Below are positions 1 to 64,000 of a stretch of 64,000 nt of DNA, piece after piece (the stretch's first letter is position 1; every line of letters starts with the position of its first letter). The position numbers and the translations under genes were made by a program. Source of the DNA: Deltaproteobacteria bacterium (lineage in GTDB: Bacteria; Myxococcota_A; Polyangia; Fen-1088). The notes beneath the pieces are model-generated. The model saw nothing but the letters and a program-made list of their open reading frames with translations, searched no databases and was not told the DNA's origin. The stretch lies in assembly GCA_033763315.1 (NCBI GenBank), contig JANRKS010000001.1:160001-224000 (forward strand), read 5' to 3'.

Positions 1-250
1 GCTGTAGCCGCCATTGCAGTTCACCAATGAAATCTTCGGGCCACGGCGCGTTCATTACCTGCTCAGGCGTTAGGTTTGCCGTGCCATCTGCAAGCAAAGC
101 ACGCAGCAACGCGTCCGTGCACACGAAGCCTGGCGGCGTGCGCAGCCCGCACGCTTGCAGCAACGCCAGCGACGCCGCTTTGCCGCCGCCTACGTGCGCC
201 TCAAGCGGCAAGGGGTTGGTGAACCTTACAGGCATAAGCGTGTCATCCAT
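1..250 (-). CDS. PEP/pyruvate-binding domain protein (PPDK_N / PEP synthase-like), N-terminal part, runs off window edge
   Basis: Manual translation from ATG at 250: MDDTLMPVRFTNPLPLEAHVGGGKAASLALLQACGLRTPPGFVCTD. The GGKAxSL...GxxxPPGFV motif is typical of the PEP synthase N-terminus. Not in the ORF track because it is truncated. Confidence 0.8.
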   Translation of the reverse strand, partial: MDDTLMPVRFTNPLPLEAHVGGGKAASLALLQACGLRTPPGFVCTDALLRALLADGTANLTPEQVMNAPWPEDFIGELQWRLQ

Positions 251-264
251 GCACGCGTGCTTGG

Positions 265-1833
265 CTAGTTGCCGTCGCCCAGGCCGAAAAATTGCTGCAT
301 TTTGCGCAAGATTTGGCGACTCTGTTCGTTGGGCATGCGGTGTTGCACGCGGCCGTCATGGCTCGACAAGGCGTCATCCAAGCCTTGCTGGCGGTTGGCC
401 AAGATCGTTGCCAATTCGGCGGCCACCTCGGGACGTGAATGCACAAGTTGATTCACGGCGTCTCGATCCAACCGGTAACATTCCACTTCGGTGATTGCGG
501 TGACCGTGGCCGTGCGGGGCATGCCCGTCATCAAGCCATGCTCACCAAAAAAGCCAGGCGCGCTGATGGAGCCCACCACCGACTCTTTGCCGTCGCGTGC
601 CGCACGGATTTCAACTTGGCCCGAGCACAAGATGTAAAGCCAATGCGCTTCGGCGCCTTGGCGTGTGATGACTTCGCCGCGCGCGAACACCGCGTAGGTC
701 AGCCGCGCGGCAAGGTGGTCGCGTTCGTCCGGCGTGATTGTGCTGAACAGATCTACCTTCGAGAGCACGTCGGTGCGCCGCTGTAACTCGCGCTGCGCTT
801 TGCGTTCGGCATGCGCTTCATCGTCTTGCGCCACAAAGATGGTGGCGGCGGGCACGGCCAGCGGAATGCCGGCGCGTTTAAGCGCGGCAAAGATGCGCAC
901 GCGCACCGAGGAGCTTATAAGGTCATCTTGTGCCAGATCGGTCAACCAATAGCGCACGGCATAGTGCGCGAAACTGTCGCGGCCATTGTTCGCGAGATCA
1001 AAGCAAACGCAGTTCGGTGCGGGCGTGCTTGCCACACAAGGCAACGGCGCGCTTCGCAGCGATTTTTCCACCGTTTCGATCACGGTGGCCGGGCTGAAAC
1101 GAAAATCAACGTTGAAGTGAACCCACGTGCGGTGTTGCACGGGCTGGCCCGTTCGTTTTCCCAACAAAGTGATGGTTTGTGAAAGCAGGCTGCTGTTGGG
1201 AACGATCACGGTGTCCCAGTTTCGGGTTTCCACGACCACATGGCGCCAGCGAATCTCTTTGACGAGGCCTTCCACGTCACTGCCAAAGCGAATCCAATCA
1301 CCCACGGAGATGGAATCGTCCAACTGCAGGGTGAGTCCGCCGAACATGTTGCCGAGGGTCGCTTGCATTGAGAACGCCAAGATGGCGGTGACCACCGCCG
1401 ATGTGGCGACCAAGCTTGAAAAATCAACGCCATTGCGGCGCAAGAACACGAACATCGTCACCACGTAAGCCGCGCCCAAAGCCAACTCGTGCACGATGTT
1501 CGGTACGTGCAAGCGCAGCCGCGGCAGCGCCAGTTCAAACACCACCAGGGCGCCCGCGTTGACGGCCAGCAACCGCACACACAACCACGTGACGTCGCCA
1601 AGGAAATCGATCCACGCGGGCTTGATCGTGGACGTGTAAGGCATCGCGTAGCTCAACGTCAGCTGTGCCGTGAGCGCGGCCACATAAAGCACAAATGGCG
1701 CCACCAACCGCCGCACACGCCGCCGCCGATCCGGCGCCAACCGACCCACCAGGAAGGCCACACCCACAACCAACGCCGCTAAGGCAGCGACGTGAAGAAA
1801 CAGCGTGGGAGAAAACTCGATACGTTGGCTCAA
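265..1833 (-). CDS. MscS-family mechanosensitive channel with C-terminal cyclic-nucleotide-binding domain (bCNG-like)
   Basis: N-terminal TM helices, MscS core (AFSMQATLGNMFGGL, VGDWI, IVPNS) and a cNMP domain (GEVITRQG, FFGEHGLMTGMPRTATV). Confidence 0.9.
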   Translation of the reverse strand: MSQRIEFSPTLFLHVAALAALVVGVAFLVGRLAPDRRRRVRRLVAPFVLYVAALTAQLTLSYAMPYTSTIKPAWIDFLGDVTWLCVRLLAVNAGALVVFELALPRLRLHVPNIVHELALGAAYVVTMFVFLRRNGVDFSSLVATSAVVTAILAFSMQATLGNMFGGLTLQLDDSISVGDWIRFGSDVEGLVKEIRWRHVVVETRNWDTVIVPNSSLLSQTITLLGKRTGQPVQHRTWVHFNVDFRFSPATVIETVEKSLRSAPLPCVASTPAPNCVCFDLANNGRDSFAHYAVRYWLTDLAQDDLISSSVRVRIFAALKRAGIPLAVPAATIFVAQDDEAHAERKAQRELQRRTDVLSKVDLFSTITPDERDHLAARLTYAVFARGEVITRQGAEAHWLYILCSGQVEIRAARDGKESVVGSISAPGFFGEHGLMTGMPRTATVTAITEVECYRLDRDAVNQLVHSRPEVAAELATILANRQQGLDDALSSHDGRVQHRMPNEQSRQILRKMQQFFGLGDGN

Positions 1834-1846
1834 TGAAGGTCCTTGT

Positions 1847-3055
1847 TTATTGTATGGGGCAACCCACGGGCAGCGCCACCGGTGCGGGCACGCTGGTGTT
1901 TTCTAAGGTGCCAATGCCCACCTGGCCTTCGGTGTTGCGACCCCAGCACCACAAGCTGCGGTCTTGGCGGATCGCGCATGTATGCGCCGCCCCTGCCGAC
2001 ATGAATATCGCGTCAGTCAGCACCTCGATCGCTTCGTTCTCGGGCACAACTGCGCGCGGGTCGGGCCCCACTTGACCCTGATCGTTGGCACCTGCGCATT
2101 TCATCTTGAGGTCTGTGGTGATCACGCACGCGTGGTTCTGCCCCAAGGTGATCCCCAAATTGTCTTTGCCCCAGCCCACCACTTCGGGTGTGGCCAAGGG
2201 AGGTGAACAGAAGATGCGGCCCGCGTCTTCACCCGCGGACACCACGCACGTGCGGCCCGGGCCCACCGCCACCGCGGCGATACCCACCGTGAACGCTGCG
2301 GGCAAGACAGGCGCCAATCCCACCCCGGGCTCAGGCGCCACGCCCAACGCACCCGTTTCGTTGGCGCCCCAACAGCGCAGTTCACCTTTGGTGGTGCGAA
2401 GGCAGGTGTGATCCACCGTGGCCACCAAGGACGAGGTGGCTTCCGTTAAAGCGCCCAGCACCACGGGGGTAGGCCGATCCACGGCGGTGCCATCGCCCAC
2501 CAAACCTCCGCGGCCCCAACAAAACACGCGGCCGTCGGTCAGCAGCGTGCACGCGTGTTCGCCACCCGTGACGATCGCTGAACTGTTGCCCGGCAACATC
2601 ACCGGCACAGGTTTGCTGAGCGGTGGTGCGCCTTCGGGGGCACCCACCGGCCGCCCCCAACAAAGCACCTGATTGTCAGTGGCGCGTCCGCAAGAAGCGC
2701 CGCTTGAGGCACGGATCTCGACCAGTGGTTTGGGCGTGACGACGATCGCCGGCAGCGGCCGTGTCACCAGATCGCCCATCCCCAACTGACCTTGGTCGTT
2801 CGCGCCCCAACAGAACGTGCGGCCATCCACAAGCAAGGCGCAGGTGTGGGTGGCTCCGGCAGAGACGCGGGCCACCTGGCACGAGCGCGGGTTTTGCACC
2901 TGCAACACATCGGCCTCGCCGGCGTCGATGGCACCCGACGTTGGACCGGTGCCGTTGTCAGCGTCGCTACAGCCTCCGCCCAGCCACAGCGCGAGCGCAC
3001 ACAGAAGCCGGGTGGGAAGGCGAAAGCGCGACGCTACATAAGCCATGACCGCCAT
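1847..3055 (-). CDS. RCC1-repeat lipoprotein
   Basis: Repeated xSAGxxHTCAL...CWGxNxxGQLG units and a lipobox LGGGC. Start moved to ATG 3055 (or 3046) because the longer ORF overlaps the divergent gene. Confidence 0.85.
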   Translation of the reverse strand: MAVMAYVASRFRLPTRLLCALALWLGGGCSDADNGTGPTSGAIDAGEADVLQVQNPRSCQVARVSAGATHTCALLVDGRTFCWGANDQGQLGMGDLVTRPLPAIVVTPKPLVEIRASSGASCGRATDNQVLCWGRPVGAPEGAPPLSKPVPVMLPGNSSAIVTGGEHACTLLTDGRVFCWGRGGLVGDGTAVDRPTPVVLGALTEATSSLVATVDHTCLRTTKGELRCWGANETGALGVAPEPGVGLAPVLPAAFTVGIAAVAVGPGRTCVVSAGEDAGRIFCSPPLATPEVVGWGKDNLGITLGQNHACVITTDLKMKCAGANDQGQVGPDPRAVVPENEAIEVLTDAIFMSAGAAHTCAIRQDRSLWCWGRNTEGQVGIGTLENTSVPAPVALPVGCPIQ

Positions 3056-3156
3056 GATACACCGGGACTTTGGGTGAAGCCGTGTGCGCCAAGCGCGCAA
3101 CAGAGCGCGGAAGGCTTGGCCGGCCCGCGAAAACAGACTAAGAACACCAAGCACAT

Positions 3157-3714
3157 ATGAGGGGACCCCTGTTTTCCGGCGCCGTCGGGCATCGATCGAC
3201 GCTTGAGCGTTTGGCGGCTCTGGTGCGGCAACGGTCGCCCGTGGTGGTCCTCGGCACCGTGTGGTTGGCCGAAGCGCTGGCCGAGGCCACACCCGTGCTG
3301 CTGTTGGTCGAAGCGCGCCGTTTGCGTGCGGCGATGCGTGCGAGCAAACGCTGTGAGAAGGCCGGCCGGCAGCTGACGGTGGCCATTGCGGGGCCCGCGT
3401 TGCCTTTGCGCCCGGCGGGTGCGGGCGCGTTGGTGCTCGACGATCTGGTCGATCTCGAAGACGACGATCTGTTGACGTATGTGCCGGATCTTGTGCCCTT
3501 CATGAGCGAGGGCGGGCTGCTGGTCACGCTCGATCGAACCAAAGAGCCCGCCACCGAAAGCCGCATTGCTGGCAGCTTCTTGGCGGGGGGGTTGTTACGC
3601 ATCGGCCAGGAGCGTCCGCGCGAAGGCGCACTCATCACAGTGGGCGCGGCGCCTGGGGCAGATGTTGTGGCGGCGCTGTCCGCGTCTGCCATTGCCCTTG
3701 GCGCCAGCGAGTAA
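3157..3714 (+). CDS. Hypothetical protein, possible degenerate SAM-methyltransferase-like fold
   Basis: 185 aa ORF. The LPLRPAGAGALVL...MSEGGLLVTLD segment resembles class I methyltransferase motifs, but there is no clear GxGxG. Confidence 0.5.
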   Translation: MRGPLFSGAVGHRSTLERLAALVRQRSPVVVLGTVWLAEALAEATPVLLLVEARRLRAAMRASKRCEKAGRQLTVAIAGPALPLRPAGAGALVLDDLVDLEDDDLLTYVPDLVPFMSEGGLLVTLDRTKEPATESRIAGSFLAGGLLRIGQERPREGALITVGAAPGADVVAALSASAIALGASE

Positions 3715-3725
3715 GCCAGGCCCGC

Positions 3726-5039
3726 GTGCGACTGCCCACCTCACCTTTGAGCCGCGCCGCCGTGGTGGTGGCCGTGTCTGTGGCGCTGCACGCGTTGGTG
3801 GTGATGGCTTTTATGGCGTCCTCGTTGGCGCGTTTGTGGCCGTCGGCGCCGGCGATTGAGATTGAAGTTGTAAGCACGCCGCCCACCGCGCTGCCGCTCG
3901 AAGCGCCCGCGCCCCCCGCGGCCCCGCCCTCGGTGGCCACCGCCGGGGTAAAAAAACCGAAAGCCGGTCCGGGGCCCAAGCACACGCCCGACGCCGGTCC
4001 AGACGCCGCAGAACCGAGCGATGCGGGTGTGGCCAGCGACGCGCTACCGGACGGCGCAGGCGCAGATGCAGGCAAACCGGGTGGTTTGCGCGCCGATGGT
4101 CCCGAAGGCGCGCGCCTTGTGGTGCGGCTCAGACTCGATCGCCTCCGCGAGGCGCCCCAATCGACTTCATTCACCGCCCTGGCCGACGAACTGCTTAAGC
4201 TTTTGCCCGATCGGCACCGTTTGATCGAAGGCAGCGGTCTGAACATCTTCGCGGATTTCGACACGATGGTGGTGGCCACGCCGAACCCGCTCGACGATGC
4301 CGTGACCTTCTTGGCCGTGCACCACCATGTGCCCGATGCGGCGCTCACTTTGGCGTTGGGCCGGGCTGCCACCGCGAACGCACGGCCCATTGAATGGACC
4401 ACGCTGCGCGGCCGCCCGGTGGGTTTGCGGCCGCCAGGGGCCAGTCCGTCGCGCGACGACCGCGTGTTCGTGTTGCCCGAACCCGGCTGGGCGGTGATCG
4501 CGCCGGCCGCTTACATGCAGTTGCTGGTGCCTGAACTTGTGAAGGCGCCCGCCGGGACGCCTGATGTGGTTGCGCCCGAGGATTTTGGCACCCTGGCGGG
4601 GCGTTTACGCGGGGAAGAAGCGGCGATGGGCGAGGGCGTGGTCCTGATGGCCACGGCCTCGCAATTGTTGAGCGCCCGGCCCGGCCAAAAATTCAGCTTG
4701 CCCGGTTCGCCGCCACTTGAAATCCCAAGCGCCGTGACGTTGCAGGTGCGCCTCGATCCCGAACCTGTGCTGGAGCTAACCTTGGGCTTCGCGGACCGCG
4801 AGGCCGCTGCCGGTTGGACCGCCGCCCTGCCACCGCTGTGTCGGCAGTTCGCTAACCACCCGATGGTGGTGTTCGCTGGTATGACCGCCGCGCTGACCCG
4901 CATCTCCGTGGTTCAAACCGCACAAGATTTGCCAGGGACGGGCGCTGATGTTCTGATTAAGGCTCCCCTTTCCTCGGACGAGGCCGCGCGCATCTTGGGC
5001 ATGAGCACCAACCTGTTGCGCAGCCGGCTTCGTCGATAG
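3726..5039 (+). CDS. Membrane-anchored hypothetical protein with Pro-rich linker
   Basis: N-terminal TM helix (SVALHALVV), a Pro/Ala-rich and PDAG-repeat linker, and a globular C-terminal domain. Co-oriented with its neighbours. Confidence 0.7.
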   Translation: MRLPTSPLSRAAVVVAVSVALHALVVMAFMASSLARLWPSAPAIEIEVVSTPPTALPLEAPAPPAAPPSVATAGVKKPKAGPGPKHTPDAGPDAAEPSDAGVASDALPDGAGADAGKPGGLRADGPEGARLVVRLRLDRLREAPQSTSFTALADELLKLLPDRHRLIEGSGLNIFADFDTMVVATPNPLDDAVTFLAVHHHVPDAALTLALGRAATANARPIEWTTLRGRPVGLRPPGASPSRDDRVFVLPEPGWAVIAPAAYMQLLVPELVKAPAGTPDVVAPEDFGTLAGRLRGEEAAMGEGVVLMATASQLLSARPGQKFSLPGSPPLEIPSAVTLQVRLDPEPVLELTLGFADREAAAGWTAALPPLCRQFANHPMVVFAGMTAALTRISVVQTAQDLPGTGADVLIKAPLSSDEAARILGMSTNLLRSRLRR

Positions 5040-5069
5040 ACGCATGGTACGCTTATAAAAGATCCCTTC

Positions 5070-6614
5070 ATGCCCAGCTTACTTGCACCTACCACGGGCA
5101 ATGGGCGCGCCAGCCAAACGGATGGGTCCACCACCGTGGCCGGCCGCGTGATGGCCCTTCTTGAAGGCCTCAGTCGCCCCAGCGACATTCCCCGCGGCAG
5201 CCGCGTTTACGCCAACCGCAACTTGCAGCTTGATCGCGTCAAACTGGTTGGCTTCGACATGGACTACACGCTGGCGCTTTACGATCAACCGCGCATGGAG
5301 GCGCTTTCGATCGAGGCCACGCTGTTTAAGTTGATCGGCCTTAAGGGTTACCCCGAAGCGATTCGCAACCTCACGTATGACGCGCGTTTTGGCATCCGCG
5401 GTTTGGTGATCGATCGCGAAACAGGCAACATCTTAAAGCCCGATCGTTATGGCGCTCCCGGCCGCGCCTATCACGGCCGCCGCATGTTGGACGCCGCGAT
5501 GTTGTTTGACCTTTACCACAAGCAGCGATTTCGTTTCTCCAGCGAGCGTTTCGCGTTCATCGATACTTTGTTCGCGTTGCCCGAAGCGGTGATGTATGCG
5601 TCGCTCGTCGATTTTTTTGATGCGTTTCCTGATTTGGCGCGGCCGTACCCGCAGGTGTGGGACGACATTCGCGAATGCATTGATCTTGCCCACCGCGATG
5701 GCGCCATCAAGGACATCATCGTTAAGGATCTCAAAAGCTACATCCAACCGGATCCGCATTTGGCCGAAGCGCTGCACAAGATGCGCTCGTCGGGCAAGAA
5801 GCTGTTCTTGTTGACCAACTCTGCCTTCGATTACACGAACTCACTGATGACGTACCTGCTCGATGGCGCGCTCGACGCGTATCCGGGCTGGCGCAATTAC
5901 TTCGACATCGTGATCGTCTCGGCGCAAAAGCCAGGCTTTTTCACGGAAAAGCGGCCGTTCCACGAACTGGATGCGCAAGGCAACATCGTGGGCGAAATGG
6001 CCAATGAACCTTTTGCGCGCGGCAAAGTTTATAGCGCCGGGAATTTGAAAGAGTTCGAAGAGCGCGCCGGCGCGCGCGGTGATCGGGTGCTGTTTGTGGG
6101 CGATCACATCTATGGCGATATGCTGCGCTCACGGAAATCATCCGCGTGGCGCACGGCGATGGTGATTCAGGAGCTTGAGCACGAAGTCAAAGTGCACGAT
6201 GAGTGCGTTGATTCGCTGGCGCGGCTTGAAGAGCTTGAACGGCATTTGCGCCACCTCGACGCTGAGATCGATGAGAAACAACACATCTTGCGCTCGCTCG
6301 AAAAGTTGCAGAACGGGCACACCACGCGCGACAACGTCACGACCGCAAAGAAGCTGGCGCGCGAAGTGGTGGATCGCATGCGTTCTGAGCAACGCACCAG
6401 CATGGTTGAACACGCAGAGCTTGAGGCCAAGCTAGACGAAGCGTTCAACGTGTTTTGGGGGCCGTCGTTCCGCGAAGGGCGCGAGGTCAGTAAGTTTGGC
6501 GACCAAGTGGAAGACTACGCGTGTGTTTACACGTCGCGCGTTTCCAATTTCCGTTTTTATTCGCCCATGCGCCACTTCCGTGGTCCGCGCGATCGCATGC
6601 CGCACGAACGTTAG
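5070..6614 (+). CDS. HAD-IG family 5'-nucleotidase (cN-II type)
   Basis: Motifs VYANRNL, GFDMDYTLA, LFLLTNS, KPGFF, FVGDHIYGD and YACVYTSRVSN. Confidence 0.93.
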   Translation: MPSLLAPTTGNGRASQTDGSTTVAGRVMALLEGLSRPSDIPRGSRVYANRNLQLDRVKLVGFDMDYTLALYDQPRMEALSIEATLFKLIGLKGYPEAIRNLTYDARFGIRGLVIDRETGNILKPDRYGAPGRAYHGRRMLDAAMLFDLYHKQRFRFSSERFAFIDTLFALPEAVMYASLVDFFDAFPDLARPYPQVWDDIRECIDLAHRDGAIKDIIVKDLKSYIQPDPHLAEALHKMRSSGKKLFLLTNSAFDYTNSLMTYLLDGALDAYPGWRNYFDIVIVSAQKPGFFTEKRPFHELDAQGNIVGEMANEPFARGKVYSAGNLKEFEERAGARGDRVLFVGDHIYGDMLRSRKSSAWRTAMVIQELEHEVKVHDECVDSLARLEELERHLRHLDAEIDEKQHILRSLEKLQNGHTTRDNVTTAKKLAREVVDRMRSEQRTSMVEHAELEAKLDEAFNVFWGPSFREGREVSKFGDQVEDYACVYTSRVSNFRFYSPMRHFRGPRDRMPHER

Positions 6615-6680
6615 TCACTTTGGTGAAACCGGCTGTGCAGGCCGGCATCCAAGGGGCCTCAACCACAAACGGAGGCTCAC

Positions 6681-7574
6681 ATGATCGCAGTTGTTGGTGC
6701 ATCGGGGAACACAGGGAAAGCTGTTGCAGAGGCGTTGCTCGCACGGGGCGAAAAGGTGCGGGCCTTGGGGCGCAGCGCCGACAAGTTGGCGGGTTTGGCC
6801 AGCAAAGGCGCCGACACCGCGCTTGGCGACGTGACGGACGCCGCTTACTTGACCAAGGCATTTGCGGGCGCCAAAGCGGTTTATGCTTTGATTCCGCCCA
6901 ACGCAGCTGCCCCAGATTTTCTGGCGTACCAAAACAAGGTTGGCGAGGCGATCACCAAAGCTGTCGCAGACAGTGGCGTGAAGAAGGTTGTGTTTCTTTC
7001 CAGCCTGGGCGCCGATCAACCAAGTGGCACCGGCCCGATTGTTGGCCTTCACAAACAAGAAGAGCGCTTCAAGGCGATCGCGGGCCTCTTCACAATAAGC
7101 CTGCGCCCGGGCTACTTCATGGAAAACCAGTTCGGCAGCCTGCCGATGATCAAGCACCAAGGCATCACTGGCGGCGCGATCAAAGGTGACCTGCCTTTCC
7201 CGCAAATCGCCACGGCAGACATCGCAGTGGCGGCGGTCAAAGCCTTGTTGGATGAAACCGGTGCCACGCAGGGTTTTGAGGTGCGTGAGTTGCACGGCCC
7301 GCGTGACTTATCGCTGAACGAGGCCGCCAAAATCTTGGGCGCACGCATCGGCAAACCTGATCTCGCTTACGTGCAGTTCCCGTACGAAGGCTTCGCCAGC
7401 GCGCTCACGCAATTCGGCTTCTCAGCGGACGTGGCGCGGCTTTACGCTGAAATGTCGCAGGCCTTCAACGAAGGCAAAGTGAAAAGCCTCGCGGGACGCA
7501 GCGCCGCCACCACCACCCCCACGTCCTTCGAATCGTTCAGCGAGGTATTGGCGGGCGCATATAAAGCGATGTGA
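6681..7574 (+). CDS. NmrA-like NAD(P)H-binding protein
   Basis: Rossmann motif GASGNTG, VFLSSLGA and LRPGYFMEN. GGAGG RBS upstream. Confidence 0.9.
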   Translation: MIAVVGASGNTGKAVAEALLARGEKVRALGRSADKLAGLASKGADTALGDVTDAAYLTKAFAGAKAVYALIPPNAAAPDFLAYQNKVGEAITKAVADSGVKKVVFLSSLGADQPSGTGPIVGLHKQEERFKAIAGLFTISLRPGYFMENQFGSLPMIKHQGITGGAIKGDLPFPQIATADIAVAAVKALLDETGATQGFEVRELHGPRDLSLNEAAKILGARIGKPDLAYVQFPYEGFASALTQFGFSADVARLYAEMSQAFNEGKVKSLAGRSAATTTPTSFESFSEVLAGAYKAM

Positions 7575-7598
7575 GGTCGAATCAAGAGCGGCAGGCGC

Positions 7599-8564
7599 CT
7601 ACCGCTTGCCGCGCCTGCGCGATCGCCGCACCCACGCGGCCCCCAGCAGCAAAACAACGCTCGCCAGGGCGCCGTTGCTTCGGCGCGGTTGGCGTCCCAC
7701 CCTGCATGAGCAGCCGTCGTCTTCAGGCGCAGGTCGGCCGGCGTCGGGGCCCGTCCCCGTGCCACTGCCCGAGACATCGCCGCTTGCGTCGCGAGCTGCG
7801 CCTGCATCACTTAAAGGGCTGGCATCCGTCGTCGTCTGCAGAGCATCCATCGCAACCGCCGCATCAACCGAGGTTGCCGCATCAACGGCATTCGCATCAA
7901 CACCTGCGTCCGCCCCTGCATCGGGTGGCTCCAGCCGTTCTGTTGTGCGAATGCCAAACGTAAACCCGTGCCATGATTCAGGCGTCGGCACCGTCCACGA
8001 GAAGGTGGGAAACGTGCCTAAGAACTGCACCGTTCCGTGCCCTTCGGTTCCTTGCAACACATTGTTCGGCAGCTGCACCAACGCCGTGGAACCGCCGCCC
8101 CAATAGCCGGAACCTTGGCTGACGATCGCAAACGGTGCATCAAAGTTGTAGGTGATCGTTGTGCCGGACGCGCCCAGGCTGACGATCGCCATGATGGGAT
8201 CTTTGATCGCTTCGGAGAGCGTCACTTTGTAAACCTGGTTCTGCCCGCCGCTTAGCTGCAGGATGTCCGGTGAGGGTGGAAAGTTTTCGACTTCGGCGCT
8301 GACGTAGGGAGCGGTCGGGTTCCAATAATTCGTGCCGCCGTTGACCTGCGCCCCGTAGAGGTTGCCTGCGGATCCGTTGGCGTTGATGGCCTCGAAAGTC
8401 ACGGTGACGGTCGACGAATCAGGCAGCGTGATGGTGCCCTTCGCTGTGCCCGCCGCCACGTTCGCTTCGGTCCAATCGACGTAGCTATAAGTTGCGGCCC
8501 ATGCTCCGTGGGGCGCCAGCCCAATCAATGCACACACACTTCCCAACCAGAGCTTTGCGTTCAT
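7599..8564 (-). CDS. Secreted protein with MYXO-CTERM sorting signal
   Basis: Signal peptide (MNAKLWLG...AWA), beta-rich domain, DAG-rich linker, and C-terminal DDGCSCRVG followed by a hydrophobic helix and RRSRRR. Confidence 0.85.
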   Translation of the reverse strand: MNAKLWLGSVCALIGLAPHGAWAATYSYVDWTEANVAAGTAKGTITLPDSSTVTVTFEAINANGSAGNLYGAQVNGGTNYWNPTAPYVSAEVENFPPSPDILQLSGGQNQVYKVTLSEAIKDPIMAIVSLGASGTTITYNFDAPFAIVSQGSGYWGGGSTALVQLPNNVLQGTEGHGTVQFLGTFPTFSWTVPTPESWHGFTFGIRTTERLEPPDAGADAGVDANAVDAATSVDAAVAMDALQTTTDASPLSDAGAARDASGDVSGSGTGTGPDAGRPAPEDDGCSCRVGRQPRRSNGALASVVLLLGAAWVRRSRRRGKR

Positions 8565-8596
8565 GCGCCACACAATACCGGCACGATTTGTTGCAA

Positions 8597-10324
8597 TCAA
8601 CGCACGATTGCAGCCCGCGCGGCACGTTTTTTCACCCACCAAAGCGTGCCGCCCAACAACAGCGCCACCACCGCGGCGGCCGCCAGCCATGGCCACGTTT
8701 CGTTCGGCGCGGATAAGAGTGTGGCCCAACGTTCAGCTTCTTCTGTGCGGTTGGTGCGCCGCAAGCAATGCATCAGATCCTCATGCAACGTTGGTTCAAG
8801 CGGTAACTTCATTTGCGCTGTTTGCAGCAGTGGCAGCGCTTGTTCGCATTTGTTTTGGCGGGCGCGAAAGTGCGCGAGTTCAGCCGTGTAGATCGGGTGA
8901 GTGATGTGAAGCTGCGTGGCACGTTCGATCACCGCCTCGGCGCGCGTGGCATCGTGGTGGCCCGCGAACCAACGCAATTGGCATGCGGTGACGAACGGAT
9001 CATCGGGGGAGGCAGAAACGGCTTGCGCCAAATTTTGTTCCGCTTGTGTTTCGAACGCCAAAGTCGCATAGCCGCACGCCGCTTGTGCCAAGTGCGCGCC
9101 TCGCGTGGCAGGCGCGGGTGGTTGCACCAAAGCGATCAGCCCCGCTGGCCCGATCAAATCCAAAGCCAGCAGAGCGTGCAGACGCGCGCTGGCACTTTCA
9201 TCGGCAAAAGACTTGGGCAGCCTGGCCAAGGCCGCGTCACGTTGACCGCCGGCCGCGAGCACGGCGGCTGCCACCCACGCAGGCGCATCGGTCACCCCGC
9301 CGAGTGCCGCGGCCGCCACGGCGGTGCGCCCTTGGGCAAGCAAGGCGGCCGCGCGCAACCACCCAAACAGTTGTGGGCAGCTGGCGTCGGCCTGCGCCGC
9401 TTGCACGCGCGCTTGTGGCTGGCCGGCAATGAACCGGAAATAGGTCACCCACCGTTGTTGGCAGCCCCCACCTTCCCCACGGCTGCCCAGCCGTGCTGCA
9501 TACGCGGCGATGCCTTCGGCATCATCCAATTCGGTCGCGGCTTTCAAACACGTGCGTGCGGTTGATTCGCCTGTGTGTTGTGGCACCGCCCGGTAAAAGC
9601 GTTCACACATGGCAAGCGTTGCGAATCGATCCGGCACTTGTGCCAAGAAGCTGATCACGTGAGCCAGCGTGCGTGGATCTTCGCCACGCTTGAGCTCCTC
9701 CATCCACGCCTGCCACGCCTTTTGCGGCTGCCCCGGTTGCAAGTGAAGCCGATAATAATCGGCCCAAGTCGCGGACAAGCCCACGGTGTCAGACCGCAAC
9801 GCCTGGGCCCGTTGCAAAAACGCCAACATGTCACCGCTGCGGCCCGCATAGTCGCTGAAGATGGCCGCACCAACCTGTGCGGCCGCATTGAAAGGTTCGC
9901 GCTCAGCGCGGCCCACCAGACGTCCGTGCGCTTCCGCCAAACGCCCCCGGCTGGCGGTCGCTTGCACCAAAAGCCGCATGGCAGGCACACAATCGGGATC
10001 GATCACCAACAGGTTTGCGAGCTCTTGCGGCGGGGAGGCGCCCGATACCTTCGCGAGCGCGGCGCGAGCGCGCGTGTTGCAAACATTGGCTGCGGCAGGC
10101 ACGAACGCCGGCGGCGCCGGGGCGCCCCACAAGGGGCCTTGCTCAACCGCAAGTCGCTTGATGACGAAGTCAGGCCCTTGTGTATCGAAAGTGCGGCTTG
10201 TGCCGTACGCAAACCACAGCGCCAAGGTGGCTGTGCAGAGAACCAACACGCCCCAGACCCACCAACGTCGCTTCTTGGGCAACGAAGGTTTTGTCCGCCG
10301 CTGACCCAACGTCGCCTGAACCAT
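8597..10324 (-). CDS. TPR-like membrane-anchored protein
   Basis: N- and C-terminal TM segments flank Ala/Leu-rich helical repeats. Confidence 0.7.
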   Translation of the reverse strand: MVQATLGQRRTKPSLPKKRRWWVWGVLVLCTATLALWFAYGTSRTFDTQGPDFVIKRLAVEQGPLWGAPAPPAFVPAAANVCNTRARAALAKVSGASPPQELANLLVIDPDCVPAMRLLVQATASRGRLAEAHGRLVGRAEREPFNAAAQVGAAIFSDYAGRSGDMLAFLQRAQALRSDTVGLSATWADYYRLHLQPGQPQKAWQAWMEELKRGEDPRTLAHVISFLAQVPDRFATLAMCERFYRAVPQHTGESTARTCLKAATELDDAEGIAAYAARLGSRGEGGGCQQRWVTYFRFIAGQPQARVQAAQADASCPQLFGWLRAAALLAQGRTAVAAAALGGVTDAPAWVAAAVLAAGGQRDAALARLPKSFADESASARLHALLALDLIGPAGLIALVQPPAPATRGAHLAQAACGYATLAFETQAEQNLAQAVSASPDDPFVTACQLRWFAGHHDATRAEAVIERATQLHITHPIYTAELAHFRARQNKCEQALPLLQTAQMKLPLEPTLHEDLMHCLRRTNRTEEAERWATLLSAPNETWPWLAAAAVVALLLGGTLWWVKKRAARAAIVR

Positions 10325-10378
10325 CCCATCAACACCTTATGCCCAATGCGCGAACGGGCAAAGATATGGTTTGCGCCG

Positions 10379-10996
10379 TCAGCCTTTGGGAAGTGCGTCG
10401 GTGCTCGCGGCGTCGTTCCCGGTCGTTTGAGCGTCAAGCTTGATCGCGGCGTCTACGGCGTTGGCATCCGGCGCCCCTGCGTCCGCCTCGCCCACGCCGC
10501 AGGGGGCGTCTTGTTCACGATCAGCTTTGTCAGGGCAATCGTCGATCACATCGGGGACTTCATCGCGATCCTTGTCGGCGAGGCGGCCCCACTTGATCAA
10601 CACATCGACTTTGATCTGTTTGCCTGCTTGTGCCACCGGAAGCACGGCGGCGTATTCACCCAACGTATCGAACTCACGTCGCGCACGAACCCACAGCCGC
10701 CGCGGTTTATCGAACCCATCCTCCACTTCCATGGCCAGCGTCAGCAGCTGATTGCCCGGCTGATACGAAAGTGTTTTGCCTGGGCCAGGATAGACGAAAT
10801 CTTTTAAGCAATAACCGGAGGGCTTAAAGCAATTCACACTCACGGCACTGGGCAGCTGGTCTTCGGGTGGTTCGCTGCGAATGTCGAGCAGATACCCCGT
10901 AGGATCCGACTTGCCACACGCCAACGGCAGCGACGCCAAAGCCGCCGTCACAACCACGCTTTTGCCAAGCGCGCGCCGAAAAGAACTGCTGCGCAT
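10379..10996 (-). CDS. Lipoprotein with thrombospondin type-3-like Ca-binding repeat
   Basis: Lipobox LPLAC and motif DKDRDEVPDVIDDCPD. The start could be 11035. Confidence 0.7.
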   Translation of the reverse strand: MRSSSFRRALGKSVVVTAALASLPLACGKSDPTGYLLDIRSEPPEDQLPSAVSVNCFKPSGYCLKDFVYPGPGKTLSYQPGNQLLTLAMEVEDGFDKPRRLWVRARREFDTLGEYAAVLPVAQAGKQIKVDVLIKWGRLADKDRDEVPDVIDDCPDKADREQDAPCGVGEADAGAPDANAVDAAIKLDAQTTGNDAASTDALPKG

Positions 10997-11019
10997 AAAA
11001 GATCGCCCGTGCCCCACGT

Positions 11020-12204
11020 TTAGTTCGCTGGACATTCAACCTTCATGAACCAGCGCGGTCCCTCGGGTGCAGCAACGGTGGTGCCTTCGCGGTATGTGGC
11101 GTAAAATGCGTTTTGCAAAGGCCACGTTGATACGGGGCCCACGGCGCCTTTGTTTGAGGGCAGCTTGAGTTCATCACCCACGTGCGCGCCGAACGCATTA
11201 AACAACCACACCTGCGGGCCCTGCTTGACGCCAAAGGTGACGGCCATATCAAAGCCCATTGAGGCAACGCCTGATACGGGCGGCTGATCATCGGGCGAGC
11301 CAAAGCGAATCGCGCCCGCGACGAAGTTGCCACTGACGGAGCTTGAAGCAATGTCGTAGTCGGTCACCCACGTGCCTTGTTTGGTTTGCCAACCGATGAG
11401 GTAGCCGCGGTCGGTGGGCGACACCGTGGGGCACGACACTTCTTCCGTTGAAAGGCTGACGTTGTAGCGAGCGGAGGCGCTGTCGTTGTCGCGGTGATCT
11501 TCAACCACGAACCAGGGCTTCGGCGAATTTGAGGGTTTGTAGCGCACCCACGACAGACTCCAATCCAGGCGGCTGGGCACGAACTGCAGGCATTGCCACA
11601 CCTCGGGCGCATCCATCGTTATCGCTGGCCCTACGGCGGCCGCGTTGGCACCCAACGTGATCGTTTCGATTTTTGTGCCGGGCTGATCAGCAAAGGCCCA
11701 CGCCACCAGCGCGCGTTGGCCCGTGCGCGAGCTGCCAACCGCGGTGCGAATGTCGGCGAGCTTTACGCCGGCGGGCAGCGCTTTGATCAGCACGGGGCCA
11801 GCGGCCGCTTCGCCCGCCACCTGGGTGAGCGCGTGCAGTTCAATTTGCATTTCTGCGTTCAACACGCCGTACACAACCACCAGCTGATCGCCGGGTGTGG
11901 CCCGCGCGGTTACCGCCAAGCGCGGTGCAATCACCGGTGTTTCCGTGATCGTCAAGGTGGATGCAGCGCCCGCCACGCCCGCGGCCGTGACGGGGGCCCA
12001 GCTCACATTCATGCCCGCGATGCCAGCCAACACGAAGTCTTTTCCAGCGGGAAGCAGCGAAGCGTCGGCCATCATCGTGGCGGCGTTTTCCGCCAGAGCT
12101 TTGGGTTCGCGGTAAACGCATTTGACGGGCTTATCTGAAGTGCAGCCAGCGGCAGCGCCCCATCCCACAAACCCCACGAGCGCTAAAACCAAGCGTGATG
12201 TCAT
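11020..12204 (-). CDS. Hypothetical lipoprotein, beta-rich (propeller-like)
   Basis: ATG 12204 gives MTSRLVLALVGFVGWGAAAGC (lipobox). The chain is beta-strand-rich with a terminal Cys. Confidence 0.7.
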   Translation of the reverse strand: MTSRLVLALVGFVGWGAAAGCTSDKPVKCVYREPKALAENAATMMADASLLPAGKDFVLAGIAGMNVSWAPVTAAGVAGAASTLTITETPVIAPRLAVTARATPGDQLVVVYGVLNAEMQIELHALTQVAGEAAAGPVLIKALPAGVKLADIRTAVGSSRTGQRALVAWAFADQPGTKIETITLGANAAAVGPAITMDAPEVWQCLQFVPSRLDWSLSWVRYKPSNSPKPWFVVEDHRDNDSASARYNVSLSTEEVSCPTVSPTDRGYLIGWQTKQGTWVTDYDIASSSVSGNFVAGAIRFGSPDDQPPVSGVASMGFDMAVTFGVKQGPQVWLFNAFGAHVGDELKLPSNKGAVGPVSTWPLQNAFYATYREGTTVAAPEGPRWFMKVECPAN

Positions 12205-12304
12205 TTCGTTCCCCAGGTCAGCAAGCCAAGATAGGCGAGCGCCAGTGTATCCGAGGTCGCGGCGTTTTCGCCATTTCGGAATGTGCATGCCTTGGTTGGT
12301 CCAC

Positions 12305-13453
12305 CTAAACGCCGTAATGCAGATCCGTCAGCGCGGCGTCCATCACGGCCGGACGGAGGGCACGAAAACGGGCGTCGTCCCGCACCACGGGGTGCACCCG
12401 GTTCGACAGCATCACCACAAACGTTTGGCGGCGGGGGTCGACCCACACCGAACACCCCGTAAAAGCCAAGTGCCCCACCGCGCGGCGATCGATCAAACGC
12501 CCGGCCAACGAGGCGCCCGGGCTGGGCCGATCCCACCCCAGGGCCCACGTGCTGGGGGGCGGCGCTTCAAAGGCCCAAAACCGCTGCAGGATCGCGGGCT
12601 CAATCGGATCGTCGGGCTGCGGGGCGTCTGCGTGCGAGCGCAACAAGCTGGCAAGCAGCGCAGCCACGTCGTGGGCCGTGCCGAACAGGCCCGCGTGACC
12701 GGCCACGCCGCCCATCAGCCACGCGTTCTGGTCGTGCACCTGCCCCACCAAAAGCCGGCCCCGCCAAGCACAGTCCTCTGTGGGCGCCACGTTGCTGATC
12801 TGTGCTGGGTCGACGCCAAAACGCAGGGAGCGCAGCTGCAAAGGCAGGGCGATTTGCCGCTCAAACGCCACGTCTAACCGTTGCTCCAATACAAGCTCAA
12901 GGATGTGCCCAAGCGCGATGAACCCGAGATCGGAATACACACTTCGCGCGCCCGGAAGCGCCTGCAGCGGGGTGTTTTGCAGCTGTTCGATGAGTGCCGA
13001 GCGAAGTGCTGGGGCCGGATCGCCCGGGTGCACCTGGGGCAACAGCTGTTCGTAGAATTTGGCGTGCGCAGGCCAGCCGGACGTATGGCTGAGCAAATGT
13101 TCAACGGTCACGCCCTTGGGCGCGCGCGGAAGCCACCTGGTCACGGGCAAGGCCAAGTCGAACTTTGAGGCGTCACACGTGGCCACGGCCCGCATGGCCA
13201 ACAGGCTGGTCGCCAGCGCCTTGGTCAAAGACGCCAAATCATAGACGGTTGCATCGCTGACCGGTGTGACCGGCGCCGAGGCGGCATCGCCATAGACCCG
13301 CCCAAAATTGCACGTGGTCTTCGCGTGGCCGTGGCTCACGCAAACGGCCATGCCAGGCACCACGCCGCAAGCGATGGCCTCGTCAGCCACGTGCCGCAGA
13401 TTCGGGAAAGCCTGTTCGCCCCAAGCCGTCATGACACGCCGCTCTTGCACCAC
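12305..13453 (-). CDS. Serine hydrolase, beta-lactamase class C/PBP-like family
   Basis: SxxK motif (DLASLTK), LLSHTSG, YSDLGF, GQVHDQNA, GHAGLF and GHLAFTG. Confidence 0.9.
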   Translation of the reverse strand: MVQERRVMTAWGEQAFPNLRHVADEAIACGVVPGMAVCVSHGHAKTTCNFGRVYGDAASAPVTPVSDATVYDLASLTKALATSLLAMRAVATCDASKFDLALPVTRWLPRAPKGVTVEHLLSHTSGWPAHAKFYEQLLPQVHPGDPAPALRSALIEQLQNTPLQALPGARSVYSDLGFIALGHILELVLEQRLDVAFERQIALPLQLRSLRFGVDPAQISNVAPTEDCAWRGRLLVGQVHDQNAWLMGGVAGHAGLFGTAHDVAALLASLLRSHADAPQPDDPIEPAILQRFWAFEAPPPSTWALGWDRPSPGASLAGRLIDRRAVGHLAFTGCSVWVDPRRQTFVVMLSNRVHPVVRDDARFRALRPAVMDAALTDLHYGV

Positions 13454-13570
13454 CGGGCGCCTGATTCATCGGCCACTCGCGAACTTCCGCGACGAATGTG
13501 GCTTTGAGCGCTGGGAGATGTCGTTTTTTGTAGGTACACTGGTGTTCCCATTTTTGCCCGGCACCCGCGC

Positions 13571-15790
13571 GTGAACGTGAATCCTTCGACGAGATTGGGC
13601 GCCTATGAGCTGCTCGAACGTATCGCTGTTGGCGGTATGGCGGAAGTTTACCGCGGCCGCGCCGTGGGCGAAGGCGGCTTTGAGAAGATGGTGGCCATCA
13701 AGCGGATTCTGCCGCACATGGCCCGCGACGATCGCTTCGTCAGCATGATGGTGCAAGAAGCACGCATCCAAGCGGGGCTTCACCACCGCAACATCGTTCA
13801 GATTCATGATCTGGGCGTGTCCGATGAAGGCGAGTACTTCATCGTTCTTGAATACGTCGATGGCCGCGACCTTGGCGCGCTGATGGAAGTGATGTCGAAG
13901 GCGCGCAAACAAGGCAGCCGCATCGGTGATGCCGTGGCCTTGCACATTGTCATCGAAGTGGGCGAGGGCCTGCAATGCGCGCACGAGTCCATGGACGCCA
14001 ACGGCCAATCTGCGGGATTGGTTCACCGAGATATCTCTCCATCCAACGTTCTTATCTCGTACGCGGGCGAGGTGAAACTTTCTGATTTTGGCTTGGCCAA
14101 ACGGCAAAACGATCAATCGGTTGTGGGATCGCTCAAAGGCAAGCTGGCTTATATGTCGCCCGAACAGGCGCGACGTTGGCCGCTTGATCACCGCACGGAT
14201 ATCTTCGCGCTCGGCGCTGTGTTGTTCGAGTTGCTCACCGGCCGCCGGCTGCGTGACATTGAAGACGAAACGGTGGGGTGGCCGCTGGTGGCCTCAGGCG
14301 TGATGACCTCGCCGCGCAGCGCCCGGCCCGACATTCCTGCGGTGCTGGAGCGGTTGCTCGAACGCGCGCTGGCGCCGGACGCCAAGGATCGTTTTGCCGA
14401 TGTGGCTTCGTTCGTGGCGGCCGCGCGCCAAGCGTTGGAACAACTGCCGCGCGCACGCAATGGCGAGGCGGCGGAGCTCCAGTCGGTGTTGCGGTCCGTT
14501 TTGCCGCCGGGCGCGCCGCGGCCCGAGCTGCCCGAAAGCCGCGTGATTCGTTTGCACTCGGCGTTTGCCGATCCAAGCGAACGACAAGTGGATATGGGTG
14601 CCACACGACCGGCGGTGCTCACCATGCGCAAGCGGTCAACGCCCCCTCCGCCTCCGCTGCCATCACCGGCTCCCCAGGCCGAGGTTTCCGTGCGCGCCTC
14701 GAAGCCCACGCTGCGGGGCACGCCGCCGGTGCCATTGGTTCCGCCGCCCACTCCGGTGCCCCCGCCGTCGCAGGCCCAAAGCTCCCCCTTGACCGCGTTT
14801 CCGCCGGCGCCGGCTCACGGCATCAATGGCAATGGCGCGCGGCTGACTCCGAACAGCGCCGCGGTGGCGCGTCCGCGTGCCGCCACGCCCAGCCATCTGC
14901 GCGTGCCAGCCGACGATCTTGTTCCCGTGGCTGGGGAGCTGGCCTCGCCTCCGCGTGCCGATCGGCCGGTGGTGTCCGCGCCACTGGCGGTGGCTTTGCC
15001 AGCGGCTTCGGCGCCTCGGCCCACCCTGCCGCCGCCACGCGCGCCTGGATTAACGGCACCGCTGGCCGTCGTTGAAGCGGCAAGCACCGCAGCACTGTCG
15101 CGCAATGGTGCGGTCACCGGCCTGGATCCGGCGTCCGTGACGCCACGGCTGGCGCCTGCGTCTTTCACATATCCCGGCGCCACGTTGCCGCCGTTGCTGA
15201 TCAAACCGGCGCGGCACCGTTGGGCAGGTGTGTTTGGGTTGGCCTGCGCGCTGTTGTTGGCCGTGCATTTTTTGGTGGTGCCGATTCAAGTGCTGCTTCG
15301 TTGGGGGCAGCCCGCCAAGCTTGTGGTGCAATCATTGCCAGAAGGCGTGCGCGTGGTGCTGGACGGCCACGAACTGCCGCGCACGACGCCCACATTCATC
15401 AACGTGCCTCGCGATCGAAAGCGGCACGTGTTGTTGTTCTCAAAGCAGGGCTACGAAACGGTGTCGCACGTGATGCGGTTCGATCGAGCGGTTCGGCTGA
15501 TGGTGAAAGCCACGTTGCCGCCCGTGGCAAAACGCAGCTTCGAGCCTTTGGCCCCTCCGAAAGTGAACGCTGCACCCGTGGCGGTTGAAGTCCCGCCACC
15601 GGCGCCCCCTGCGGCGGGTGGCGCCCCTGCGGCCGCGGATGCACTGGTTCCGGCGGCTGCGGCTGCCGTGGTCGCCGAAAAACCCGCGCCTCGCAAGCTG
15701 TCGTTGCGCCTAACGAACAAAGAACGCTTGGCCAAAGCGCGTGCGCGCGCACGCGCCAAGCAAGCCCGCGCCGCTCGACACACCCAATAG
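13571..15790 (+). CDS. Hanks-type Ser/Thr protein kinase with TM helix and PEGA-like domain
   Basis: GGMAEVY, VAIK, HRDISPSN, DFG and YMSPEQ motifs. Long Pro-rich linker, TM helix, then SLPEGVRVVLDG...TP (PEGA-like). Confidence 0.92.
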   Translation: MNVNPSTRLGAYELLERIAVGGMAEVYRGRAVGEGGFEKMVAIKRILPHMARDDRFVSMMVQEARIQAGLHHRNIVQIHDLGVSDEGEYFIVLEYVDGRDLGALMEVMSKARKQGSRIGDAVALHIVIEVGEGLQCAHESMDANGQSAGLVHRDISPSNVLISYAGEVKLSDFGLAKRQNDQSVVGSLKGKLAYMSPEQARRWPLDHRTDIFALGAVLFELLTGRRLRDIEDETVGWPLVASGVMTSPRSARPDIPAVLERLLERALAPDAKDRFADVASFVAAARQALEQLPRARNGEAAELQSVLRSVLPPGAPRPELPESRVIRLHSAFADPSERQVDMGATRPAVLTMRKRSTPPPPPLPSPAPQAEVSVRASKPTLRGTPPVPLVPPPTPVPPPSQAQSSPLTAFPPAPAHGINGNGARLTPNSAAVARPRAATPSHLRVPADDLVPVAGELASPPRADRPVVSAPLAVALPAASAPRPTLPPPRAPGLTAPLAVVEAASTAALSRNGAVTGLDPASVTPRLAPASFTYPGATLPPLLIKPARHRWAGVFGLACALLLAVHFLVVPIQVLLRWGQPAKLVVQSLPEGVRVVLDGHELPRTTPTFINVPRDRKRHVLLFSKQGYETVSHVMRFDRAVRLMVKATLPPVAKRSFEPLAPPKVNAAPVAVEVPPPAPPAAGGAPAAADALVPAAAAAVVAEKPAPRKLSLRLTNKERLAKARARARAKQARAARHTQ

Positions 15791-15793
15791 CGT

Positions 15794-16249
15794 TCAACGG
15801 GCTGAGCGCGGCGGTTCATTTGCGGCCGCTGTCGTGGGTTTGTTGTCGCACCGGCACGGGCACGTGGTGTTTTGTGCACCCGGCAACGTTGCCGCTTCTG
15901 CATGTGGTGCCGTGCCTTGTGCCGTGGCGACGCTTGGGCCTGTGATGGTGAGGAACGGCCGCAAGCGCGCCAGCGTCTTCGTGCCGAAGCCCTTGACCCG
16001 CACCAATTCTGCGATCGTTCGAAAGGGCCTTCGGGCGCGGTGATCCACAATGCGTTTCGCTTTGCTTGGCCCCACACCCGGCAGCAAGCTGAGCTCATCC
16101 GCTGTCGCCGTGTTGAGGTTCACCAAGCCACTGAAGGGCGGGCTTGCATACCCAGTGGACGTGCACCAAGCGAGCGCCGCCATTGCAAACGCAAGCGCGA
16201 ATACATAACGTTTAAGTCGCAGCAAAGTCGATTGATTTTGTTTTTTCAT
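15794..16249 (-). CDS. comEA: ComEA-family helix-hairpin-helix DNA-binding protein
   Basis: Signal peptide followed by VNLNTATADELSLLPGVGPSKAKRIV...LVRVKGFG. Confidence 0.85.
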   Translation of the reverse strand: MKKQNQSTLLRLKRYVFALAFAMAALAWCTSTGYASPPFSGLVNLNTATADELSLLPGVGPSKAKRIVDHRARRPFRTIAELVRVKGFGTKTLARLRPFLTITGPSVATAQGTAPHAEAATLPGAQNTTCPCRCDNKPTTAAANEPPRSAR

Positions 16250-16360
16250 ACCCGCTTATCGGAGCCAGGCCGTACAAGTTGCTAACGAAGTTACGACTTG
16301 GTGTGCGAATCACTGCGGGTTTGGGCCCACGTGTGATGAGTTCTAGATTCGCTGGGGCGG

Positions 16361-18748
16361 ATGTGTTGTTATGGGACCCTTGTGTCGTCGCGAGCGGTGC
16401 TGTTTTTAGTTCGTGGCTGGCGGTCTGCTGCCATTTTTTTATTGGCGTTGGCGGCTGCGGTTTGGCTTCACCATGTGTTTGCCGCCGTTGTTCCCAGCGC
16501 CTCATGGCTGGCGTGGGACTTGTTGCGGTTGTGGGCGTGGCAGCTCGTGTTAAGCGCCGCGTGTGTCAGCGCTGGCGTGGCGGTGTTGGCGTGGGCCGAT
16601 GCAAAAGAAGGCGCCTCATGGGAGGTCATGGCCTTGGGCTTCCCGATCGGGCTGGTCATATTCTCCGTGGGCTTTTATCTGCTTGGATACGTGCGCGGGT
16701 TTGTGCCATGGGTGGCGGTGGCGTGGCCTGTGTTGCTGATCGTGTGTGGCGCGCGGTCGCTGTGGTTACAACTGCGGGCCCCACAGCCTGAACAAGCCGC
16801 TGCGCTAACGCGCGCTTTATCGCTGCAGCTTGTGATGTGGCTGTGCGGGGGCATGGGCGTGGGCTTGGCGTACCTAGGCGTGTTGTCTCCCGACAGCATC
16901 AACTACGACGCGGCGTGGATGCATCTTGTGATCGCGCAAGACTACGCGCGTGCAGGCCGCGTGATCCCCTTCTATGGCGATTGGGTTAAAAGCGTTCCGC
17001 ATCTCGCAAGCGTGTTGCACACGTGGGATTTCGTTGTGCCCGGCCTCGGCCAGGCAAAGCCACTGCGCTGGATGATGTCGCTGCACACCGAGTTCACGGT
17101 GTTCGTATGGACGCTGGTGGGCATCGCGGCGGCCGTAAACATGGTTGTGGGCCGTGTGGTTCGTGGGGCGTGGACGGCCATGTTCTTGTTCCCTGCGATC
17201 TTGGCGTACGACAGCAACATGGGCGGCGCGGCCGATCACATTTTGGCGGTTTTCGCTGTGCCTTTGGTGTGGTTCGGCATGCTCGTGGCGAAACGCTTTG
17301 CCTGGAGGTTGTGCGCGGTGTGGGGCTGCGTGGCGGGTGGGGCTTTGCTGGTGAAGTTGCAAGCCGTGTATGTGATCGCGCCGGTGGCGTCGTATCTGTG
17401 CGTATGCTGGCTTGTGCATGTGTGGCGATTGTGGCGCGGGGGCGCCTTGCGCGCGCGCGTGGTCGCAGCGTTGTTTGTTCGGCTTGCCACCATGCCTGTG
17501 CTGGCCATGGTTGTGTTCGCCGTTCACGCGTTGCCCAATTGGCTTGTGCACCACAATCCGCTTTACCCATTGGCGCAGGACATTTTCGTTCACAGCCGGC
17601 CGCGCGTGGCGGGCGCCGTCACACAAGTGAAATATTTGTTTGGCGACTGGCAAGCGCATCCGCCGGCTGAGCTCGGCACGCGACTCATTGAAGCGGTTAA
17701 ACTTTTGTGGTCGTTCTCGTTTACGCCGCACTATTCGTTTCAAAAGAACGTTCCCATCACCGGTTCACTGTTCACCCTGTGTTTGCCCTTCTTGTTGTTC
17801 GTTCGCGCGAATCGTCGGGTGTGGTCGCTGGCGGGGTTCGCTTTGGCAGCGGTGTTTGCGTGGGCGATGACCTACTGGGTTGATCGCAATTTGCAGGTGT
17901 TCATGCCCTTGCTGGTGGTGGTTACGGCCGTGTTGTTGTGTTTGGCGTGGCAAACGGGGCGGGTGGCCAAAGCGGGTGTGGTGGTGTTGGTGGCGATGCA
18001 GCTTGTGGCGGCGGGCGACGTTTGGTTCAGCGGCATGGATCGCATCCACGGCGCCATCACTTTGATTCGCAGCTCCGCCGAAGCGCGGGCTGACCGCCGC
18101 TATGCAACCTACCGCGCGCCATACATCACGTTGGGCGAAGCGCTGCCGCCCAAAGCCGTGGTGTTGTTGCACAACGAGCACGGCTCGCTCGGCATTGATC
18201 GCAAGGTGCTGATCGACTGGGCCGGCTTTCAAGGTCTGATCGACTACCGCACCATGAACAGCGTGCGCGACTTATGGAACACCTATAGGCGCCTCGGTGT
18301 GACGCACGTGGTGTTTGGTCCCACGCTGCACGCGGCACCTAGCAAGCAAGAAGAGGTTCTGTTCGCCGTCTTCTCGCGCCTGTTTGGCGCGGATACGAAA
18401 TACTACGGCGGCCTGCAAATGTTTCCTTTGCCGCCGAACCCGCCCTCGGCGCAAGCTCTCAAGGTGGGCGTCCTGGCGGTGGGTGGCGTGCCCGACGGCG
18501 TTTACGATGTGCGTGAACTTGGCCACCTCGACGCGCTGCCCCCGCAATTCTGGGTGCCGCCCCAGCCCCTGCTCGCCACCGCGGATCCGGCGCCTGTGCT
18601 TGCCCAATCGGATGCGGTCATCGTGGGCAACAATGTGTCTGCCGAACTGAACGTTAAGCTGGCAGATGCCTGGCAAGCCCTGGTGTATACGCCGGGCTAC
18701 CGGGTTTTTGCGCGGCGGAGCTTGGCAGCGGCGCGGCCTGGACCCTAG
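16361..18748 (+). CDS. Polytopic membrane protein, probable GT-C-fold glycosyltransferase
   Basis: More than 12 hydrophobic helices, acidic YDAAWMHL in the first large loop, HHNPLYP motif and a soluble C-terminal domain. Start uncertain. Confidence 0.65.
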   Translation: MCCYGTLVSSRAVLFLVRGWRSAAIFLLALAAAVWLHHVFAAVVPSASWLAWDLLRLWAWQLVLSAACVSAGVAVLAWADAKEGASWEVMALGFPIGLVIFSVGFYLLGYVRGFVPWVAVAWPVLLIVCGARSLWLQLRAPQPEQAAALTRALSLQLVMWLCGGMGVGLAYLGVLSPDSINYDAAWMHLVIAQDYARAGRVIPFYGDWVKSVPHLASVLHTWDFVVPGLGQAKPLRWMMSLHTEFTVFVWTLVGIAAAVNMVVGRVVRGAWTAMFLFPAILAYDSNMGGAADHILAVFAVPLVWFGMLVAKRFAWRLCAVWGCVAGGALLVKLQAVYVIAPVASYLCVCWLVHVWRLWRGGALRARVVAALFVRLATMPVLAMVVFAVHALPNWLVHHNPLYPLAQDIFVHSRPRVAGAVTQVKYLFGDWQAHPPAELGTRLIEAVKLLWSFSFTPHYSFQKNVPITGSLFTLCLPFLLFVRANRRVWSLAGFALAAVFAWAMTYWVDRNLQVFMPLLVVVTAVLLCLAWQTGRVAKAGVVVLVAMQLVAAGDVWFSGMDRIHGAITLIRSSAEARADRRYATYRAPYITLGEALPPKAVVLLHNEHGSLGIDRKVLIDWAGFQGLIDYRTMNSVRDLWNTYRRLGVTHVVFGPTLHAAPSKQEEVLFAVFSRLFGADTKYYGGLQMFPLPPNPPSAQALKVGVLAVGGVPDGVYDVRELGHLDALPPQFWVPPQPLLATADPAPVLAQSDAVIVGNNVSAELNVKLADAWQALVYTPGYRVFARRSLAAARPGP

Positions 18749-18770
18749 CGGGCGCGCACCGACGCGAATG

Positions 18771-18799
18771 TTTGAGCCGTTTGGTGGGTCTGCCGACAG
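18771..18799 (+). promoter_or_regulatory. Putative ECF promoter, cassette 1 (TGAGCC-N15-CGACAG), upstream of the sigma gene
   Basis: TTTGAGCCG at 18771-18779 and CGACAG at 18794-18799. The same motif and spacing recur at 22573-22601. Confidence 0.7.
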
Positions 18800-18818
18800 T
18801 TGATAGGTAGGTCCGCCC

Positions 18819-19397
18819 TTGGCGTCTCAACGCAATATTCCGTCCCACTTGTCGCTGGTGAAACCACATGCGGCTTCGCAAGCTCCGTTGCCTCAAGGCC
18901 CCGTGACGTTGGATTCCCTTTATCGGCAACATGCGGCCTTCGTCGCACGGCTGGCGCTGCGCCTGTTGGGGCGGGAAGCGGATGTGGATGATGTGGTGCA
19001 CGACGTGTTCATTGATCTCTCGCGCCAATTGGCGACGCTTGAAAATCCCGAAGAGCTGCGCGGTTGGCTGACCACGGTCACGGTGCGCGCCAGCCGTCGG
19101 CGCTTGCGTCGCGCACGGCTACGCTTCTGTGTGGGGTTGGACACGGTCACCGATTACGAAGCCTTGGTGGCAGATACGGCGTCGCCCGAACAAACGGCAT
19201 TCTTGAAAAACGTCTATCACCTGATGAACAAACTTCCCGCAGATCAGCGCTTGGCGTGGACCTTGCGGCACATCGAAGGCGAGACGTTAGAGACGGTGGC
19301 GTTGCGGTGTGAGATGTCTTTGGCAACAGCAAAACGTAAAATTGCCTCCGCAAACGAGCGGTTGCGGAAGGGGTTGGCGGCATGGATCGATTCTTAG
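18819..19397 (+). CDS. ECF RNA polymerase sigma factor (cassette 1)
   Basis: Region 2: LYRQHAAFV...DVDDVVHDVF...LRGWL. Region 4: LPADQRLAWTLRHIEG...SLATAKRK. TTG start. Confidence 0.9.
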   Translation: MASQRNIPSHLSLVKPHAASQAPLPQGPVTLDSLYRQHAAFVARLALRLLGREADVDDVVHDVFIDLSRQLATLENPEELRGWLTTVTVRASRRRLRRARLRFCVGLDTVTDYEALVADTASPEQTAFLKNVYHLMNKLPADQRLAWTLRHIEGETLETVALRCEMSLATAKRKIASANERLRKGLAAWIDS

Positions 19398-20494
19398 ACA
19401 AACTAAAGGATGCCAAACAGCATCTCGCCGAGCCTGCATGGAATGAGGCGCGCGCGCGTGCTGTGTTGCTGCGGGTTAAGCAGGCACGAGCGCCGCGCTT
19501 GAAAGCCGCGCGTTGGCTGCCGTTCGTGATGGCCCCGGCTGTGGCGGCTGTGTTGGTGTGGCTTGCCTTTGTGGCCAAGGGTCCTGCGATGCCAACCACG
19601 TTGGTGATGCACGATGGATCACGCGCGCTGCCGCTGACGCCGCTCACGCGCTTACACCTGGTGGGTGACGAGGCCAGCAGCGCTTTGCTTGATCTTGAAG
19701 AAGGCCACGGCCGTTTTGAAGTTGTTCCCAACCGGGCCCGCCGCTTTCGGGTGGTTGCGGGCGCCTATTCTGTGGAGGCCTTGGGCACCGTGTTTACTGT
19801 GAACCGATTGCCAGCGGGCGGCGTTCACGTCGCCGTCTTGATCGGCCACGTCATGGTGCGCTGGCCAGGCGGCGCGCATGAACTTTGGCAGGGGCAAGAG
19901 CAGCGGTTCCCGTTGGCTTTGGCACCTGTGGCTGCGGCTGCGCCAACCCCGGCGCGCTTGGAGCAAACAACGGAATCACCTTCGCTTCCCGAACCGACGC
20001 CGCGTGCACACAAAGCCACACCGACGACGTCTCACGTGGTCGATTGGCGACAACTGGCGCGGCAAAAGTCTTTCACCCGTGCTTTTGAAGCCATGCGCGC
20101 CTCTGGCGTTCAGGCGGTTCGCGATGTGCCTCAGGAGTTGCTGCTGGCCGCTGACGTCGCTCGGCGCGCGGGGCATCCTGAAGTTGCCAGCGCGCACCTT
20201 ACGCGCATCTTGCAAGCCCACAGAAGCGATCCGCGTGCGTCGGTGGCCGCCTTCACGCTGGGGCGCGTGTACGCACAACAGGGTCAGTCCCTTGCGGCTG
20301 CCGAGACGTTTGAGAGTGCCTTCGCTTTGGAACCCAAGGGCGCTTTGGCCGAAGACGCCCTCGCGCGCGCCGCCTTCGCCTGGAAAGCCAGCGGCAATCA
20401 AGCGCGGCTGCGTGCGGCCGTCGCGAGTTATCTGCAACATTTCCCGAAGGGGCATCAGGCGGAGGCGCTTGGACGTCTGGTGTCGGTGCCTTAA
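19382..20494 (+). CDS. FecR-domain anti-sigma factor with C-terminal TPR-like domain (cassette 1)
   Basis: TM helix and FecR motifs (DGS, LEEGHGRFEV, VEALGTVFTV, VAVLIGHV). Pro linker, then a helical TPR ending YLQHFPKG. Overlaps the sigma gene stop. Confidence 0.85.
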   Translation: MDRFLDKLKDAKQHLAEPAWNEARARAVLLRVKQARAPRLKAARWLPFVMAPAVAAVLVWLAFVAKGPAMPTTLVMHDGSRALPLTPLTRLHLVGDEASSALLDLEEGHGRFEVVPNRARRFRVVAGAYSVEALGTVFTVNRLPAGGVHVAVLIGHVMVRWPGGAHELWQGQEQRFPLALAPVAAAAPTPARLEQTTESPSLPEPTPRAHKATPTTSHVVDWRQLARQKSFTRAFEAMRASGVQAVRDVPQELLLAADVARRAGHPEVASAHLTRILQAHRSDPRASVAAFTLGRVYAQQGQSLAAAETFESAFALEPKGALAEDALARAAFAWKASGNQARLRAAVASYLQHFPKGHQAEALGRLVSVP

Positions 20495-20509
20495 TCTAAA
20501 TGTATAGGT

Positions 20510-21481
20510 ATGGCGTGCGGACGGTTCGCTTGCGTGGCGGTGGGGGTGCTGTGTGGTCTCGCGTTCGGTGTCCTGTCACAGGCGCGTGCGGCCACCGCCC
20601 CTCGCGGCCGCGTTGTGCTTCACGTTGATCCATGTTTCGCAACGAACGAGGCCAGCGTTGCGTCAATCCTTTCGGTGGAGATCGGCCAACCCGTCAAGCG
20701 CGTTGACGCTGGTGTGGCAGAAGCGGCGGCACATGAGCCCTCAACCGTCGTGGTTCGCGTGACCTGTGAAGGCCCAGGTCTGATCCATGTGCAGGCACAA
20801 GGTGCAATCGCTGGCCGTCGTCGCGTGGACCTTGTGGCCGTTGACGCGCGGGTGCGTGCTCGCGTGGTGGCCCTGGCGGTGGCGGAATTTTTCGAGCCAG
20901 CACCAGTGGCACCACCGCCCCCCGCGCGGCCCACGCCTGCCGCTGCCGTTGTGGCCCCAAACGTGACGCCGATGCCAACCACGCGCGTGCTGCTCGCTCA
21001 CGCCAGCGCGCGCCGATTTTTGCAGAGCGAGCACACAAGTTATGGCGGTGGGCTTGGCTTGTGGGTCTCGCACAAGGCTTGGTTTGCCACGTGGACAGAC
21101 GTCGCGGCTGAGCAAGGCCGCGCCCAACGCGCAGCAGGCGCCGTGTTGTTGCGATCCATATCGGTGCGCGCCGGTGCCTCTTGGCAGCGATCGTTTTCGC
21201 ACGTAGGTGTCGCCCTGGGTGCGGGTGGCGTTGTAGGCTTTGTGCGCGCCGAAGGGGAGCCGCGCGATGCCACGGCCACGCCGGCCACCGTATCGGGTGC
21301 GTGGGCGGCCGGATTGGCGCGTGCAGATCTGTTCTACGATCTGGGCCGCGCGCGCCTGCAAGCTTTCGCCGAGGGTGGCCACACCTTGCTCACAATTCGG
21401 GGGCGTTTCGATGCCATCGACCAAGATCTCTGGCGCAACCCATGGGTGAGTGTGGGCCTCGCAGGAGGGTGGCGGTTTTGA
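20510..21481 (+). CDS. Putative outer-membrane protein: periplasmic domain, Pro linker, small beta-barrel (cassette 1)
   Basis: Signal peptide, alternating amphipathic strands in the C-terminal half, and terminal VSVGLAGGWRF (C-terminal Phe). Confidence 0.6.
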   Translation: MACGRFACVAVGVLCGLAFGVLSQARAATAPRGRVVLHVDPCFATNEASVASILSVEIGQPVKRVDAGVAEAAAHEPSTVVVRVTCEGPGLIHVQAQGAIAGRRRVDLVAVDARVRARVVALAVAEFFEPAPVAPPPPARPTPAAAVVAPNVTPMPTTRVLLAHASARRFLQSEHTSYGGGLGLWVSHKAWFATWTDVAAEQGRAQRAAGAVLLRSISVRAGASWQRSFSHVGVALGAGGVVGFVRAEGEPRDATATPATVSGAWAAGLARADLFYDLGRARLQAFAEGGHTLLTIRGRFDAIDQDLWRNPWVSVGLAGGWRF

Positions 21482-22548
21482 AGCTTCTGCCATCCGCTTG
21501 CTTGGCGCTCATTCTGATCGCTTGCACGTCGAGCGATGGTGAAGTGTTCCGTTCACCCGCAGGATCACCGGGCCTACCATGCGTGCAAGCGCCATTTGTT
21601 GTTCAACAGACCGCCGCGGCGGCCTTTGCGGTGACTGCCACCAGCGATGGCGCGCTCGTCGTGGCCCAGGTTGGCGAAGACGCACGCTTGTTTCGCGTGC
21701 GGCAGCCATCGAACAAGCCCACGGTGTCAGCCTTCGTTGTTGGCCGATCCGGCTACACATACAGCGTGGCACCGTCCGAAGGCGCGGGCCCTTTGTGGAT
21801 GGTGTTTCAGAACCACAGCTTGGCTGGGCAATGGCGCGTTTATGCAGCGGCGTGGAACGAGACGACAGGCCTAAACGAAATGTTGACAACGCTTTCGAAT
21901 GATGGCGCCGAGAACATCGGCCCGAAAGCGGCGTGGCTTGGCAGCCGGTTGGGTGTGGCCTTTCGTCAAGATGCGCAGCTTACGTTTGTGGTAACTGACG
22001 GAACATCCATTGTCGGCCGTGATCTCGGTGCGGATCTGTCGCCACCGCCGGTCATCACGCGCGTGTTGACGAGGCCACAGGGTTTCATCGTGGCTTATAA
22101 ACGCACCAACGCCGCGCTTGCCTATTTTGATACCGAAGGCAAGCCGTCGGGCGGCGTTGAACTGCCCTCACCTACGTCTGACGTCACTATGGTTGGCGCC
22201 GCTTTGGTGGCGATCAGTGCGAATGCAAGCGGCCTTGATCGCGTGACGTTGGACAGCAACGGCGTGGCGGCCGTCACGCCTTTGAACGTTGAGGCCAATG
22301 CAAATGTGCTGCGCGTGGCCACGCAGTCCAACCACGTAGCCGTCGCCTATCTGGAGAGCGCAGGCACAGCTGCCGCGCGCTTGCGGTTCTTGTGGAACCA
22401 AGGTGAAAGCAGTTTGGCGTATCCTGCCTTGGTGGTGCCAAACGCGGTTGACGTCGACGTGGTGCCAACCACACAAGGGGCGTTGGTGTTCTATAGAACA
22501 GACGCTGCGGTGATGGCTCGGTTTTATTGTTCGGCGACCATGCCTTAG
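21478..22548 (+). CDS. Hypothetical beta-rich lipoprotein (cassette 1)
   Basis: TTG start overlaps the upstream TGA, giving MKLLPSACLALILIAC (lipobox). Confidence 0.7.
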   Translation: MKLLPSACLALILIACTSSDGEVFRSPAGSPGLPCVQAPFVVQQTAAAAFAVTATSDGALVVAQVGEDARLFRVRQPSNKPTVSAFVVGRSGYTYSVAPSEGAGPLWMVFQNHSLAGQWRVYAAAWNETTGLNEMLTTLSNDGAENIGPKAAWLGSRLGVAFRQDAQLTFVVTDGTSIVGRDLGADLSPPPVITRVLTRPQGFIVAYKRTNAALAYFDTEGKPSGGVELPSPTSDVTMVGAALVAISANASGLDRVTLDSNGVAAVTPLNVEANANVLRVATQSNHVAVAYLESAGTAAARLRFLWNQGESSLAYPALVVPNAVDVDVVPTTQGALVFYRTDAAVMARFYCSATMP

Positions 22549-22572
22549 TTTCTTTCGTGTGGCCCGCTTTTT

Positions 22573-22601
22573 TTTGAGCCGGTTGACCGCACACGCGACA
22601 G
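22573..22601 (+). promoter_or_regulatory. Putative ECF promoter, cassette 1, upstream of the DUF1592 gene
   Basis: TTTGAGCCG at 22573-22581 and CGACAG at 22596-22601. Spacing is identical to the site at 18771-18799. Confidence 0.7.
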
Positions 22602-22609
22602 AGGCTTGT

Positions 22610-24211
22610 ATGACCCTTTGTATAAGGTGTGCAGCGCTGCCTTTGGTGTTGTTGGTTGCGGGGGCCTGCTCTGGCTCTATCGGTGGCGGCGGCTCAAACG
22701 CGGGTTCTGAAGATCCGGGCGGCGGCAATGGCGGCAACGCGGCCAGCGTGGACGAACCCACCGAGGCGCCCGAGGCCTCGTCTTTGTGTGCGGTGATGCC
22801 TCAGCGGCTGTGGCGTTTAACGCCGATGCAGCTTGAGCGAACGTATGCCGCCTTGCTGGGCGGCGATGCGGTCACCCCCGGCTTGGGCAAAGAGTTGTCT
22901 GGCTTCGTGCCAAAGGGTGCGTCGTTCTACAGCAACAACGAACCCATCTTGTCCGTGTCACCAGCTTTTTACGAACAGCTCTACAACGCGGTGGGCACGA
23001 TGGTGGAGCCGCTGAGCAAAACGCCCACAAAACTTGCGGGATGTTTCGCAGATGGTGTCGGTGAACCCTGCGTGAAGGCAACCGTCGCCGATCTGGGCCT
23101 GCGTGCTTTGCGGCGGCCCCTATCCGACGCCGAAGTGCAAACCTATGCTGACTTCTTCACCGGTTTGACCGGCAAAACCGACAAGACCACGGCCCTGGCA
23201 CGGACGCTGCAACGTTTGCTTATGCACCCAGAGGTTTTGTTTCGTTCTGAAGTTGGTGTGAAAGCCGACAAGCTCTACGCGCTCACTGACCTTGAGGTTG
23301 CCACCGCGGTGTCATACACGTTGTCGGGCGCCCCTGCGCAAGGCGCATTGTGGGAGGACGCCAAGACCAAGCGTTTAAACAACAAAGCGGTCACGCAACA
23401 CGCCCAACGCCTGTTGGCCGATCCCGCGTTGGTGCCTGAATTCTTCACGTTCTTGTTCGATTACCTGAAGGTGGAACTATCGTCCGCCGACGCCAAGGCT
23501 GCGCTCAAAGATTTCATCGTGGAAACCGTGTGGAAGGACGCGGGCGACTTCAAGACGCTGATGACTGCGCCTTACACATTTGCCGCGGGAAAGAAGACCA
23601 CGACAACGGAACCGCGGGCCGGCATTCTCACCACCAACGCCGTGCTGACGGTGGAGCGCAACCGCAGCGCCCGCGGCAAATTTATTCGCGAGCACTTCTT
23701 CTGTGAAGATCCCGTGTCGGTGCCGCTCGACGTGAACACCGACATCAATGCCCGCCGGGCCGAGCTTGAACAGGCCGCGGGGCGCACCTTGACGGACGAG
23801 GAGCTGCGCACGCGCCATGTCAGTGATCCCACGTGTGCGCCATGCCATTCCTTGATTGATCCCATCGCGCAGCCTCTGCATGTGTTTGATGATATGGGCC
23901 GTTACCGCACCTCTACCGCATCGGGAGCCATCGTCACCAAAGGCAAGATCACGGGCACCTTGATGACCGATGGAGACATCGCGGATGCACCGGATCTCGC
24001 CGCAAAGCTTGCGAATTCCGGCGAAGTGAGGCGGTGCTTTGTGCAGCAGACGTTGCAATTCGTCCGCGGCCGCCCTGCCACCCCAGAGGAAGAGTGTGTG
24101 GTCGATGTGTTTGTCAACAAGTTCGAGAAGAGCGGCGGCAACATTCGTCAGTTGCTCATCGACATCATCGGCTCTGACAATTTTCGTTTCCGCAGTGTCA
24201 ACGCACTTTAG
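22610..24211 (+). CDS. DUF1592/DUF1588/DUF1595/DUF1585-type lipoprotein with CxxCH heme motif (cassette 1)
   Basis: Lipobox VAGAC, LWRLT, RALRRPLS, PEVLFRSE, RAGILT, CAPCH and IDP...FDDMGRYR. Confidence 0.85.
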   Translation: MTLCIRCAALPLVLLVAGACSGSIGGGGSNAGSEDPGGGNGGNAASVDEPTEAPEASSLCAVMPQRLWRLTPMQLERTYAALLGGDAVTPGLGKELSGFVPKGASFYSNNEPILSVSPAFYEQLYNAVGTMVEPLSKTPTKLAGCFADGVGEPCVKATVADLGLRALRRPLSDAEVQTYADFFTGLTGKTDKTTALARTLQRLLMHPEVLFRSEVGVKADKLYALTDLEVATAVSYTLSGAPAQGALWEDAKTKRLNNKAVTQHAQRLLADPALVPEFFTFLFDYLKVELSSADAKAALKDFIVETVWKDAGDFKTLMTAPYTFAAGKKTTTTEPRAGILTTNAVLTVERNRSARGKFIREHFFCEDPVSVPLDVNTDINARRAELEQAAGRTLTDEELRTRHVSDPTCAPCHSLIDPIAQPLHVFDDMGRYRTSTASGAIVTKGKITGTLMTDGDIADAPDLAAKLANSGEVRRCFVQQTLQFVRGRPATPEEECVVDVFVNKFEKSGGNIRQLLIDIIGSDNFRFRSVNAL

Positions 24212-24226
24212 ATCGAGACAAAAAAC

Positions 24227-25654
24227 ATGAAACTCATTGGACGCAGGAACTTCATCTCGGGTCTGAGTTTAGGTGGCGGTGCCACTGTGCTGTTGCCACT
24301 CTGTCGTCGCTTGATCAAGCAAGCCCAAGGCGCCACAGCAGACGATCGCCGCGCTTTCTTCATTACGACGAATCAAGGCTGGAGCACTGAGGCGGATGAT
24401 CGCATGGTGACGGGGCCTGGCTATAAACCCGGCGCGAACAGCATGATGTTCAAATCAAACGTTCGGTCAGAATCCGATTGGGATCTGCCGGCCATGTTCG
24501 AGCCGCTCAAGGCGCATCAAAAGCAGATGACCGTGCTGTTCGGCTTCAAGAATTTCATGAATTCAGGCGGCGCACCCCACGGCAGCGGCATGTCAACTCT
24601 CACAGGCACGGCGGTGCTAAATCCTGATGAAGACGGATCGCCTCCGGGGTCAATCTCGATCGATCGCTTCTTGGGCAAAGAGCTCAAGCAACGCCATGGC
24701 GATCTCGTTGACTCAACCAATATGGCCACGCTCATGTACGGGCAGTACCAAACAAGCACCAGCGCTGATGGCAAGGGCAAAGCGGCCGATGCCTTCGCGA
24801 CGCCCGTGAAAGCCTACGCGGCCTACTTTGGTGCGGCCACCAACCTGACACCACGACAGGTGGAATCCACGTTGGCGCTGGACAAAAGCCTCTGGGACGG
24901 GCTGACCGCCGACATTGATCGCGTCCGAATGAAGCTGGCAGGCTTTGAGCGACAAAAACTGGATCAGGCGCTTGAATCAGCGCGCGCCTTGGAAATGAAA
25001 TTGGCCGCCCGCGCGCAGATGCCCACAACTTCACAGAAGCCCATCGCGCCCAAGCACAACGAAGGCACGCTGACGAATGCCACGGTGCAGGGATTTGTCG
25101 ATGTATCGGTGCAGGCGCATACGTTTGGCCTCACCCATGTCTCTCACGTTGCAATGCATGGTTACAACACCGAGTCCGACAGCCGCCGTTCGGTCATTCC
25201 TGACATTCGCGAAGACGACACGCACAACCGCGTATTTCACGGTGACCAAGGCAATTACGCTACCATTGAGGAGCGCGAGGCCGACGTGCGCAAGATCAAC
25301 GTCTGGCAGTCCAAACAGGTGGCCCGCATTCTAGAGCAACTTGCCGCCGCACCCGGCAGCGCGGGCACCTTGGCGGACGACACGCTCATCGTGTGGATCA
25401 ACGCTGGTGGCTATATGCACCACCGCGGCCACTTCAACCATCCTGTGGTAATGATTGGCAATTTGCACGGCAAGATTCGCGCGCCGTTGTGGATGGATCT
25501 CACGCAGTACGTTTCAGGCCAGCTCTACCGGCTTGAAGGCAAACGCCACATTTGCGACGCCTACGTCACGATCGCCAACGCGCTGAATGTGCCCATCACC
25601 AGCTTCGGCGACGCCAGCCTGTGCAAAGGCGCCGTGCCGGGCGTGTTGGCCTAA
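24227..25654 (+). CDS. DUF1552 (HXXSHH-like) Tat-exported protein (cassette 1)
   Basis: Tat motif GRRNFI, SISIDRFLG, FATPVKAYAAYF, His motifs THNRVFH and MHHRGH, GTLADDT. Confidence 0.85.
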   Translation: MKLIGRRNFISGLSLGGGATVLLPLCRRLIKQAQGATADDRRAFFITTNQGWSTEADDRMVTGPGYKPGANSMMFKSNVRSESDWDLPAMFEPLKAHQKQMTVLFGFKNFMNSGGAPHGSGMSTLTGTAVLNPDEDGSPPGSISIDRFLGKELKQRHGDLVDSTNMATLMYGQYQTSTSADGKGKAADAFATPVKAYAAYFGAATNLTPRQVESTLALDKSLWDGLTADIDRVRMKLAGFERQKLDQALESARALEMKLAARAQMPTTSQKPIAPKHNEGTLTNATVQGFVDVSVQAHTFGLTHVSHVAMHGYNTESDSRRSVIPDIREDDTHNRVFHGDQGNYATIEEREADVRKINVWQSKQVARILEQLAAAPGSAGTLADDTLIVWINAGGYMHHRGHFNHPVVMIGNLHGKIRAPLWMDLTQYVSGQLYRLEGKRHICDAYVTIANALNVPITSFGDASLCKGAVPGVLA

Positions 25655-25672
25655 GCACCCGCGGCCGCGCGG

Positions 25673-26578
25673 CTATGTGGTGGCGCGCGCCTTGGCCGCT
25701 TTGTCCGCGCGCAGGACGGCGTCGATGGCGGGCTTGGCGTTGCCTTTGGGCGTGAATTCAAGCCCCACGGGACCTGTGTAGCCGACGCTTGCGATCACGC
25801 TCAGCACGTGGCCAAAATTGATCTCCCCCGTTTCAGGCTCATGCCGCCCGGGGTGATCGGCGATCTGAAAGTAGCCGATGAGATCCTTGTATTTGGGGAT
25901 GTTGCCCGAAAGGTTCCCCTCGGAGATCTGCTGGTGATACACGTCGAACAAGATCTTGATGTTGGGCGAATTGACGGCCGTGATGATCTCCGCGGCATGA
26001 TCCGAACGGAACACGAAGGAGCCTGGGTGATCCACCAAAGGGTTCAACGGTTCCAAGATCAACGTGATGTTGTCTTTCGCCACAACTTCCGCAGCGGCCT
26101 TGAGCGACGTGATCACTTCTGCGGTTTGTTGTTCGCGTGATACGTCTTTGCGGTTCATGCCCGCCACCACGGTCATCATCTTGACTCCCAGATCCTTGGC
26201 TTTGCTTATGGCGGTGGGCAAGTTCTTCAGGAACTTGGCACGGTCGTCGGGGCCGTTGAGCCCCCACCCCGCGATGAACTGCACCGGGGTCAGCTTGCGT
26301 TCGGCGCACAAAGCTGCGATGGCGGCGATGTCCTTATCGTTGTGGCCCCAGAACTCGAAGTGAGACAGGCCGTGATCTCCCACGGCCTTGAGCCGATCAA
26401 GAAACGGTTTGTCCTTCCAGAACATCTCCACGTTCACCGCGTACGTAAGATAGGTGGAGAGCTTCTTTGTTGGCGCTTTGCGTGCGGCGTGTGCCTGTGA
26501 GGCCTGCGCCAGCAAGGCGGCGCTGGCCGAAGAGGCAGCAAGCAAGGTGCGACGGTCGAACCCGGGACGGTTAGCCAT
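25673..26578 (-). CDS. Hydroxypyruvate isomerase-family TIM barrel with Tat signal
   Basis: DRRTLL Tat-like leader, LILEPLN, LFDVYHQQISEGN, IADHPGRHEPETGEIN and VGLEF. Confidence 0.88.
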   Translation of the reverse strand: MANRPGFDRRTLLAASSASAALLAQASQAHAARKAPTKKLSTYLTYAVNVEMFWKDKPFLDRLKAVGDHGLSHFEFWGHNDKDIAAIAALCAERKLTPVQFIAGWGLNGPDDRAKFLKNLPTAISKAKDLGVKMMTVVAGMNRKDVSREQQTAEVITSLKAAAEVVAKDNITLILEPLNPLVDHPGSFVFRSDHAAEIITAVNSPNIKILFDVYHQQISEGNLSGNIPKYKDLIGYFQIADHPGRHEPETGEINFGHVLSVIASVGYTGPVGLEFTPKGNAKPAIDAVLRADKAAKARATT

Positions 26579-26713
26579 GCGTGCACCTTACAAAGGGCGT
26601 ATCGCCCAAGCCAAGTGCATTGTGTAAAGGCGCACACGCTTTTACTCGCTGTTTGCCCAATCGTGCGTGGACTTGCGTCTTGGATGTTTGGCGCCTACGC
26701 TGGCTTTGTCTCG

Positions 26714-27274
26714 GTGGATGGGGCATTGGCAGACAAAAGCACAGGGGCGATCCCCACAATAGGTTGGCGGGAAATGGTAACGCTGCCGGCGCTCGGGGTG
26801 GGCACCATCAAGGCGAAGGTCGACACCGGTGCACGCACGTCCGCGCTTGACGCGGATGAGGTGGAAATTCTACGGGCGGGGCGCACGCCCTTGGTCACAT
26901 TCACGGTGCCCCATGAGCAGGATGGAAAAACCATTCGCACCCGGTGCGAGGAACCTTTGTTGGCCGAGCGTTGGATTATCAGTTCCGATGGCCGGCGCGA
27001 ATTTCGTCCGGTCATTCAGACGGAACTGCAATTGGGCGACCAGGTTTGGTCCATCGAAGTCACTTTGACGTCGCGGGCCGCGATGGGCTTTCACATGTTG
27101 CTTGGCCGCGAAGCGATTCGAAAACGTTTCCTTGTTGACCCCGGACGTTCATTTTTGTCACGTGGGAAAAAGAAAACCGCCGGCAAGTCAAAGGTCAAAA
27201 AGCGGCGCGTGAAAAAGTTTGCTAGCACCGTGTCCCCGGCAGCAAAGCCGGCCACGAAAGCACCGACGCAATGA
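26714..27274 (+). CDS. RimK-associated retropepsin-like protease (RimB-like)
   Basis: [18 protein letters not shown] and MLLGREA motifs. Overlaps the rimK start. GTG 26714 is preferred over 26615. Confidence 0.88.
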
Positions 27275-28173
27275 AGATTGGCATTTTGTCTCGTAAGGCG
27301 TCCCTGTATTCCACGCGGCGCTTGGTGGCGGCTGGCCTCGCGCGCGGCCACGAGGTTCGCGTAATTGATTATTCGCGTTGCTACATGAACATCACCTCGC
27401 ACAAGCCGCAGGTGTTGTTGGCGGGCGAACCATTGACCTTCGACTGCGTGATCCCTCGCATCGGTGCGTCGATGACGTTTTATGGCACCGCCGTGGTTCG
27501 GCAATTCGAGATGATGGGCGTGTTTGCCGCCAACGAATCACAAGCCATCTCGCGCTCGCGTGACAAGTTGCGTGCATTGCAGTTGCTGGCACGCGCGGGC
27601 GTGGGCTTACCCGTCACAAGCTTTGCGCGATCAACGAAAGACATCGCGGGTCTCATCGACATCGTGGGTGGCGCGCCGTTGGTGATCAAGCTGTTGGAAG
27701 GCACGCAAGGCAAGGGCGTGGTGTTGGCTGAGACACGCAAGGCCGCTGAATCTGTGGTGTCGGCCTTTCGTCAGATGGACGCCAATATCTTGGTGCAAGA
27801 ATTCATCAAAGAAGCGGGCGGGGCGGACATTCGTGCCTTTGTTGTGGATGGCAAGATCGTCGCCGCCATGAAGCGACAAGGGCCCGAAGGTGACTTTCGT
27901 TCAAATTTGCACCGCGGCGGCACGGCATCGCCCGTGAAGCTCACACCCGAAGAGCGCGCCACCGCCTTACGTGCGGCGAAGGTTCTTGGCCTCAGCGTTT
28001 CAGGGGTTGATCTGCTGCGATCAAAACACGGTCCTTTGGTGATGGAAGTGAATTCTTCACCTGGGCTCGAAGGCATCGAGAAAGCCAGCGGCAAAGATGT
28101 GGCGGGCGCCGTGATCGATTTTCTCGAGAAGACCGCACGCTTTGGCGCAACGAAAGACAAGATCAAAGGTTAG
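27271..28173 (+). CDS. rimK: Ribosomal protein S6--L-glutamate ligase
   Basis: [48 protein letters not shown] and [12 protein letters not shown]. 300 aa. Confidence 0.96.
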
Positions 28174-28195
28174 GCGTTGTGGCGTGGCCACCGCT

Positions 28196-29035
28196 TCAGG
28201 CCAGGCGCGAAGGGCGGCGCGGCTGCCAATGATCGCGCAACACATCCCCCGTTAAGTTGCAGGCCAACACGATCACGCCCAGGGTCAGCCCTGGTGCCAC
28301 GCTTATGTGGCTGCTGCTCCACAAGTACGTGGTGCCTTGCGCGAGCAAAGCGCCCAGCGTGTAAGGCAGCTGCGGGCCCAAGCCTAGAAACGACAAGCTT
28401 GCTTCGGCCAGCATGACGCTGGCAAAGCCATACGTGGCTTGCACCACCAGCGTGCTCATCAAGTTTGGAAGGATGTGCCGCCCAAGCAACCAGGCTTCGC
28501 CGGCGCCTGCCAGCCGCGACGCCAATACGAATTCCTTTTGTCGTAGGGCCAACGCTTCACCGCGTGCGACCCGGGCATAGGAGACCCACCCTGTCAAAGA
28601 CAAGGCGAAGATCAAGTGCGGTACACCGGGCCGCGCCATCAACGCCACCAACGCCAGGTTCAAGATGATCCCCGGAAAGGCAAGCAGCACGTCAACCACG
28701 CGCATGGCGCCCTCATCAAGCCACCCGCCACGCAACCCCACCCAGGCACCCAACGTGGCGCCGACAAGCACGCTAATGATCGTTGTGCAGGTGGCGATCC
28801 ACAGCGACAGCCGCATGCCGTGCAACAACATCGATAACAGATCGATGCCGTTTTCATCGGTGCCGAGTAACGCCGCACCTCCCGGCGGCGCCAGCGCGCG
28901 CCCTAGGTTAAGTGCCGTGGGCGACGCGGGCGCCAACCACGGGCCCAGCACTGCCAGCGCAACATAAGTGCACAGCAAGCCAACGCCCACAACGCCTGCA
29001 GGGTGTTGCCACCAGCGCGCCCGCGTGTGCGTCAT
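28196..29035 (-). CDS. Peptide/nickel ABC transporter permease (DppC/OppC type)
   Basis: LLGTDENGID, EAA loop EFVLASRLAGA, HILPN and EASLSFLGLG. Confidence 0.9.
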   Translation of the reverse strand: MTHTRARWWQHPAGVVGVGLLCTYVALAVLGPWLAPASPTALNLGRALAPPGGAALLGTDENGIDLLSMLLHGMRLSLWIATCTTIISVLVGATLGAWVGLRGGWLDEGAMRVVDVLLAFPGIILNLALVALMARPGVPHLIFALSLTGWVSYARVARGEALALRQKEFVLASRLAGAGEAWLLGRHILPNLMSTLVVQATYGFASVMLAEASLSFLGLGPQLPYTLGALLAQGTTYLWSSSHISVAPGLTLGVIVLACNLTGDVLRDHWQPRRPSRLA

Positions 29036-30018
29036 GGCGCCGCCGCCGGTGAGCGCAAGCGCGGATCCACCAGCGTGTACGTGACGTCCACGAGCAGGTT
29101 GATGGCAAGGTAACTGAGCGCCATCACCAAAACGGCGCCCTCGATGACTTTCCAATCGCGCACCGCCAGCGCATCCAGCAGCAAGGTGCCAAGGCCTGGT
29201 CGCCCAAACACGCGTTCGGTCACGATGGCGCCGCCCAACAGACCCGCCACTTGCATGCCTGCCATCGTGATCATGGGCAGCAGAGCCGGGCGCAACAGAT
29301 GCCTGCGCAAGGCTTGGCTTCGGCTCAAGCCTTTGGCGATGGCGGTGCGCATGAAGTCTTCGTTTGTCAGGTCGAACAAAGACGCACGCAGCAGGCGTGT
29401 GAGCAGCGCCGCCATGTGAATGCCCAAGGTCAACGCGGGCAACACCAGCGCGGCCGCCGTGCTGGGATCATCAGCAGGTCCAGGAAACCAGTGCCACTGT
29501 ACATAGAACCAGCGCAGCAGCAGCGGCCCCAACCACAGCGATGGCACAGCCAAACCCAGCACCGCGAACACGCTGGCCGCGGCGTCCCACCAGCTTTGTG
29601 GCCGCCACGCTGACAAAAGCGCGAGCGGGACCGCCACCGCCAACGCAAACGACACCGCAGCCAACGCCAAACTGAAAGTAAATGGAAACGCACGGCCGAT
29701 GAGTGAAGCAACGGTGGTTTGCGGATCACGGCATGAGTGTCCAAGCGTTCCATTAAACAAACTCGCTGCGAACGCGGCCAACGCTTGCGGTACGCTTTGG
29801 TCTAATCCGAGGCAATGCTGCATGGCCGCGCGGTCCACCGCCTGCGCTTGATCGCCCAGCATGGCGTCCACAGGATCACCGGGCACAAGATGCTTAAGTG
29901 CAAACACCAAGAGCAACACGCCACACATGGCCACCACGGCGCCTGTGGCACGGCGTGCAATGCGATTCGCCAACGGCCGACGCTGCAAGGTTGCAAAGGA
30001 TCGCGAAGCTTGTGGCAT
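29032..30018 (-). CDS. Peptide/nickel ABC transporter permease (DppB/OppB type)
   Basis: LVPGDP, GLDQ, EDFMRTAIAKGL, ERVFGRPGLG and VDPR. Confidence 0.9.
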   Translation of the reverse strand: MPQASRSFATLQRRPLANRIARRATGAVVAMCGVLLLVFALKHLVPGDPVDAMLGDQAQAVDRAAMQHCLGLDQSVPQALAAFAASLFNGTLGHSCRDPQTTVASLIGRAFPFTFSLALAAVSFALAVAVPLALLSAWRPQSWWDAAASVFAVLGLAVPSLWLGPLLLRWFYVQWHWFPGPADDPSTAAALVLPALTLGIHMAALLTRLLRASLFDLTNEDFMRTAIAKGLSRSQALRRHLLRPALLPMITMAGMQVAGLLGGAIVTERVFGRPGLGTLLLDALAVRDWKVIEGAVLVMALSYLAINLLVDVTYTLVDPRLRSPAAAP

Positions 30019-30051
30019 CCGCTTGCGCGCCGTCTTGTCCGCCGTAGGAGT

Positions 30052-30579
30052 TTACGTTGGCTCTTTGGGCGCGCAGAACCGGGCGCGGCCCAAGTCTTTC
30101 GGATCAAGGGAACTCGATCCGTGCTCTCCCACGTAGCGGCATTCGTAACCGCCGCGGCAATCGCCGTTGCCGCCACACTTAAGCGCGCAGTAACGTCGTT
30201 CGGCGGCGCGTGGCGAACAAAGGCCACCCTCGAGGCAGATCTCGTCTGCGCCGCAATCGTTGGTGCTTACGTCTTCGGTGGCGGGATCGCACGCTTGGCT
30301 CAGAAACTTCGCGGGAAAGAACCGCACACACATCGCTTCGTCGGGGCACGACGTCCGGCTGCAGCCTTCGATCGTGCAATACCCACCCGGTTGCGAGATG
30401 TCACAGGGGCGGTTGCCTTCGGTGCTGCAATCGATGTTTGTTTTGCAGCTGTCACCAATGTCGTTGCCGCACGCCAAGCTTGTGAAGGCAAGCCCCACGC
30501 AGAGGGCAAGGCGCAAGGGCCACCCGGTCACGCGGGCGGCGGGGGCGATAACAACAGATAGGGCAGCGGCTAACGGCAC
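30052..30579 (-). CDS. Cysteine-rich lipoprotein
   Basis: Lipobox SLAC followed by about 14 further Cys (IGDSC...PGGYCT...). Start uncertain. Confidence 0.75.
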   Translation of the reverse strand: MPLAAALSVVIAPAARVTGWPLRLALCVGLAFTSLACGNDIGDSCKTNIDCSTEGNRPCDISQPGGYCTIEGCSRTSCPDEAMCVRFFPAKFLSQACDPATEDVSTNDCGADEICLEGGLCSPRAAERRYCALKCGGNGDCRGGYECRYVGEHGSSSLDPKDLGRARFCAPKEPT

Positions 30580-30655
30580 CCCGCGGTTTTAGCCCCGGGG
30601 TGGCCGAAGAGCAACCCAGCACGTGCGAACCCCACCTGCTAATTTCGGCAGCCTG

Positions 30656-31177
30656 ATGCCCCCAACCTTACCCTTACACCCACGGGCCCCCGTTACGGCC
30701 TATGTGGCGTTGGGGGCCAACCTGGGCGATCGGCTCGCAAATTTGCAGGCCTCCTGCGCGGGTTTGGCTGCGGCGGGTGTGCACATCGAAGCGCGCTCCG
30801 AGGTGTTTGAAACCGACGCCGTGGCCAGCGATGAACAGCCGGCATACCTCAATGCCGCGATCCGCGTGCGAACCACGCTTGCGCCCCAGGGCTTGCTGGC
30901 CTTGGCCATGGACGTTGAGCGGCAGCTCGGGCGGCAGCGCAGCCGGGCCACGCGGTGGGCGCCACGCACCGCCGACATCGATCTGCTGCTTTACGAAGGC
31001 GTCACTATGGACGCCGACGGCCTAACGTTGCCTCACCCGCGTTTGCTTGAGCGTGCCTTCGTGCGCGTTCCCCTGGCACAAGTGGCGCGGCCAGGTTTGC
31101 GCCATCCCACGAGTGGTGAACGCCTTGATGAAGCGATTGCCTCTGCCGGCGTGCGCGTGTGGCCAGGCCATTTGTGA
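30656..31177 (+). CDS. folK: 2-amino-4-hydroxy-6-hydroxymethyldihydropteridine diphosphokinase
   Basis: YVALGANLG, YLNAA, WAPRTADIDLL and LPHPRLLERAFV. Confidence 0.95.
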   Translation: MPPTLPLHPRAPVTAYVALGANLGDRLANLQASCAGLAAAGVHIEARSEVFETDAVASDEQPAYLNAAIRVRTTLAPQGLLALAMDVERQLGRQRSRATRWAPRTADIDLLLYEGVTMDADGLTLPHPRLLERAFVRVPLAQVARPGLRHPTSGERLDEAIASAGVRVWPGHL

Positions 31178-31218
31178 CCGGGCCCATCCACGGCCACCGT
31201 CGGCTATGCTGCGGCACC

Positions 31219-32310
31219 ATGGCGCGCGTTTTCGGTTTGTGTGTGGCAGCTGGCTTGTTTGCAGCCTGTGGAGGCGACGAAGCCGCCTACGATGGCCCGC
31301 GCGTTCCGCTTAAAGTGATGACGCGCAACCTGTATTTGGGCGCAGACATCACCGACGTGGTGTTGTCGCCCTCCGTTGAACAGGTGCCCGCACGCGCTGC
31401 CGCGTTTTGGGCCGAGGTTGTGCGCAGCGATTTCCCTGCCCGCGCGAAGCTCCTGGCCGATGAGATTATGGCCACGTCGCCCGATGTGATTGGGTTGCAG
31501 GAGGTCGAGATCTTCCGCCAACAGGTGCCCAGCGATTTTGCGGCCGCGCCCGGGGTCAACGCCACCGTTGTGGCCTACGATTTTTTGGCGCTTCTGTTGG
31601 AAGAAGTGGCCGCGCGCGGGCAGCCCTACAACGTGGTGCTTGAAAACACGTTGAGTGACGTCGAATTGCCAACCGCCTTGCCCGATGGTGGCTTGATGGA
31701 TCTGCGCATGACGGATCGCGATGTGATGCTGGCCAAGCCCGGCGTGGTGACAGCGCCGCTGGCAAAGGCGGCGTTCACCAACTTCTTGGCTGTGAACGTG
31801 GGTGGGGCAGCGGGGCCGCGTGTCGAAGTCAAACGCGGTTACGCCACAGCCAACGTCACGATGCCCAGCGCCGTGGGCGCAGCCACGTTCATCTGGGGCA
31901 ACGCGCATCTGGAGGTGGGCGGGCCACTCAAAGCGTTCCAAGAGCCGCAGGCCGATGAACTTGTGCGGCTGATGAAGCCTATCTCTGGGCCCATGATTTT
32001 CACTGGCGACTTCAACAGCCCTGCCACCGGGTTGGGTACGCGCAGCTATGGTTTCTTGCGAAGGATCTTCGCTGACAGCTATCAGCAACTCAACTTGGCT
32101 GAGCCGGGCTTTTCATGCTGCATGGACATCTATGCACCGGGTCTTGCCGGCGTGGATGAGCGCATCGATCTTGTGCTCACGCGCGATGACATCACGGCCA
32201 CGGCCGCCACGGTCGTGGGAGGCATCGAGCGCACGGCTTCGGGTATTTCCGCCTCTGATCACCGTGGTGTGGTGCTGACGTTGGGGTTGGTTCCCGACGC
32301 GGCCCGGTGA
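31219..32310 (+). CDS. Endonuclease/exonuclease/phosphatase-family lipoprotein
   Basis: Lipobox LFAAC, VMTRNLYLGAD, PDVIGLQE, GDFNS, RID and SDH. Confidence 0.88.
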   Translation: MARVFGLCVAAGLFAACGGDEAAYDGPRVPLKVMTRNLYLGADITDVVLSPSVEQVPARAAAFWAEVVRSDFPARAKLLADEIMATSPDVIGLQEVEIFRQQVPSDFAAAPGVNATVVAYDFLALLLEEVAARGQPYNVVLENTLSDVELPTALPDGGLMDLRMTDRDVMLAKPGVVTAPLAKAAFTNFLAVNVGGAAGPRVEVKRGYATANVTMPSAVGAATFIWGNAHLEVGGPLKAFQEPQADELVRLMKPISGPMIFTGDFNSPATGLGTRSYGFLRRIFADSYQQLNLAEPGFSCCMDIYAPGLAGVDERIDLVLTRDDITATAATVVGGIERTASGISASDHRGVVLTLGLVPDAAR

Positions 32311-32319
32311 AAGTTGTGC

Positions 32320-33465
32320 TTACAAGATCACTTGGCCAGGGCAGCCGAACTTGACTTGTGCTTCTTTGATGTCGCCCTTCTTGAGCTTGTCGCAATAGGC
32401 ACCCTTCACAACGATCGAACGGTTGCCAGCGCCGTAAGCCCAGTCGTTGGAGCCCAAGCGCGAGCCATCAAGTTCAACGGCCACATCACCCGGTGAAACA
32501 GGGGGCTGCGTGAGCACGAACGTGCAGTCCGCCGCTTGTTGGGCGATCGATCCAAGCGCTGTCGTCAACTCGGCTTGGTTGTTGGCTGAATAGAATTTGG
32601 TGTCACCGTCGCGGGCGCGGCCACCCGCTTGCGCCATGTTATTCAAAACGGCGAAGGGATCCACGCCATCAACCTTGATGCCCGAGGCAGCGATGCCCAC
32701 CACGAACGTGGCGAAGCCGGCGGCGTTGGCAGCGGCCACCGCGGCCACGGCGCCATCCACGTCACTGTTGCGATCGCTGCCGTCACGGCAATTCGGAATG
32801 CCATCGGTGGCCAGCAACAGGAACTTCGGGTTCATCGATGTGCGCGCCTTCATCAGCGTCGTGGCTTCTTCCACCGCCTTGGCTGTGGGCGTGGCGCCGC
32901 GATCACGCGTGGGCGTGTTCATGTTCACGGTCGACATGATCGACGTGTGTTGAGACAAGCCTGGATCCACGCCTGCGATGGGGCTGGTTGCACAGGCGCT
33001 GTCGCCTTCCTTTTTCCAGGCGGGGTACATTTTGAGGCCCCAATGAACGCCCATCTGGGTGTTGGCCAAGGTGGCATCAATGGCCGCTGTGGTTTGTGCC
33101 CACTTATCGGGGCTGCCCGTGCCGCCTTGGGCATCACGCCTCATCGAGCCTGAGCGATCCAACACCAACAAGATTTCAGGTGGCAGCCGGTTGAGCTGGA
33201 AGTTTTGTTGCGCGCAGAACTTGTCGTCGCCGCTGCCGCTGCCGCTGCCTGAGCCGGATTTGCCGCCCTTGCCACTCATCAGCTGGTCGGGAAAATAGCC
33301 GGCGCCGCCCGAGTTTATACCCGAGGTGCCTCCGCCTCCCGACGAGCCGTTCTTTGAGCCCGCACCAAAGGGATCGTTGCTATCGCTCCCCGTGCCTTGT
33401 GAAGCGCCACACCCCATCGCTGCAAAACCAATCAGTGCGGCCACTCGAACGCATGCCTTCGACAT
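32320..33465 (-). CDS. vWA-domain lipoprotein (myxobacterial, CglB-like architecture)
   Basis: Lipobox AMGC, Gly/Ser linker, MIDAS motif LVLDRSGSM, ATPT and LATDG. Confidence 0.85.
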   Translation of the reverse strand: MSKACVRVAALIGFAAMGCGASQGTGSDSNDPFGAGSKNGSSGGGGTSGINSGGAGYFPDQLMSGKGGKSGSGSGSGSGDDKFCAQQNFQLNRLPPEILLVLDRSGSMRRDAQGGTGSPDKWAQTTAAIDATLANTQMGVHWGLKMYPAWKKEGDSACATSPIAGVDPGLSQHTSIMSTVNMNTPTRDRGATPTAKAVEEATTLMKARTSMNPKFLLLATDGIPNCRDGSDRNSDVDGAVAAVAAANAAGFATFVVGIAASGIKVDGVDPFAVLNNMAQAGGRARDGDTKFYSANNQAELTTALGSIAQQAADCTFVLTQPPVSPGDVAVELDGSRLGSNDWAYGAGNRSIVVKGAYCDKLKKGDIKEAQVKFGCPGQVIL

Positions 33466-33620
33466 CTTTTTCCCCCGGCTGCGACGATTCTAAAGAAACG
33501 TCTGTGCCCAATAGTAGCACAACAGGTGTTAATGCACCTCGGCCCTGAAAGATCCCCGGGGTGTGGCGTGATCGGTAATTTGGATGGCCGCTGGGCGTGC
33601 CTCAGAGTGTGATGCGGAAG

Positions 33621-34985
33621 ATGTTCCGCAAGCGCGACGTAGCCATACATTTCGTAGGGATAGGGGGGATCGGCATGTCCGGGATTGCCGAAGTCCTTTT
33701 GAACTTGGGCTACCACGTCTCGGGCTCAGATCTGCACGAAACGGATGTGACGCGGCGTTTAACGACGCTTGGCGCCCGCATCGGCTTCGGCCACAAAGCG
33801 GAAAACGCCGCCGGTGCGGACGTTGTGGTGGTGTCGAGCGCCGTCAAAGCCGACAACCCGGAAGTTGCCGCCGCGCGCGCCAAAGACATCCCGGTCATTC
33901 CACGCGCCGAAATGCTGGGCGAATTGATGCGCGTCAAAGACGGCGTGGCCGTGGCCGGCTCACACGGCAAAACCAGCACCACAACCATGCTGGCCTCTGT
34001 CTTTGCCGCCGCTGGTATGGACCCAACCGTGGTCATCGGTGGCAAGGCTCAAGCGCTAGGCTCGAACGCGCGGCTTGGCCACGGCGACATCTTGGTGGCC
34101 GAAGCCGACGAGTCCGACGGCTCGTTTCGCCACTTGTTCCCGATGGTGGCGCTCATCACGAACCTTGATCGTGAACACCTCGATCACTACGGCGGTATGG
34201 AGCCGCTGCGCGAAGCGTTCGTCGATTTTGCCAATAAGGTGCCGTTTTATGGCCTGGTGGTTTTGTGCGCCGACAACGCCGAAGCCGCTGCGCTTTCGCC
34301 GCGCCTGTTGAAGCGCCACGTGACCTATGGCCTCACCGCCGGTGATTACCGCGGCACCTTGTTGCAAACAAGCGCCGCCGGCAGCCACATGCGCATTGAA
34401 CACAAGGGCAAAGTCTTAGGTGAAGTGCACGTGCGCATGCCCGGCGTTCACTACGCGCAAAACGCTCTCGGTGCGTTCGCCGTCGCTGATTTTCTCGGCG
34501 TCTCGTTCGCGGTGTACGCGGCGGCGCTGGCGGCTTTCGATGGCGTGGATCGCAGGTTTTCGATTCGAGGTGAAGCCGCGGGCGTGTTGGTTGTGGATGA
34601 TTACGGCCACCACCCCACGGAGATCGCGGCCACCATTGCGGGCGCGCGCTTGTTTGGCCGTCGCCTCGTGGTGGCGTTTCAGCCGCACAGGTATTCACGC
34701 ACCCGTGATCTGTTGGCTGATTTCGCGCCATCACTCTCGGGTGCCGACGTGCTGGTGCTAACCGACATCTACGCCGCTGGCGAGACGCCCCTGCCCGAGG
34801 GGTCTTTGCCCGCACTGCTGGGCACGTTCTCAAAGCCCCCAAAACACGTGGCGCGGCCCGCTTTGGTGTCCGCCCTGTGCGATGTGCTTGCGCCGGGCGA
34901 TCTGCTTTTGACTTTAGGTGCGGGCGACATCACCAAAGTGGGACCTGAGGTGTTGGCGCGGCTACGGGCGGGAGCGCCCGCATGA
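33621..34985 (+). CDS. murC: UDP-N-acetylmuramate--L-alanine ligase
   Basis: IHFVGIGGIGMSGIA, GSHGKTSTT, EADESDGSF, DDYGHHPTE and FQPHRYSRT. Confidence 0.97.
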   Translation: MFRKRDVAIHFVGIGGIGMSGIAEVLLNLGYHVSGSDLHETDVTRRLTTLGARIGFGHKAENAAGADVVVVSSAVKADNPEVAAARAKDIPVIPRAEMLGELMRVKDGVAVAGSHGKTSTTTMLASVFAAAGMDPTVVIGGKAQALGSNARLGHGDILVAEADESDGSFRHLFPMVALITNLDREHLDHYGGMEPLREAFVDFANKVPFYGLVVLCADNAEAAALSPRLLKRHVTYGLTAGDYRGTLLQTSAAGSHMRIEHKGKVLGEVHVRMPGVHYAQNALGAFAVADFLGVSFAVYAAALAAFDGVDRRFSIRGEAAGVLVVDDYGHHPTEIAATIAGARLFGRRLVVAFQPHRYSRTRDLLADFAPSLSGADVLVLTDIYAAGETPLPEGSLPALLGTFSKPPKHVARPALVSALCDVLAPGDLLLTLGAGDITKVGPEVLARLRAGAPA

Positions 34986-35887
34986 ACGACACGCCCGTGT
35001 TGCAAGTTGAATTTCCCAAGCCCAAGCGCTTTCGCCGCCGCTCCAACAAACGCGTGGTGGTGCAACGCAAGCCGCTGTCTGTGTCTGTTGTTGACGGCGT
35101 CGCGGCGCTGGGGCGAGGCCTTGGCCTTGTGGTTCGCAAACTCGCGCGCCCCGTGTTGATGCTGGCCTTCTTTGCGGCGGTGATCGTCGGCGGCCGCTGG
35201 GGCCTGCTGCACGTGCTCAAGTCGCCGCGGTTTGCGTTGGCACAGATTCTTGTGGGCCCAACCCAGCACATCAGCCACGCCGAGGTCATCAACCTGGCGG
35301 GCGTTGAGCTTGGTGCGAAGCTGCTTTCGGTGGATCCCGATGAAGTGGCCGCACGTGTGGCGCAACACCCGTGGGTGTTCAGCGTGCACGTCGAACGCAA
35401 GCTGCCGGCGGCTCTGCAGATCGATATTGTTGAACGCAACGCCGCCGCCGTGGCGATGTTGGGTGGGCTTTACCTGGTGGATGAAGAAGGCCATGCGTTC
35501 AAGCGCGCCACCACGGCCGAAGCCGCGGGCTTGGTGATCTTTACGGGCATCGAACGCGAACAATACACCGAACGCCCCGATGCCGTGCGCGCCGCCTACA
35601 AAGACGCGTTGGGCTTGCTTGCCGAGTACAGCCGCAACCCCAAACGGCCAAAACTATCGGAGATTCGCATCGATCCTCGCTATGGCTACAGCCTCCACTT
35701 TCTGCAATCGGGCGCCGAAGTGCGGCTTGGAAATTCTTCTTATAGTGAAAAATTGGCGCGTCTTGATCAGATCCTAGATGCTCTACAGCACGCGGGCCTT
35801 GATGCCCCTGGCGTGCTGCGGATCGTTCACCTGGACGGCCCGGCAGACAGCCGGGTCTCGATGCGCCTGTCATTGGGCGACAGCTGA
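34982..35887 (+). CDS. ftsQ: Cell division protein FtsQ
   Basis: Basic cytoplasmic N-terminus, TM helix and POTRA domain (HPWV..VHVERKLP..LQIDIVER). Lies directly before ftsA. Confidence 0.88.
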   Translation: MNDTPVLQVEFPKPKRFRRRSNKRVVVQRKPLSVSVVDGVAALGRGLGLVVRKLARPVLMLAFFAAVIVGGRWGLLHVLKSPRFALAQILVGPTQHISHAEVINLAGVELGAKLLSVDPDEVAARVAQHPWVFSVHVERKLPAALQIDIVERNAAAVAMLGGLYLVDEEGHAFKRATTAEAAGLVIFTGIEREQYTERPDAVRAAYKDALGLLAEYSRNPKRPKLSEIRIDPRYGYSLHFLQSGAEVRLGNSSYSEKLARLDQILDALQHAGLDAPGVLRIVHLDGPADSRVSMRLSLGDS

Positions 35888-35911
35888 GGCATTCGAGAAA
35901 GACAAACACAC

Positions 35912-37138
35912 ATGGCACGACGAAGTTCCGACATCATCGTAGGGCTGGACATCGGGACAACCAAGATCGCCTGCGTCGTCGCTGAGCGCGGCGAAGATGG
36001 CCTGGACGTTATCGGTGTGGGCACGCAGCTGTCACGCGGCCTGAAAAAGGGCGTGATCGTCAACATCGATTCAACGGTGGCGGCCATCAAGCAAGCCGTG
36101 GCGGAAGCCGAGGGCATGTCGGGCTGCGAGATCTCTCAGGTCTATGTGGGCGTGGCAGGCGGGCACATCAAGGGTGTGAATTCCACCGGCACCGTGGCCA
36201 TCAAGGACAAAGAAGTGCGCCCCACGGATGTGGCGAAAGTTCTGGATCTGGCGCGCGCCATCGCGTTGCCCGCCGACCGACACATCGTTCACGTGTTGCC
36301 GCAGGAATACCAAATCGATGGCCAAGACGGCGTGCGCGAGCCTTTGGGCATGTGTGGCGTGCGTCTCGAAGCGCGCGTGCACATCGTGACCGCCGCCGCC
36401 GCCGCCGCACAAAACATCATCAAGTGCTGCAGCCGCGCGGATTTGGAAGTGCTGGACATCGTGCTTGAGCCCTTGGCCTCGGGCGAAGCGGTGCTCGAAG
36501 AAGACGAAAAGGGTTTGGGCGTGGCGTTGATCGACATCGGCGGCGGCACCACGGATATTGCCGTGTTTTGCGATGGCGCCGTGGCACATACGTCCGTGCT
36601 GCCGATCGGCGGCCACCAATTGACCAGCGACATCGCGTTTGGTCTGCGCACGCCGCCGCACGAAGCGGAACGCATTAAACATCACTTTGGTTGCGCCACG
36701 GCCAGCATGGTTCAAGAAGGCGAAACCATCGAAGTGCCTTCGGTGGGCGGGCGTGAACCGCGCGTGCTGTCGCGCCAGATGCTTTGCCGCGACATCATCC
36801 AACCGCGCGTGGAAGAGATCTTTGCGCTCGTCAAAGGCGAGATCGCGCGCCTTGGTTGCGAGGACATGCTGGCGTCGGGCGCGGTGATCACCGGCGGCGC
36901 CACGCAATTGCCGGGTATGGCTGAATTGGCCGAAGAGATCTTGGGCCTGCCTGTGCGCGTGGGCATGCCGAAGAGCGTGGGCGGCTTGGCAGACGCGGTG
37001 AAAACGCCTTCATTCGCCACCGGCGTGGGCTTGGTGCTTTACGGTGCGCAACAACAAGGCATGGACACGCACGCCGAAGGTCCACGGCGCCGCGGCTTCT
37101 TCGAGAAGTTCCGCCGCATGATTTCGAACACGTTCTAA
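35912..37138 (+). CDS. ftsA: Cell division protein FtsA
   Basis: GLDIGTTK, GLKKGVIVNI, DIGGGTTD, VITGG and an amphipathic C-terminal helix. Confidence 0.97.
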   Translation: MARRSSDIIVGLDIGTTKIACVVAERGEDGLDVIGVGTQLSRGLKKGVIVNIDSTVAAIKQAVAEAEGMSGCEISQVYVGVAGGHIKGVNSTGTVAIKDKEVRPTDVAKVLDLARAIALPADRHIVHVLPQEYQIDGQDGVREPLGMCGVRLEARVHIVTAAAAAAQNIIKCCSRADLEVLDIVLEPLASGEAVLEEDEKGLGVALIDIGGGTTDIAVFCDGAVAHTSVLPIGGHQLTSDIAFGLRTPPHEAERIKHHFGCATASMVQEGETIEVPSVGGREPRVLSRQMLCRDIIQPRVEEIFALVKGEIARLGCEDMLASGAVITGGATQLPGMAELAEEILGLPVRVGMPKSVGGLADAVKTPSFATGVGLVLYGAQQQGMDTHAEGPRRRGFFEKFRRMISNTF

Positions 37139-37270
37139 GCCGTTCCTTCTGCGTATCCCTTTGAAACCATTGAGGGGCAACGCATGTTCAGGTAGGCACG
37201 ATTTGTGATCGAAAATTTTGGTCGCAAGCGGTCACGTGAGATTCCTGGATATAAGGGAGATACATTTCGC

Positions 37271-38938
37271 ATGCTCGAATTCGACGACGTTTCGGGAACC
37301 GGCCAACCAGTGATCAAGGTGGTGGGCGTAGGTGGTGGTGGAGGTAATTCAATCAACACCATGATCGAGGCCGGCATTCAGGGCGTCGACTTCGTGGTGG
37401 CGAACACCGACTGCCAAGTGCTGAGCGCCAACCTTGCACCGACCAAAATTCAAATTGGGCGTGGCTTGACCAAAGGCTTGGGCGCCGGGGCGAACCCCGA
37501 CATCGGTGCGGCGGCGGCGTTGGAAGACGCACAACGCATGGCCGAGATCCTCACGGGCGCCGATATGGTGTTCGTGACGGCCGGCATGGGCGGCGGCACC
37601 GGCACTGGCGCGGCTCCTGTGATTGCGCAAGTGGCGCGCGACTTGGGTGCTTTGACGGTGGGCGTGGTGACCAAGCCCTTTGCGTTTGAAGGCATGCAAC
37701 GCAAAAAGCGCGCGTTGGCCGGCATCGCTGCCTTGGCCAAAGCCGTGGACGCCTTGATCGTGATCCCGAACGATCGATTGCTCGGCCTGGCTGGCACGAA
37801 GACGGCACTCAAAGACGCGTTCTCGATGGTCGACGCGGTTTGTTTGAACGCTGTGCGCGGCATCAGCGATTTGGTGATGGTCCCCGGCCTTATCAACGTC
37901 GACTTTGCCGACGTGCGAACGATCATGACCGGCATGGGCCGCGCTTTGATGGGCACGGGCCGCGCCACGGGTGAAAAGCGCGCGATCGAGTCTGCACGCA
38001 TGGCGATCAACTCGCCTTTGCTTGAGGACGTTTCAATCAATGGCGCCACGGGCATCTTGGTGAACATCACGGGTGGCCCTGATTTGACCTTGGCTGAAGT
38101 GCAAGAGGCTTGCTCCTTGGTGCACGAAGCGGCGGATCCCGAGTGCAACATCATCTTCGGCTCTGTGATCGATCCGAACTGCCGCGACGAAGTGCGCATC
38201 ACCGTGATCGCCACGGGTTTCCAAACGGCGCCCGCGGTTGACGTGAACGACGGACGCAACACGCAACGTCCACCCGCACGCCGTGAGCAAATGGCTTTAC
38301 CGATGCAAAACAGCGCGCCCCAAAACTACGCGCAACATCACGCCGTGCACGACGTGCGCACACAACAGTACGCACCCGTGCCACAGCAAGCGCGGCCTCA
38401 AGAGCGACTGCAGGATCGATCGCAAGATCCGTATGCCGAGCTCGAAGCGTCTGCCGCTTACGCAGAGCCCGCCGGTGAATCAACCGATCGATCACCTTAC
38501 GGGATGGGTTGGGACAACACGGCTCCGCAAGAGCCACAGACGCCGGCTCCCAATCCCCACGCGGTTACTTTGCGCTACGGCTCGAACCCGGCATTCACGC
38601 CGCCTGCACCTGATTATGCGCAGTACGAACGCACGCCCAACCCCGTGCCCGTGGGCTCGATGCACCAAGGGCATGCCGGGCAAGTGTCTGGCCCTGCACC
38701 GCAATGGGAAGCGGCGCCTGAATCACGCCCGGTGATCCACGCCCCGGCCCCCGTCGCACGATCGGCTAGCCCACAACCTGCCGCTGGCCGCTGGGCGCCC
38801 GATTACTCCACGCCCGCCTTCAGTGGCGAGATGGGTCACTTCGAGAGCGAACTTGATACGCCTGCGTTCTTGCGCCGTCGCATGACCAAGGAACAAGCCG
38901 CGGCTTGGACCCCACGTCACCCGATCGATCGGGAATAG
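37271..38938 (+). CDS. ftsZ: Cell division protein FtsZ with long C-terminal linker
   Basis: [28 protein letters not shown] and C-terminal [19 protein letters not shown] precedes ATG 37271. Confidence 0.97.
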
Positions 38939-38958
38939 TCGTTCGAACCTGGTTGGCC

Positions 38959-38998
38959 CGAGCGGGCGCCTGTGAAAGCGGGCGCCTTTGCTCGTTTT
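38959..38998 (+). terminator. Probable intrinsic terminator after ftsZ
   Basis: Stem-loop CGAGC-GGGCGCCTGT-GAAA-GCGGGCGCCT-TT-GCTCG followed by TTTT. Confidence 0.65.
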
Positions 38999-39113
38999 GG
39001 GGAGGCTGTGTGGACGAACGCAGCGCCGCGCTCGTGGGCCCTCGCCGGCTTGCATTTTAATCTTTTGTTGCGACACCCGGTTCGGCACCCCCTCATGATC
39101 TGGGGCATTCCGA

Positions 39114-40538
39114 ATGGCGCAAACACGCTCGATAATCGCAGGACCATCAACCATCCTTTCTATCGTGGGCGTTTGGCTCGCCCTGACCCTCGGGGTCGCT
39201 TGCAAAAATGATGACGGAGCTTTGGAGGCCTGCGTGGCGCCTTCATCAGGTTGCCCGTGCACGGACGCGGGCACATGCGAAACAGGTCTGGTGTGCCTTG
39301 CGCAAACGTGCGTTTCCCTTGCAGGCAACGCCGCGGGCTCGGGTGGGCGTGGCGGCGGCAGCGGTGGAGCCGCCGCCGGTGGCGGAGGCTCAGGTCAGGG
39401 CGACGGAGGTGGCGGCGGCATCATCGGCAGCGGAGCCATCGCGGGACAAAGCGGCGGCACGGGTGGTGGGATCGCGGGACAAAGCGGCGGCACGGGTGGT
39501 GGGATCGCGGGGCAAAGCGGCGGCATGGGTGGCGCCATCGTGGTGAGACCGATGAACCGCGACGTCGACATTCTGTTCATGGTGGATAACTCGGGGTCGA
39601 TGAGGGAAGAGCAGGCCAAGCTACGCAAAAGCTTTCCAACGTTGATCGACGCTTTACGCGCGCTTCCGGGCGGTTTGCCCAACCTGCACATCGGCGTCAT
39701 CTCAAGTGACGTTGGCGCGGGCAATGTCTTCATTTCGGGCAACCCGGCCTGCAACCGGCCGGGAGGCGACAGAGGTCAACTGCAAGTGAAGAAGGGCTGC
39801 GGGCTTAACGCGCAGTCCAACTTCCTGATCTCGCTCAATGGCGACACACAGAAGAATTTCTCCGGAAAGCTGGAAGACGTCTTTGCCTGCATCGCCGATC
39901 TAGGTACGTCTGGATGCGGCTTTGAGCATCAATTGCAATCGATACGGGTCGCGCTGGCGGAAACTTTCACGCCTAGCAATGCCGGTTTTCTTCGCAAGGA
40001 TGCACTGTTGGTGATCATTATGGTCACCGACGAGGACGATTGCTCAGGTCCCTCGGTCTCCGATTTTTATACCGACCCTGCCTTCGGGGACGGCCAAACT
40101 GGATCCCTCCGCTGCAACATCGCAGGTCACCTGTGCAATGGTGCTCCACCTCCCAATAACCCATTCATGACGCCGCTGCAGAACTGTGTCGCGGCGCCAC
40201 GCGGTCGACTGATTGATGTGCAGGAACTCACCAGTTTTGTGCTGGGGCTTAAGCGCGCGCCAGAGCAGATCATCGTCTCGGCGATCACGGGCGTGCCCGG
40301 CGATCGGGCGAACGCCACCTATGCCTTCGTTTCATTGATGCAGCCCCAGGGATCGTCTTTGTTAGACGTTGAGCCGGTTTGCAATGCAGGCATCGACGGC
40401 ACAGCCGCGCCCAGCCTTCGCATCGGCGAATTCGTGCAAGCCTTCGGCGCAAACGGCAGCCTTGAAAGCATCTGCGACAAAGACTTCAGCAACGCGTTCA
40501 TCAAGGTGGCCGCGAAAATCGCGCAGCACATTCGGTAG
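39114..40538 (+). CDS. Cys-rich vWA-like lipoprotein
   Basis: Lipobox LGVAC, Cys-rich module, Gly linker, DILFMVDNSGSM, GTSGCGFEHQL, GFLRKDA and TDEDDCS. Confidence 0.85.
   Translation: MAQTRSIIAGPSTILSIVGVWLALTLGVACKNDDGALEACVAPSSGCPCTDAGTCETGLVCLAQTCVSLAGNAAGSGGRGGGSGGAAAGGGGSGQGDGGGGGIIGSGAIAGQSGGTGGGIAGQSGGTGGGIAGQSGGMGGAIVVRPMNRDVDILFMVDNSGSMREEQAKLRKSFPTLIDALRALPGGLPNLHIGVISSDVGAGNVFISGNPACNRPGGDRGQLQVKKGCGLNAQSNFLISLNGDTQKNFSGKLEDVFACIADLGTSGCGFEHQLQSIRVALAETFTPSNAGFLRKDALLVIIMVTDEDDCSGPSVSDFYTDPAFGDGQTGSLRCNIAGHLCNGAPPPNNPFMTPLQNCVAAPRGRLIDVQELTSFVLGLKRAPEQIIVSAITGVPGDRANATYAFVSLMQPQGSSLLDVEPVCNAGIDGTAAPSLRIGEFVQAFGANGSLESICDKDFSNAFIKVAAKIAQHIR
39438..39536 (+). repeat. 33-bp in-frame tandem repeat x3 (IAGQSGGTGGG)
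   Basis: ATCGCGGGACAAAGCGGCGGCACGGGTGGTGGG occurs twice exactly, plus a slightly diverged third copy. Confidence 0.9.
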
Positions 40539-40577
40539 GCCGGGCGAGTGGCGCACACCGTGGCGGCGTCAGTGCGT

Positions 40578-43500
40578 TTACGACGCTGGCGCGATTTCAT
40601 TCATATTGTCGCCCCGGGTGCATTCTGTTTCCATGGCGTTCAATAGCTCGAATAGCCGTTTGTGCGTCGGAAGGTTGAGAAACGCAGACTCCATTTCCGC
40701 ATCGCTCATTTCGCGTATCTTAACCTCCAGAGCCGCGGTGGCCCGTAGGAGCACACGGTGTGCGGCGTCTGTATCGCGCGCGGCAAGCAGGGCCTCTGCA
40801 AGCGCAAGCCGCACATACATTTCGCCTTCTTCCGGCAAGACGCTCAGATCGTCTATCAAGCGGCAGCCCTCATCTGCCAATGACAAGGCTTTGGTCACGT
40901 CATTTTCGAATAGCGCCATCTGTGAGGCCAGACCCAGCGCGTATGATCGGTATGGAGGCACAAGAGATGTGTTTTGAAGAAAGGGAGCGATAAATGGCGT
41001 TGCCGCTTCGGGCCGCTTTCTCATGATCGCGAGGTGCGCCCTGTAGAGCCCCACGCCCAGCTCGATCCACGCCAGCCCTTGGCCTTCAATGCAGCTTGCT
41101 GCTTGTTCCAATGCGCCATCGGCTTCACCAAGGCGACCATCGAAAAGCAGCGATTGGCCAATGTTGGCAAGCGTAATGCCCTCGAAAAACCTTGATCGAA
41201 TTTTGCGCGCGAACACAAGACTATGTTCGAGGTGCAACCGCGCTTGTTCGAGCATGCCGACTTCAAGAAGCAGAGCCGAAAGATTATTGCGGGAATTCGC
41301 CTCCAATAACGTGTTCTCCGCCTTAATGGCCTCGGCAAGCGCCGCTTCGTTGCTTTTTCGCGCCAGCCCCAGCTGCCCTTGTCGACGTTCCACCTTCGCT
41401 TGGGCATTAAGAATCTGGTTCTTCGTCTCATGGCGCAGCACGTTCGATCCCGCATTTTCAGCCTCGAACGCCAGCGCTCGCCCATCGTCGAGCATACCCG
41501 CATCAATGAAACAACCGGCGAGGTCGGCGAACGCAATACAGCGCTCGTTAAAGGCCTCGGCGTCCTGTGGGATGGCCCGTCGCGCTTTGTTTGCCAAAGC
41601 CCACACGTCGTTGTGGTGGATTCGTTCTCCAAGAATTCCTGCACTGCAATCAATCGCTTTGAACCAAGCCGCCGAGCCTTCAGGCAACAGCTTCATTGCC
41701 AACTGAGCTGGCTCCCAAGCCTGCTGCATTTTCCCCAGCCATCGGTAGCATGTGGCTTCCGTCAGTCTCGCCGTGCCCGCTTGTGCTGGCTCTGGATTGT
41801 ATGCGATGGCCTTCTGACAAAAGCAGATCGCACCCTCAAGATCGCCTGCGCTGTAGGCGTGGTCGGCCGCCTTTTGTGCCAAGACGCATGACTTTGGCCA
41901 ATCACAAGCGCGACTATAGTGCTCGAGCAGCACAGCAACGGGAGAAGTCCCTTGCTCCTCCAACCACTGCCCTGCCAGCTTGTGTCCCAAAACGCGATCG
42001 CCGTCTGTCAGGCTTTGGTACGTGGCTTCCCGAATCAGATCATGCTTGAAGACGATGGTGCCAGCGGCGCTGTCCCCCAGTATTTGCTCCTCTGCGAGAA
42101 GGGTGAGCCAATGCTCCAACGTATTCTGATCATCGCTGCCAAGCAAAGGCAGCAAGCCATCCCGATGGAATGTGCGCCCGAATATGCTGGCTGCGCGGAG
42201 CACGCGTCGGGCCGACGCCGGCAAATCATCGAGACGCGCTTGCACTGTCCCCAGCACAGCGTCAGGGATCTGGGTCTTTCCGCGCCGCTTTAGCGTTCGT
42301 GCCAGCTCCTCAATGAAAAAGGGGTTACCCTCGGCGCGCTCCGCTATCCAAGCCGCTGTCTCCGCTCGATCCGTTGCCAGCACCTGGCTTAGGAGCTGTT
42401 CTGACTCGACGCGGTTCAACGGTTCAAGGTTGCATTTATGGATTGACCGATCTTTCCAGATGTCAGGATGAATGTCATTGAGCTCAGCGCGTGCCAAACC
42501 GATGACGAAGCAGCTTTGCCTGCCTGCAGACTGGAACGCGCTGTTCAATAGCTTTACCGACGCATGGTCGGCCCAATGGATGTCGTCAAGGAGCACAACA
42601 ACACAATGATTCGTGCACGCGGCACGGATCATGTCCCCAAAAGCCAAGGCCATTTGTTCCGCCATGAACCTGGGATCACTACGCGCCGATTTTAAGGCGT
42701 TCTCGGAATCGCCGGTCGGCGTGGCTCCGATGAGGTCTGCCAAATACACGCGGCTGCCCTCGTGCTCGTCGCCCTGTTTCGTGAAAAATCTTTCCACCAG
42801 TTCGCGACGATTCTTCCTGGGTGTGTCCTCTTGAACTTGGAAGGCGCTCATGGCGAGCTGTCGAGCGAAACGCAGTGGCGATGCGGTCTGTAGTGCATCT
42901 CCTTGGGCTTGCCAAACCACGAACCGTTCCTTGCGTTGCCTCACAGTCGATAGGAACTCTGCGGCCATGCGGGACTTGCCCACGCCAGCCGGCCCTGTGT
43001 ACACGGCTATCTCAAGTTGATGTCGCTCTACGCTGCGTGCAAATTTCCGCAGCATCGCGGCCATCTCCTCGCGGCGCCCCACAAAACTTCGCTCTGCCTG
43101 CGTCGACACTGGCAGGGGGGTGGCGAATGCGTCGTCGACCAGAAGCCAAGCGTCGCGGTGGCTTCGAACCGCGAAGGTGCGGCTCATGAGTCCCGCCGTC
43201 TCTTCATCCGTGGAAATCTCCCCCGGTCCCGTCGATGAAAGCCGCTGGCTGGTTTCGTCCACCAGTTTGCCGAAAGGCAGCCCTTGCCGGACCACCGTTT
43301 TGCCCAATGAGATAGCAATCGAGGACTTAGGCCAGTGCCTCCTCAAGGTCAACGAGCAACGGGCGGCCTTCACCGCCAGCTCCGGTGCGGTTGCCTTGCC
43401 ACTGCAAGTTAGCAACAGCGTTCCATCGATCAGTTGATTCACCGCAAAACCAAACGCCGTCACACCCTCTTGAACGTGCTTTGGCAGCGAAGCGCTGGCG

Positions 43501-44513
43501 ACAGATGATGTTGGGTGCGCCGAACCTTGTTCTCGTCGGGACATTATGACGGCCACGACTCGTTGCTCATCAAGCGACAGTGAATCAGGGGCTTGGAGCT
43601 CGTTGGCGCGCGCCGTGGCATCGCGGAGTGAGGCCAACGCGGAAGTGGCGCTGGGTGATCGGTGTGCGCGGGCTTTGATGAGTAGCGAGCCAACCAAACG
43701 GCACAGGCTGGTGGAGGCGTGAGGGCAGATCTTCTCAAGTGGCGTTGGCTCGTCCACGCACACCTTGGCAAGGACCGCCATTGACGTTTCCCCGAAGAAG
43801 GGAGCGGTTCCAAACACAGCCTCGTACAGCACGGAACCCAGCGAGAATAGGTCGGAGCGTCCATCGATGTCGGGCAGCCCACGCGCCTGTTCGGGTGACA
43901 TATAGAGCGGGGTGCCGATGGCAAGGCGCTGTCCACCTGCAGGCGCATCGAACAGCCGTTTCACAACGCCAAAGTCTAGAACTTTGATTCGCTCGGGACT
44001 TCCGTCGCACAGAAATATGTTCGCCGGTTTGAGGTCGCGATGAACAATGCCGCGGCCGTGTGCCACGTGAAGCGCCGAGAGAACTTGGCTTGCAAGGCAG
44101 AGAGCTTGATCGCTTGTCAGCTGTTGCTTCAGCAAATAGCTTTGCAGGTCGCAGCCGGCAAGCCACTCCATCGCAAGATAGGGCTCACCCGTTTCAGCCA
44201 GCCCGTGATCAACATAGGCGACGATGTGAGGGTGGCGAAGCTCTCCTAGCGCTTCGATCTCGCGGAGAAACGAGGCGGTGGCCGAAGGGCTTTGAGTCTT
44301 GAGGAGCTTAACCGCCACAGTCTGTGACGTTTGCCGATCAAGCGCGCGCCACACCGTGCCCATGGCCCCTTGTCCGACCCTCTGACCGAGTTCGAACCGC
44401 CCCTTCAGGGTCTGCCCGCCCCGATCTTCCACATGGAGGTCCTCGGCAGTTCTTGACGAACCTTGAACGCCGCCAACGAACGGCCGAATCAGCTGTTGTG
44501 CGACCGTCGACAT
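40578..44513 (-). CDS. Ser/Thr kinase, degenerate cyclase-like domain, AAA/STAND ATPase and TPR multidomain protein
   Basis: Kinase motifs GQGAMG, HRDLKPAN and DFG. Walker A GPAGVGKS, Walker B LLDDIHWAD, AEGNPFFIEEL, and C-terminal helical repeats. Confidence 0.9.
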   Translation of the reverse strand: MSTVAQQLIRPFVGGVQGSSRTAEDLHVEDRGGQTLKGRFELGQRVGQGAMGTVWRALDRQTSQTVAVKLLKTQSPSATASFLREIEALGELRHPHIVAYVDHGLAETGEPYLAMEWLAGCDLQSYLLKQQLTSDQALCLASQVLSALHVAHGRGIVHRDLKPANIFLCDGSPERIKVLDFGVVKRLFDAPAGGQRLAIGTPLYMSPEQARGLPDIDGRSDLFSLGSVLYEAVFGTAPFFGETSMAVLAKVCVDEPTPLEKICPHASTSLCRLVGSLLIKARAHRSPSATSALASLRDATARANELQAPDSLSLDEQRVVAVIMSRREQGSAHPTSSVASASLPKHVQEGVTAFGFAVNQLIDGTLLLTCSGKATAPELAVKAARCSLTLRRHWPKSSIAISLGKTVVRQGLPFGKLVDETSQRLSSTGPGEISTDEETAGLMSRTFAVRSHRDAWLLVDDAFATPLPVSTQAERSFVGRREEMAAMLRKFARSVERHQLEIAVYTGPAGVGKSRMAAEFLSTVRQRKERFVVWQAQGDALQTASPLRFARQLAMSAFQVQEDTPRKNRRELVERFFTKQGDEHEGSRVYLADLIGATPTGDSENALKSARSDPRFMAEQMALAFGDMIRAACTNHCVVVLLDDIHWADHASVKLLNSAFQSAGRQSCFVIGLARAELNDIHPDIWKDRSIHKCNLEPLNRVESEQLLSQVLATDRAETAAWIAERAEGNPFFIEELARTLKRRGKTQIPDAVLGTVQARLDDLPASARRVLRAASIFGRTFHRDGLLPLLGSDDQNTLEHWLTLLAEEQILGDSAAGTIVFKHDLIREATYQSLTDGDRVLGHKLAGQWLEEQGTSPVAVLLEHYSRACDWPKSCVLAQKAADHAYSAGDLEGAICFCQKAIAYNPEPAQAGTARLTEATCYRWLGKMQQAWEPAQLAMKLLPEGSAAWFKAIDCSAGILGERIHHNDVWALANKARRAIPQDAEAFNERCIAFADLAGCFIDAGMLDDGRALAFEAENAGSNVLRHETKNQILNAQAKVERRQGQLGLARKSNEAALAEAIKAENTLLEANSRNNLSALLLEVGMLEQARLHLEHSLVFARKIRSRFFEGITLANIGQSLLFDGRLGEADGALEQAASCIEGQGLAWIELGVGLYRAHLAIMRKRPEAATPFIAPFLQNTSLVPPYRSYALGLASQMALFENDVTKALSLADEGCRLIDDLSVLPEEGEMYVRLALAEALLAARDTDAAHRVLLRATAALEVKIREMSDAEMESAFLNLPTHKRLFELLNAMETECTRGDNMNEIAPAS

Positions 44514-44585
44514 CTGTTGTCGGGTGCACAACACCTCAACAAACACAAAGCCTTGTAAGTGCGTGATTTGTGACGACCGAAGCTG

Positions 44586-44601
44586 TGGCGCGGTCCTTGC
44601 T
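44586..44601 (+). promoter_or_regulatory. Putative sigma-54 (-24/-12) promoter
   Basis: TGGCGC-GGTCC-TTGCT closely matches TGGCAC-N5-TTGCW with correct GG-N10-GC spacing, 20 bp before the CDS at 44622. Confidence 0.7.
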
Positions 44602-44621
44602 GTATCACCAATGGCTGCAGG

Positions 44622-46001
44622 GTGCGGCCAAGGAGGACGGGCAAATTGCGCAATGTATGGGCTTTGGGATTCGGTTTGGCTGTTTGTGGGTCAGCATGCG
44701 GGGCGTCTGATGGTGTGATGTTGATGGGAGATCCAACAACACAAGGCATCAAGTCCACCAACGGCTTAGCAACCGTGAACGGCCTAACGGCCCTCAATGG
44801 TTTGGCAACGAGCAATGGATTGGCGACGTCAAATGGGCTAGCAACGTCGAACGGCCTTGCGACGTCGAACGGCCTCGCCACATCCAATGGCCTCATGACC
44901 ACCACCGGTGGGCGAGCCACTGTTGAGTACATTGCGAAGTGTGCTCTTTCGAGCGGCGACTACTTCGATAAGCAGGACAACTATGGCACTTGGTACCGCT
45001 ATTACGGAGGCTTGGGCATAGGCTCAGGATGGAAGGCGGGAGCTTGTGACACTGGCTGCCAACAGAGGGTCACGGCCTGTCTATTGTCTCACCTGAACAG
45101 CACCGGCAACCGTGTGCCGATTTTCGTCAACGCGGATCCAAATGTGATGCCGTCTGTAGGCATGAGCATGCCGTACGCGTCCGGCAGCGACGCTGCCATG
45201 CAAGAGGGTGTGTTCTTTGGCAACGTCATTGCGCAGAACCCGCCTTTGGCTTTTTACGTCAAGGGCAACGCGTTCAAGGCGAGCGTTCCTGGCAGGTTGG
45301 GCGCAAGCTCCAGCAATCCGTATAGGCCATTCGAAGGATACCGCCCGGACGAGTCTGGCTGGTACTCGGCGCGCGCGGACAAGCTCTGCCAAACCAAAGA
45401 CATAGGGGACGGCGAACACGTTGACTACAGTCAATGCCAAGCATCAGACGCGCCTTATGCTTATTGGACACGTTCGTGGTTGAATGTGATGACGACGTAC
45501 GTGAACAGCAACTACAACGGATCCGTCACGCAAAATTTTGCAGTGAATACCTTCAACTTCGATACCGATACGACGGGCTTTAAGACCTCGTCGCCAGGTG
45601 AAGTCTGGAGCAGGTCGGGCAGCTTCGACTTCTCAAACGGCGTTGCTTGGTCAACATCTGGCAGGCTCGAAGTCGTGGATAACCATGGTGGCCGCCGTCT
45701 TTGCCCTGGCGGCGACCGCGAGCACGTTGTGATCACGAAGAATGGTGGCGAACCCTTCTCATTGACGGCGTTACGCTTGAACCACCGCTTCGATACAGCC
45801 GCTTCGACTGCAACCATCACTGGATATGTGAAGGGATCAAGCATGCGAAAGCAAATGACGGTCACGATTCCGGCCACCACCAACAATGCCAGCACCGCAA
45901 ACGTAGCGCCTACATTCTCGGGTTGGGACAATCTCATCAAAGTGGAGATTCGCGAAGTGGGCAGTATGTTTTGCGTGGACGACATCGGTCTGAAGTCGTA
46001 A
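44622..46001 (+). CDS. Secreted/lipoprotein with xxNGLx hexapeptide repeats and Cys-rich domain
   Basis: Signal with GSAC, eight NGL repeats, a YIAKCAL...GGLGIG..W...CDTGCQQRVTACLLSHLN domain and a beta-rich C-terminus. Confidence 0.8.
   Translation: MRPRRTGKLRNVWALGFGLAVCGSACGASDGVMLMGDPTTQGIKSTNGLATVNGLTALNGLATSNGLATSNGLATSNGLATSNGLATSNGLMTTTGGRATVEYIAKCALSSGDYFDKQDNYGTWYRYYGGLGIGSGWKAGACDTGCQQRVTACLLSHLNSTGNRVPIFVNADPNVMPSVGMSMPYASGSDAAMQEGVFFGNVIAQNPPLAFYVKGNAFKASVPGRLGASSSNPYRPFEGYRPDESGWYSARADKLCQTKDIGDGEHVDYSQCQASDAPYAYWTRSWLNVMTTYVNSNYNGSVTQNFAVNTFNFDTDTTGFKTSSPGEVWSRSGSFDFSNGVAWSTSGRLEVVDNHGGRRLCPGGDREHVVITKNGGEPFSLTALRLNHRFDTAASTATITGYVKGSSMRKQMTVTIPATTNNASTANVAPTFSGWDNLIKVEIREVGSMFCVDDIGLKS
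44754..44897 (+). repeat. 18-bp-period coding repeat, 8 x (T/S/A)xNGL(A/T/M)
   Basis: STNGLA TVNGLT ALNGLA (TSNGLA)x4 TSNGLM. Codons differ synonymously between copies. Confidence 0.9.
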
Positions 46002-46026
46002 GCGAAGCGCAGCAACAACAGCAATG

Positions 46027-46051
46027 AGCCGGCCCTAAGGTCGGCTTTTTT
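46027..46051 (+). terminator. Intrinsic terminator
   Basis: AGCCGGCC-CTAA-GGTCGGCT followed by a T-tract. Confidence 0.8.
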
Positions 46052-46131
46052 GCGTGTTGTATCCCTAGGTGCAGCTTCGCAATAACAATGCGTGAAAACA
46101 CCAGCAGCTTCGGTGGCGTGATGGCAAAAGA

Positions 46132-46163
46132 ATAATCTTGAAGTTATATAACGTAAAGATTAT
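46132..46163. promoter_or_regulatory. 32-bp palindromic operator overlapping the promoter of the ArsR gene
   Basis: ATAATCTT-GAA-GTTATATAAC-GTA-AAGATTAT. It overlaps TTGAAG-N17-TATAGA. Confidence 0.75.
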
Positions 46164-46172
46164 AGATTAACG

Positions 46173-46514
46173 GTGCAGGAAGCTCAAACGTTGGCGCGCA
46201 CTTTTACCGCGCTTGCAGATCCGACCCGCAGGGCAATCCTGGCGCGGCTGGCGCAGGGGGAGGCCACTGTGAACGAACTTGCGGAACCTTTCGCGATTTC
46301 GCAGCCGGCCATCTCGCGCCACATCCGTGTGCTGTTAGACGCAGGGCTCATCACTCAACGCACTGATGGAACCAAACGTCCGTGTCGCCTCGCGCCCGAA
46401 GCGCTGCTTGAGCTCGATCAATACCTGCAGATGCTGCGACGAGCGCTGCAAACCAACTATCGACGCCTGGACCAACTTTTAGCCACACAAACGAAAAAGG
46501 GAGAGAGGCCATGA
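46173..46514 (+). CDS. ArsR/SmtB-family transcriptional regulator
   Basis: FTALADPTRRAILARL...TVNELAEPFAISQPAISRH. Confidence 0.92.
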   Translation: MQEAQTLARTFTALADPTRRAILARLAQGEATVNELAEPFAISQPAISRHIRVLLDAGLITQRTDGTKRPCRLAPEALLELDQYLQMLRRALQTNYRRLDQLLATQTKKGERP

Positions 46515-46990
46515 GCGAATTGGTGCTGACGACTGAAGGCGAAACGCATGTGATCGTGAAGCGAAGGTTTGAAGCCTCGCCTGAGGCGGTGTACCGCGCG
46601 CACACGGATCCGAAGTTGATCCAGCAGTGGTGCCTTGGCCCTGATGGTTGGACGATGCCAGTGTGTGTGAACGAGAATAAACCTGGTGGCAAGATCCGCT
46701 ATGAGTGGACCAACGGCGAGGGCGCCAGCTTTTTCCTTACCGGCGAATTGCTTGAACTAGAGCCCCCGCATCGCATTGTGCACGTTGAACGAATGCACAT
46801 GCCGGATCCAACGCCCGACAACCATGTGACCACAACTTTCGTGGCCGATGGCTCAGGGACACTTATGACCATGCGCATGTCGCTGCCCGACGCTGAAACC
46901 CGCAAAGCAATGCTGGCCACCGGCATGGATCAAGGAATGGAAGCATCGTACCAGCGGCTTGAACGTGTTTCGGGATGGGTGAGGGCCTGA
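46511..46990 (+). CDS. SRPBCC/AHSA1-family protein
   Basis: IVKRRFEASPEAVYRAHTDP...W..GP.GW, ending GMEASYQRLE. Confidence 0.9.
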   Translation: MSELVLTTEGETHVIVKRRFEASPEAVYRAHTDPKLIQQWCLGPDGWTMPVCVNENKPGGKIRYEWTNGEGASFFLTGELLELEPPHRIVHVERMHMPDPTPDNHVTTTFVADGSGTLMTMRMSLPDAETRKAMLATGMDQGMEASYQRLERVSGWVRA

Positions 46991-47406
46991 TGAGCAACGA
47001 GAACGTCCAGCCCACACCCAGGCCCAGTGTCCACGTCAGCATCGATGTGCCGGAGCTTGAGGCGGGTTTGCAGTTTTATGGCGAAGTCTTCGGCTTTGTG
47101 GAAACAGCGCGGCCATTTGCCACCATGGCCGTGCTCGATGCCAACAACGTAACCGTGTGCATGCATGAAAAGCAGGCAGGCAGCAAAAGCTCCGCAGGCG
47201 GCGTCGACCAGCGCCGCTACGAACGCCATTGGACCCCGGTGCACCTTGATCTGCACGTTCATGATTTCGACGACGTGCTGAACCGGGTGCGCTCGCTGGG
47301 CGGATCGATCGAAAATGAGTTTCGCACCCAAGGCCCCAGGCCGGTCGCGTTCTGCAGTGACCCCTTCGGCAATGGTTTCTGCGTGCTGGGTGAGCGAGTG
47401 GGCTAG
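46990..47406 (+). CDS. VOC/glyoxalase-family protein
   Basis: IDVPELEAGLQFY, VHLDL and DPFGNGFC. The start overlaps the upstream stop (TGATG). Confidence 0.9.
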   Translation: MSNENVQPTPRPSVHVSIDVPELEAGLQFYGEVFGFVETARPFATMAVLDANNVTVCMHEKQAGSKSSAGGVDQRRYERHWTPVHLDLHVHDFDDVLNRVRSLGGSIENEFRTQGPRPVAFCSDPFGNGFCVLGERVG

Positions 47407-47468
47407 CGTGTCGTGCGAGAGCCCTCACTCTCTTTCGCGAACGCGCCCGCCATCAACCAGGTGCGCTG

Positions 47469-48956
47469 CTAGCTCCACACGTTTGTCTCGAGAACGTCCA
47501 GCATGCGTAGCGCGACAGAGCCTGAGGGATAACCGGCGGCTTCATAGACTTCCGGTGCGTGTTGTGTGGCTGTTGCACGGCGCAGTTGTGCAATCAATTG
47601 GCTCCGATCCCTGTCGATGAGAGCGCGTTCGCCATCGCTCAACTGCGGCCCGGCCCATGTGGCGATGGCGTGAGAAAGCGCGGCGTGTTTCAGCTCATCC
47701 TCGGCGATGCGGGCGAACACGGCCTTGGCGCGCGGATCAGAAGCGGCCTGCGCTTGGTAGGCCGCGACGAACGCACCGAAGGTTTCGCGCACGCAACCTT
47801 CCACGGCGTTCTCATGCGCCATGTCGAAGAGCGATTTCGGCGCGCGCCTCGGCACACGCACGTCTTGTGACGTGCCCCCCGCTCGTGCGGCAAGCTCAAA
47901 CACAACCGCCGCATGCCGCGTTTCATCTTCAGCGCTGCTTAAGGCCTCCGCAATCAAGCCATGGGGCGCGTTGAGACGCCGCAAATCTTCGGCCAGCATG
48001 TGAAAGGCCGGTATGGATGCGGCTTCAAGCCCAGCGCACTCCGACCAAAACTCTGCCAACGATCCCCACCTCGCCTGCGGGGCGTTTTGTGTGTCGCAGC
48101 CATCTGGAATGCGGCCGATGGCACACCCACTGCGCTTGGTTTCGATCACTTCGGTTGTGGGCGCAGCGCCGCTGTGAGGCACCTTGATTTTCAACCATGA
48201 GTCCGTTCCGCTGCACACGGCCTGAAACGCGACGACCGTAAAAGCATCGCCGTCGCATGTCACACCGGACCGTTTGTCGCTGCATTCCAAACTCGAAGCG
48301 GAAAAATACTGCGCTACAGCTGACGCCTCCGCGACTGTGTCGATGGGTGCCAAGAATTGCGCCAGCGCCTCGGCCGTCTTCATGATGGTGATGCCCTGTT
48401 CACTCTTCGCCAATAAGAATGACTCGCCGGGATCGCAGCCACCAAATTCACAACCTCCGTCAGGGATTTGCGACGGCGGACGAACGAACTGGCTGATGGC
48501 GTCGTTGATTTCGCTTTGACACTCTTGCGGTTGAGCTTCGTTGGCGCACGACCGGCCGTGTTCAAGTTGAATCGTTCGGCCGCGGCCCGTCGCCCAATAG
48601 CTCACACTTTTGGTGGGACGAAAGCGGGCAAAATCGGGCATCACCTGTTGCGGGTCACAGCCGAGCAAGCCCTGCGCTTCTTGGCAGATGGTCGGCGCGA
48701 CGCCTTTGCCGCCTTGCCCGCCACCAGCTTGCCCGCCTTGGCCACCGCTGCCAGGAACACCGGCCGTGCCTCCCGTGGGCCCTGAAATAGGGTCGCTCCC
48801 GCAGGCCGCGACACCCACGCCAATGCCAAGCCCTACCCCTATTGCCATTGCCTCTTGCAACGCGCGTTTGAGCACCCCTCGCAGGCGAATGGCTTGCTGT
48901 TCCTGTAGGGGAAGATCAGACAGAGTCGTTTGGGTCTTGTTCGGCGGTGTTGGCAT
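47469..48956 (-). CDS. Ferritin-like (diiron) domain lipoprotein
   Basis: Lipobox VAAC, Cys-rich N-domain, then LEAASIPAF, EDETRHA, ENAVEGCVRE and EDELKHA (two ExxH motifs). Confidence 0.8.
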   Translation of the reverse strand: MPTPPNKTQTTLSDLPLQEQQAIRLRGVLKRALQEAMAIGVGLGIGVGVAACGSDPISGPTGGTAGVPGSGGQGGQAGGGQGGKGVAPTICQEAQGLLGCDPQQVMPDFARFRPTKSVSYWATGRGRTIQLEHGRSCANEAQPQECQSEINDAISQFVRPPSQIPDGGCEFGGCDPGESFLLAKSEQGITIMKTAEALAQFLAPIDTVAEASAVAQYFSASSLECSDKRSGVTCDGDAFTVVAFQAVCSGTDSWLKIKVPHSGAAPTTEVIETKRSGCAIGRIPDGCDTQNAPQARWGSLAEFWSECAGLEAASIPAFHMLAEDLRRLNAPHGLIAEALSSAEDETRHAAVVFELAARAGGTSQDVRVPRRAPKSLFDMAHENAVEGCVRETFGAFVAAYQAQAASDPRAKAVFARIAEDELKHAALSHAIATWAGPQLSDGERALIDRDRSQLIAQLRRATATQHAPEVYEAAGYPSGSVALRMLDVLETNVWS

Positions 48957-49131
48957 CCATTGGTATTGTGCAATGGGTGGGCCAAGATAAATGCGCAGTT
49001 TCTGGATGTATTTGCTGCCCACGCGCACCAAATCTCTCGAATTGCCAAATGGCACCTGACATGAATGTCGCGAAGCCGTCACGCCGCTGCAACGCTATGG
49101 CTTACAAAGACGGCGCCTGTTCACTTGGTGC

Positions 49132-49161
49132 CAGCGGGCGCCTAAGAATACGCGCCCGCTG
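49132..49161 (-). terminator. Hairpin downstream of htpG
   Basis: 10-bp inverted repeat CAGCGGGCGC...GCGCCCGCTG. There is no clear T-tract on the minus strand. Confidence 0.45.
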
Positions 49162-49174
49162 TTGTGTTTACGCC

Positions 49175-51079
49175 TTACGCTCGCGCCATCAGCTCAGTCA
49201 CGAGCTTCGCGAACGCCGCCGGGTTCTCCAGGTGCCCGCCTTCTGCCAGCAACGCCTGCCCGTAAAGCAGCGTTGTTAGGTCCTTGAAGCCGCTGCTGTC
49301 TTTGTCGGATTTGCAGCGCTCTTGCAGCTTGAGCACAGCAGGGTGCGTGGGGTTGATCTCCAAAATGCGCTTGGTGCGCGGCACGTTTTGACCGGATAGG
49401 CGCATCAAGCGTTCCATTTGCGGCGTCATGTCGCCCTTGTCGGAGATAAGGCACGCCGCGGAGTTGGTGAGCCGATCGGAAAGGCGCACGTCTTTGACGT
49501 CGTCTTGCAAGGACGCGCGTACGGCGGAAAGCAAATCCGCGAACGTGGCTTTGTTCTCTTCCGTGGCCTTCTTGGCTTCTTCGCCTTCAGGCAGCTTCAC
49601 GTCGCTGCCGTCAGCGGCCACGAACTTCTTGCCGCCGAAGCCCTCGTGGTTGTCTTGCAGCCACATCTCATCAACCGGATCCGTGAAGATCAAAACGTCG
49701 ATGCCTTTGGCCTTAAACGCCTCGAGGTGCGGCGAATTCAAGGCCAAATCGGCCGTGGGGCTGGTGAGGTAATAGATCGCCTCTTGCTCGGGCTTGCACG
49801 CGTCAGCGTACTCCTGCAGCGAGATGAGCGAGCCGGTCTTCTGCACGGACGTGGCCAAAACCAAGTCCAAAACCTTCTCGTTGCGCTCGGGCGTGTGCAG
49901 CAGACCTTCCTTCAACACAGCACCGAATTCTTTCCACAGCGCTTCGTAACCCGCACGATCGTCGGTGAGCTTCTTGGCGAACCACTCCACCGTCTTCTTC
50001 ACCAGCTGCCGCTTGATAACGCGCACTTGCCCGTTGCTTTGCAGCACCTCGCGTGAAACGTTGAGCGGCAGATCTTCGGCGTCCACCACGCCCTTCACGA
50101 AGCGCAAGTAGTTGGGAAGCAGCTCCGTGCATTCGTCCAAGATGAAGATGCGTTTGACGTAAAGGTGCACGCCAGCGCGTGACATATCGGGGCGGAACAG
50201 ATCGCGAGGCGCCGTGGATGGCACAAACAGCAACGCGCGCGCCTCGATTGTGCCTTCGATCTTCGTCAGCACGCGGCCCGCGGGATCATGCCAATCATGC
50301 GTGAGGTGGCGGTAAAACTGCTGGTATTCCTCATCTGTCACTTCCTTTTCAGGACGCATCCAGATGGCCTTCATCGAGTTCAGCGTTTTGTCTTCAAACT
50401 CGATGGTCTTGTCGTCGCCGTCGCCGGTGGGCGCCTTGCGCTGTTGCGTGATGATGGGATACGCAACGAAGTCGGAATACTTTTGCACCAACTGGCGCAA
50501 CGTCCACGTGTTGGTGTAATCGCCGATGCCTTCGTCGTCGTTGGCAGGCTTTAACAACAAACTCACAGTGGTGCCCACGGGGGCGTCGTCCACAGTTTCG
50601 ATCGTATAGCTTCCGTCGCCCGTGGAAACCCACTTGTGCGCGAGCGTCGTGCCGGCCTTGCGCGACACCACGGTCACTTGATTGGCCACCAGGAAGCTCG
50701 AGTAAAAGCCCACGCCGAACTGACCGATCAAGTCAGGTCGCGATTGAGCGTCGCTCTTAGAAACTTGTTCCAAAAACTCTTTGGTGCCCGAGCGCGCGAT
50801 GGTGCCCAAGTTGTTGACCAAATCTTCCTTGGTCATGCCGATGCCATTGTCGCGGATGGAAAGCGTGCGCGTCGGCGTATCCACATCCAGACGAATATGC
50901 AGGTTGTCTTCGGCGATGGCCGGCTCGGTCAACGCGGCGAAGCGTCGCTTGTCTAAGGCATCCGACGCGTTCGAGATAAGCTCGCGCAGAAAGATGTCTT
51001 TGTTGGAATACAAGGAGTGGATCATCAGATCCAACAGCCGCTTCGTCTCGGCCTGGAAGTTGTGTGTTTCTTGCGACAT
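49175..51079 (-). CDS. htpG: Molecular chaperone HtpG (Hsp90)
   Basis: MSQETHNFQAE, YSNKDIFLRELISNASDA, IGQFGVGFYS, LPLNVSRE and LEINP. Confidence 0.97.
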   Translation of the reverse strand: MSQETHNFQAETKRLLDLMIHSLYSNKDIFLRELISNASDALDKRRFAALTEPAIAEDNLHIRLDVDTPTRTLSIRDNGIGMTKEDLVNNLGTIARSGTKEFLEQVSKSDAQSRPDLIGQFGVGFYSSFLVANQVTVVSRKAGTTLAHKWVSTGDGSYTIETVDDAPVGTTVSLLLKPANDDEGIGDYTNTWTLRQLVQKYSDFVAYPIITQQRKAPTGDGDDKTIEFEDKTLNSMKAIWMRPEKEVTDEEYQQFYRHLTHDWHDPAGRVLTKIEGTIEARALLFVPSTAPRDLFRPDMSRAGVHLYVKRIFILDECTELLPNYLRFVKGVVDAEDLPLNVSREVLQSNGQVRVIKRQLVKKTVEWFAKKLTDDRAGYEALWKEFGAVLKEGLLHTPERNEKVLDLVLATSVQKTGSLISLQEYADACKPEQEAIYYLTSPTADLALNSPHLEAFKAKGIDVLIFTDPVDEMWLQDNHEGFGGKKFVAADGSDVKLPEGEEAKKATEENKATFADLLSAVRASLQDDVKDVRLSDRLTNSAACLISDKGDMTPQMERLMRLSGQNVPRTKRILEINPTHPAVLKLQERCKSDKDSSGFKDLTTLLYGQALLAEGGHLENPAAFAKLVTELMARA

Positions 51080-51205
51080 GGTCCGAAAGGTTGTGCGGGT
51101 TATGACGCGTGGGCGTCGATGTGGCCTGCAGTGTAATGCAGGATTGTCCGTGGGCAAGGCCACGCCATGGGCAGCCCCGGCGAAGCCGCGTAGACTGTAG
51201 TCACC

Positions 51206-51757
51206 ATGAACGCGCCGTCTACTGGTCCTGTAAAAGAGCTTTGGTTGGTCCGGCATGGTCAAACCACCAGCAACCGCGATGGCCTTCTGGCCGGCTGGGA
51301 TGACGTGAGCCTCACAGAGGTGGGCGAAGCCCAAGCGCGCGCCTTGCGTGAACGTTTGGCGGGGGAGCTGTTCGATCAAGCCTGGTCGTCAGATTTGTTA
51401 AGGGCGGTGCGCACGGCGGAGCTGGGGTATGGGCCCGTGCCCGCGGACCGGCGGCTGCGTGAAATCGATTTTGGTGAGCTGGATCGTTTGCCGTGGACCA
51501 CCTTGGCCACAGAACACAAAGACGCGCTTTTGGCGTTCGATGGCTTCGTAGCACCGGGGGGCGAATCGCTAATGCAGCTTGAGGAGCGTGTGGTGGGCTT
51601 CATTGATGAATTGCCGCCTGGCCGTCATCTCTTGTTCACCCACGGCGGCGTCATCCGTTTGTTGTGTCACCGGTTGGGCCAGCCCGAATTCGTGCAGCCA
51701 GGTACGATCACGGTCATCGATTGGCATACCCGCACGTTACTTCGACGAAGCGCGTGA
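51206..51757 (+). CDS. Histidine phosphatase family protein
   Basis: LVRHGQT, SSDLLRA, LREIDFG, PGGES and FTHGG. Confidence 0.92.
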   Translation: MNAPSTGPVKELWLVRHGQTTSNRDGLLAGWDDVSLTEVGEAQARALRERLAGELFDQAWSSDLLRAVRTAELGYGPVPADRRLREIDFGELDRLPWTTLATEHKDALLAFDGFVAPGGESLMQLEERVVGFIDELPPGRHLLFTHGGVIRLLCHRLGQPEFVQPGTITVIDWHTRTLLRRSA

Positions 51758-51791
51758 TTGACGCGCCTGCCAGGGTGCTTCCGTGGTACAC

Positions 51792-52535
51792 ATGCGAAGT
51801 TTTCAGGTTGGCCGCATCTTCGGTTTCCCGATCAAGGTGAACTTATCGTTCTTGATTTTGCTCGGCGCCGTGTGGCTGTGGTTTGGCGGCTTGCCAGGCG
51901 TGGCTTTGATGGCCGTGGCGTTCACCAGCGTGGTGGCGCACGAGTTGGGGCACGCCTTGGTGGCGCGGCAGCTTGGCGTTCGGACGAAGGAAATCGAACT
52001 TGGTTTTCTCGGCGGTGCGGCGAAGATCTTAGACCTGCCCCGCCGCCCTGGCGACGAGATCGCCATCGCCGCCGCTGGCCCCGCCGTATCGTTTGCTCTT
52101 GCAGGCCTAAGCTACGCCGTGGCTTCGTTGATTGATAGCTCCGCGCTCGCCTGGGTCGCGATCATCAACTTGGGCATCGCTCTCTTCAATTTGGTGCCCG
52201 CCTTGCCCATGGACGGGGGCCGCATCTTGCGCGCGCTGCTGTCGATGCGCATGGGTTATGGATCTGCCACCCGCGTGGCGGTGAAGGTAGCGCGCGGTTT
52301 GGCGTTGGTGTTGGGCGGCGTGGGCCTTGTGACCTTGCACCTGCAACTGGTGGCAGTAGCGTTCTTCGTGTGGCTCGCCAGTGGCGCCGAATTGCGCGCT
52401 GCGCGCTTTGTGAATCCGTATGCGGATCACGAAACGCCCGTGGCTGTGGAATACATTCCGCCGCAAGCGTGGCCACCCAAACCGCAGCCGCCGTTTGCGC
52501 GCGGCCCGGTGCGCGTGGTTGTGTTTCGCACTTAA
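51792..52535 (+). CDS. Site-2 protease (peptidase M50)
   Basis: HELGH, AAAGP and FNLVPALPMDGGR. Confidence 0.92.
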   Translation: MRSFQVGRIFGFPIKVNLSFLILLGAVWLWFGGLPGVALMAVAFTSVVAHELGHALVARQLGVRTKEIELGFLGGAAKILDLPRRPGDEIAIAAAGPAVSFALAGLSYAVASLIDSSALAWVAIINLGIALFNLVPALPMDGGRILRALLSMRMGYGSATRVAVKVARGLALVLGGVGLVTLHLQLVAVAFFVWLASGAELRAARFVNPYADHETPVAVEYIPPQAWPPKPQPPFARGPVRVVVFRT

Positions 52536-52625
52536 AGAACGGGCAACACACGACCAGCGCTCAAGTCGTCTTCCAGCTGAGCGCGTCCCGATGCGTTCTG
52601 CACTCCGCAAGTGGCGAACGCTGTT

Positions 52626-53024
52626 TCAGCGCAGCCGAACCGACCATTGCCCTTCGAAGAACAGCCACGATCCGGTTTCGTTGACCCACTGAGGTGCAAC
52701 CCAAACCACATTCTGCTCGGGCGGCATACTCCACATGCCTGAAACCCAAACGTGGCGATCATTGGTCCACGCCCAATACCCAGGCACCCAGATATGCCGT
52801 GGCGAAGGCGCCTCAGGCCGGCGCTCCACCACGGGCGCGGGCGGCGCCACCTCCACCTTGTACTTCGCTTTTCGCGCTTGCCCGGGGGGCGTACCTCCCT
52901 TAGGGCCGCCGCCTTTGTGAGGCTTCTGCTTGTGTTTGGGGCCGCCCGCAGAGACCCGGCTTACAGGCAATGCAATGAGCGCACAGGTTGAAACAAGGCT
53001 TTGCAAGACGCGGCGTCGGTCCAT
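52626..53024 (-). CDS. YXWGXW/WxxGxW-repeat exported protein
   Basis: RRR leader plus signal peptide, PPGQARK, and WVPGYW, WVSGMW, WVAPQW repeats. Confidence 0.8.
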   Translation of the reverse strand: MDRRRVLQSLVSTCALIALPVSRVSAGGPKHKQKPHKGGGPKGGTPPGQARKAKYKVEVAPPAPVVERRPEAPSPRHIWVPGYWAWTNDRHVWVSGMWSMPPEQNVVWVAPQWVNETGSWLFFEGQWSVRLR

Positions 53025-53078
53025 GGCTCTACCGTATCGGCGGCGCACAAGCCGAGCTCAAGCTTGATCTGCACCTTG

Positions 53079-54578
53079 TTAAAGTTGGGGCGCAAGCAAG
53101 CGCGCAAAGGAGGCCACAAGACGCGGAACAAACGGCGATTTTGCTTCGTGACGTTTCTGCAAAGTAGCGTGCGCCAGGTCGGCCTCAAAAGCGCGAGCCA
53201 AATCAGTCACGCAGGATCCCCCGTAAAACGCCGCGATAACCTCGAAGTTCAACCTGAAGCTGCGGTTGTCGAGGTTGGCCGTGCCCACGATGGCCAAGGC
53301 GTTGTCGACGACAGCGGTCTTCGCATGTAACATTGCCGGCTCGTAAAGATAGATGCGCGCACCGGCATCCAAAAGCTGGTCGTGAAACGTGCGGCCGGCC
53401 GCGTCTACCAGTGCTGAATCGGTGCGCCGAGGCAGCAGCAACCTCACATCGACGCCACGTTCGGCCGCACTCGCAATGGCCGCCAAGATCGCTTCGCCAG
53501 GCACAAAGTATGGTGTGGTCAACCATAGGCGTTCGTGCGCACTTGTGATTGCGGCGAAGTAGAAAGCTTCGATGGCATACGTGTTTCCGTCAGGGCCCGA
53601 AGCCACGATCTGAGTTGTCTGCGTGGTTTTGGCTGACGTGTTGGTGGCCTCGTCTGTGTTCTGGGCAAACGCCGCGATGTCTGATAGTTCAGATCCGGGT
53701 GGGGTGGGCGGAAAGTACAACGCAAACTGATCAGCTTGCTTGCACCCGAGATCGTCGCCGGTGGTGAAGACCCAGTTTTCAAGAAACGTTGCCTGTAAGC
53801 CATGTACGGCGGGTCCAGCCATCTTGACGTGGGTGTCGCGCCAAGCCGCCTTGCCGCACGCGCGGAAGCTGTGGTGATCTGTGACATTCATGCCGCCGGT
53901 GAATCCGATGATGCCATCGATAACCACGATCTTGCGGTGCGTGCGAAAATTCATCAACCGCCGCCACAAGCGGAATATCCGCACACCATTAAAGATGCGA
54001 ACCTCAACGCCCGCTTCGCGCATCCGGCGCATGGCCGGCCGGCGCAAGCGAGCGCCGACAGAATCAACAAGAAGCCGAACGCGCAACCCTGCCTTGGCGC
54101 GTTCGACGAGGGCATTCACGATCCGTTGGCCCGTTTGGTCGTCACGAAAGATGAAATACTCAAGGTGCACATGGTGTCGTGCGCCCGAAATGGCTTCAAC
54201 CAAAGCGTCGTAACACGAGTCGCCGTCGAGAAAGAGTTTTACGTCGTGAGCCACTTCAGGCGGCAGGCTCGATAGGTGCGCGCCGACGCGCATCAGTTGA
54301 CCCTGCATCGATAGCAGATCTGCCTTGGCCTTCTTCCAGAGGCTCAAGATGCTGCCAATTCGCTTGCGCGCCAAACCAAGTCGAAACTTCTTACGCTCCA
54401 GCCGACGTGGCCCTACAAACAAGTAGATGGGCGCTCCCAAGAGCGGCAGCGCCCCCAGCAACACAATCCAGGCCAGCGTCGCTGTTGGCGAGCGCCGTTC
54501 AAGCACAACGTATACAGAGATCCCGATAACCCAAACGATTTCGGCAACCAGAAGTATCGGCGCCCACGGAACATTCAT
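53079..54578 (-). CDS. cls: Cardiolipin synthase
   Basis: Two N-terminal TM helices, two HKD motifs (HRKIVVIDG, HAKTAVVD), TPYFVP and NLDNRSFRLNFE. Confidence 0.93.
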   Translation of the reverse strand: MNVPWAPILLVAEIVWVIGISVYVVLERRSPTATLAWIVLLGALPLLGAPIYLFVGPRRLERKKFRLGLARKRIGSILSLWKKAKADLLSMQGQLMRVGAHLSSLPPEVAHDVKLFLDGDSCYDALVEAISGARHHVHLEYFIFRDDQTGQRIVNALVERAKAGLRVRLLVDSVGARLRRPAMRRMREAGVEVRIFNGVRIFRLWRRLMNFRTHRKIVVIDGIIGFTGGMNVTDHHSFRACGKAAWRDTHVKMAGPAVHGLQATFLENWVFTTGDDLGCKQADQFALYFPPTPPGSELSDIAAFAQNTDEATNTSAKTTQTTQIVASGPDGNTYAIEAFYFAAITSAHERLWLTTPYFVPGEAILAAIASAAERGVDVRLLLPRRTDSALVDAAGRTFHDQLLDAGARIYLYEPAMLHAKTAVVDNALAIVGTANLDNRSFRLNFEVIAAFYGGSCVTDLARAFEADLAHATLQKRHEAKSPFVPRLVASFARLLAPQL

Positions 54579-54605
54579 TGGGACGACTGTAACAATTTTT
54601 CACCT

Positions 54606-55271
54606 TCACCACGGCAGCGTTTGGCCGTTGGCGTGAAGAAATCTGCCAGTGGTGGCGAGTGTGGTTTCGTCGATGCGTGCCAATAAGCCCCGTGCCGAAT
54701 CGATGGGTTCAACTTGGCCGTGATCACCGGTCATGTCTGTTTTCACCATGCCCGGATGCAGGATCACCACGGCGACGTTTGCGGCTTTGAGATCCTCGGC
54801 CATCGATTTGCCAGCCATATTCAGCGCCGCCTTGCTCATGCGGTATCCATAGGCGCCACCCGATGTATTGTCGTCGATCGAGCCCATGCGGCTGGTGATC
54901 AACGCCACCTTGCTGCCGGGGTGCAGGTTCTTTCGCAACGCCGCCGTCACACGCAAAGGCCCAAGCGCATTGACTTGAAATTGGCGTTCAATGTCCTCGA
55001 ACTTAGGTGATTCAAGCGAATCGCCCCACACCAAGATCCCAGCGTTGTTGATCAAGAGATCCACGGGGCGATTGCCCACGGCGGATGCCAACGCGCTGAC
55101 CCCTGCAGCGGTGGCAACGTCGATGCCCTCAATCACCTCCACCTGCAATGCAGCAAGCGCGGCAGAAGGCTTGCGGCATGTGGCGATCACGTTATCACCG
55201 CGCTGCTTAAGCAGCGTTGCCAACGCCAACCCAATACCCCGATTTGCACCCGTTACCACCGTTGTTGTCAT
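54606..55271 (-). CDS. Short-chain dehydrogenase, CsgA (C-factor)-like
   Basis: TGANRGIG, LINNAG, NALGPLRVT, TSRMGSIDDNTSGGAYGYRMSKAALNM, HPG..KTDM and terminal LPW. Confidence 0.88.
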   Translation of the reverse strand: MTTTVVTGANRGIGLALATLLKQRGDNVIATCRKPSAALAALQVEVIEGIDVATAAGVSALASAVGNRPVDLLINNAGILVWGDSLESPKFEDIERQFQVNALGPLRVTAALRKNLHPGSKVALITSRMGSIDDNTSGGAYGYRMSKAALNMAGKSMAEDLKAANVAVVILHPGMVKTDMTGDHGQVEPIDSARGLLARIDETTLATTGRFLHANGQTLPW

Positions 55272-55518
55272 GCGCGATAGGATGGCCAGGGTTTGAGGCG
55301 GGCGCAAGGCGAGGGGTTGTTCGCCGCCCAACACGTTGTTACTGTTCGACACTTTGATACATAAACGTTCTTTGTCTCGGGGATGCAGCCGTCAGAAGTA
55401 CGTCCAGAAGCACGTCTTGATGTCTCGTAGTAACACGGCGCGCTTACGGGGCTGCTGCTCTGCGCTCTTGGCAGCAGATTCGAATGCCGATGTTGGTTTT
55501 GATGAGGAAGGGCCACAA

Positions 55519-55550
55519 GTAGCAAGGTTGCTACGTAGCATGATTGCTAC
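55519..55550. promoter_or_regulatory. Tandem pair of 16-bp palindromes GTAGCA-N4-TGCTAC
   Basis: GTAGCAAGGTTGCTAC is immediately followed by GTAGCATGATTGCTAC in an intergenic region. Confidence 0.6.
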
Positions 55551-55577
55551 CTAGAGTTCTTAGGCGGCTGCTGTCGT

Positions 55578-56063
55578 CTATCTTTCAATCTCATCTCGGC
55601 CCACAAACTCAAGCGCCATCTCCTTGCCACAGGCCACAAAGCCTGCGCGCTCATAAACGGGGCGCGCCCGCGGCTCGGCGTGTAACGAGAGGCGGCAGCA
55701 AAGGGCAGCCTGCGCGGCAGTGATGACGGCATCAAGCAAACGCGCAGCGATGCCACACCCTCGCCACGCCGGCAGCGTGTACATGTTCATGATGTAACCT
55801 TCGCGGCCGTTGAAGTTCGAATACGAGGGCGGCTTCCGCAGAACCACGAGGCCGCTTGTTGCCACGACACGGTTCTCGTGGCGTGCAAGATGAGCGACGA
55901 ATTCTCCCGTTGGGACCGAGTGGCTAAAATAGGCGCGCAGTTCGCTTTGCAATGAGGCTGGCGCAGGGGCGCCGTTGACCTCTTCGAGAAACGCAAGTCG
56001 CATCGCGACCAAAGTCTCGATGTCATCAGGCGTGGCGGGAGAGAATGAGAGTGAGCCGAACAT
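55578..56063 (-). CDS. GNAT-family N-acetyltransferase
   Basis: ATPDDIETL, YIMNMYTLPAWRGCGIA and VYERAGF. Confidence 0.9.
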   Translation of the reverse strand: MFGSLSFSPATPDDIETLVAMRLAFLEEVNGAPAPASLQSELRAYFSHSVPTGEFVAHLARHENRVVATSGLVVLRKPPSYSNFNGREGYIMNMYTLPAWRGCGIAARLLDAVITAAQAALCCRLSLHAEPRARPVYERAGFVACGKEMALEFVGRDEIER

Positions 56064-56078
56064 GTTGGTGGAGAGCAC

Positions 56079-56235
56079 TATAGGCCGTCGTCACAGCAAT
56101 CCAACATCCAGCCACCTAGATCTTCCGGCGGGACAGACCTGAACAGGGACGCTTCGCTCAGAAATTACGGGCGAACCTCCGCAGCCATGCCCCATGCACG
56201 ATCAGCTGTTCGAGGGGGAGCTTCCGCGTATTCAT
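56079..56235 (-). pseudogene. Possible degraded ECF sigma factor fragment
   Basis: ATG 56235 gives MNTRKLPLEQLIVHGAWLRRFARNF*. A shifted frame continues LSEASLFRSVPPEDLGGWM, which resembles sigma region 2 pieces. Confidence 0.3.
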
Positions 56236-56386
56236 AAATGTGACAACGTCACTGCCGACGTTTGTGTTGGCGAGAATAGCGCCAATGGGCATTTAAAGGC
56301 AGGTTGATGGCAGCCCTCAGGCCACCCTGGCAAAAGCACCGCCAGAACAATGACGCTCGAATATCTTGCGACGGCCCCCAAAAAAA

Positions 56387-56415
56387 TGAGCCCTGGAATG
56401 GACGGCGGGGCCCTT
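56387..56415 (+). promoter_or_regulatory. Putative ECF promoter, cassette 2 (TGAGCC-N17-GCCC), upstream of the sigma gene
   Basis: TGAGCC at 56387-56392 and GCCCTT at 56410-56415. The same spacing recurs at 60616-60645. Confidence 0.6.
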
Positions 56416-56455
56416 CAACAGAGGCCTCCGTGCGTTTGCACGCTTTGGGCCTACA

Positions 56456-57103
56456 ATGAACGCTCTGGTCATGTCCAACGCTCCCCCCCGAATGGCCCTG
56501 GTCCCCCCGGCCCGGGTCGATGATCTCGATCAGGATGCGGCGTTGGCGCAGGCCGCCCTGGCGGGGTTGCCGGGCGCTCACAGGGCTTTGTGGGAGCGGT
56601 TCGTTCCCATGGTACGGCGGATGATCAGGCGCCAGCTGGGCCCCACTTCCAACAGTGACGTCGACGATGTGATTCAGGATGTCTTTGCGCTGGTGTTCCG
56701 CGATCTGAGGAACTTGCGTGAGCCCCGTGCCCTCTGCGGCTTCGTCGCAACTTTGACCGTGCACGCTGTGCGGCATGAGCTTCGCCGCCGCAAGTTGCGT
56801 CGCTTGGTGAGCCTCACATCCACGGGGCATGCGCCCGATGTTGAATCCGCAGACGCAGATCCCGTGGCCCGCTTGGCCCTTCACCGTCTTTATTCGGCGC
56901 TTGAGCGCTTCAAGGTGGTTGATCGGATGATCTTCGTCCTTCGTTATGTGGAGGGGCATGATGTGCTTGAGGTAGCCGCCGCCTTGGATCTTTCGCCGGC
57001 CACCGTGAAAAGACGAGCGGCGCACGTGTCAGAACGCCTATCCAAAGTGGTTGCCAACGATCGGTTCTTGATCGATTACCTGCAGCAGGACGGCGGGCAA
57101 TGA
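56456..57103 (+). CDS. ECF RNA polymerase sigma factor (cassette 2)
   Basis: LWERFVPMVRR...DVDDVIQDVF, then DRMIFVLRYVEG...SPATVKRR. Confidence 0.9.
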   Translation: MNALVMSNAPPRMALVPPARVDDLDQDAALAQAALAGLPGAHRALWERFVPMVRRMIRRQLGPTSNSDVDDVIQDVFALVFRDLRNLREPRALCGFVATLTVHAVRHELRRRKLRRLVSLTSTGHAPDVESADADPVARLALHRLYSALERFKVVDRMIFVLRYVEGHDVLEVAAALDLSPATVKRRAAHVSERLSKVVANDRFLIDYLQQDGGQ

Positions 57104-58365
57104 CACAACAAAAGGGAGCAGACGCCGAACGAGTTGCGGCCAAGGTTGCCTCCTTGATCCAAAGCCAGTATCCAAGCGAAGGTTCATCACCTGTAAAGCT
57201 TGTGTCGTTGGATGCTGTGACACACCACCGCGTGCGCGCGTGGAAATGGGCGTTGCTGTTGCCGGTGCCAGCGCTGGCGGCCGCTGCCCTGCTGTTCTAC
57301 ATCGACACGAAGCCACTGACATTCGCATTGTCTGGCGGTCACTTGTCGCCCAACCAAGAAGTTGTGGCGGATGGTGAACACGACTCCGCGTTGCGCTTCT
57401 CTGACGGCACACAGGTAGCCTTGTCTTCTCGAAGCGAGGCAAAGATTCAAGCGATCACCGCGCATGGTGCAAGTGTGAGGCTAGGTCGTGGCCGTGCGAC
57501 CGCGGCTGTGGTGCATCGGCCGCGCGCTCGTTGGTATTTTTTGGCTGGTCCATTTCAAATCGAAGTGGTGGGCACAAACTTCAGCGTCGACTGGCAACCA
57601 CAGGACGAGCGACTTGAGTTGACCATGCACAACGGCAAAGTCCGCGTCACGGGGCCGCTTGTGCCCGACGAAACCTTCTTGACGCAAGGCCAGCGTTTGC
57701 TCGTCAGCAAAGCGGACCTGCGCATTACAAACATAATGGATGATGTGGCACAACCGACCCTGGCTGAGGCGCCGGCGCCCGCAGCTGTGGCGCCTCCTTC
57801 TGGGGCCGCGCGTGTAGAGCCACCGGGTACGCAAGCAACAAACGGTGAGCGTCTTTCAAAGGCGTCCCGCGGCACACGAGGCAAGTCGCCAATCATTGTG
57901 GATGTCGCGCAATTGGTCGCGAAAGGCTCTTACGCCCAGGCGCTTGCCCACGTGCAGGCCAACGGCTTGAGCACGTTCTTGGAACGGGCGCCTTCGCACG
58001 ATCTTGCCGCGCTGGCGGAAGCCGCCCGCTATGAGCAAAATGTGGATGTTGCGCGCGCCTCGCTTCAGGCTCAACGCCAGCGCTTTGCTCGCACGCGCGC
58101 TGGATCAGAAGCGGCCTTTCACCTGGGGCGCCTGGCCGAAGACGTGGACAACATGCCTGCGCGCGCGGCAGAGTGGTTTGGCCTTTATCTGAGGGAACAA
58201 CCGACGGGCCGCTTTGCCTCTGAGGGTTTGGGGCGCCAGATGGTGGCCACGAGCCGCATGGGGGACCGCGCTGCGGCTCGAGCCTTGGCGCAAGAGTATG
58301 TGAGTCGTTTTCCGCAAGGCACTTACGCCACGGTTGCGCGCCAACTTGCGGCGCCCAAGCTCTAG
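57100..58365 (+). CDS. FecR-domain anti-sigma factor with C-terminal TPR-like domain (cassette 2)
   Basis: TM helix, LRFSDGT, AGPFQIEVVGTNFSV and GKVRV. TPR region AAFHLGRL...YVSRFPQG. Confidence 0.85.
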   Translation: MTQQKGADAERVAAKVASLIQSQYPSEGSSPVKLVSLDAVTHHRVRAWKWALLLPVPALAAAALLFYIDTKPLTFALSGGHLSPNQEVVADGEHDSALRFSDGTQVALSSRSEAKIQAITAHGASVRLGRGRATAAVVHRPRARWYFLAGPFQIEVVGTNFSVDWQPQDERLELTMHNGKVRVTGPLVPDETFLTQGQRLLVSKADLRITNIMDDVAQPTLAEAPAPAAVAPPSGAARVEPPGTQATNGERLSKASRGTRGKSPIIVDVAQLVAKGSYAQALAHVQANGLSTFLERAPSHDLAALAEAARYEQNVDVARASLQAQRQRFARTRAGSEAAFHLGRLAEDVDNMPARAAEWFGLYLREQPTGRFASEGLGRQMVATSRMGDRAAARALAQEYVSRFPQGTYATVARQLAAPKL

Positions 58366-58368
58366 CGA

Positions 58369-59373
58369 ATGTTCAATCGGGCCGTTGCGCTGGTGCCTCT
58401 TCTGATGGTGTTGTCGTTCAACGCTCGTGCGTCTGCACGTGTTGTGATTCTGCAGCCTGTTGGGCAAAAGACGGCGGCCCTTGAAGGCGCTTTGCAGCGG
58501 ATTGCGGCTGAACTGCGGCTTGAGAGCTATGCACCAAGGGTTCAACCGTGGGTGGTAACTGCGCCTTCTGTGGAACAGTTGGAAGCGGCCGCCACGCAGC
58601 AACTTGCTTTTGGCGCTTTGGTGCTGCTGAACCTTCCCGAAGCAGGGTCAGTGCAGGTGCTTTCGTTCGACGGCACACGGAAGACGTGGGTGCTACGCAC
58701 GGTCGCGCTTGAGCAAGAAGGTGACGCGGCTTCGGTGTTGAGTATTCGCGCGGTTGAGATCATGCGCGCACATTTTCTCGAACGTAGATACAACCCTGAA
58801 GTCGTCGCTCCTGCGCGGATAGCTGTGCCGACGTCGCAAACTCTGTGGCCACATAGGTGGATGTTGGGCGTGCGCGCAGCGCGGGTGGTTGCATCGCAGG
58901 CAGATGGCGTTCGGTCTTTGCGGTTGGATGCCGCATTATCGCTGCACCAATGGGCGATCAAAGCCACGGTTGTTCCCGTAAGCACTTCAATCGAAAACCA
59001 AGCCCCTGCCGGTGCCGCCACGATGTCACAGCAATCCGCTTGGCTCAGTGGTGCCTACCTTCTGCGGATGCGAACGCGCGCGGTGATACCTTACGTTGCC
59101 GCTCACGCGGGGGCCGCGAGGCTGCAAGCGCATGGCAGCGCCACGCTGCCGTATCAGTCAACGAATGCGGCTTATGTGACGACGTTGTTTGGCGCGGGCG
59201 CGGGCAGCGTGTGGTGGGTCAACGACCAGTGGGGCCTGTCGTTAAACGCGGATGTGCTGTGGTTTGCATCCGGCGCTTCATTGCAGATCGATGGCGTTGA
59301 GCAACGCCGTTTGGGGCAGCCGCAGTTGCTTGCGTCGTTGGGCGCGATCTTCTCGTGGGGGCAAGGACGTTGA
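58369..59373 (+). CDS. Putative outer-membrane protein: periplasmic domain plus small beta-barrel (cassette 2)
   Basis: Signal peptide ending ASA, LSIRAVEIMRA (compare VALAVAEF in copy 1), and amphipathic strands ending LGAIFSW. Confidence 0.6.
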   Translation: MFNRAVALVPLLMVLSFNARASARVVILQPVGQKTAALEGALQRIAAELRLESYAPRVQPWVVTAPSVEQLEAAATQQLAFGALVLLNLPEAGSVQVLSFDGTRKTWVLRTVALEQEGDAASVLSIRAVEIMRAHFLERRYNPEVVAPARIAVPTSQTLWPHRWMLGVRAARVVASQADGVRSLRLDAALSLHQWAIKATVVPVSTSIENQAPAGAATMSQQSAWLSGAYLLRMRTRAVIPYVAAHAGAARLQAHGSATLPYQSTNAAYVTTLFGAGAGSVWWVNDQWGLSLNADVLWFASGASLQIDGVEQRRLGQPQLLASLGAIFSWGQGR

Positions 59374-60599
59374 AGCGGCTAGTTTGTCTCGTTGCGTGTT
59401 TCGTCGCCTGTGACGCCACGCCCTTGAACGTCGTGCAAAAAAGCGGGTGTCCGCAAGTGGAGGGTGCGCGTCAGGCCGCAAGCACAAGTGCCTTCTTTGA
59501 TACGTTGGGCTTCAACGTGGCTGTCAGTGAGTTGGAGAACAAACGCGCTGATGGCTTAACGCCGTTGGCACACCTGCAGGCGCTTGGGGTGAAGCATCTG
59601 CGCGGCAACGCGAGTGTGCCGTTGGGCTTGAGTGGCGCCTTGGCCACCACGCTGTTGAACGCTGGCATGCGCTACACGTTTGCGCTTTCGCTCAAGACCG
59701 ATCTGGATGCCTTTTTGCCCATGACCTTGGGCGTGACGGAAGCCGTGCAGGTGGCAAGCCCGGCCAACGATTGGATCGGCCCCTATTCAGTGACTGAACT
59801 TCCGGCCGCGGCCGAACGATGGCGGGCGCAATTGAATGCATTGGACAGCGCAAAGCGGCCAGCGTTGATCGGGCCCATCATCTTTCAAACCATGGATGCA
59901 ATGGATCTGGGGAGCGTTGGCCCTTGGATCGACTTTGGCGGCTTTCGCTACACCATCGGTCTTGTGGCGCCTAGTCGTTCTTTTGGTGGCGATTGGGAAC
60001 AGATGGCTTTGAGCGTCTCAGGTGGAAAACCACTTGTTGCATCGAAAGCTTCATACGCTACCAGCCGGCCCGGTTTGCCGGAGCCACAGCTTTCAGAAGA
60101 TCTGCAGGCGAAGTACGTTGTGCGGCTATTTCTTGAGGGCTTCAACCACGCGGTGATACGAACGCACTACGATAAGCTCTATGACGACGACTGCAGTGAA
60201 AGCGGATGCACGAGCGGCCTCATACGCGTGGATGGCACATCCAAGCCTTCGTACCTTGCGTGGGCCGCGTTGGTCAAAGCTTTGGGCGCGCCTTCACAGC
60301 CGCCCACGCCGCGGGCGCTGCCGCTGACCATCGAGGCGCCCACAAACGTTCATTCTCTGCTGCTCAGCAACAGCGAAGGGGCCTTCTTTCTTCTGTTGTG
60401 GCTTGAAGTCAATGGCAAGCCTGGCGAGGATCAACAAGCCCCAGCCGTTGTGCAAGTGGGTGTGCCGCTGGCCTCAGCCCAAATGCTTGATCTCCGCCAA
60501 CCCGGGCAAGCGCCCAGCGACTTGGGGAAGATGGGGCGTTTCTCGCTGGCGGTCTCTGACGCACCTATGCTCATCACGCTCACGCCCGCGTGTTTTTGA
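59370..60599 (+). CDS. Glycoside hydrolase clan-A-like lipoprotein, probably inactive (cassette 2)
   Basis: TTG start overlaps the upstream TGA and there is a lipobox FVAC. FFDTLGFN, LGVKHLRG and GLIRVDGTSKPSY, with a C-terminal beta-sandwich. Confidence 0.7.
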   Translation: MKRLVCLVACFVACDATPLNVVQKSGCPQVEGARQAASTSAFFDTLGFNVAVSELENKRADGLTPLAHLQALGVKHLRGNASVPLGLSGALATTLLNAGMRYTFALSLKTDLDAFLPMTLGVTEAVQVASPANDWIGPYSVTELPAAAERWRAQLNALDSAKRPALIGPIIFQTMDAMDLGSVGPWIDFGGFRYTIGLVAPSRSFGGDWEQMALSVSGGKPLVASKASYATSRPGLPEPQLSEDLQAKYVVRLFLEGFNHAVIRTHYDKLYDDDCSESGCTSGLIRVDGTSKPSYLAWAALVKALGAPSQPPTPRALPLTIEAPTNVHSLLLSNSEGAFFLLLWLEVNGKPGEDQQAPAVVQVGVPLASAQMLDLRQPGQAPSDLGKMGRFSLAVSDAPMLITLTPACF

Positions 60600-60615
60600 T
60601 CACCGACGAAATATT

Positions 60616-60645
60616 TGAGCCGCGTTCGCTGAGTCACAGCCCCTT
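60616..60645 (+). promoter_or_regulatory. Putative ECF promoter, cassette 2, upstream of the DUF1592 gene
   Basis: TGAGCC at 60616-60621 and GCCCCTT at 60639-60645. Confidence 0.6.
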
Positions 60646-60688
60646 GTTTATTAGCCAGCCGCTTTGGGTGGCCAAGGGAGTTCCTCGG

Positions 60689-62416
60689 ATGAATCGGATA
60701 AGCAGTTCACGTTCAAGCCGGTCAAACACGCCCCGTGCCAGGGCCGTTGTGGTGGCGCCCTTCCTCGTTGCTTGGTTCGTGTCAGCGCCGGGGTGTTCGG
60801 GCCATGTGGCTGAGCCCGCTGGCGGCGGCGACACGCAAGATCCTGGCGGTGCCAGCCCAGATGGTGCCGATGTCACGGGTGGCAACACCCTCAAGGCAGA
60901 AAGCGCCGGCCCCAAACCCTTACGACGCCTGACGCGCGACGAATACAACAACACTGTTCGTGACCTGTTGGGCGACAGCACGGCACCCGCTGCGGCCTTT
61001 GCCGACGACGTGCGAGGCGAGGGTGGGTTCTATTCACCCAACCGCGTGTCCGGCGTGGAAACCAGCGCTTACAGAGACGCGGCAGAAACGCTGGCCAGTG
61101 CGGCTGTGCAACGAACGCCGGCGTTGGCCAACTGTTCGGGCGCAGAGCCCATTTGTGCTGACGCCTTCATCGAAAGCTTCGGCCGCAAAGCCTTTCGCCG
61201 CCCGTTGAGCGCGGTAGAAAATCAGTCGCTTAAAGCTCTTTATACTAAGGTGCGCGCCGAACCCCTCAAGGCGCCTCACAAAGAAGCCATTCAGATCCTC
61301 ATCGCGGCCATGCTGCAAGCGCCTCAGTTTTTGTACCATTGGGAAGCGACCAGCTCTGCGCGTGAGCGTGATGGCAGTCTGGTGAAACTGGATGGCTTCG
61401 AGATCGCTTCGCGGTTGTCGTACTTCCTGTGGTCATCAATGCCCGACGATGAACTTTTGTCGGCGGCCGCCGCGGGTGAGCTTGATTCACAATCCAAGGT
61501 GGCCGAACACGCGGAGCGCTTGCTTGCTGATAAACGCGCTTCAAGCACAGTTTCGAGCTTCTTCGCACAGCTGCTCGACCTTGAGCGAGTGCCTGGCCTT
61601 GTCAAAGACCAAAGCGCCTACCCGGCGTTCAACAAAGATCTGGCCAAAGCGATGGTGGCCGAAGCAGACGCTTTCGTTAAATACGCGGTGCTCGACGACG
61701 GCAAGTATGAAACGCTGCTCACGTCACCCGTATCATTCATCAACGCCGACCTGGCGATGCTGTATGGCAAAGCGGGGGTGTCAGGCGCCGAACTTCGTAA
61801 AACCGAACTCAACCGGGATCAACGCTTTGGACTATTAACCCAAGGCGCGTTCTTGGCGGGCCAGGCGAACACATATGAAACGTCGCCGGTGCTGCGAGGT
61901 AAGTTGGTGCTCACGCGCTTGTTGTGCGAAACCGTTCCGCCGCCGCCGCCTGATGTGGACACGAGTTTGGGCACGCCCCAACCAGGCCAGCAAACACGAG
62001 AACGCTATGAGTCGCATTCAACGAATGCGTCCTGCGCCGGTTGTCACAAGACGCTTGATCCGTTTGGCTTCGCCTTCGAGAGCTATGATGGCATTGGGCG
62101 GTATCGAACCATGGACGCGGGGCGCCCCGTGCGCACAGATGGCAAGGTCAGTTTGCCCTCCGGTGACATCAGCTTCTCGAACGCCAAAGAGCTTGTGAGC
62201 CTCATTGCCAAGAGCCCCGAAGGCTTGGGCTGCATGGCGACCCAGTGGCTGCGGTTTGGTTTGGGACGGGCGGACGACGCTGCTGATGAAGGCTCACGTG
62301 AGCGCGCCTTGGCTGCGTTTAAGCAAGCGGGCGGAAATTTCCGCGAGCTGCTTTTGTCGATCGTGAAGTCCAAAACGTTCCGATATCGGGCTTTGTCCGA
62401 AGGCGAGGTGCTTTGA
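60689..62416 (+). CDS. DUF1592/DUF1587/DUF1588/DUF1595/DUF1585-type lipoprotein with CxxCH (cassette 2)
   Basis: LRRLTRDEYNNTVRDLLG, KAFRRPL, EIASRLSYFLWSSMPDDEL, RFGLLTQ, TSPVLRG, CAGCH and YDGIGRYR. Confidence 0.92.
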   Translation: MNRISSSRSSRSNTPRARAVVVAPFLVAWFVSAPGCSGHVAEPAGGGDTQDPGGASPDGADVTGGNTLKAESAGPKPLRRLTRDEYNNTVRDLLGDSTAPAAAFADDVRGEGGFYSPNRVSGVETSAYRDAAETLASAAVQRTPALANCSGAEPICADAFIESFGRKAFRRPLSAVENQSLKALYTKVRAEPLKAPHKEAIQILIAAMLQAPQFLYHWEATSSARERDGSLVKLDGFEIASRLSYFLWSSMPDDELLSAAAAGELDSQSKVAEHAERLLADKRASSTVSSFFAQLLDLERVPGLVKDQSAYPAFNKDLAKAMVAEADAFVKYAVLDDGKYETLLTSPVSFINADLAMLYGKAGVSGAELRKTELNRDQRFGLLTQGAFLAGQANTYETSPVLRGKLVLTRLLCETVPPPPPDVDTSLGTPQPGQQTRERYESHSTNASCAGCHKTLDPFGFAFESYDGIGRYRTMDAGRPVRTDGKVSLPSGDISFSNAKELVSLIAKSPEGLGCMATQWLRFGLGRADDAADEGSRERALAAFKQAGGNFRELLLSIVKSKTFRYRALSEGEVL

Positions 62417-63924
62417 TGTTTCCATCACGTCGAGGGTTTCTAAAGGCAGCTGGCCTCAGTGGTGCGATGTTGCCGTTGCTCAACGCCGATCTCGCTCGTG
62501 CCGCGGCGCCACCCAAACGTTTGGTGGTGTTCTGTTGGAGCAACGGCATTCGTCGCAATGACTTCTGGCCGGAAGTGGGACCGACCAAAAGCGCCACGGA
62601 CTGGATATTGCCTGTGCCCGGCACAGCGCCACCGCAACAAACACCTGTGGCTTTGCCGATGCTTGAGCCATTGGTCAAAGAATTCCGCAACGACATGATC
62701 ATCGCTGGCGGCTTCGACGTAAGCGCCCTCTATGAAGCCCGCAAACCGAATTACCAGGCCACGCCTTCCCGTGGCGCCGGCCACAACACAATGTGTTGCT
62801 TGCTCACGGGTGCCTATCCAGCGCAATACCGCGATGGCTTTCAATCATCGGGCGGCCCCTCGGTGGATCAAGTGATCGGCCGCGAACTGGCCAAACGCCA
62901 CGGGTTGGCCTTCCCGTCTTTGGTGATCGGCGGCCGCGCCAACGCAGGCTTTCAAGGCACCATCTCTTACGCAGGTGTTGACGATCCGGGCATCACGCCC
63001 GAAAACGATCCCAGCAATCTATTCAAGACCCTGTTTGCGGGGCGCAATCTTCCGAAGGGCACCTTCGATCGCGTGGCTGCCACCCGGCAGAGCATCCTTG
63101 ATTACGTCGCTCCTGAACTCGTGCGGTTCGGCGGCAGATTTGGCGGCGAAGACAAGCAGAAGATCAGCGCGCATCTGCAAACCATTCGCGATCTCGAAAA
63201 CCAGCTCAAAGGTGGCGCCAACCCGGTTGAATGCACGGCGCCCACGACGCCCACGGCGGACTACAAACCCAACGACATGCTTCCTGCGTTGCTGAAGATG
63301 CAATCAGATCTTCTGGCCACAGCCTTCAAATGTGATCTGACCCGCGTCGCCACTTTCAATTTCGAGAACACGGGCGGCAACAACATTGCGTTCAGTTGGC
63401 TTGGCCAAGAGTTCGTCGGCAAGGGCGACGAATACCCCACGCGTCAGCACCACGACATCGCGCACAATTTCTTTCGCAGTGACATAGGGGCACTTCGTCA
63501 CAGCCGGGTGAACCAGTGGTTCTTCGAGCAGGTGGCGTATTTCGTGCGCCTGTTGAAGAACACACCCGAAGGTGCGGGCACCATGCTTGATAACACCGCG
63601 GTCGTGGTGTTGAACTCGATGGGCCAAAACCACGCCTCGGCAGGTTTGCCTTGTGTGATCCTGGGAAGCTGCGGCGGATACTTTAAAACGGGTGGCCGCT
63701 TGGTGCGCATGAACGAGTTCGCCACACAAAACAAGTATCCGTTTTACTGGGGCCCCGGCGAGCTGGGCATGCGCGATGGCAAACTGATGGAGTGGAACGC
63801 CTATGCTGTGGCTGGTGCGCCCATCAACCGCTTGCTGGTGTCGTTGGCCAACGCTATGGACGTTCCCACAGCCACGTTTGGTGAGCCGCAATATGGCGGC
63901 GAGATTACGGAGCTGCGCGGGTAA
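62416..63924 (+). CDS. DUF1552 (HXXSHH-like) Tat-exported protein (cassette 2)
   Basis: Tat motif SRRGFLK, PKRLVV, PSVDQVI, ENDP, FKCDLTRVAT, QHHDIAH and GTMLDNT. Confidence 0.92.
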   Translation: MFPSRRGFLKAAGLSGAMLPLLNADLARAAAPPKRLVVFCWSNGIRRNDFWPEVGPTKSATDWILPVPGTAPPQQTPVALPMLEPLVKEFRNDMIIAGGFDVSALYEARKPNYQATPSRGAGHNTMCCLLTGAYPAQYRDGFQSSGGPSVDQVIGRELAKRHGLAFPSLVIGGRANAGFQGTISYAGVDDPGITPENDPSNLFKTLFAGRNLPKGTFDRVAATRQSILDYVAPELVRFGGRFGGEDKQKISAHLQTIRDLENQLKGGANPVECTAPTTPTADYKPNDMLPALLKMQSDLLATAFKCDLTRVATFNFENTGGNNIAFSWLGQEFVGKGDEYPTRQHHDIAHNFFRSDIGALRHSRVNQWFFEQVAYFVRLLKNTPEGAGTMLDNTAVVVLNSMGQNHASAGLPCVILGSCGGYFKTGGRLVRMNEFATQNKYPFYWGPGELGMRDGKLMEWNAYAVAGAPINRLLVSLANAMDVPTATFGEPQYGGEITELRG

Positions 63925-64000
63925 GCAGCCTGCGCCGGCGCGTGCGCTCGCTCGGCTTGTCTCATGAGATGTGCTTGATGGACGCGCCCGTCATGCACCC

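Follow-up and report, generated by a model that had tools for sequence, protein, structure and literature searches.

The window, a 64-kb stretch of a contig from a deltaproteobacterial genome, harbors two cassettes, each with its own ECF sigma factor (Table 1). The two sigma factors are 34% identical over 157 aa. Sigma 2, encoded by cassette 2, is a protein of 215 aa that matches Pfam Sigma70_r2 and r4_2 above their cut-offs and TIGR02937 with 53.9 bits (cut-off 42.9); with region 2 and region 4 domains only, in a chain of about 200 aa, it has the layout of an ECF (group 4) sigma factor. In a structure model, sigma 2 and the N-terminus of the putative anti-sigma score 0.84 (the best of three controls scored 0.00), past a mark that was reached by 116 of 157 solved pairs and 2 of 215 mismatched pairs. 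At least 84% of the contacts are common to the runs and the pLDDT of the partner is at least 72, although the pass may reflect likeness to sigma/anti-sigma complexes already solved. Across related loci, each of the two sigma subfamilies, A and B, is paired with a distinct type of anti-sigma (42 A, 37 B), with one change on the tree. The third gene of cassette 2 encodes a protein that compares in structure to a porin cluster (TM 0.49/0.72).

Table 1. Features of cassette 2 and the cassette 1 features used for comparison (positions in the window).
Feature	Position	Strand	Remarks
Cassette 1 sigma promoter, TGAGCC-N18-CAGT	18773..18800	+	comparison site
ECF sigma factor 1, subfamily A	18819..19397	+	deviant L3 loop
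Cassette 1 DUF1592 promoter, TGAGCC-N18-CAGA	22575..22602	+	comparison site
Family-consensus site TGAGCCG...CACT, 18-nt spacer	56052..56079	+	lies 335 nt before the 56387 site
Putative -35 TGAGCC, cassette 2 autoregulatory promoter	56387..56392	+	A-tract just upstream
Putative -10 region GCCCTT	56410..56415	+	core CCCT 56411-56414, 18 nt past the -35
ECF sigma factor 2, subfamily B	56456..57103	+	F at RpoE W73, E85, C-terminal DxxLxxY tail; start maybe 5 codons later
Asp83 codon of sigma 2 (RpoE Ala60 position)	56702..56704	+	candidate for specifying C as the second base of the -10
Putative anti-sigma	57100..58365	+	N-terminus of ~50 aa in the cytoplasm, a single TM helix, a FecR domain and a TPR-like C-terminus; start codon overlaps the stop of the sigma gene
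Exported protein conserved in myxobacteria, probably an outer-membrane beta-barrel	58369..59373	+	feature score 0.90 to OMP_b-brl cluster (a lead)
Probable lipoprotein, GH5/GH39-like fold	59355..60599	+	unrelated to the cassette 1 gene at the same position
Weak terminator-like hairpin ahead of the DUF1592 promoter	60575..60597	+	hairpin scan total within chance (10 vs 11.6 expected)
Putative -35 TGAGCC, DUF1592 promoter	60616..60621	+	in 89-nt intergenic gap, AT-rich upstream
Putative -10 region GCCCCTT	60639..60645	+	core read as CCCC (18-nt spacer) or CCCT (19-nt spacer)
DUF1592-family protein (PSD2-5, PSCyt3)	60689..62416	+	ATG 60689, RBS 60674-60680; longest ORF from 60590
DUF1552 (HXXSHH) protein	62413..63924	+	Tat-type signal

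A sequence-only reading of this DNA had placed the pattern TGAGCC-N17-GCCC before the sigma and DUF1592 genes of cassette 2. The pattern is confirmed at both places (56387-56392/56410-56413 and 60616-60621/60639-60642), TGAGCC sites lie at the same two positions in cassette 1, as that reading also said (18773, sigma gene; 22575, DUF1592 gene), and the sigma protein segments that it quoted are correct. Taken alone, the pattern is weak: there are 3 matches in the window against 0.25-0.32 expected (P for at least two, ~0.04), the third one at 51306 inside a coding region. A chance origin of the cassette 2 sites is nonetheless unlikely, due to their position (TGAGCC falls in any given 100-nt stretch with P=0.038), their likeness over N17-N22 and their AT-rich flanks. 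The site at 56387 lies 141 nt before the start of the sigma domain, the usual distance in subfamily B. Over N17-N22 they are identical at 5 of 6 bases, a likeness equalled by 6 of 1035 pairs of the other 46 TGAGCC sites, and of all 50 sites in the window 60616, 56387 and 22575 have the most AT-rich 8-nt upstream flanks. A minus-strand site at 6679, with no gene downstream, has the same core (TGAGCC-N18-CCCT). Scans of the window for sigma-70 promoters and for terminators both stayed at chance level.

The relatives of these sigma factors come from a genome scan with one region 4 pattern built from 7 sequences (110 found, 80 kept), and the family is therefore sampled unevenly; a word-index homolog search yielded 8 proteins only, and a plasmid search returned three sigma genes, all distant and unrelated. 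TGAGCC precedes 53 of 81 related sigma genes, where 5.4 would be expected, and is a real -35 shared across the family, so that the common -35 first proposed for the two cassettes extends far beyond them. The region 4 residues K171 and R172 (RpoE numbering), which both cassette sigma factors have, are near-invariant, occurring in 75 and 83 of 83 proteins. Of the 81 genes, 18 have no TGAGCY site and 4 more (L013, L018, L028, L034) failed the filter on -35 context, leaving 59. The -10 consensus is CACT, with the core CAC(T), after a spacer of 17-19 nt, mostly 18. In this register, with an 18-nt spacer in both, cassette 1 has CAG and cassette 2 has CCC: each is one base off the consensus, and they differ from each other at two of the three core bases. 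Nine distinct core trimers occur among 34 clusters, CAC being common to 19 of the 32 clusters outside the window. The split between subfamilies A and B was considered as the basis of a -10 code and rejected, since CAC occurs in 14/21 A-side and 5/13 B-side clusters; GAC is found in B only. Judging by the records listed in searches of a mainly open-access literature, no paper gives the TGAGCC/CAC motif or a function for DUF1592/DUF1552. The promoters of Myxococcus xanthus DdvS (AAc/cGT) are of another type.

Whether the two variants recur upstream of orthologs has a different answer for each cassette. For cassette 1 the expectation is borne out by one locus, L071, which has homologs of all cassette 1 genes and CAG at three sites. 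For cassette 2 it is not: the related loci include no close ortholog, and TGAGCY-N17..19-CCC precedes none of the 81 related sigma genes. The closest sigma 2 homolog (P0085) is 53% identical in the core, and the -10 of the nearest relatives, at 43-46% identity, is CAC or GAC.

Private variants of the -10 are repeated within loci. After 12 of 46 second sites were dropped (no primary site, or the two sigma genes of L055), 34 remained for a matching test that excluded the window and L055. These sites match the -10 of their own sigma gene at 92 of 170 bases, compared with 60.5±6.7 in permutations, none of 10,000 being as high. The result holds under a same-subfamily null and with per-cluster averaging; control windows in the spacer (P=0.105) and downstream (P=0.199) do not differ significantly. 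In loci with a trimer other than CAC, the same exact trimer recurs at 9 of 16 second sites (0.57 expected), and CAC stands at none of these sites. In L060, CCT is repeated at three sites. In related loci TGAGCC precedes 8 of 13 DUF1592 genes, and in 4 of the 5 cases that allow the comparison the -10 agrees with that of the local sigma gene. Sigma-specific -10 variants are thus real across Myxococcota, as the sequence-only reading had suggested for the two cassettes. This repetition bears on the view that TGAGCC with a tolerantly read -10 suffices for sigma 2 or for any family member, that the promoters cross-activate and that only anti-sigmas and differing input lipoproteins keep the circuits apart. 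One promoter common to most of the family, the tie of each subfamily to its own anti-sigma type, the differing fourth gene of the two cassettes and the mostly orthogonal anti-sigmas of one group (PMC7406223, in the part available) are all consistent with such relaxed specificity. However, tolerant reading would not preserve one deviant trimer at all two or three sites of a locus, which makes this explanation unlikely.

A second view, the general design that had been proposed from the two cassettes, is a selected insulation code in which paralogs of one genome are actively driven apart in their -10 trimers while the -35 stays fixed. The nine trimers, the strong within-locus matching, the difference between cassettes 1 and 2 and that between L031 (GAC) and L060 (CCT), which share one genome, agree with it. 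Against it, CAC predominates as described, the two sigma genes of L055, 66% identical, both have an ACACT -10, and cassette 2 itself has a CAC-type site 335 nt ahead of its own. Furthermore, the -10 differs in 2 of the 3 same-genome pairs that are testable, which is the chance level, because two random clusters differ with probability 0.65 (from the cluster counts). As a family rule the code is therefore doubtful, if somewhat less so than relaxed specificity, and did not hold up as a general design. For the pair in this window, insulation would be a probable by-product of sigma-promoter co-evolution, and the pattern could keep some, not all, sister circuits from triggering each other.

The consensus site at 56052 raises a different question, namely whether sigma 2 reads CAC after all, with 56052 as its true promoter and the two GCCC sites decayed or due to chance. 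A full consensus site of this kind is expected with a chance of ~6e-4 per 500 nt (a post hoc figure), the closest relative with His84 (L001) has CACT, and 56387 lacks the G found after TGAGCC in 80% of family sites; its -35 context score of 1.5 is below the filter of 2.5 used on the relatives, and it was put in by hand. On the other side, 56387 stands at the usual subfamily B distance, while 56052 lies 404 nt from the start, farther upstream than a consensus site in any of the related loci. The DUF1592 gene of cassette 2 has a CCC site as its only site, and the two CCC sites resemble each other and have the most AT-rich flanks. This reading is thus very improbable. The 56052 site, which overlaps the opening codons of an oppositely oriented GNAT gene, may be an input from a CAC-type paralog, or chance.

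The residues that could set the -10 can be compared with known contacts. Residues 171/172 of region 4 read the -35 (Todor et al., 2020, PMC7776599; sigmaH structure, PMC6411747), and three successive -10 bases are read by residue 84, the -11 pocket and the L3 loop, according to the available parts of the same sources, the first of which names Ala60 as a -11 contact and reports strong effects on ECF activity when one base or one residue is changed. The difference in the region 2 loop, which the sequence-only reading had taken to explain the cassette 2 -10, was rejected as its cause: the L3 loop of sigma 2 (LREP) is the family consensus (R65 74%, P67 70%, A69 73% of 153 proteins), whereas that of sigma 1 is deviant (E65 5%, E69 2%). 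His80 was likewise rejected as the cause of CCC, since it accompanies A in L031 and L038. The best candidate is Asp83 of sigma 2, which may specify C at the second -10 base. Asp at this position goes with C in 2 of 3 clusters, compared with 0 of 31 others, and both Asp and C occur in sigma 2 and L060, which belong to different subfamilies and are 28% identical; one Asp60 cluster of six sequences keeps A. The association is not significant after family-wise correction (P=0.215, the best value of any residue-base pair), and a column-wise mutual information scan of residues against bases gave nothing significant after correction. Small residues at 84 accompany G at the first base in 5 of 9 clusters and in 0 of 25 others (post hoc), and an independent-pairs test on the tree had one supported pair, too few.

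Taken together, cassette 2 is fairly likely to be a local cell-surface signalling module whose sigma factor uses a private CCC(Y) -10 at two putative promoters. The membrane FecR-TPR protein would hold sigma 2 through its short cytoplasmic N-terminus, a contact supported by the structure model. Once released, sigma 2 would direct RNA polymerase to its own operon (56387) and to the DUF1592-DUF1552 pair (60616), a two-promoter regulon suggested by ECF autoregulation and the family statistics. Its region 4 would read TGAGCC, as in most of the family, and its region 2 the CCC(Y) instead of CAC(T), probably via a changed second-base pocket. Cassette 1 appears to have altered the third base instead (CAG), along with its L3 loop. 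Because the cassettes differ at two of three core bases, little cross-activation is expected between them. The most likely origin of such variants is co-evolution of sigma factors and promoters within small, local regulons. A wider scheme is a natural combinatorial code, with a fixed -35 (K171/R172) and -10 bases tuned by residue 84, residue 60 and the L3 loop; CAC members would form a shared layer, CAG and CCC insulated leaf circuits, and through 56052 a CAC-type paralog would control cassette 2 in a cascade. This scheme is speculative and on balance improbable.

The cassette sigma factors resemble ECF267, which in the available part of the reference classification (Casas-Pastor et al., 2021, PMC7826278) comprises Sorangium and Chondromyces proteins with a FecR-like, TPR-fused putative anti-sigma at +1. 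In both cassettes, FecR is above cut-off in a +1 protein with one TM helix and TPR matches below cut-off. Relatives occur in Sorangium and Chondromyces (L007, L015, L021-L023), and these loci group in subfamily B with sigma 2 (98* clade), an indirect link to the ECF267 subgroups. No TonB-dependent receptor is named for ECF267 in that part, and none of 50 window proteins scanned has a TonB-receptor Pfam match. The genetic context given for ECF267 includes protein kinases (average 1.3-2.7). None lies inside either cassette; kinases occur elsewhere in the window (40578-44546, by Pfam; 13571-15790, by reading), and a simple motif scan finds a kinase motif in 10 of 80 related loci, L021-L023 included. 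The target promoter of ECF267 is reported, from 6 genomes, as not conserved. In contrast, TGAGCC precedes the 53 relatives counted above and is present in all five Sorangium and Chondromyces loci; judging by these sequences, the conserved promoter contradicts a negative description rather than a defining trait. Beyond that description, sequences from across Myxococcota show a conserved -35, a consensus -10 from which private variants depart, and a division into two subfamilies, and a sigma/anti-sigma contact is modelled. A family listed without a promoter motif thereby gains one, with which the regulons of these sigma factors become predictable in myxobacterial genomes, and the unstudied DUF1592/DUF1552 gene pairs appear to be linked to ECF regulation.

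With at least six natural -10 variants on one -35, the family lends itself to a direct test of the divergence of paralogous sigma factors, and it may supply orthogonal switches that are related to one another. Specificity by regions 2 and 4 is already established, and what is added is therefore another worked example of a known mechanism. The code in PMC7776599 was built across all ECFs; its Table S1 assigns the -11 base to Lys56 and Val79, whereas the present family points to position 60, and the strings Sorangium, Chondromyces, Myxococc- and TGAGCC are absent from eight of its supplements. FecI/FecR signalling is alike in its membrane anti-sigma with a periplasmic FecR domain, but FecI-like groups, as far as the available descriptions go, show no autoregulation and use TonB-dependent receptors. 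The cassettes instead have an upstream motif of the autoregulatory type and a small beta-barrel-like protein with a lipoprotein, and their scores fall far below the FecI and FecR equivalog cut-offs (FecI 26.2 against 260, FecR 20.1 against 385), which sets them apart from the FecI-like groups ECF239-243. Judging from the available parts of two further reports, one -35 combined with different -10 elements also yields the orthogonal switches of Rhodius et al. (2013, PMC3817407), which were obtained across ECF groups and with engineered region 2/4 chimeras, whereas the cassettes represent natural variation within one family; and the SigI/RsgI system of Clostridium thermocellum (PMC10575876) likewise has many paralogous pairs per genome with one promoter element common and the other different. 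SigI paralogs, which are not ECF sigma 4 proteins and for which this is experimentally shown, form the mirror image of the present family: a common -10 (CGWA) with different -35 elements.

The promoter pair of cassette 2 is real. Both copies of TGAGCC-N17-GCCC that a sequence-only reading had placed upstream of the sigma and DUF1592 genes are found in position (table). The hexamer alone carries little meaning, since TGAGCC occurs at 50 sites in the window against 38.7 expected; the full motif has three matches (51306, 56387, 60616) against 0.25-0.32 expected. Bases N17-N22 are identical at five of six positions between the two cassette 2 sites, which is equalled by 6/1035 pairs among the other 46 TGAGCC sites, and the two sites are among the window's top three in AT-richness of the upstream flank. 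At 80% of family sites a G comes directly after the hexamer; the 56387 site has another base there. The third match, at 51306 (+), lies within a histidine phosphatase gene, ~480 nt upstream of an M50 peptidase gene, and is probably a chance occurrence. The cassette 2 core also appears at 6679 (-) as TGAGCC-N18-CCCT; here the hexamer is complementary to the ribosome-binding region of NmrA, and the site, which has no target gene, reads into a 5'-nucleotidase gene at its 3' end.

Promoter sites and the lipoprotein-like gene of cassette 2 (window coordinates)
Feature	Position	Strand	Remarks
Second full consensus site	33250	+	17-nt spacer; antisense within VWA-domain gene, 347 nt upstream of murC
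Full family-consensus site, TGAGCCG...CACT	56052-56079	+	335 nt upstream of 56387; overlaps start of opposite-strand GNAT gene
Cassette 2 sigma promoter	56387	+	TGAGCC-N17-GCCC; sigma ATG 69 nt downstream
Cassette 2 gene 4	59355-60599		GH5/GH39-like fold, probable lipoprotein
Cassette 2 DUF1592 promoter	60616	+	TGAGCC-N17-GCCC; DUF1592 ATG 73 nt downstream, in 89-nt intergenic gap

The -35 element is a real, family-wide motif. A profile search gave 1355 representatives (E ≤1e-30), and one genome scan detected 110 relatives, of which 80 loci (71 labelled Myxococcota) were retained, containing 81 family sigma genes. These form two clades, a sigma 1-like clade A (42 members, counting sigma 1) and a sigma 2-like clade B (37, counting sigma 2), with a distinct anti-sigma type for each clade (four have no scored anti-sigma). 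TGAGCC lies upstream of 53/81 sigma genes against 5.4 expected, or of 63/81 if TGAGCT is counted. K171 (RpoE numbering) is present in 75/83 proteins and R172 in 83/83; TGAGCY precedes 61/73 K171 genes vs. 2/8 R171 genes, both of the latter below the context filter. The R171 sigmas of loci L005, L006, L011, L013, L016 and L002 have TGAT- or TGAC-type hexamers at promoter spacing (read by hand, upstream or at nearby genes), so that the -35 varies too within the subclade of sigma 2. At many loci (e.g., L001, L024, L033; window 22575-22610) the -35 is 33-45 nt from the start codon, implying leaderless or near-leaderless transcripts. At L018 (~9900-9950) it sits inside a five-fold 13-nt tandem repeat, with CACT at 18 nt in the last copy only (read by hand).

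For the -10, sites were picked by -35 context alone (59/63 kept), giving the consensus CACT with a spacer of 17-19 nt, mostly 18. Clustering at 70% identity gave 34 clusters, those of the window among them, with the core trimers CAC (19), GAC (5), CAT, CAG and CTC (2 each), and CCC, CCT, CGC and TTC (1 each; the CGC and TTC calls are doubtful). Cassette 1 reads CAG(T/A) and cassette 2 CCC(T/C), each one base off consensus at a different position, in a register that for deviant sites depends on a CACT-seeded model and is uncertain. Such private variants are real in the family. Second TGAGCYG sites near gene starts were listed blind to the -10 (46 in the loci, 34 kept, 20 clusters; the window and L055 left out): 92/170 positions match the local sigma promoter vs. 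60.5±6.7 for other clusters, and 0/10,000 permutations were as high. The excess persists under a shift-tolerant score, when averaged per cluster, and against a null drawn from the same subfamily; P was 0.105 for the control window in the spacer and 0.199 for the downstream one. In non-CAC loci, the same trimer recurs at 9/16 second sites (0.57 expected) and 7/16 do not match; L060 has CCT at three sites. TGAGCC is upstream of 8/13 DUF1592 genes in the loci, and of the five such promoters with a local primary site, four match it (L041 does not). The expectation that the motifs precede related genes holds for cassette 1, as L071, with homologs of all its genes, has CAG at three sites, and finds no support for cassette 2, CCC being found at 0/81 related sigma promoters. 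The nearest sampled relatives of sigma 2 are 43-46% identical, with no close ortholog among the loci, and have CAC (L001) or GAC or CAC (L005, L006, L013; read by hand, variant -35). What speaks for CCC is therefore the pair of window sites together with the family rule.

In the available text of two studies, the three core bases are ascribed to residue 84, a pocket including 56, 60, 77 and 80, and the L3 loop (PMC7776599; PMC6411747). The region 2 segment previously quoted as the cassette 2 determinant fares poorly: its loop follows the consensus in sigma 2. It is sigma 1 whose loop deviates, in keeping with the altered third base of cassette 1. Counter to this loop reading, three further clusters combine Glu65 with C. 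The leading, tentative candidate for cassette 2 is position 60, Asp83 in sigma 2, which immediately precedes that segment. Second-base C is found in 2/3 Asp60 clusters vs. 0/31 others, in two different clades (post hoc Fisher P=0.005, family-wise P=0.215; one of the two positive clusters is the window itself); the third Asp60 cluster (six sequences) retains A. First-base G accompanies a small residue at 84 in 5/9 clusters vs. 0/25, a pattern tempered by too few independent pairs on the tree.

Two of the three core bases distinguish cassette 1 from cassette 2, and a sensitivity of ECFs to single base changes has been described (PMC7776599, available portion); cross-activation between them is thus likely low. 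Promoter insulation of this pair is plausible, though unproven. As a family-wide rule, insulation fails so far. CAC is common to 19/32 clusters, and at L055 (9858-12894), a case without insulation, one -10 is shared by two sigma paralogs (66% identical, 3 kb between them) and by divergent genes. Two of three testable same-genome pairs differ, the random expectation, as random draws differ with probability 0.65 (from cluster counts). At 56052, the consensus site may let a CAC-type paralog act on cassette 2 in a cascade, or may be there by chance (post hoc, ~6e-4 per 500 nt; 0.16 full sites expected per window); no related locus has one as far upstream. The site at 33250 is probably chance.

Both cassettes share one gene order (sigma, FecR-TPR membrane protein, exported protein, lipoprotein-like protein, DUF1592, DUF1552), and their sigmas are 34% identical. 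For gene 3 of cassette 2, a member of a family conserved in myxobacteria, the product is probably a beta-barrel, a lead only. Between gene 4 and the gene in that place in cassette 1 no match was obtained, which suggests different inputs; gene 4 could encode a carbohydrate sensor. In complex modeling, sigma 2 and the N-terminal 50 residues of the anti-sigma reached 0.84 (the best of three controls gave 0.00), passing a mark attained by 116/157 solved and 2/215 mismatched pairs; at least 84% of contacts agree between runs and partner pLDDT is at least 72. Because similar complexes are already solved, this shows likeness, not binding; it does not bear on cognate against swapped partners. The model passed even though helix 2 of this N-terminus (57100-57249) is atypical of subfamily B (7-24% identity, no RxRL motif). 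Elsewhere, the exported product of 44622-46001 contains NGLATS-type repeats in tandem and has no Pfam match.

By description, the closest group is ECF267, which in the available part of its account has a FecR-TPR anti-sigma at +1, occurs in Sorangium and Chondromyces, and has a promoter reported as not conserved (PMC7826278); in contrast, the motif is present here in 5/5 Sorangium/Chondromyces loci. No published report of the TGAGCC/-10 motif was found in the literature covered; promoter logos and two large datasets outside it may hold one. Paralog specificity around a shared element is already known, judging from the available text, in mirror form from SigI paralogs (PMC10575876) and from engineered chimeras (PMC3817407).
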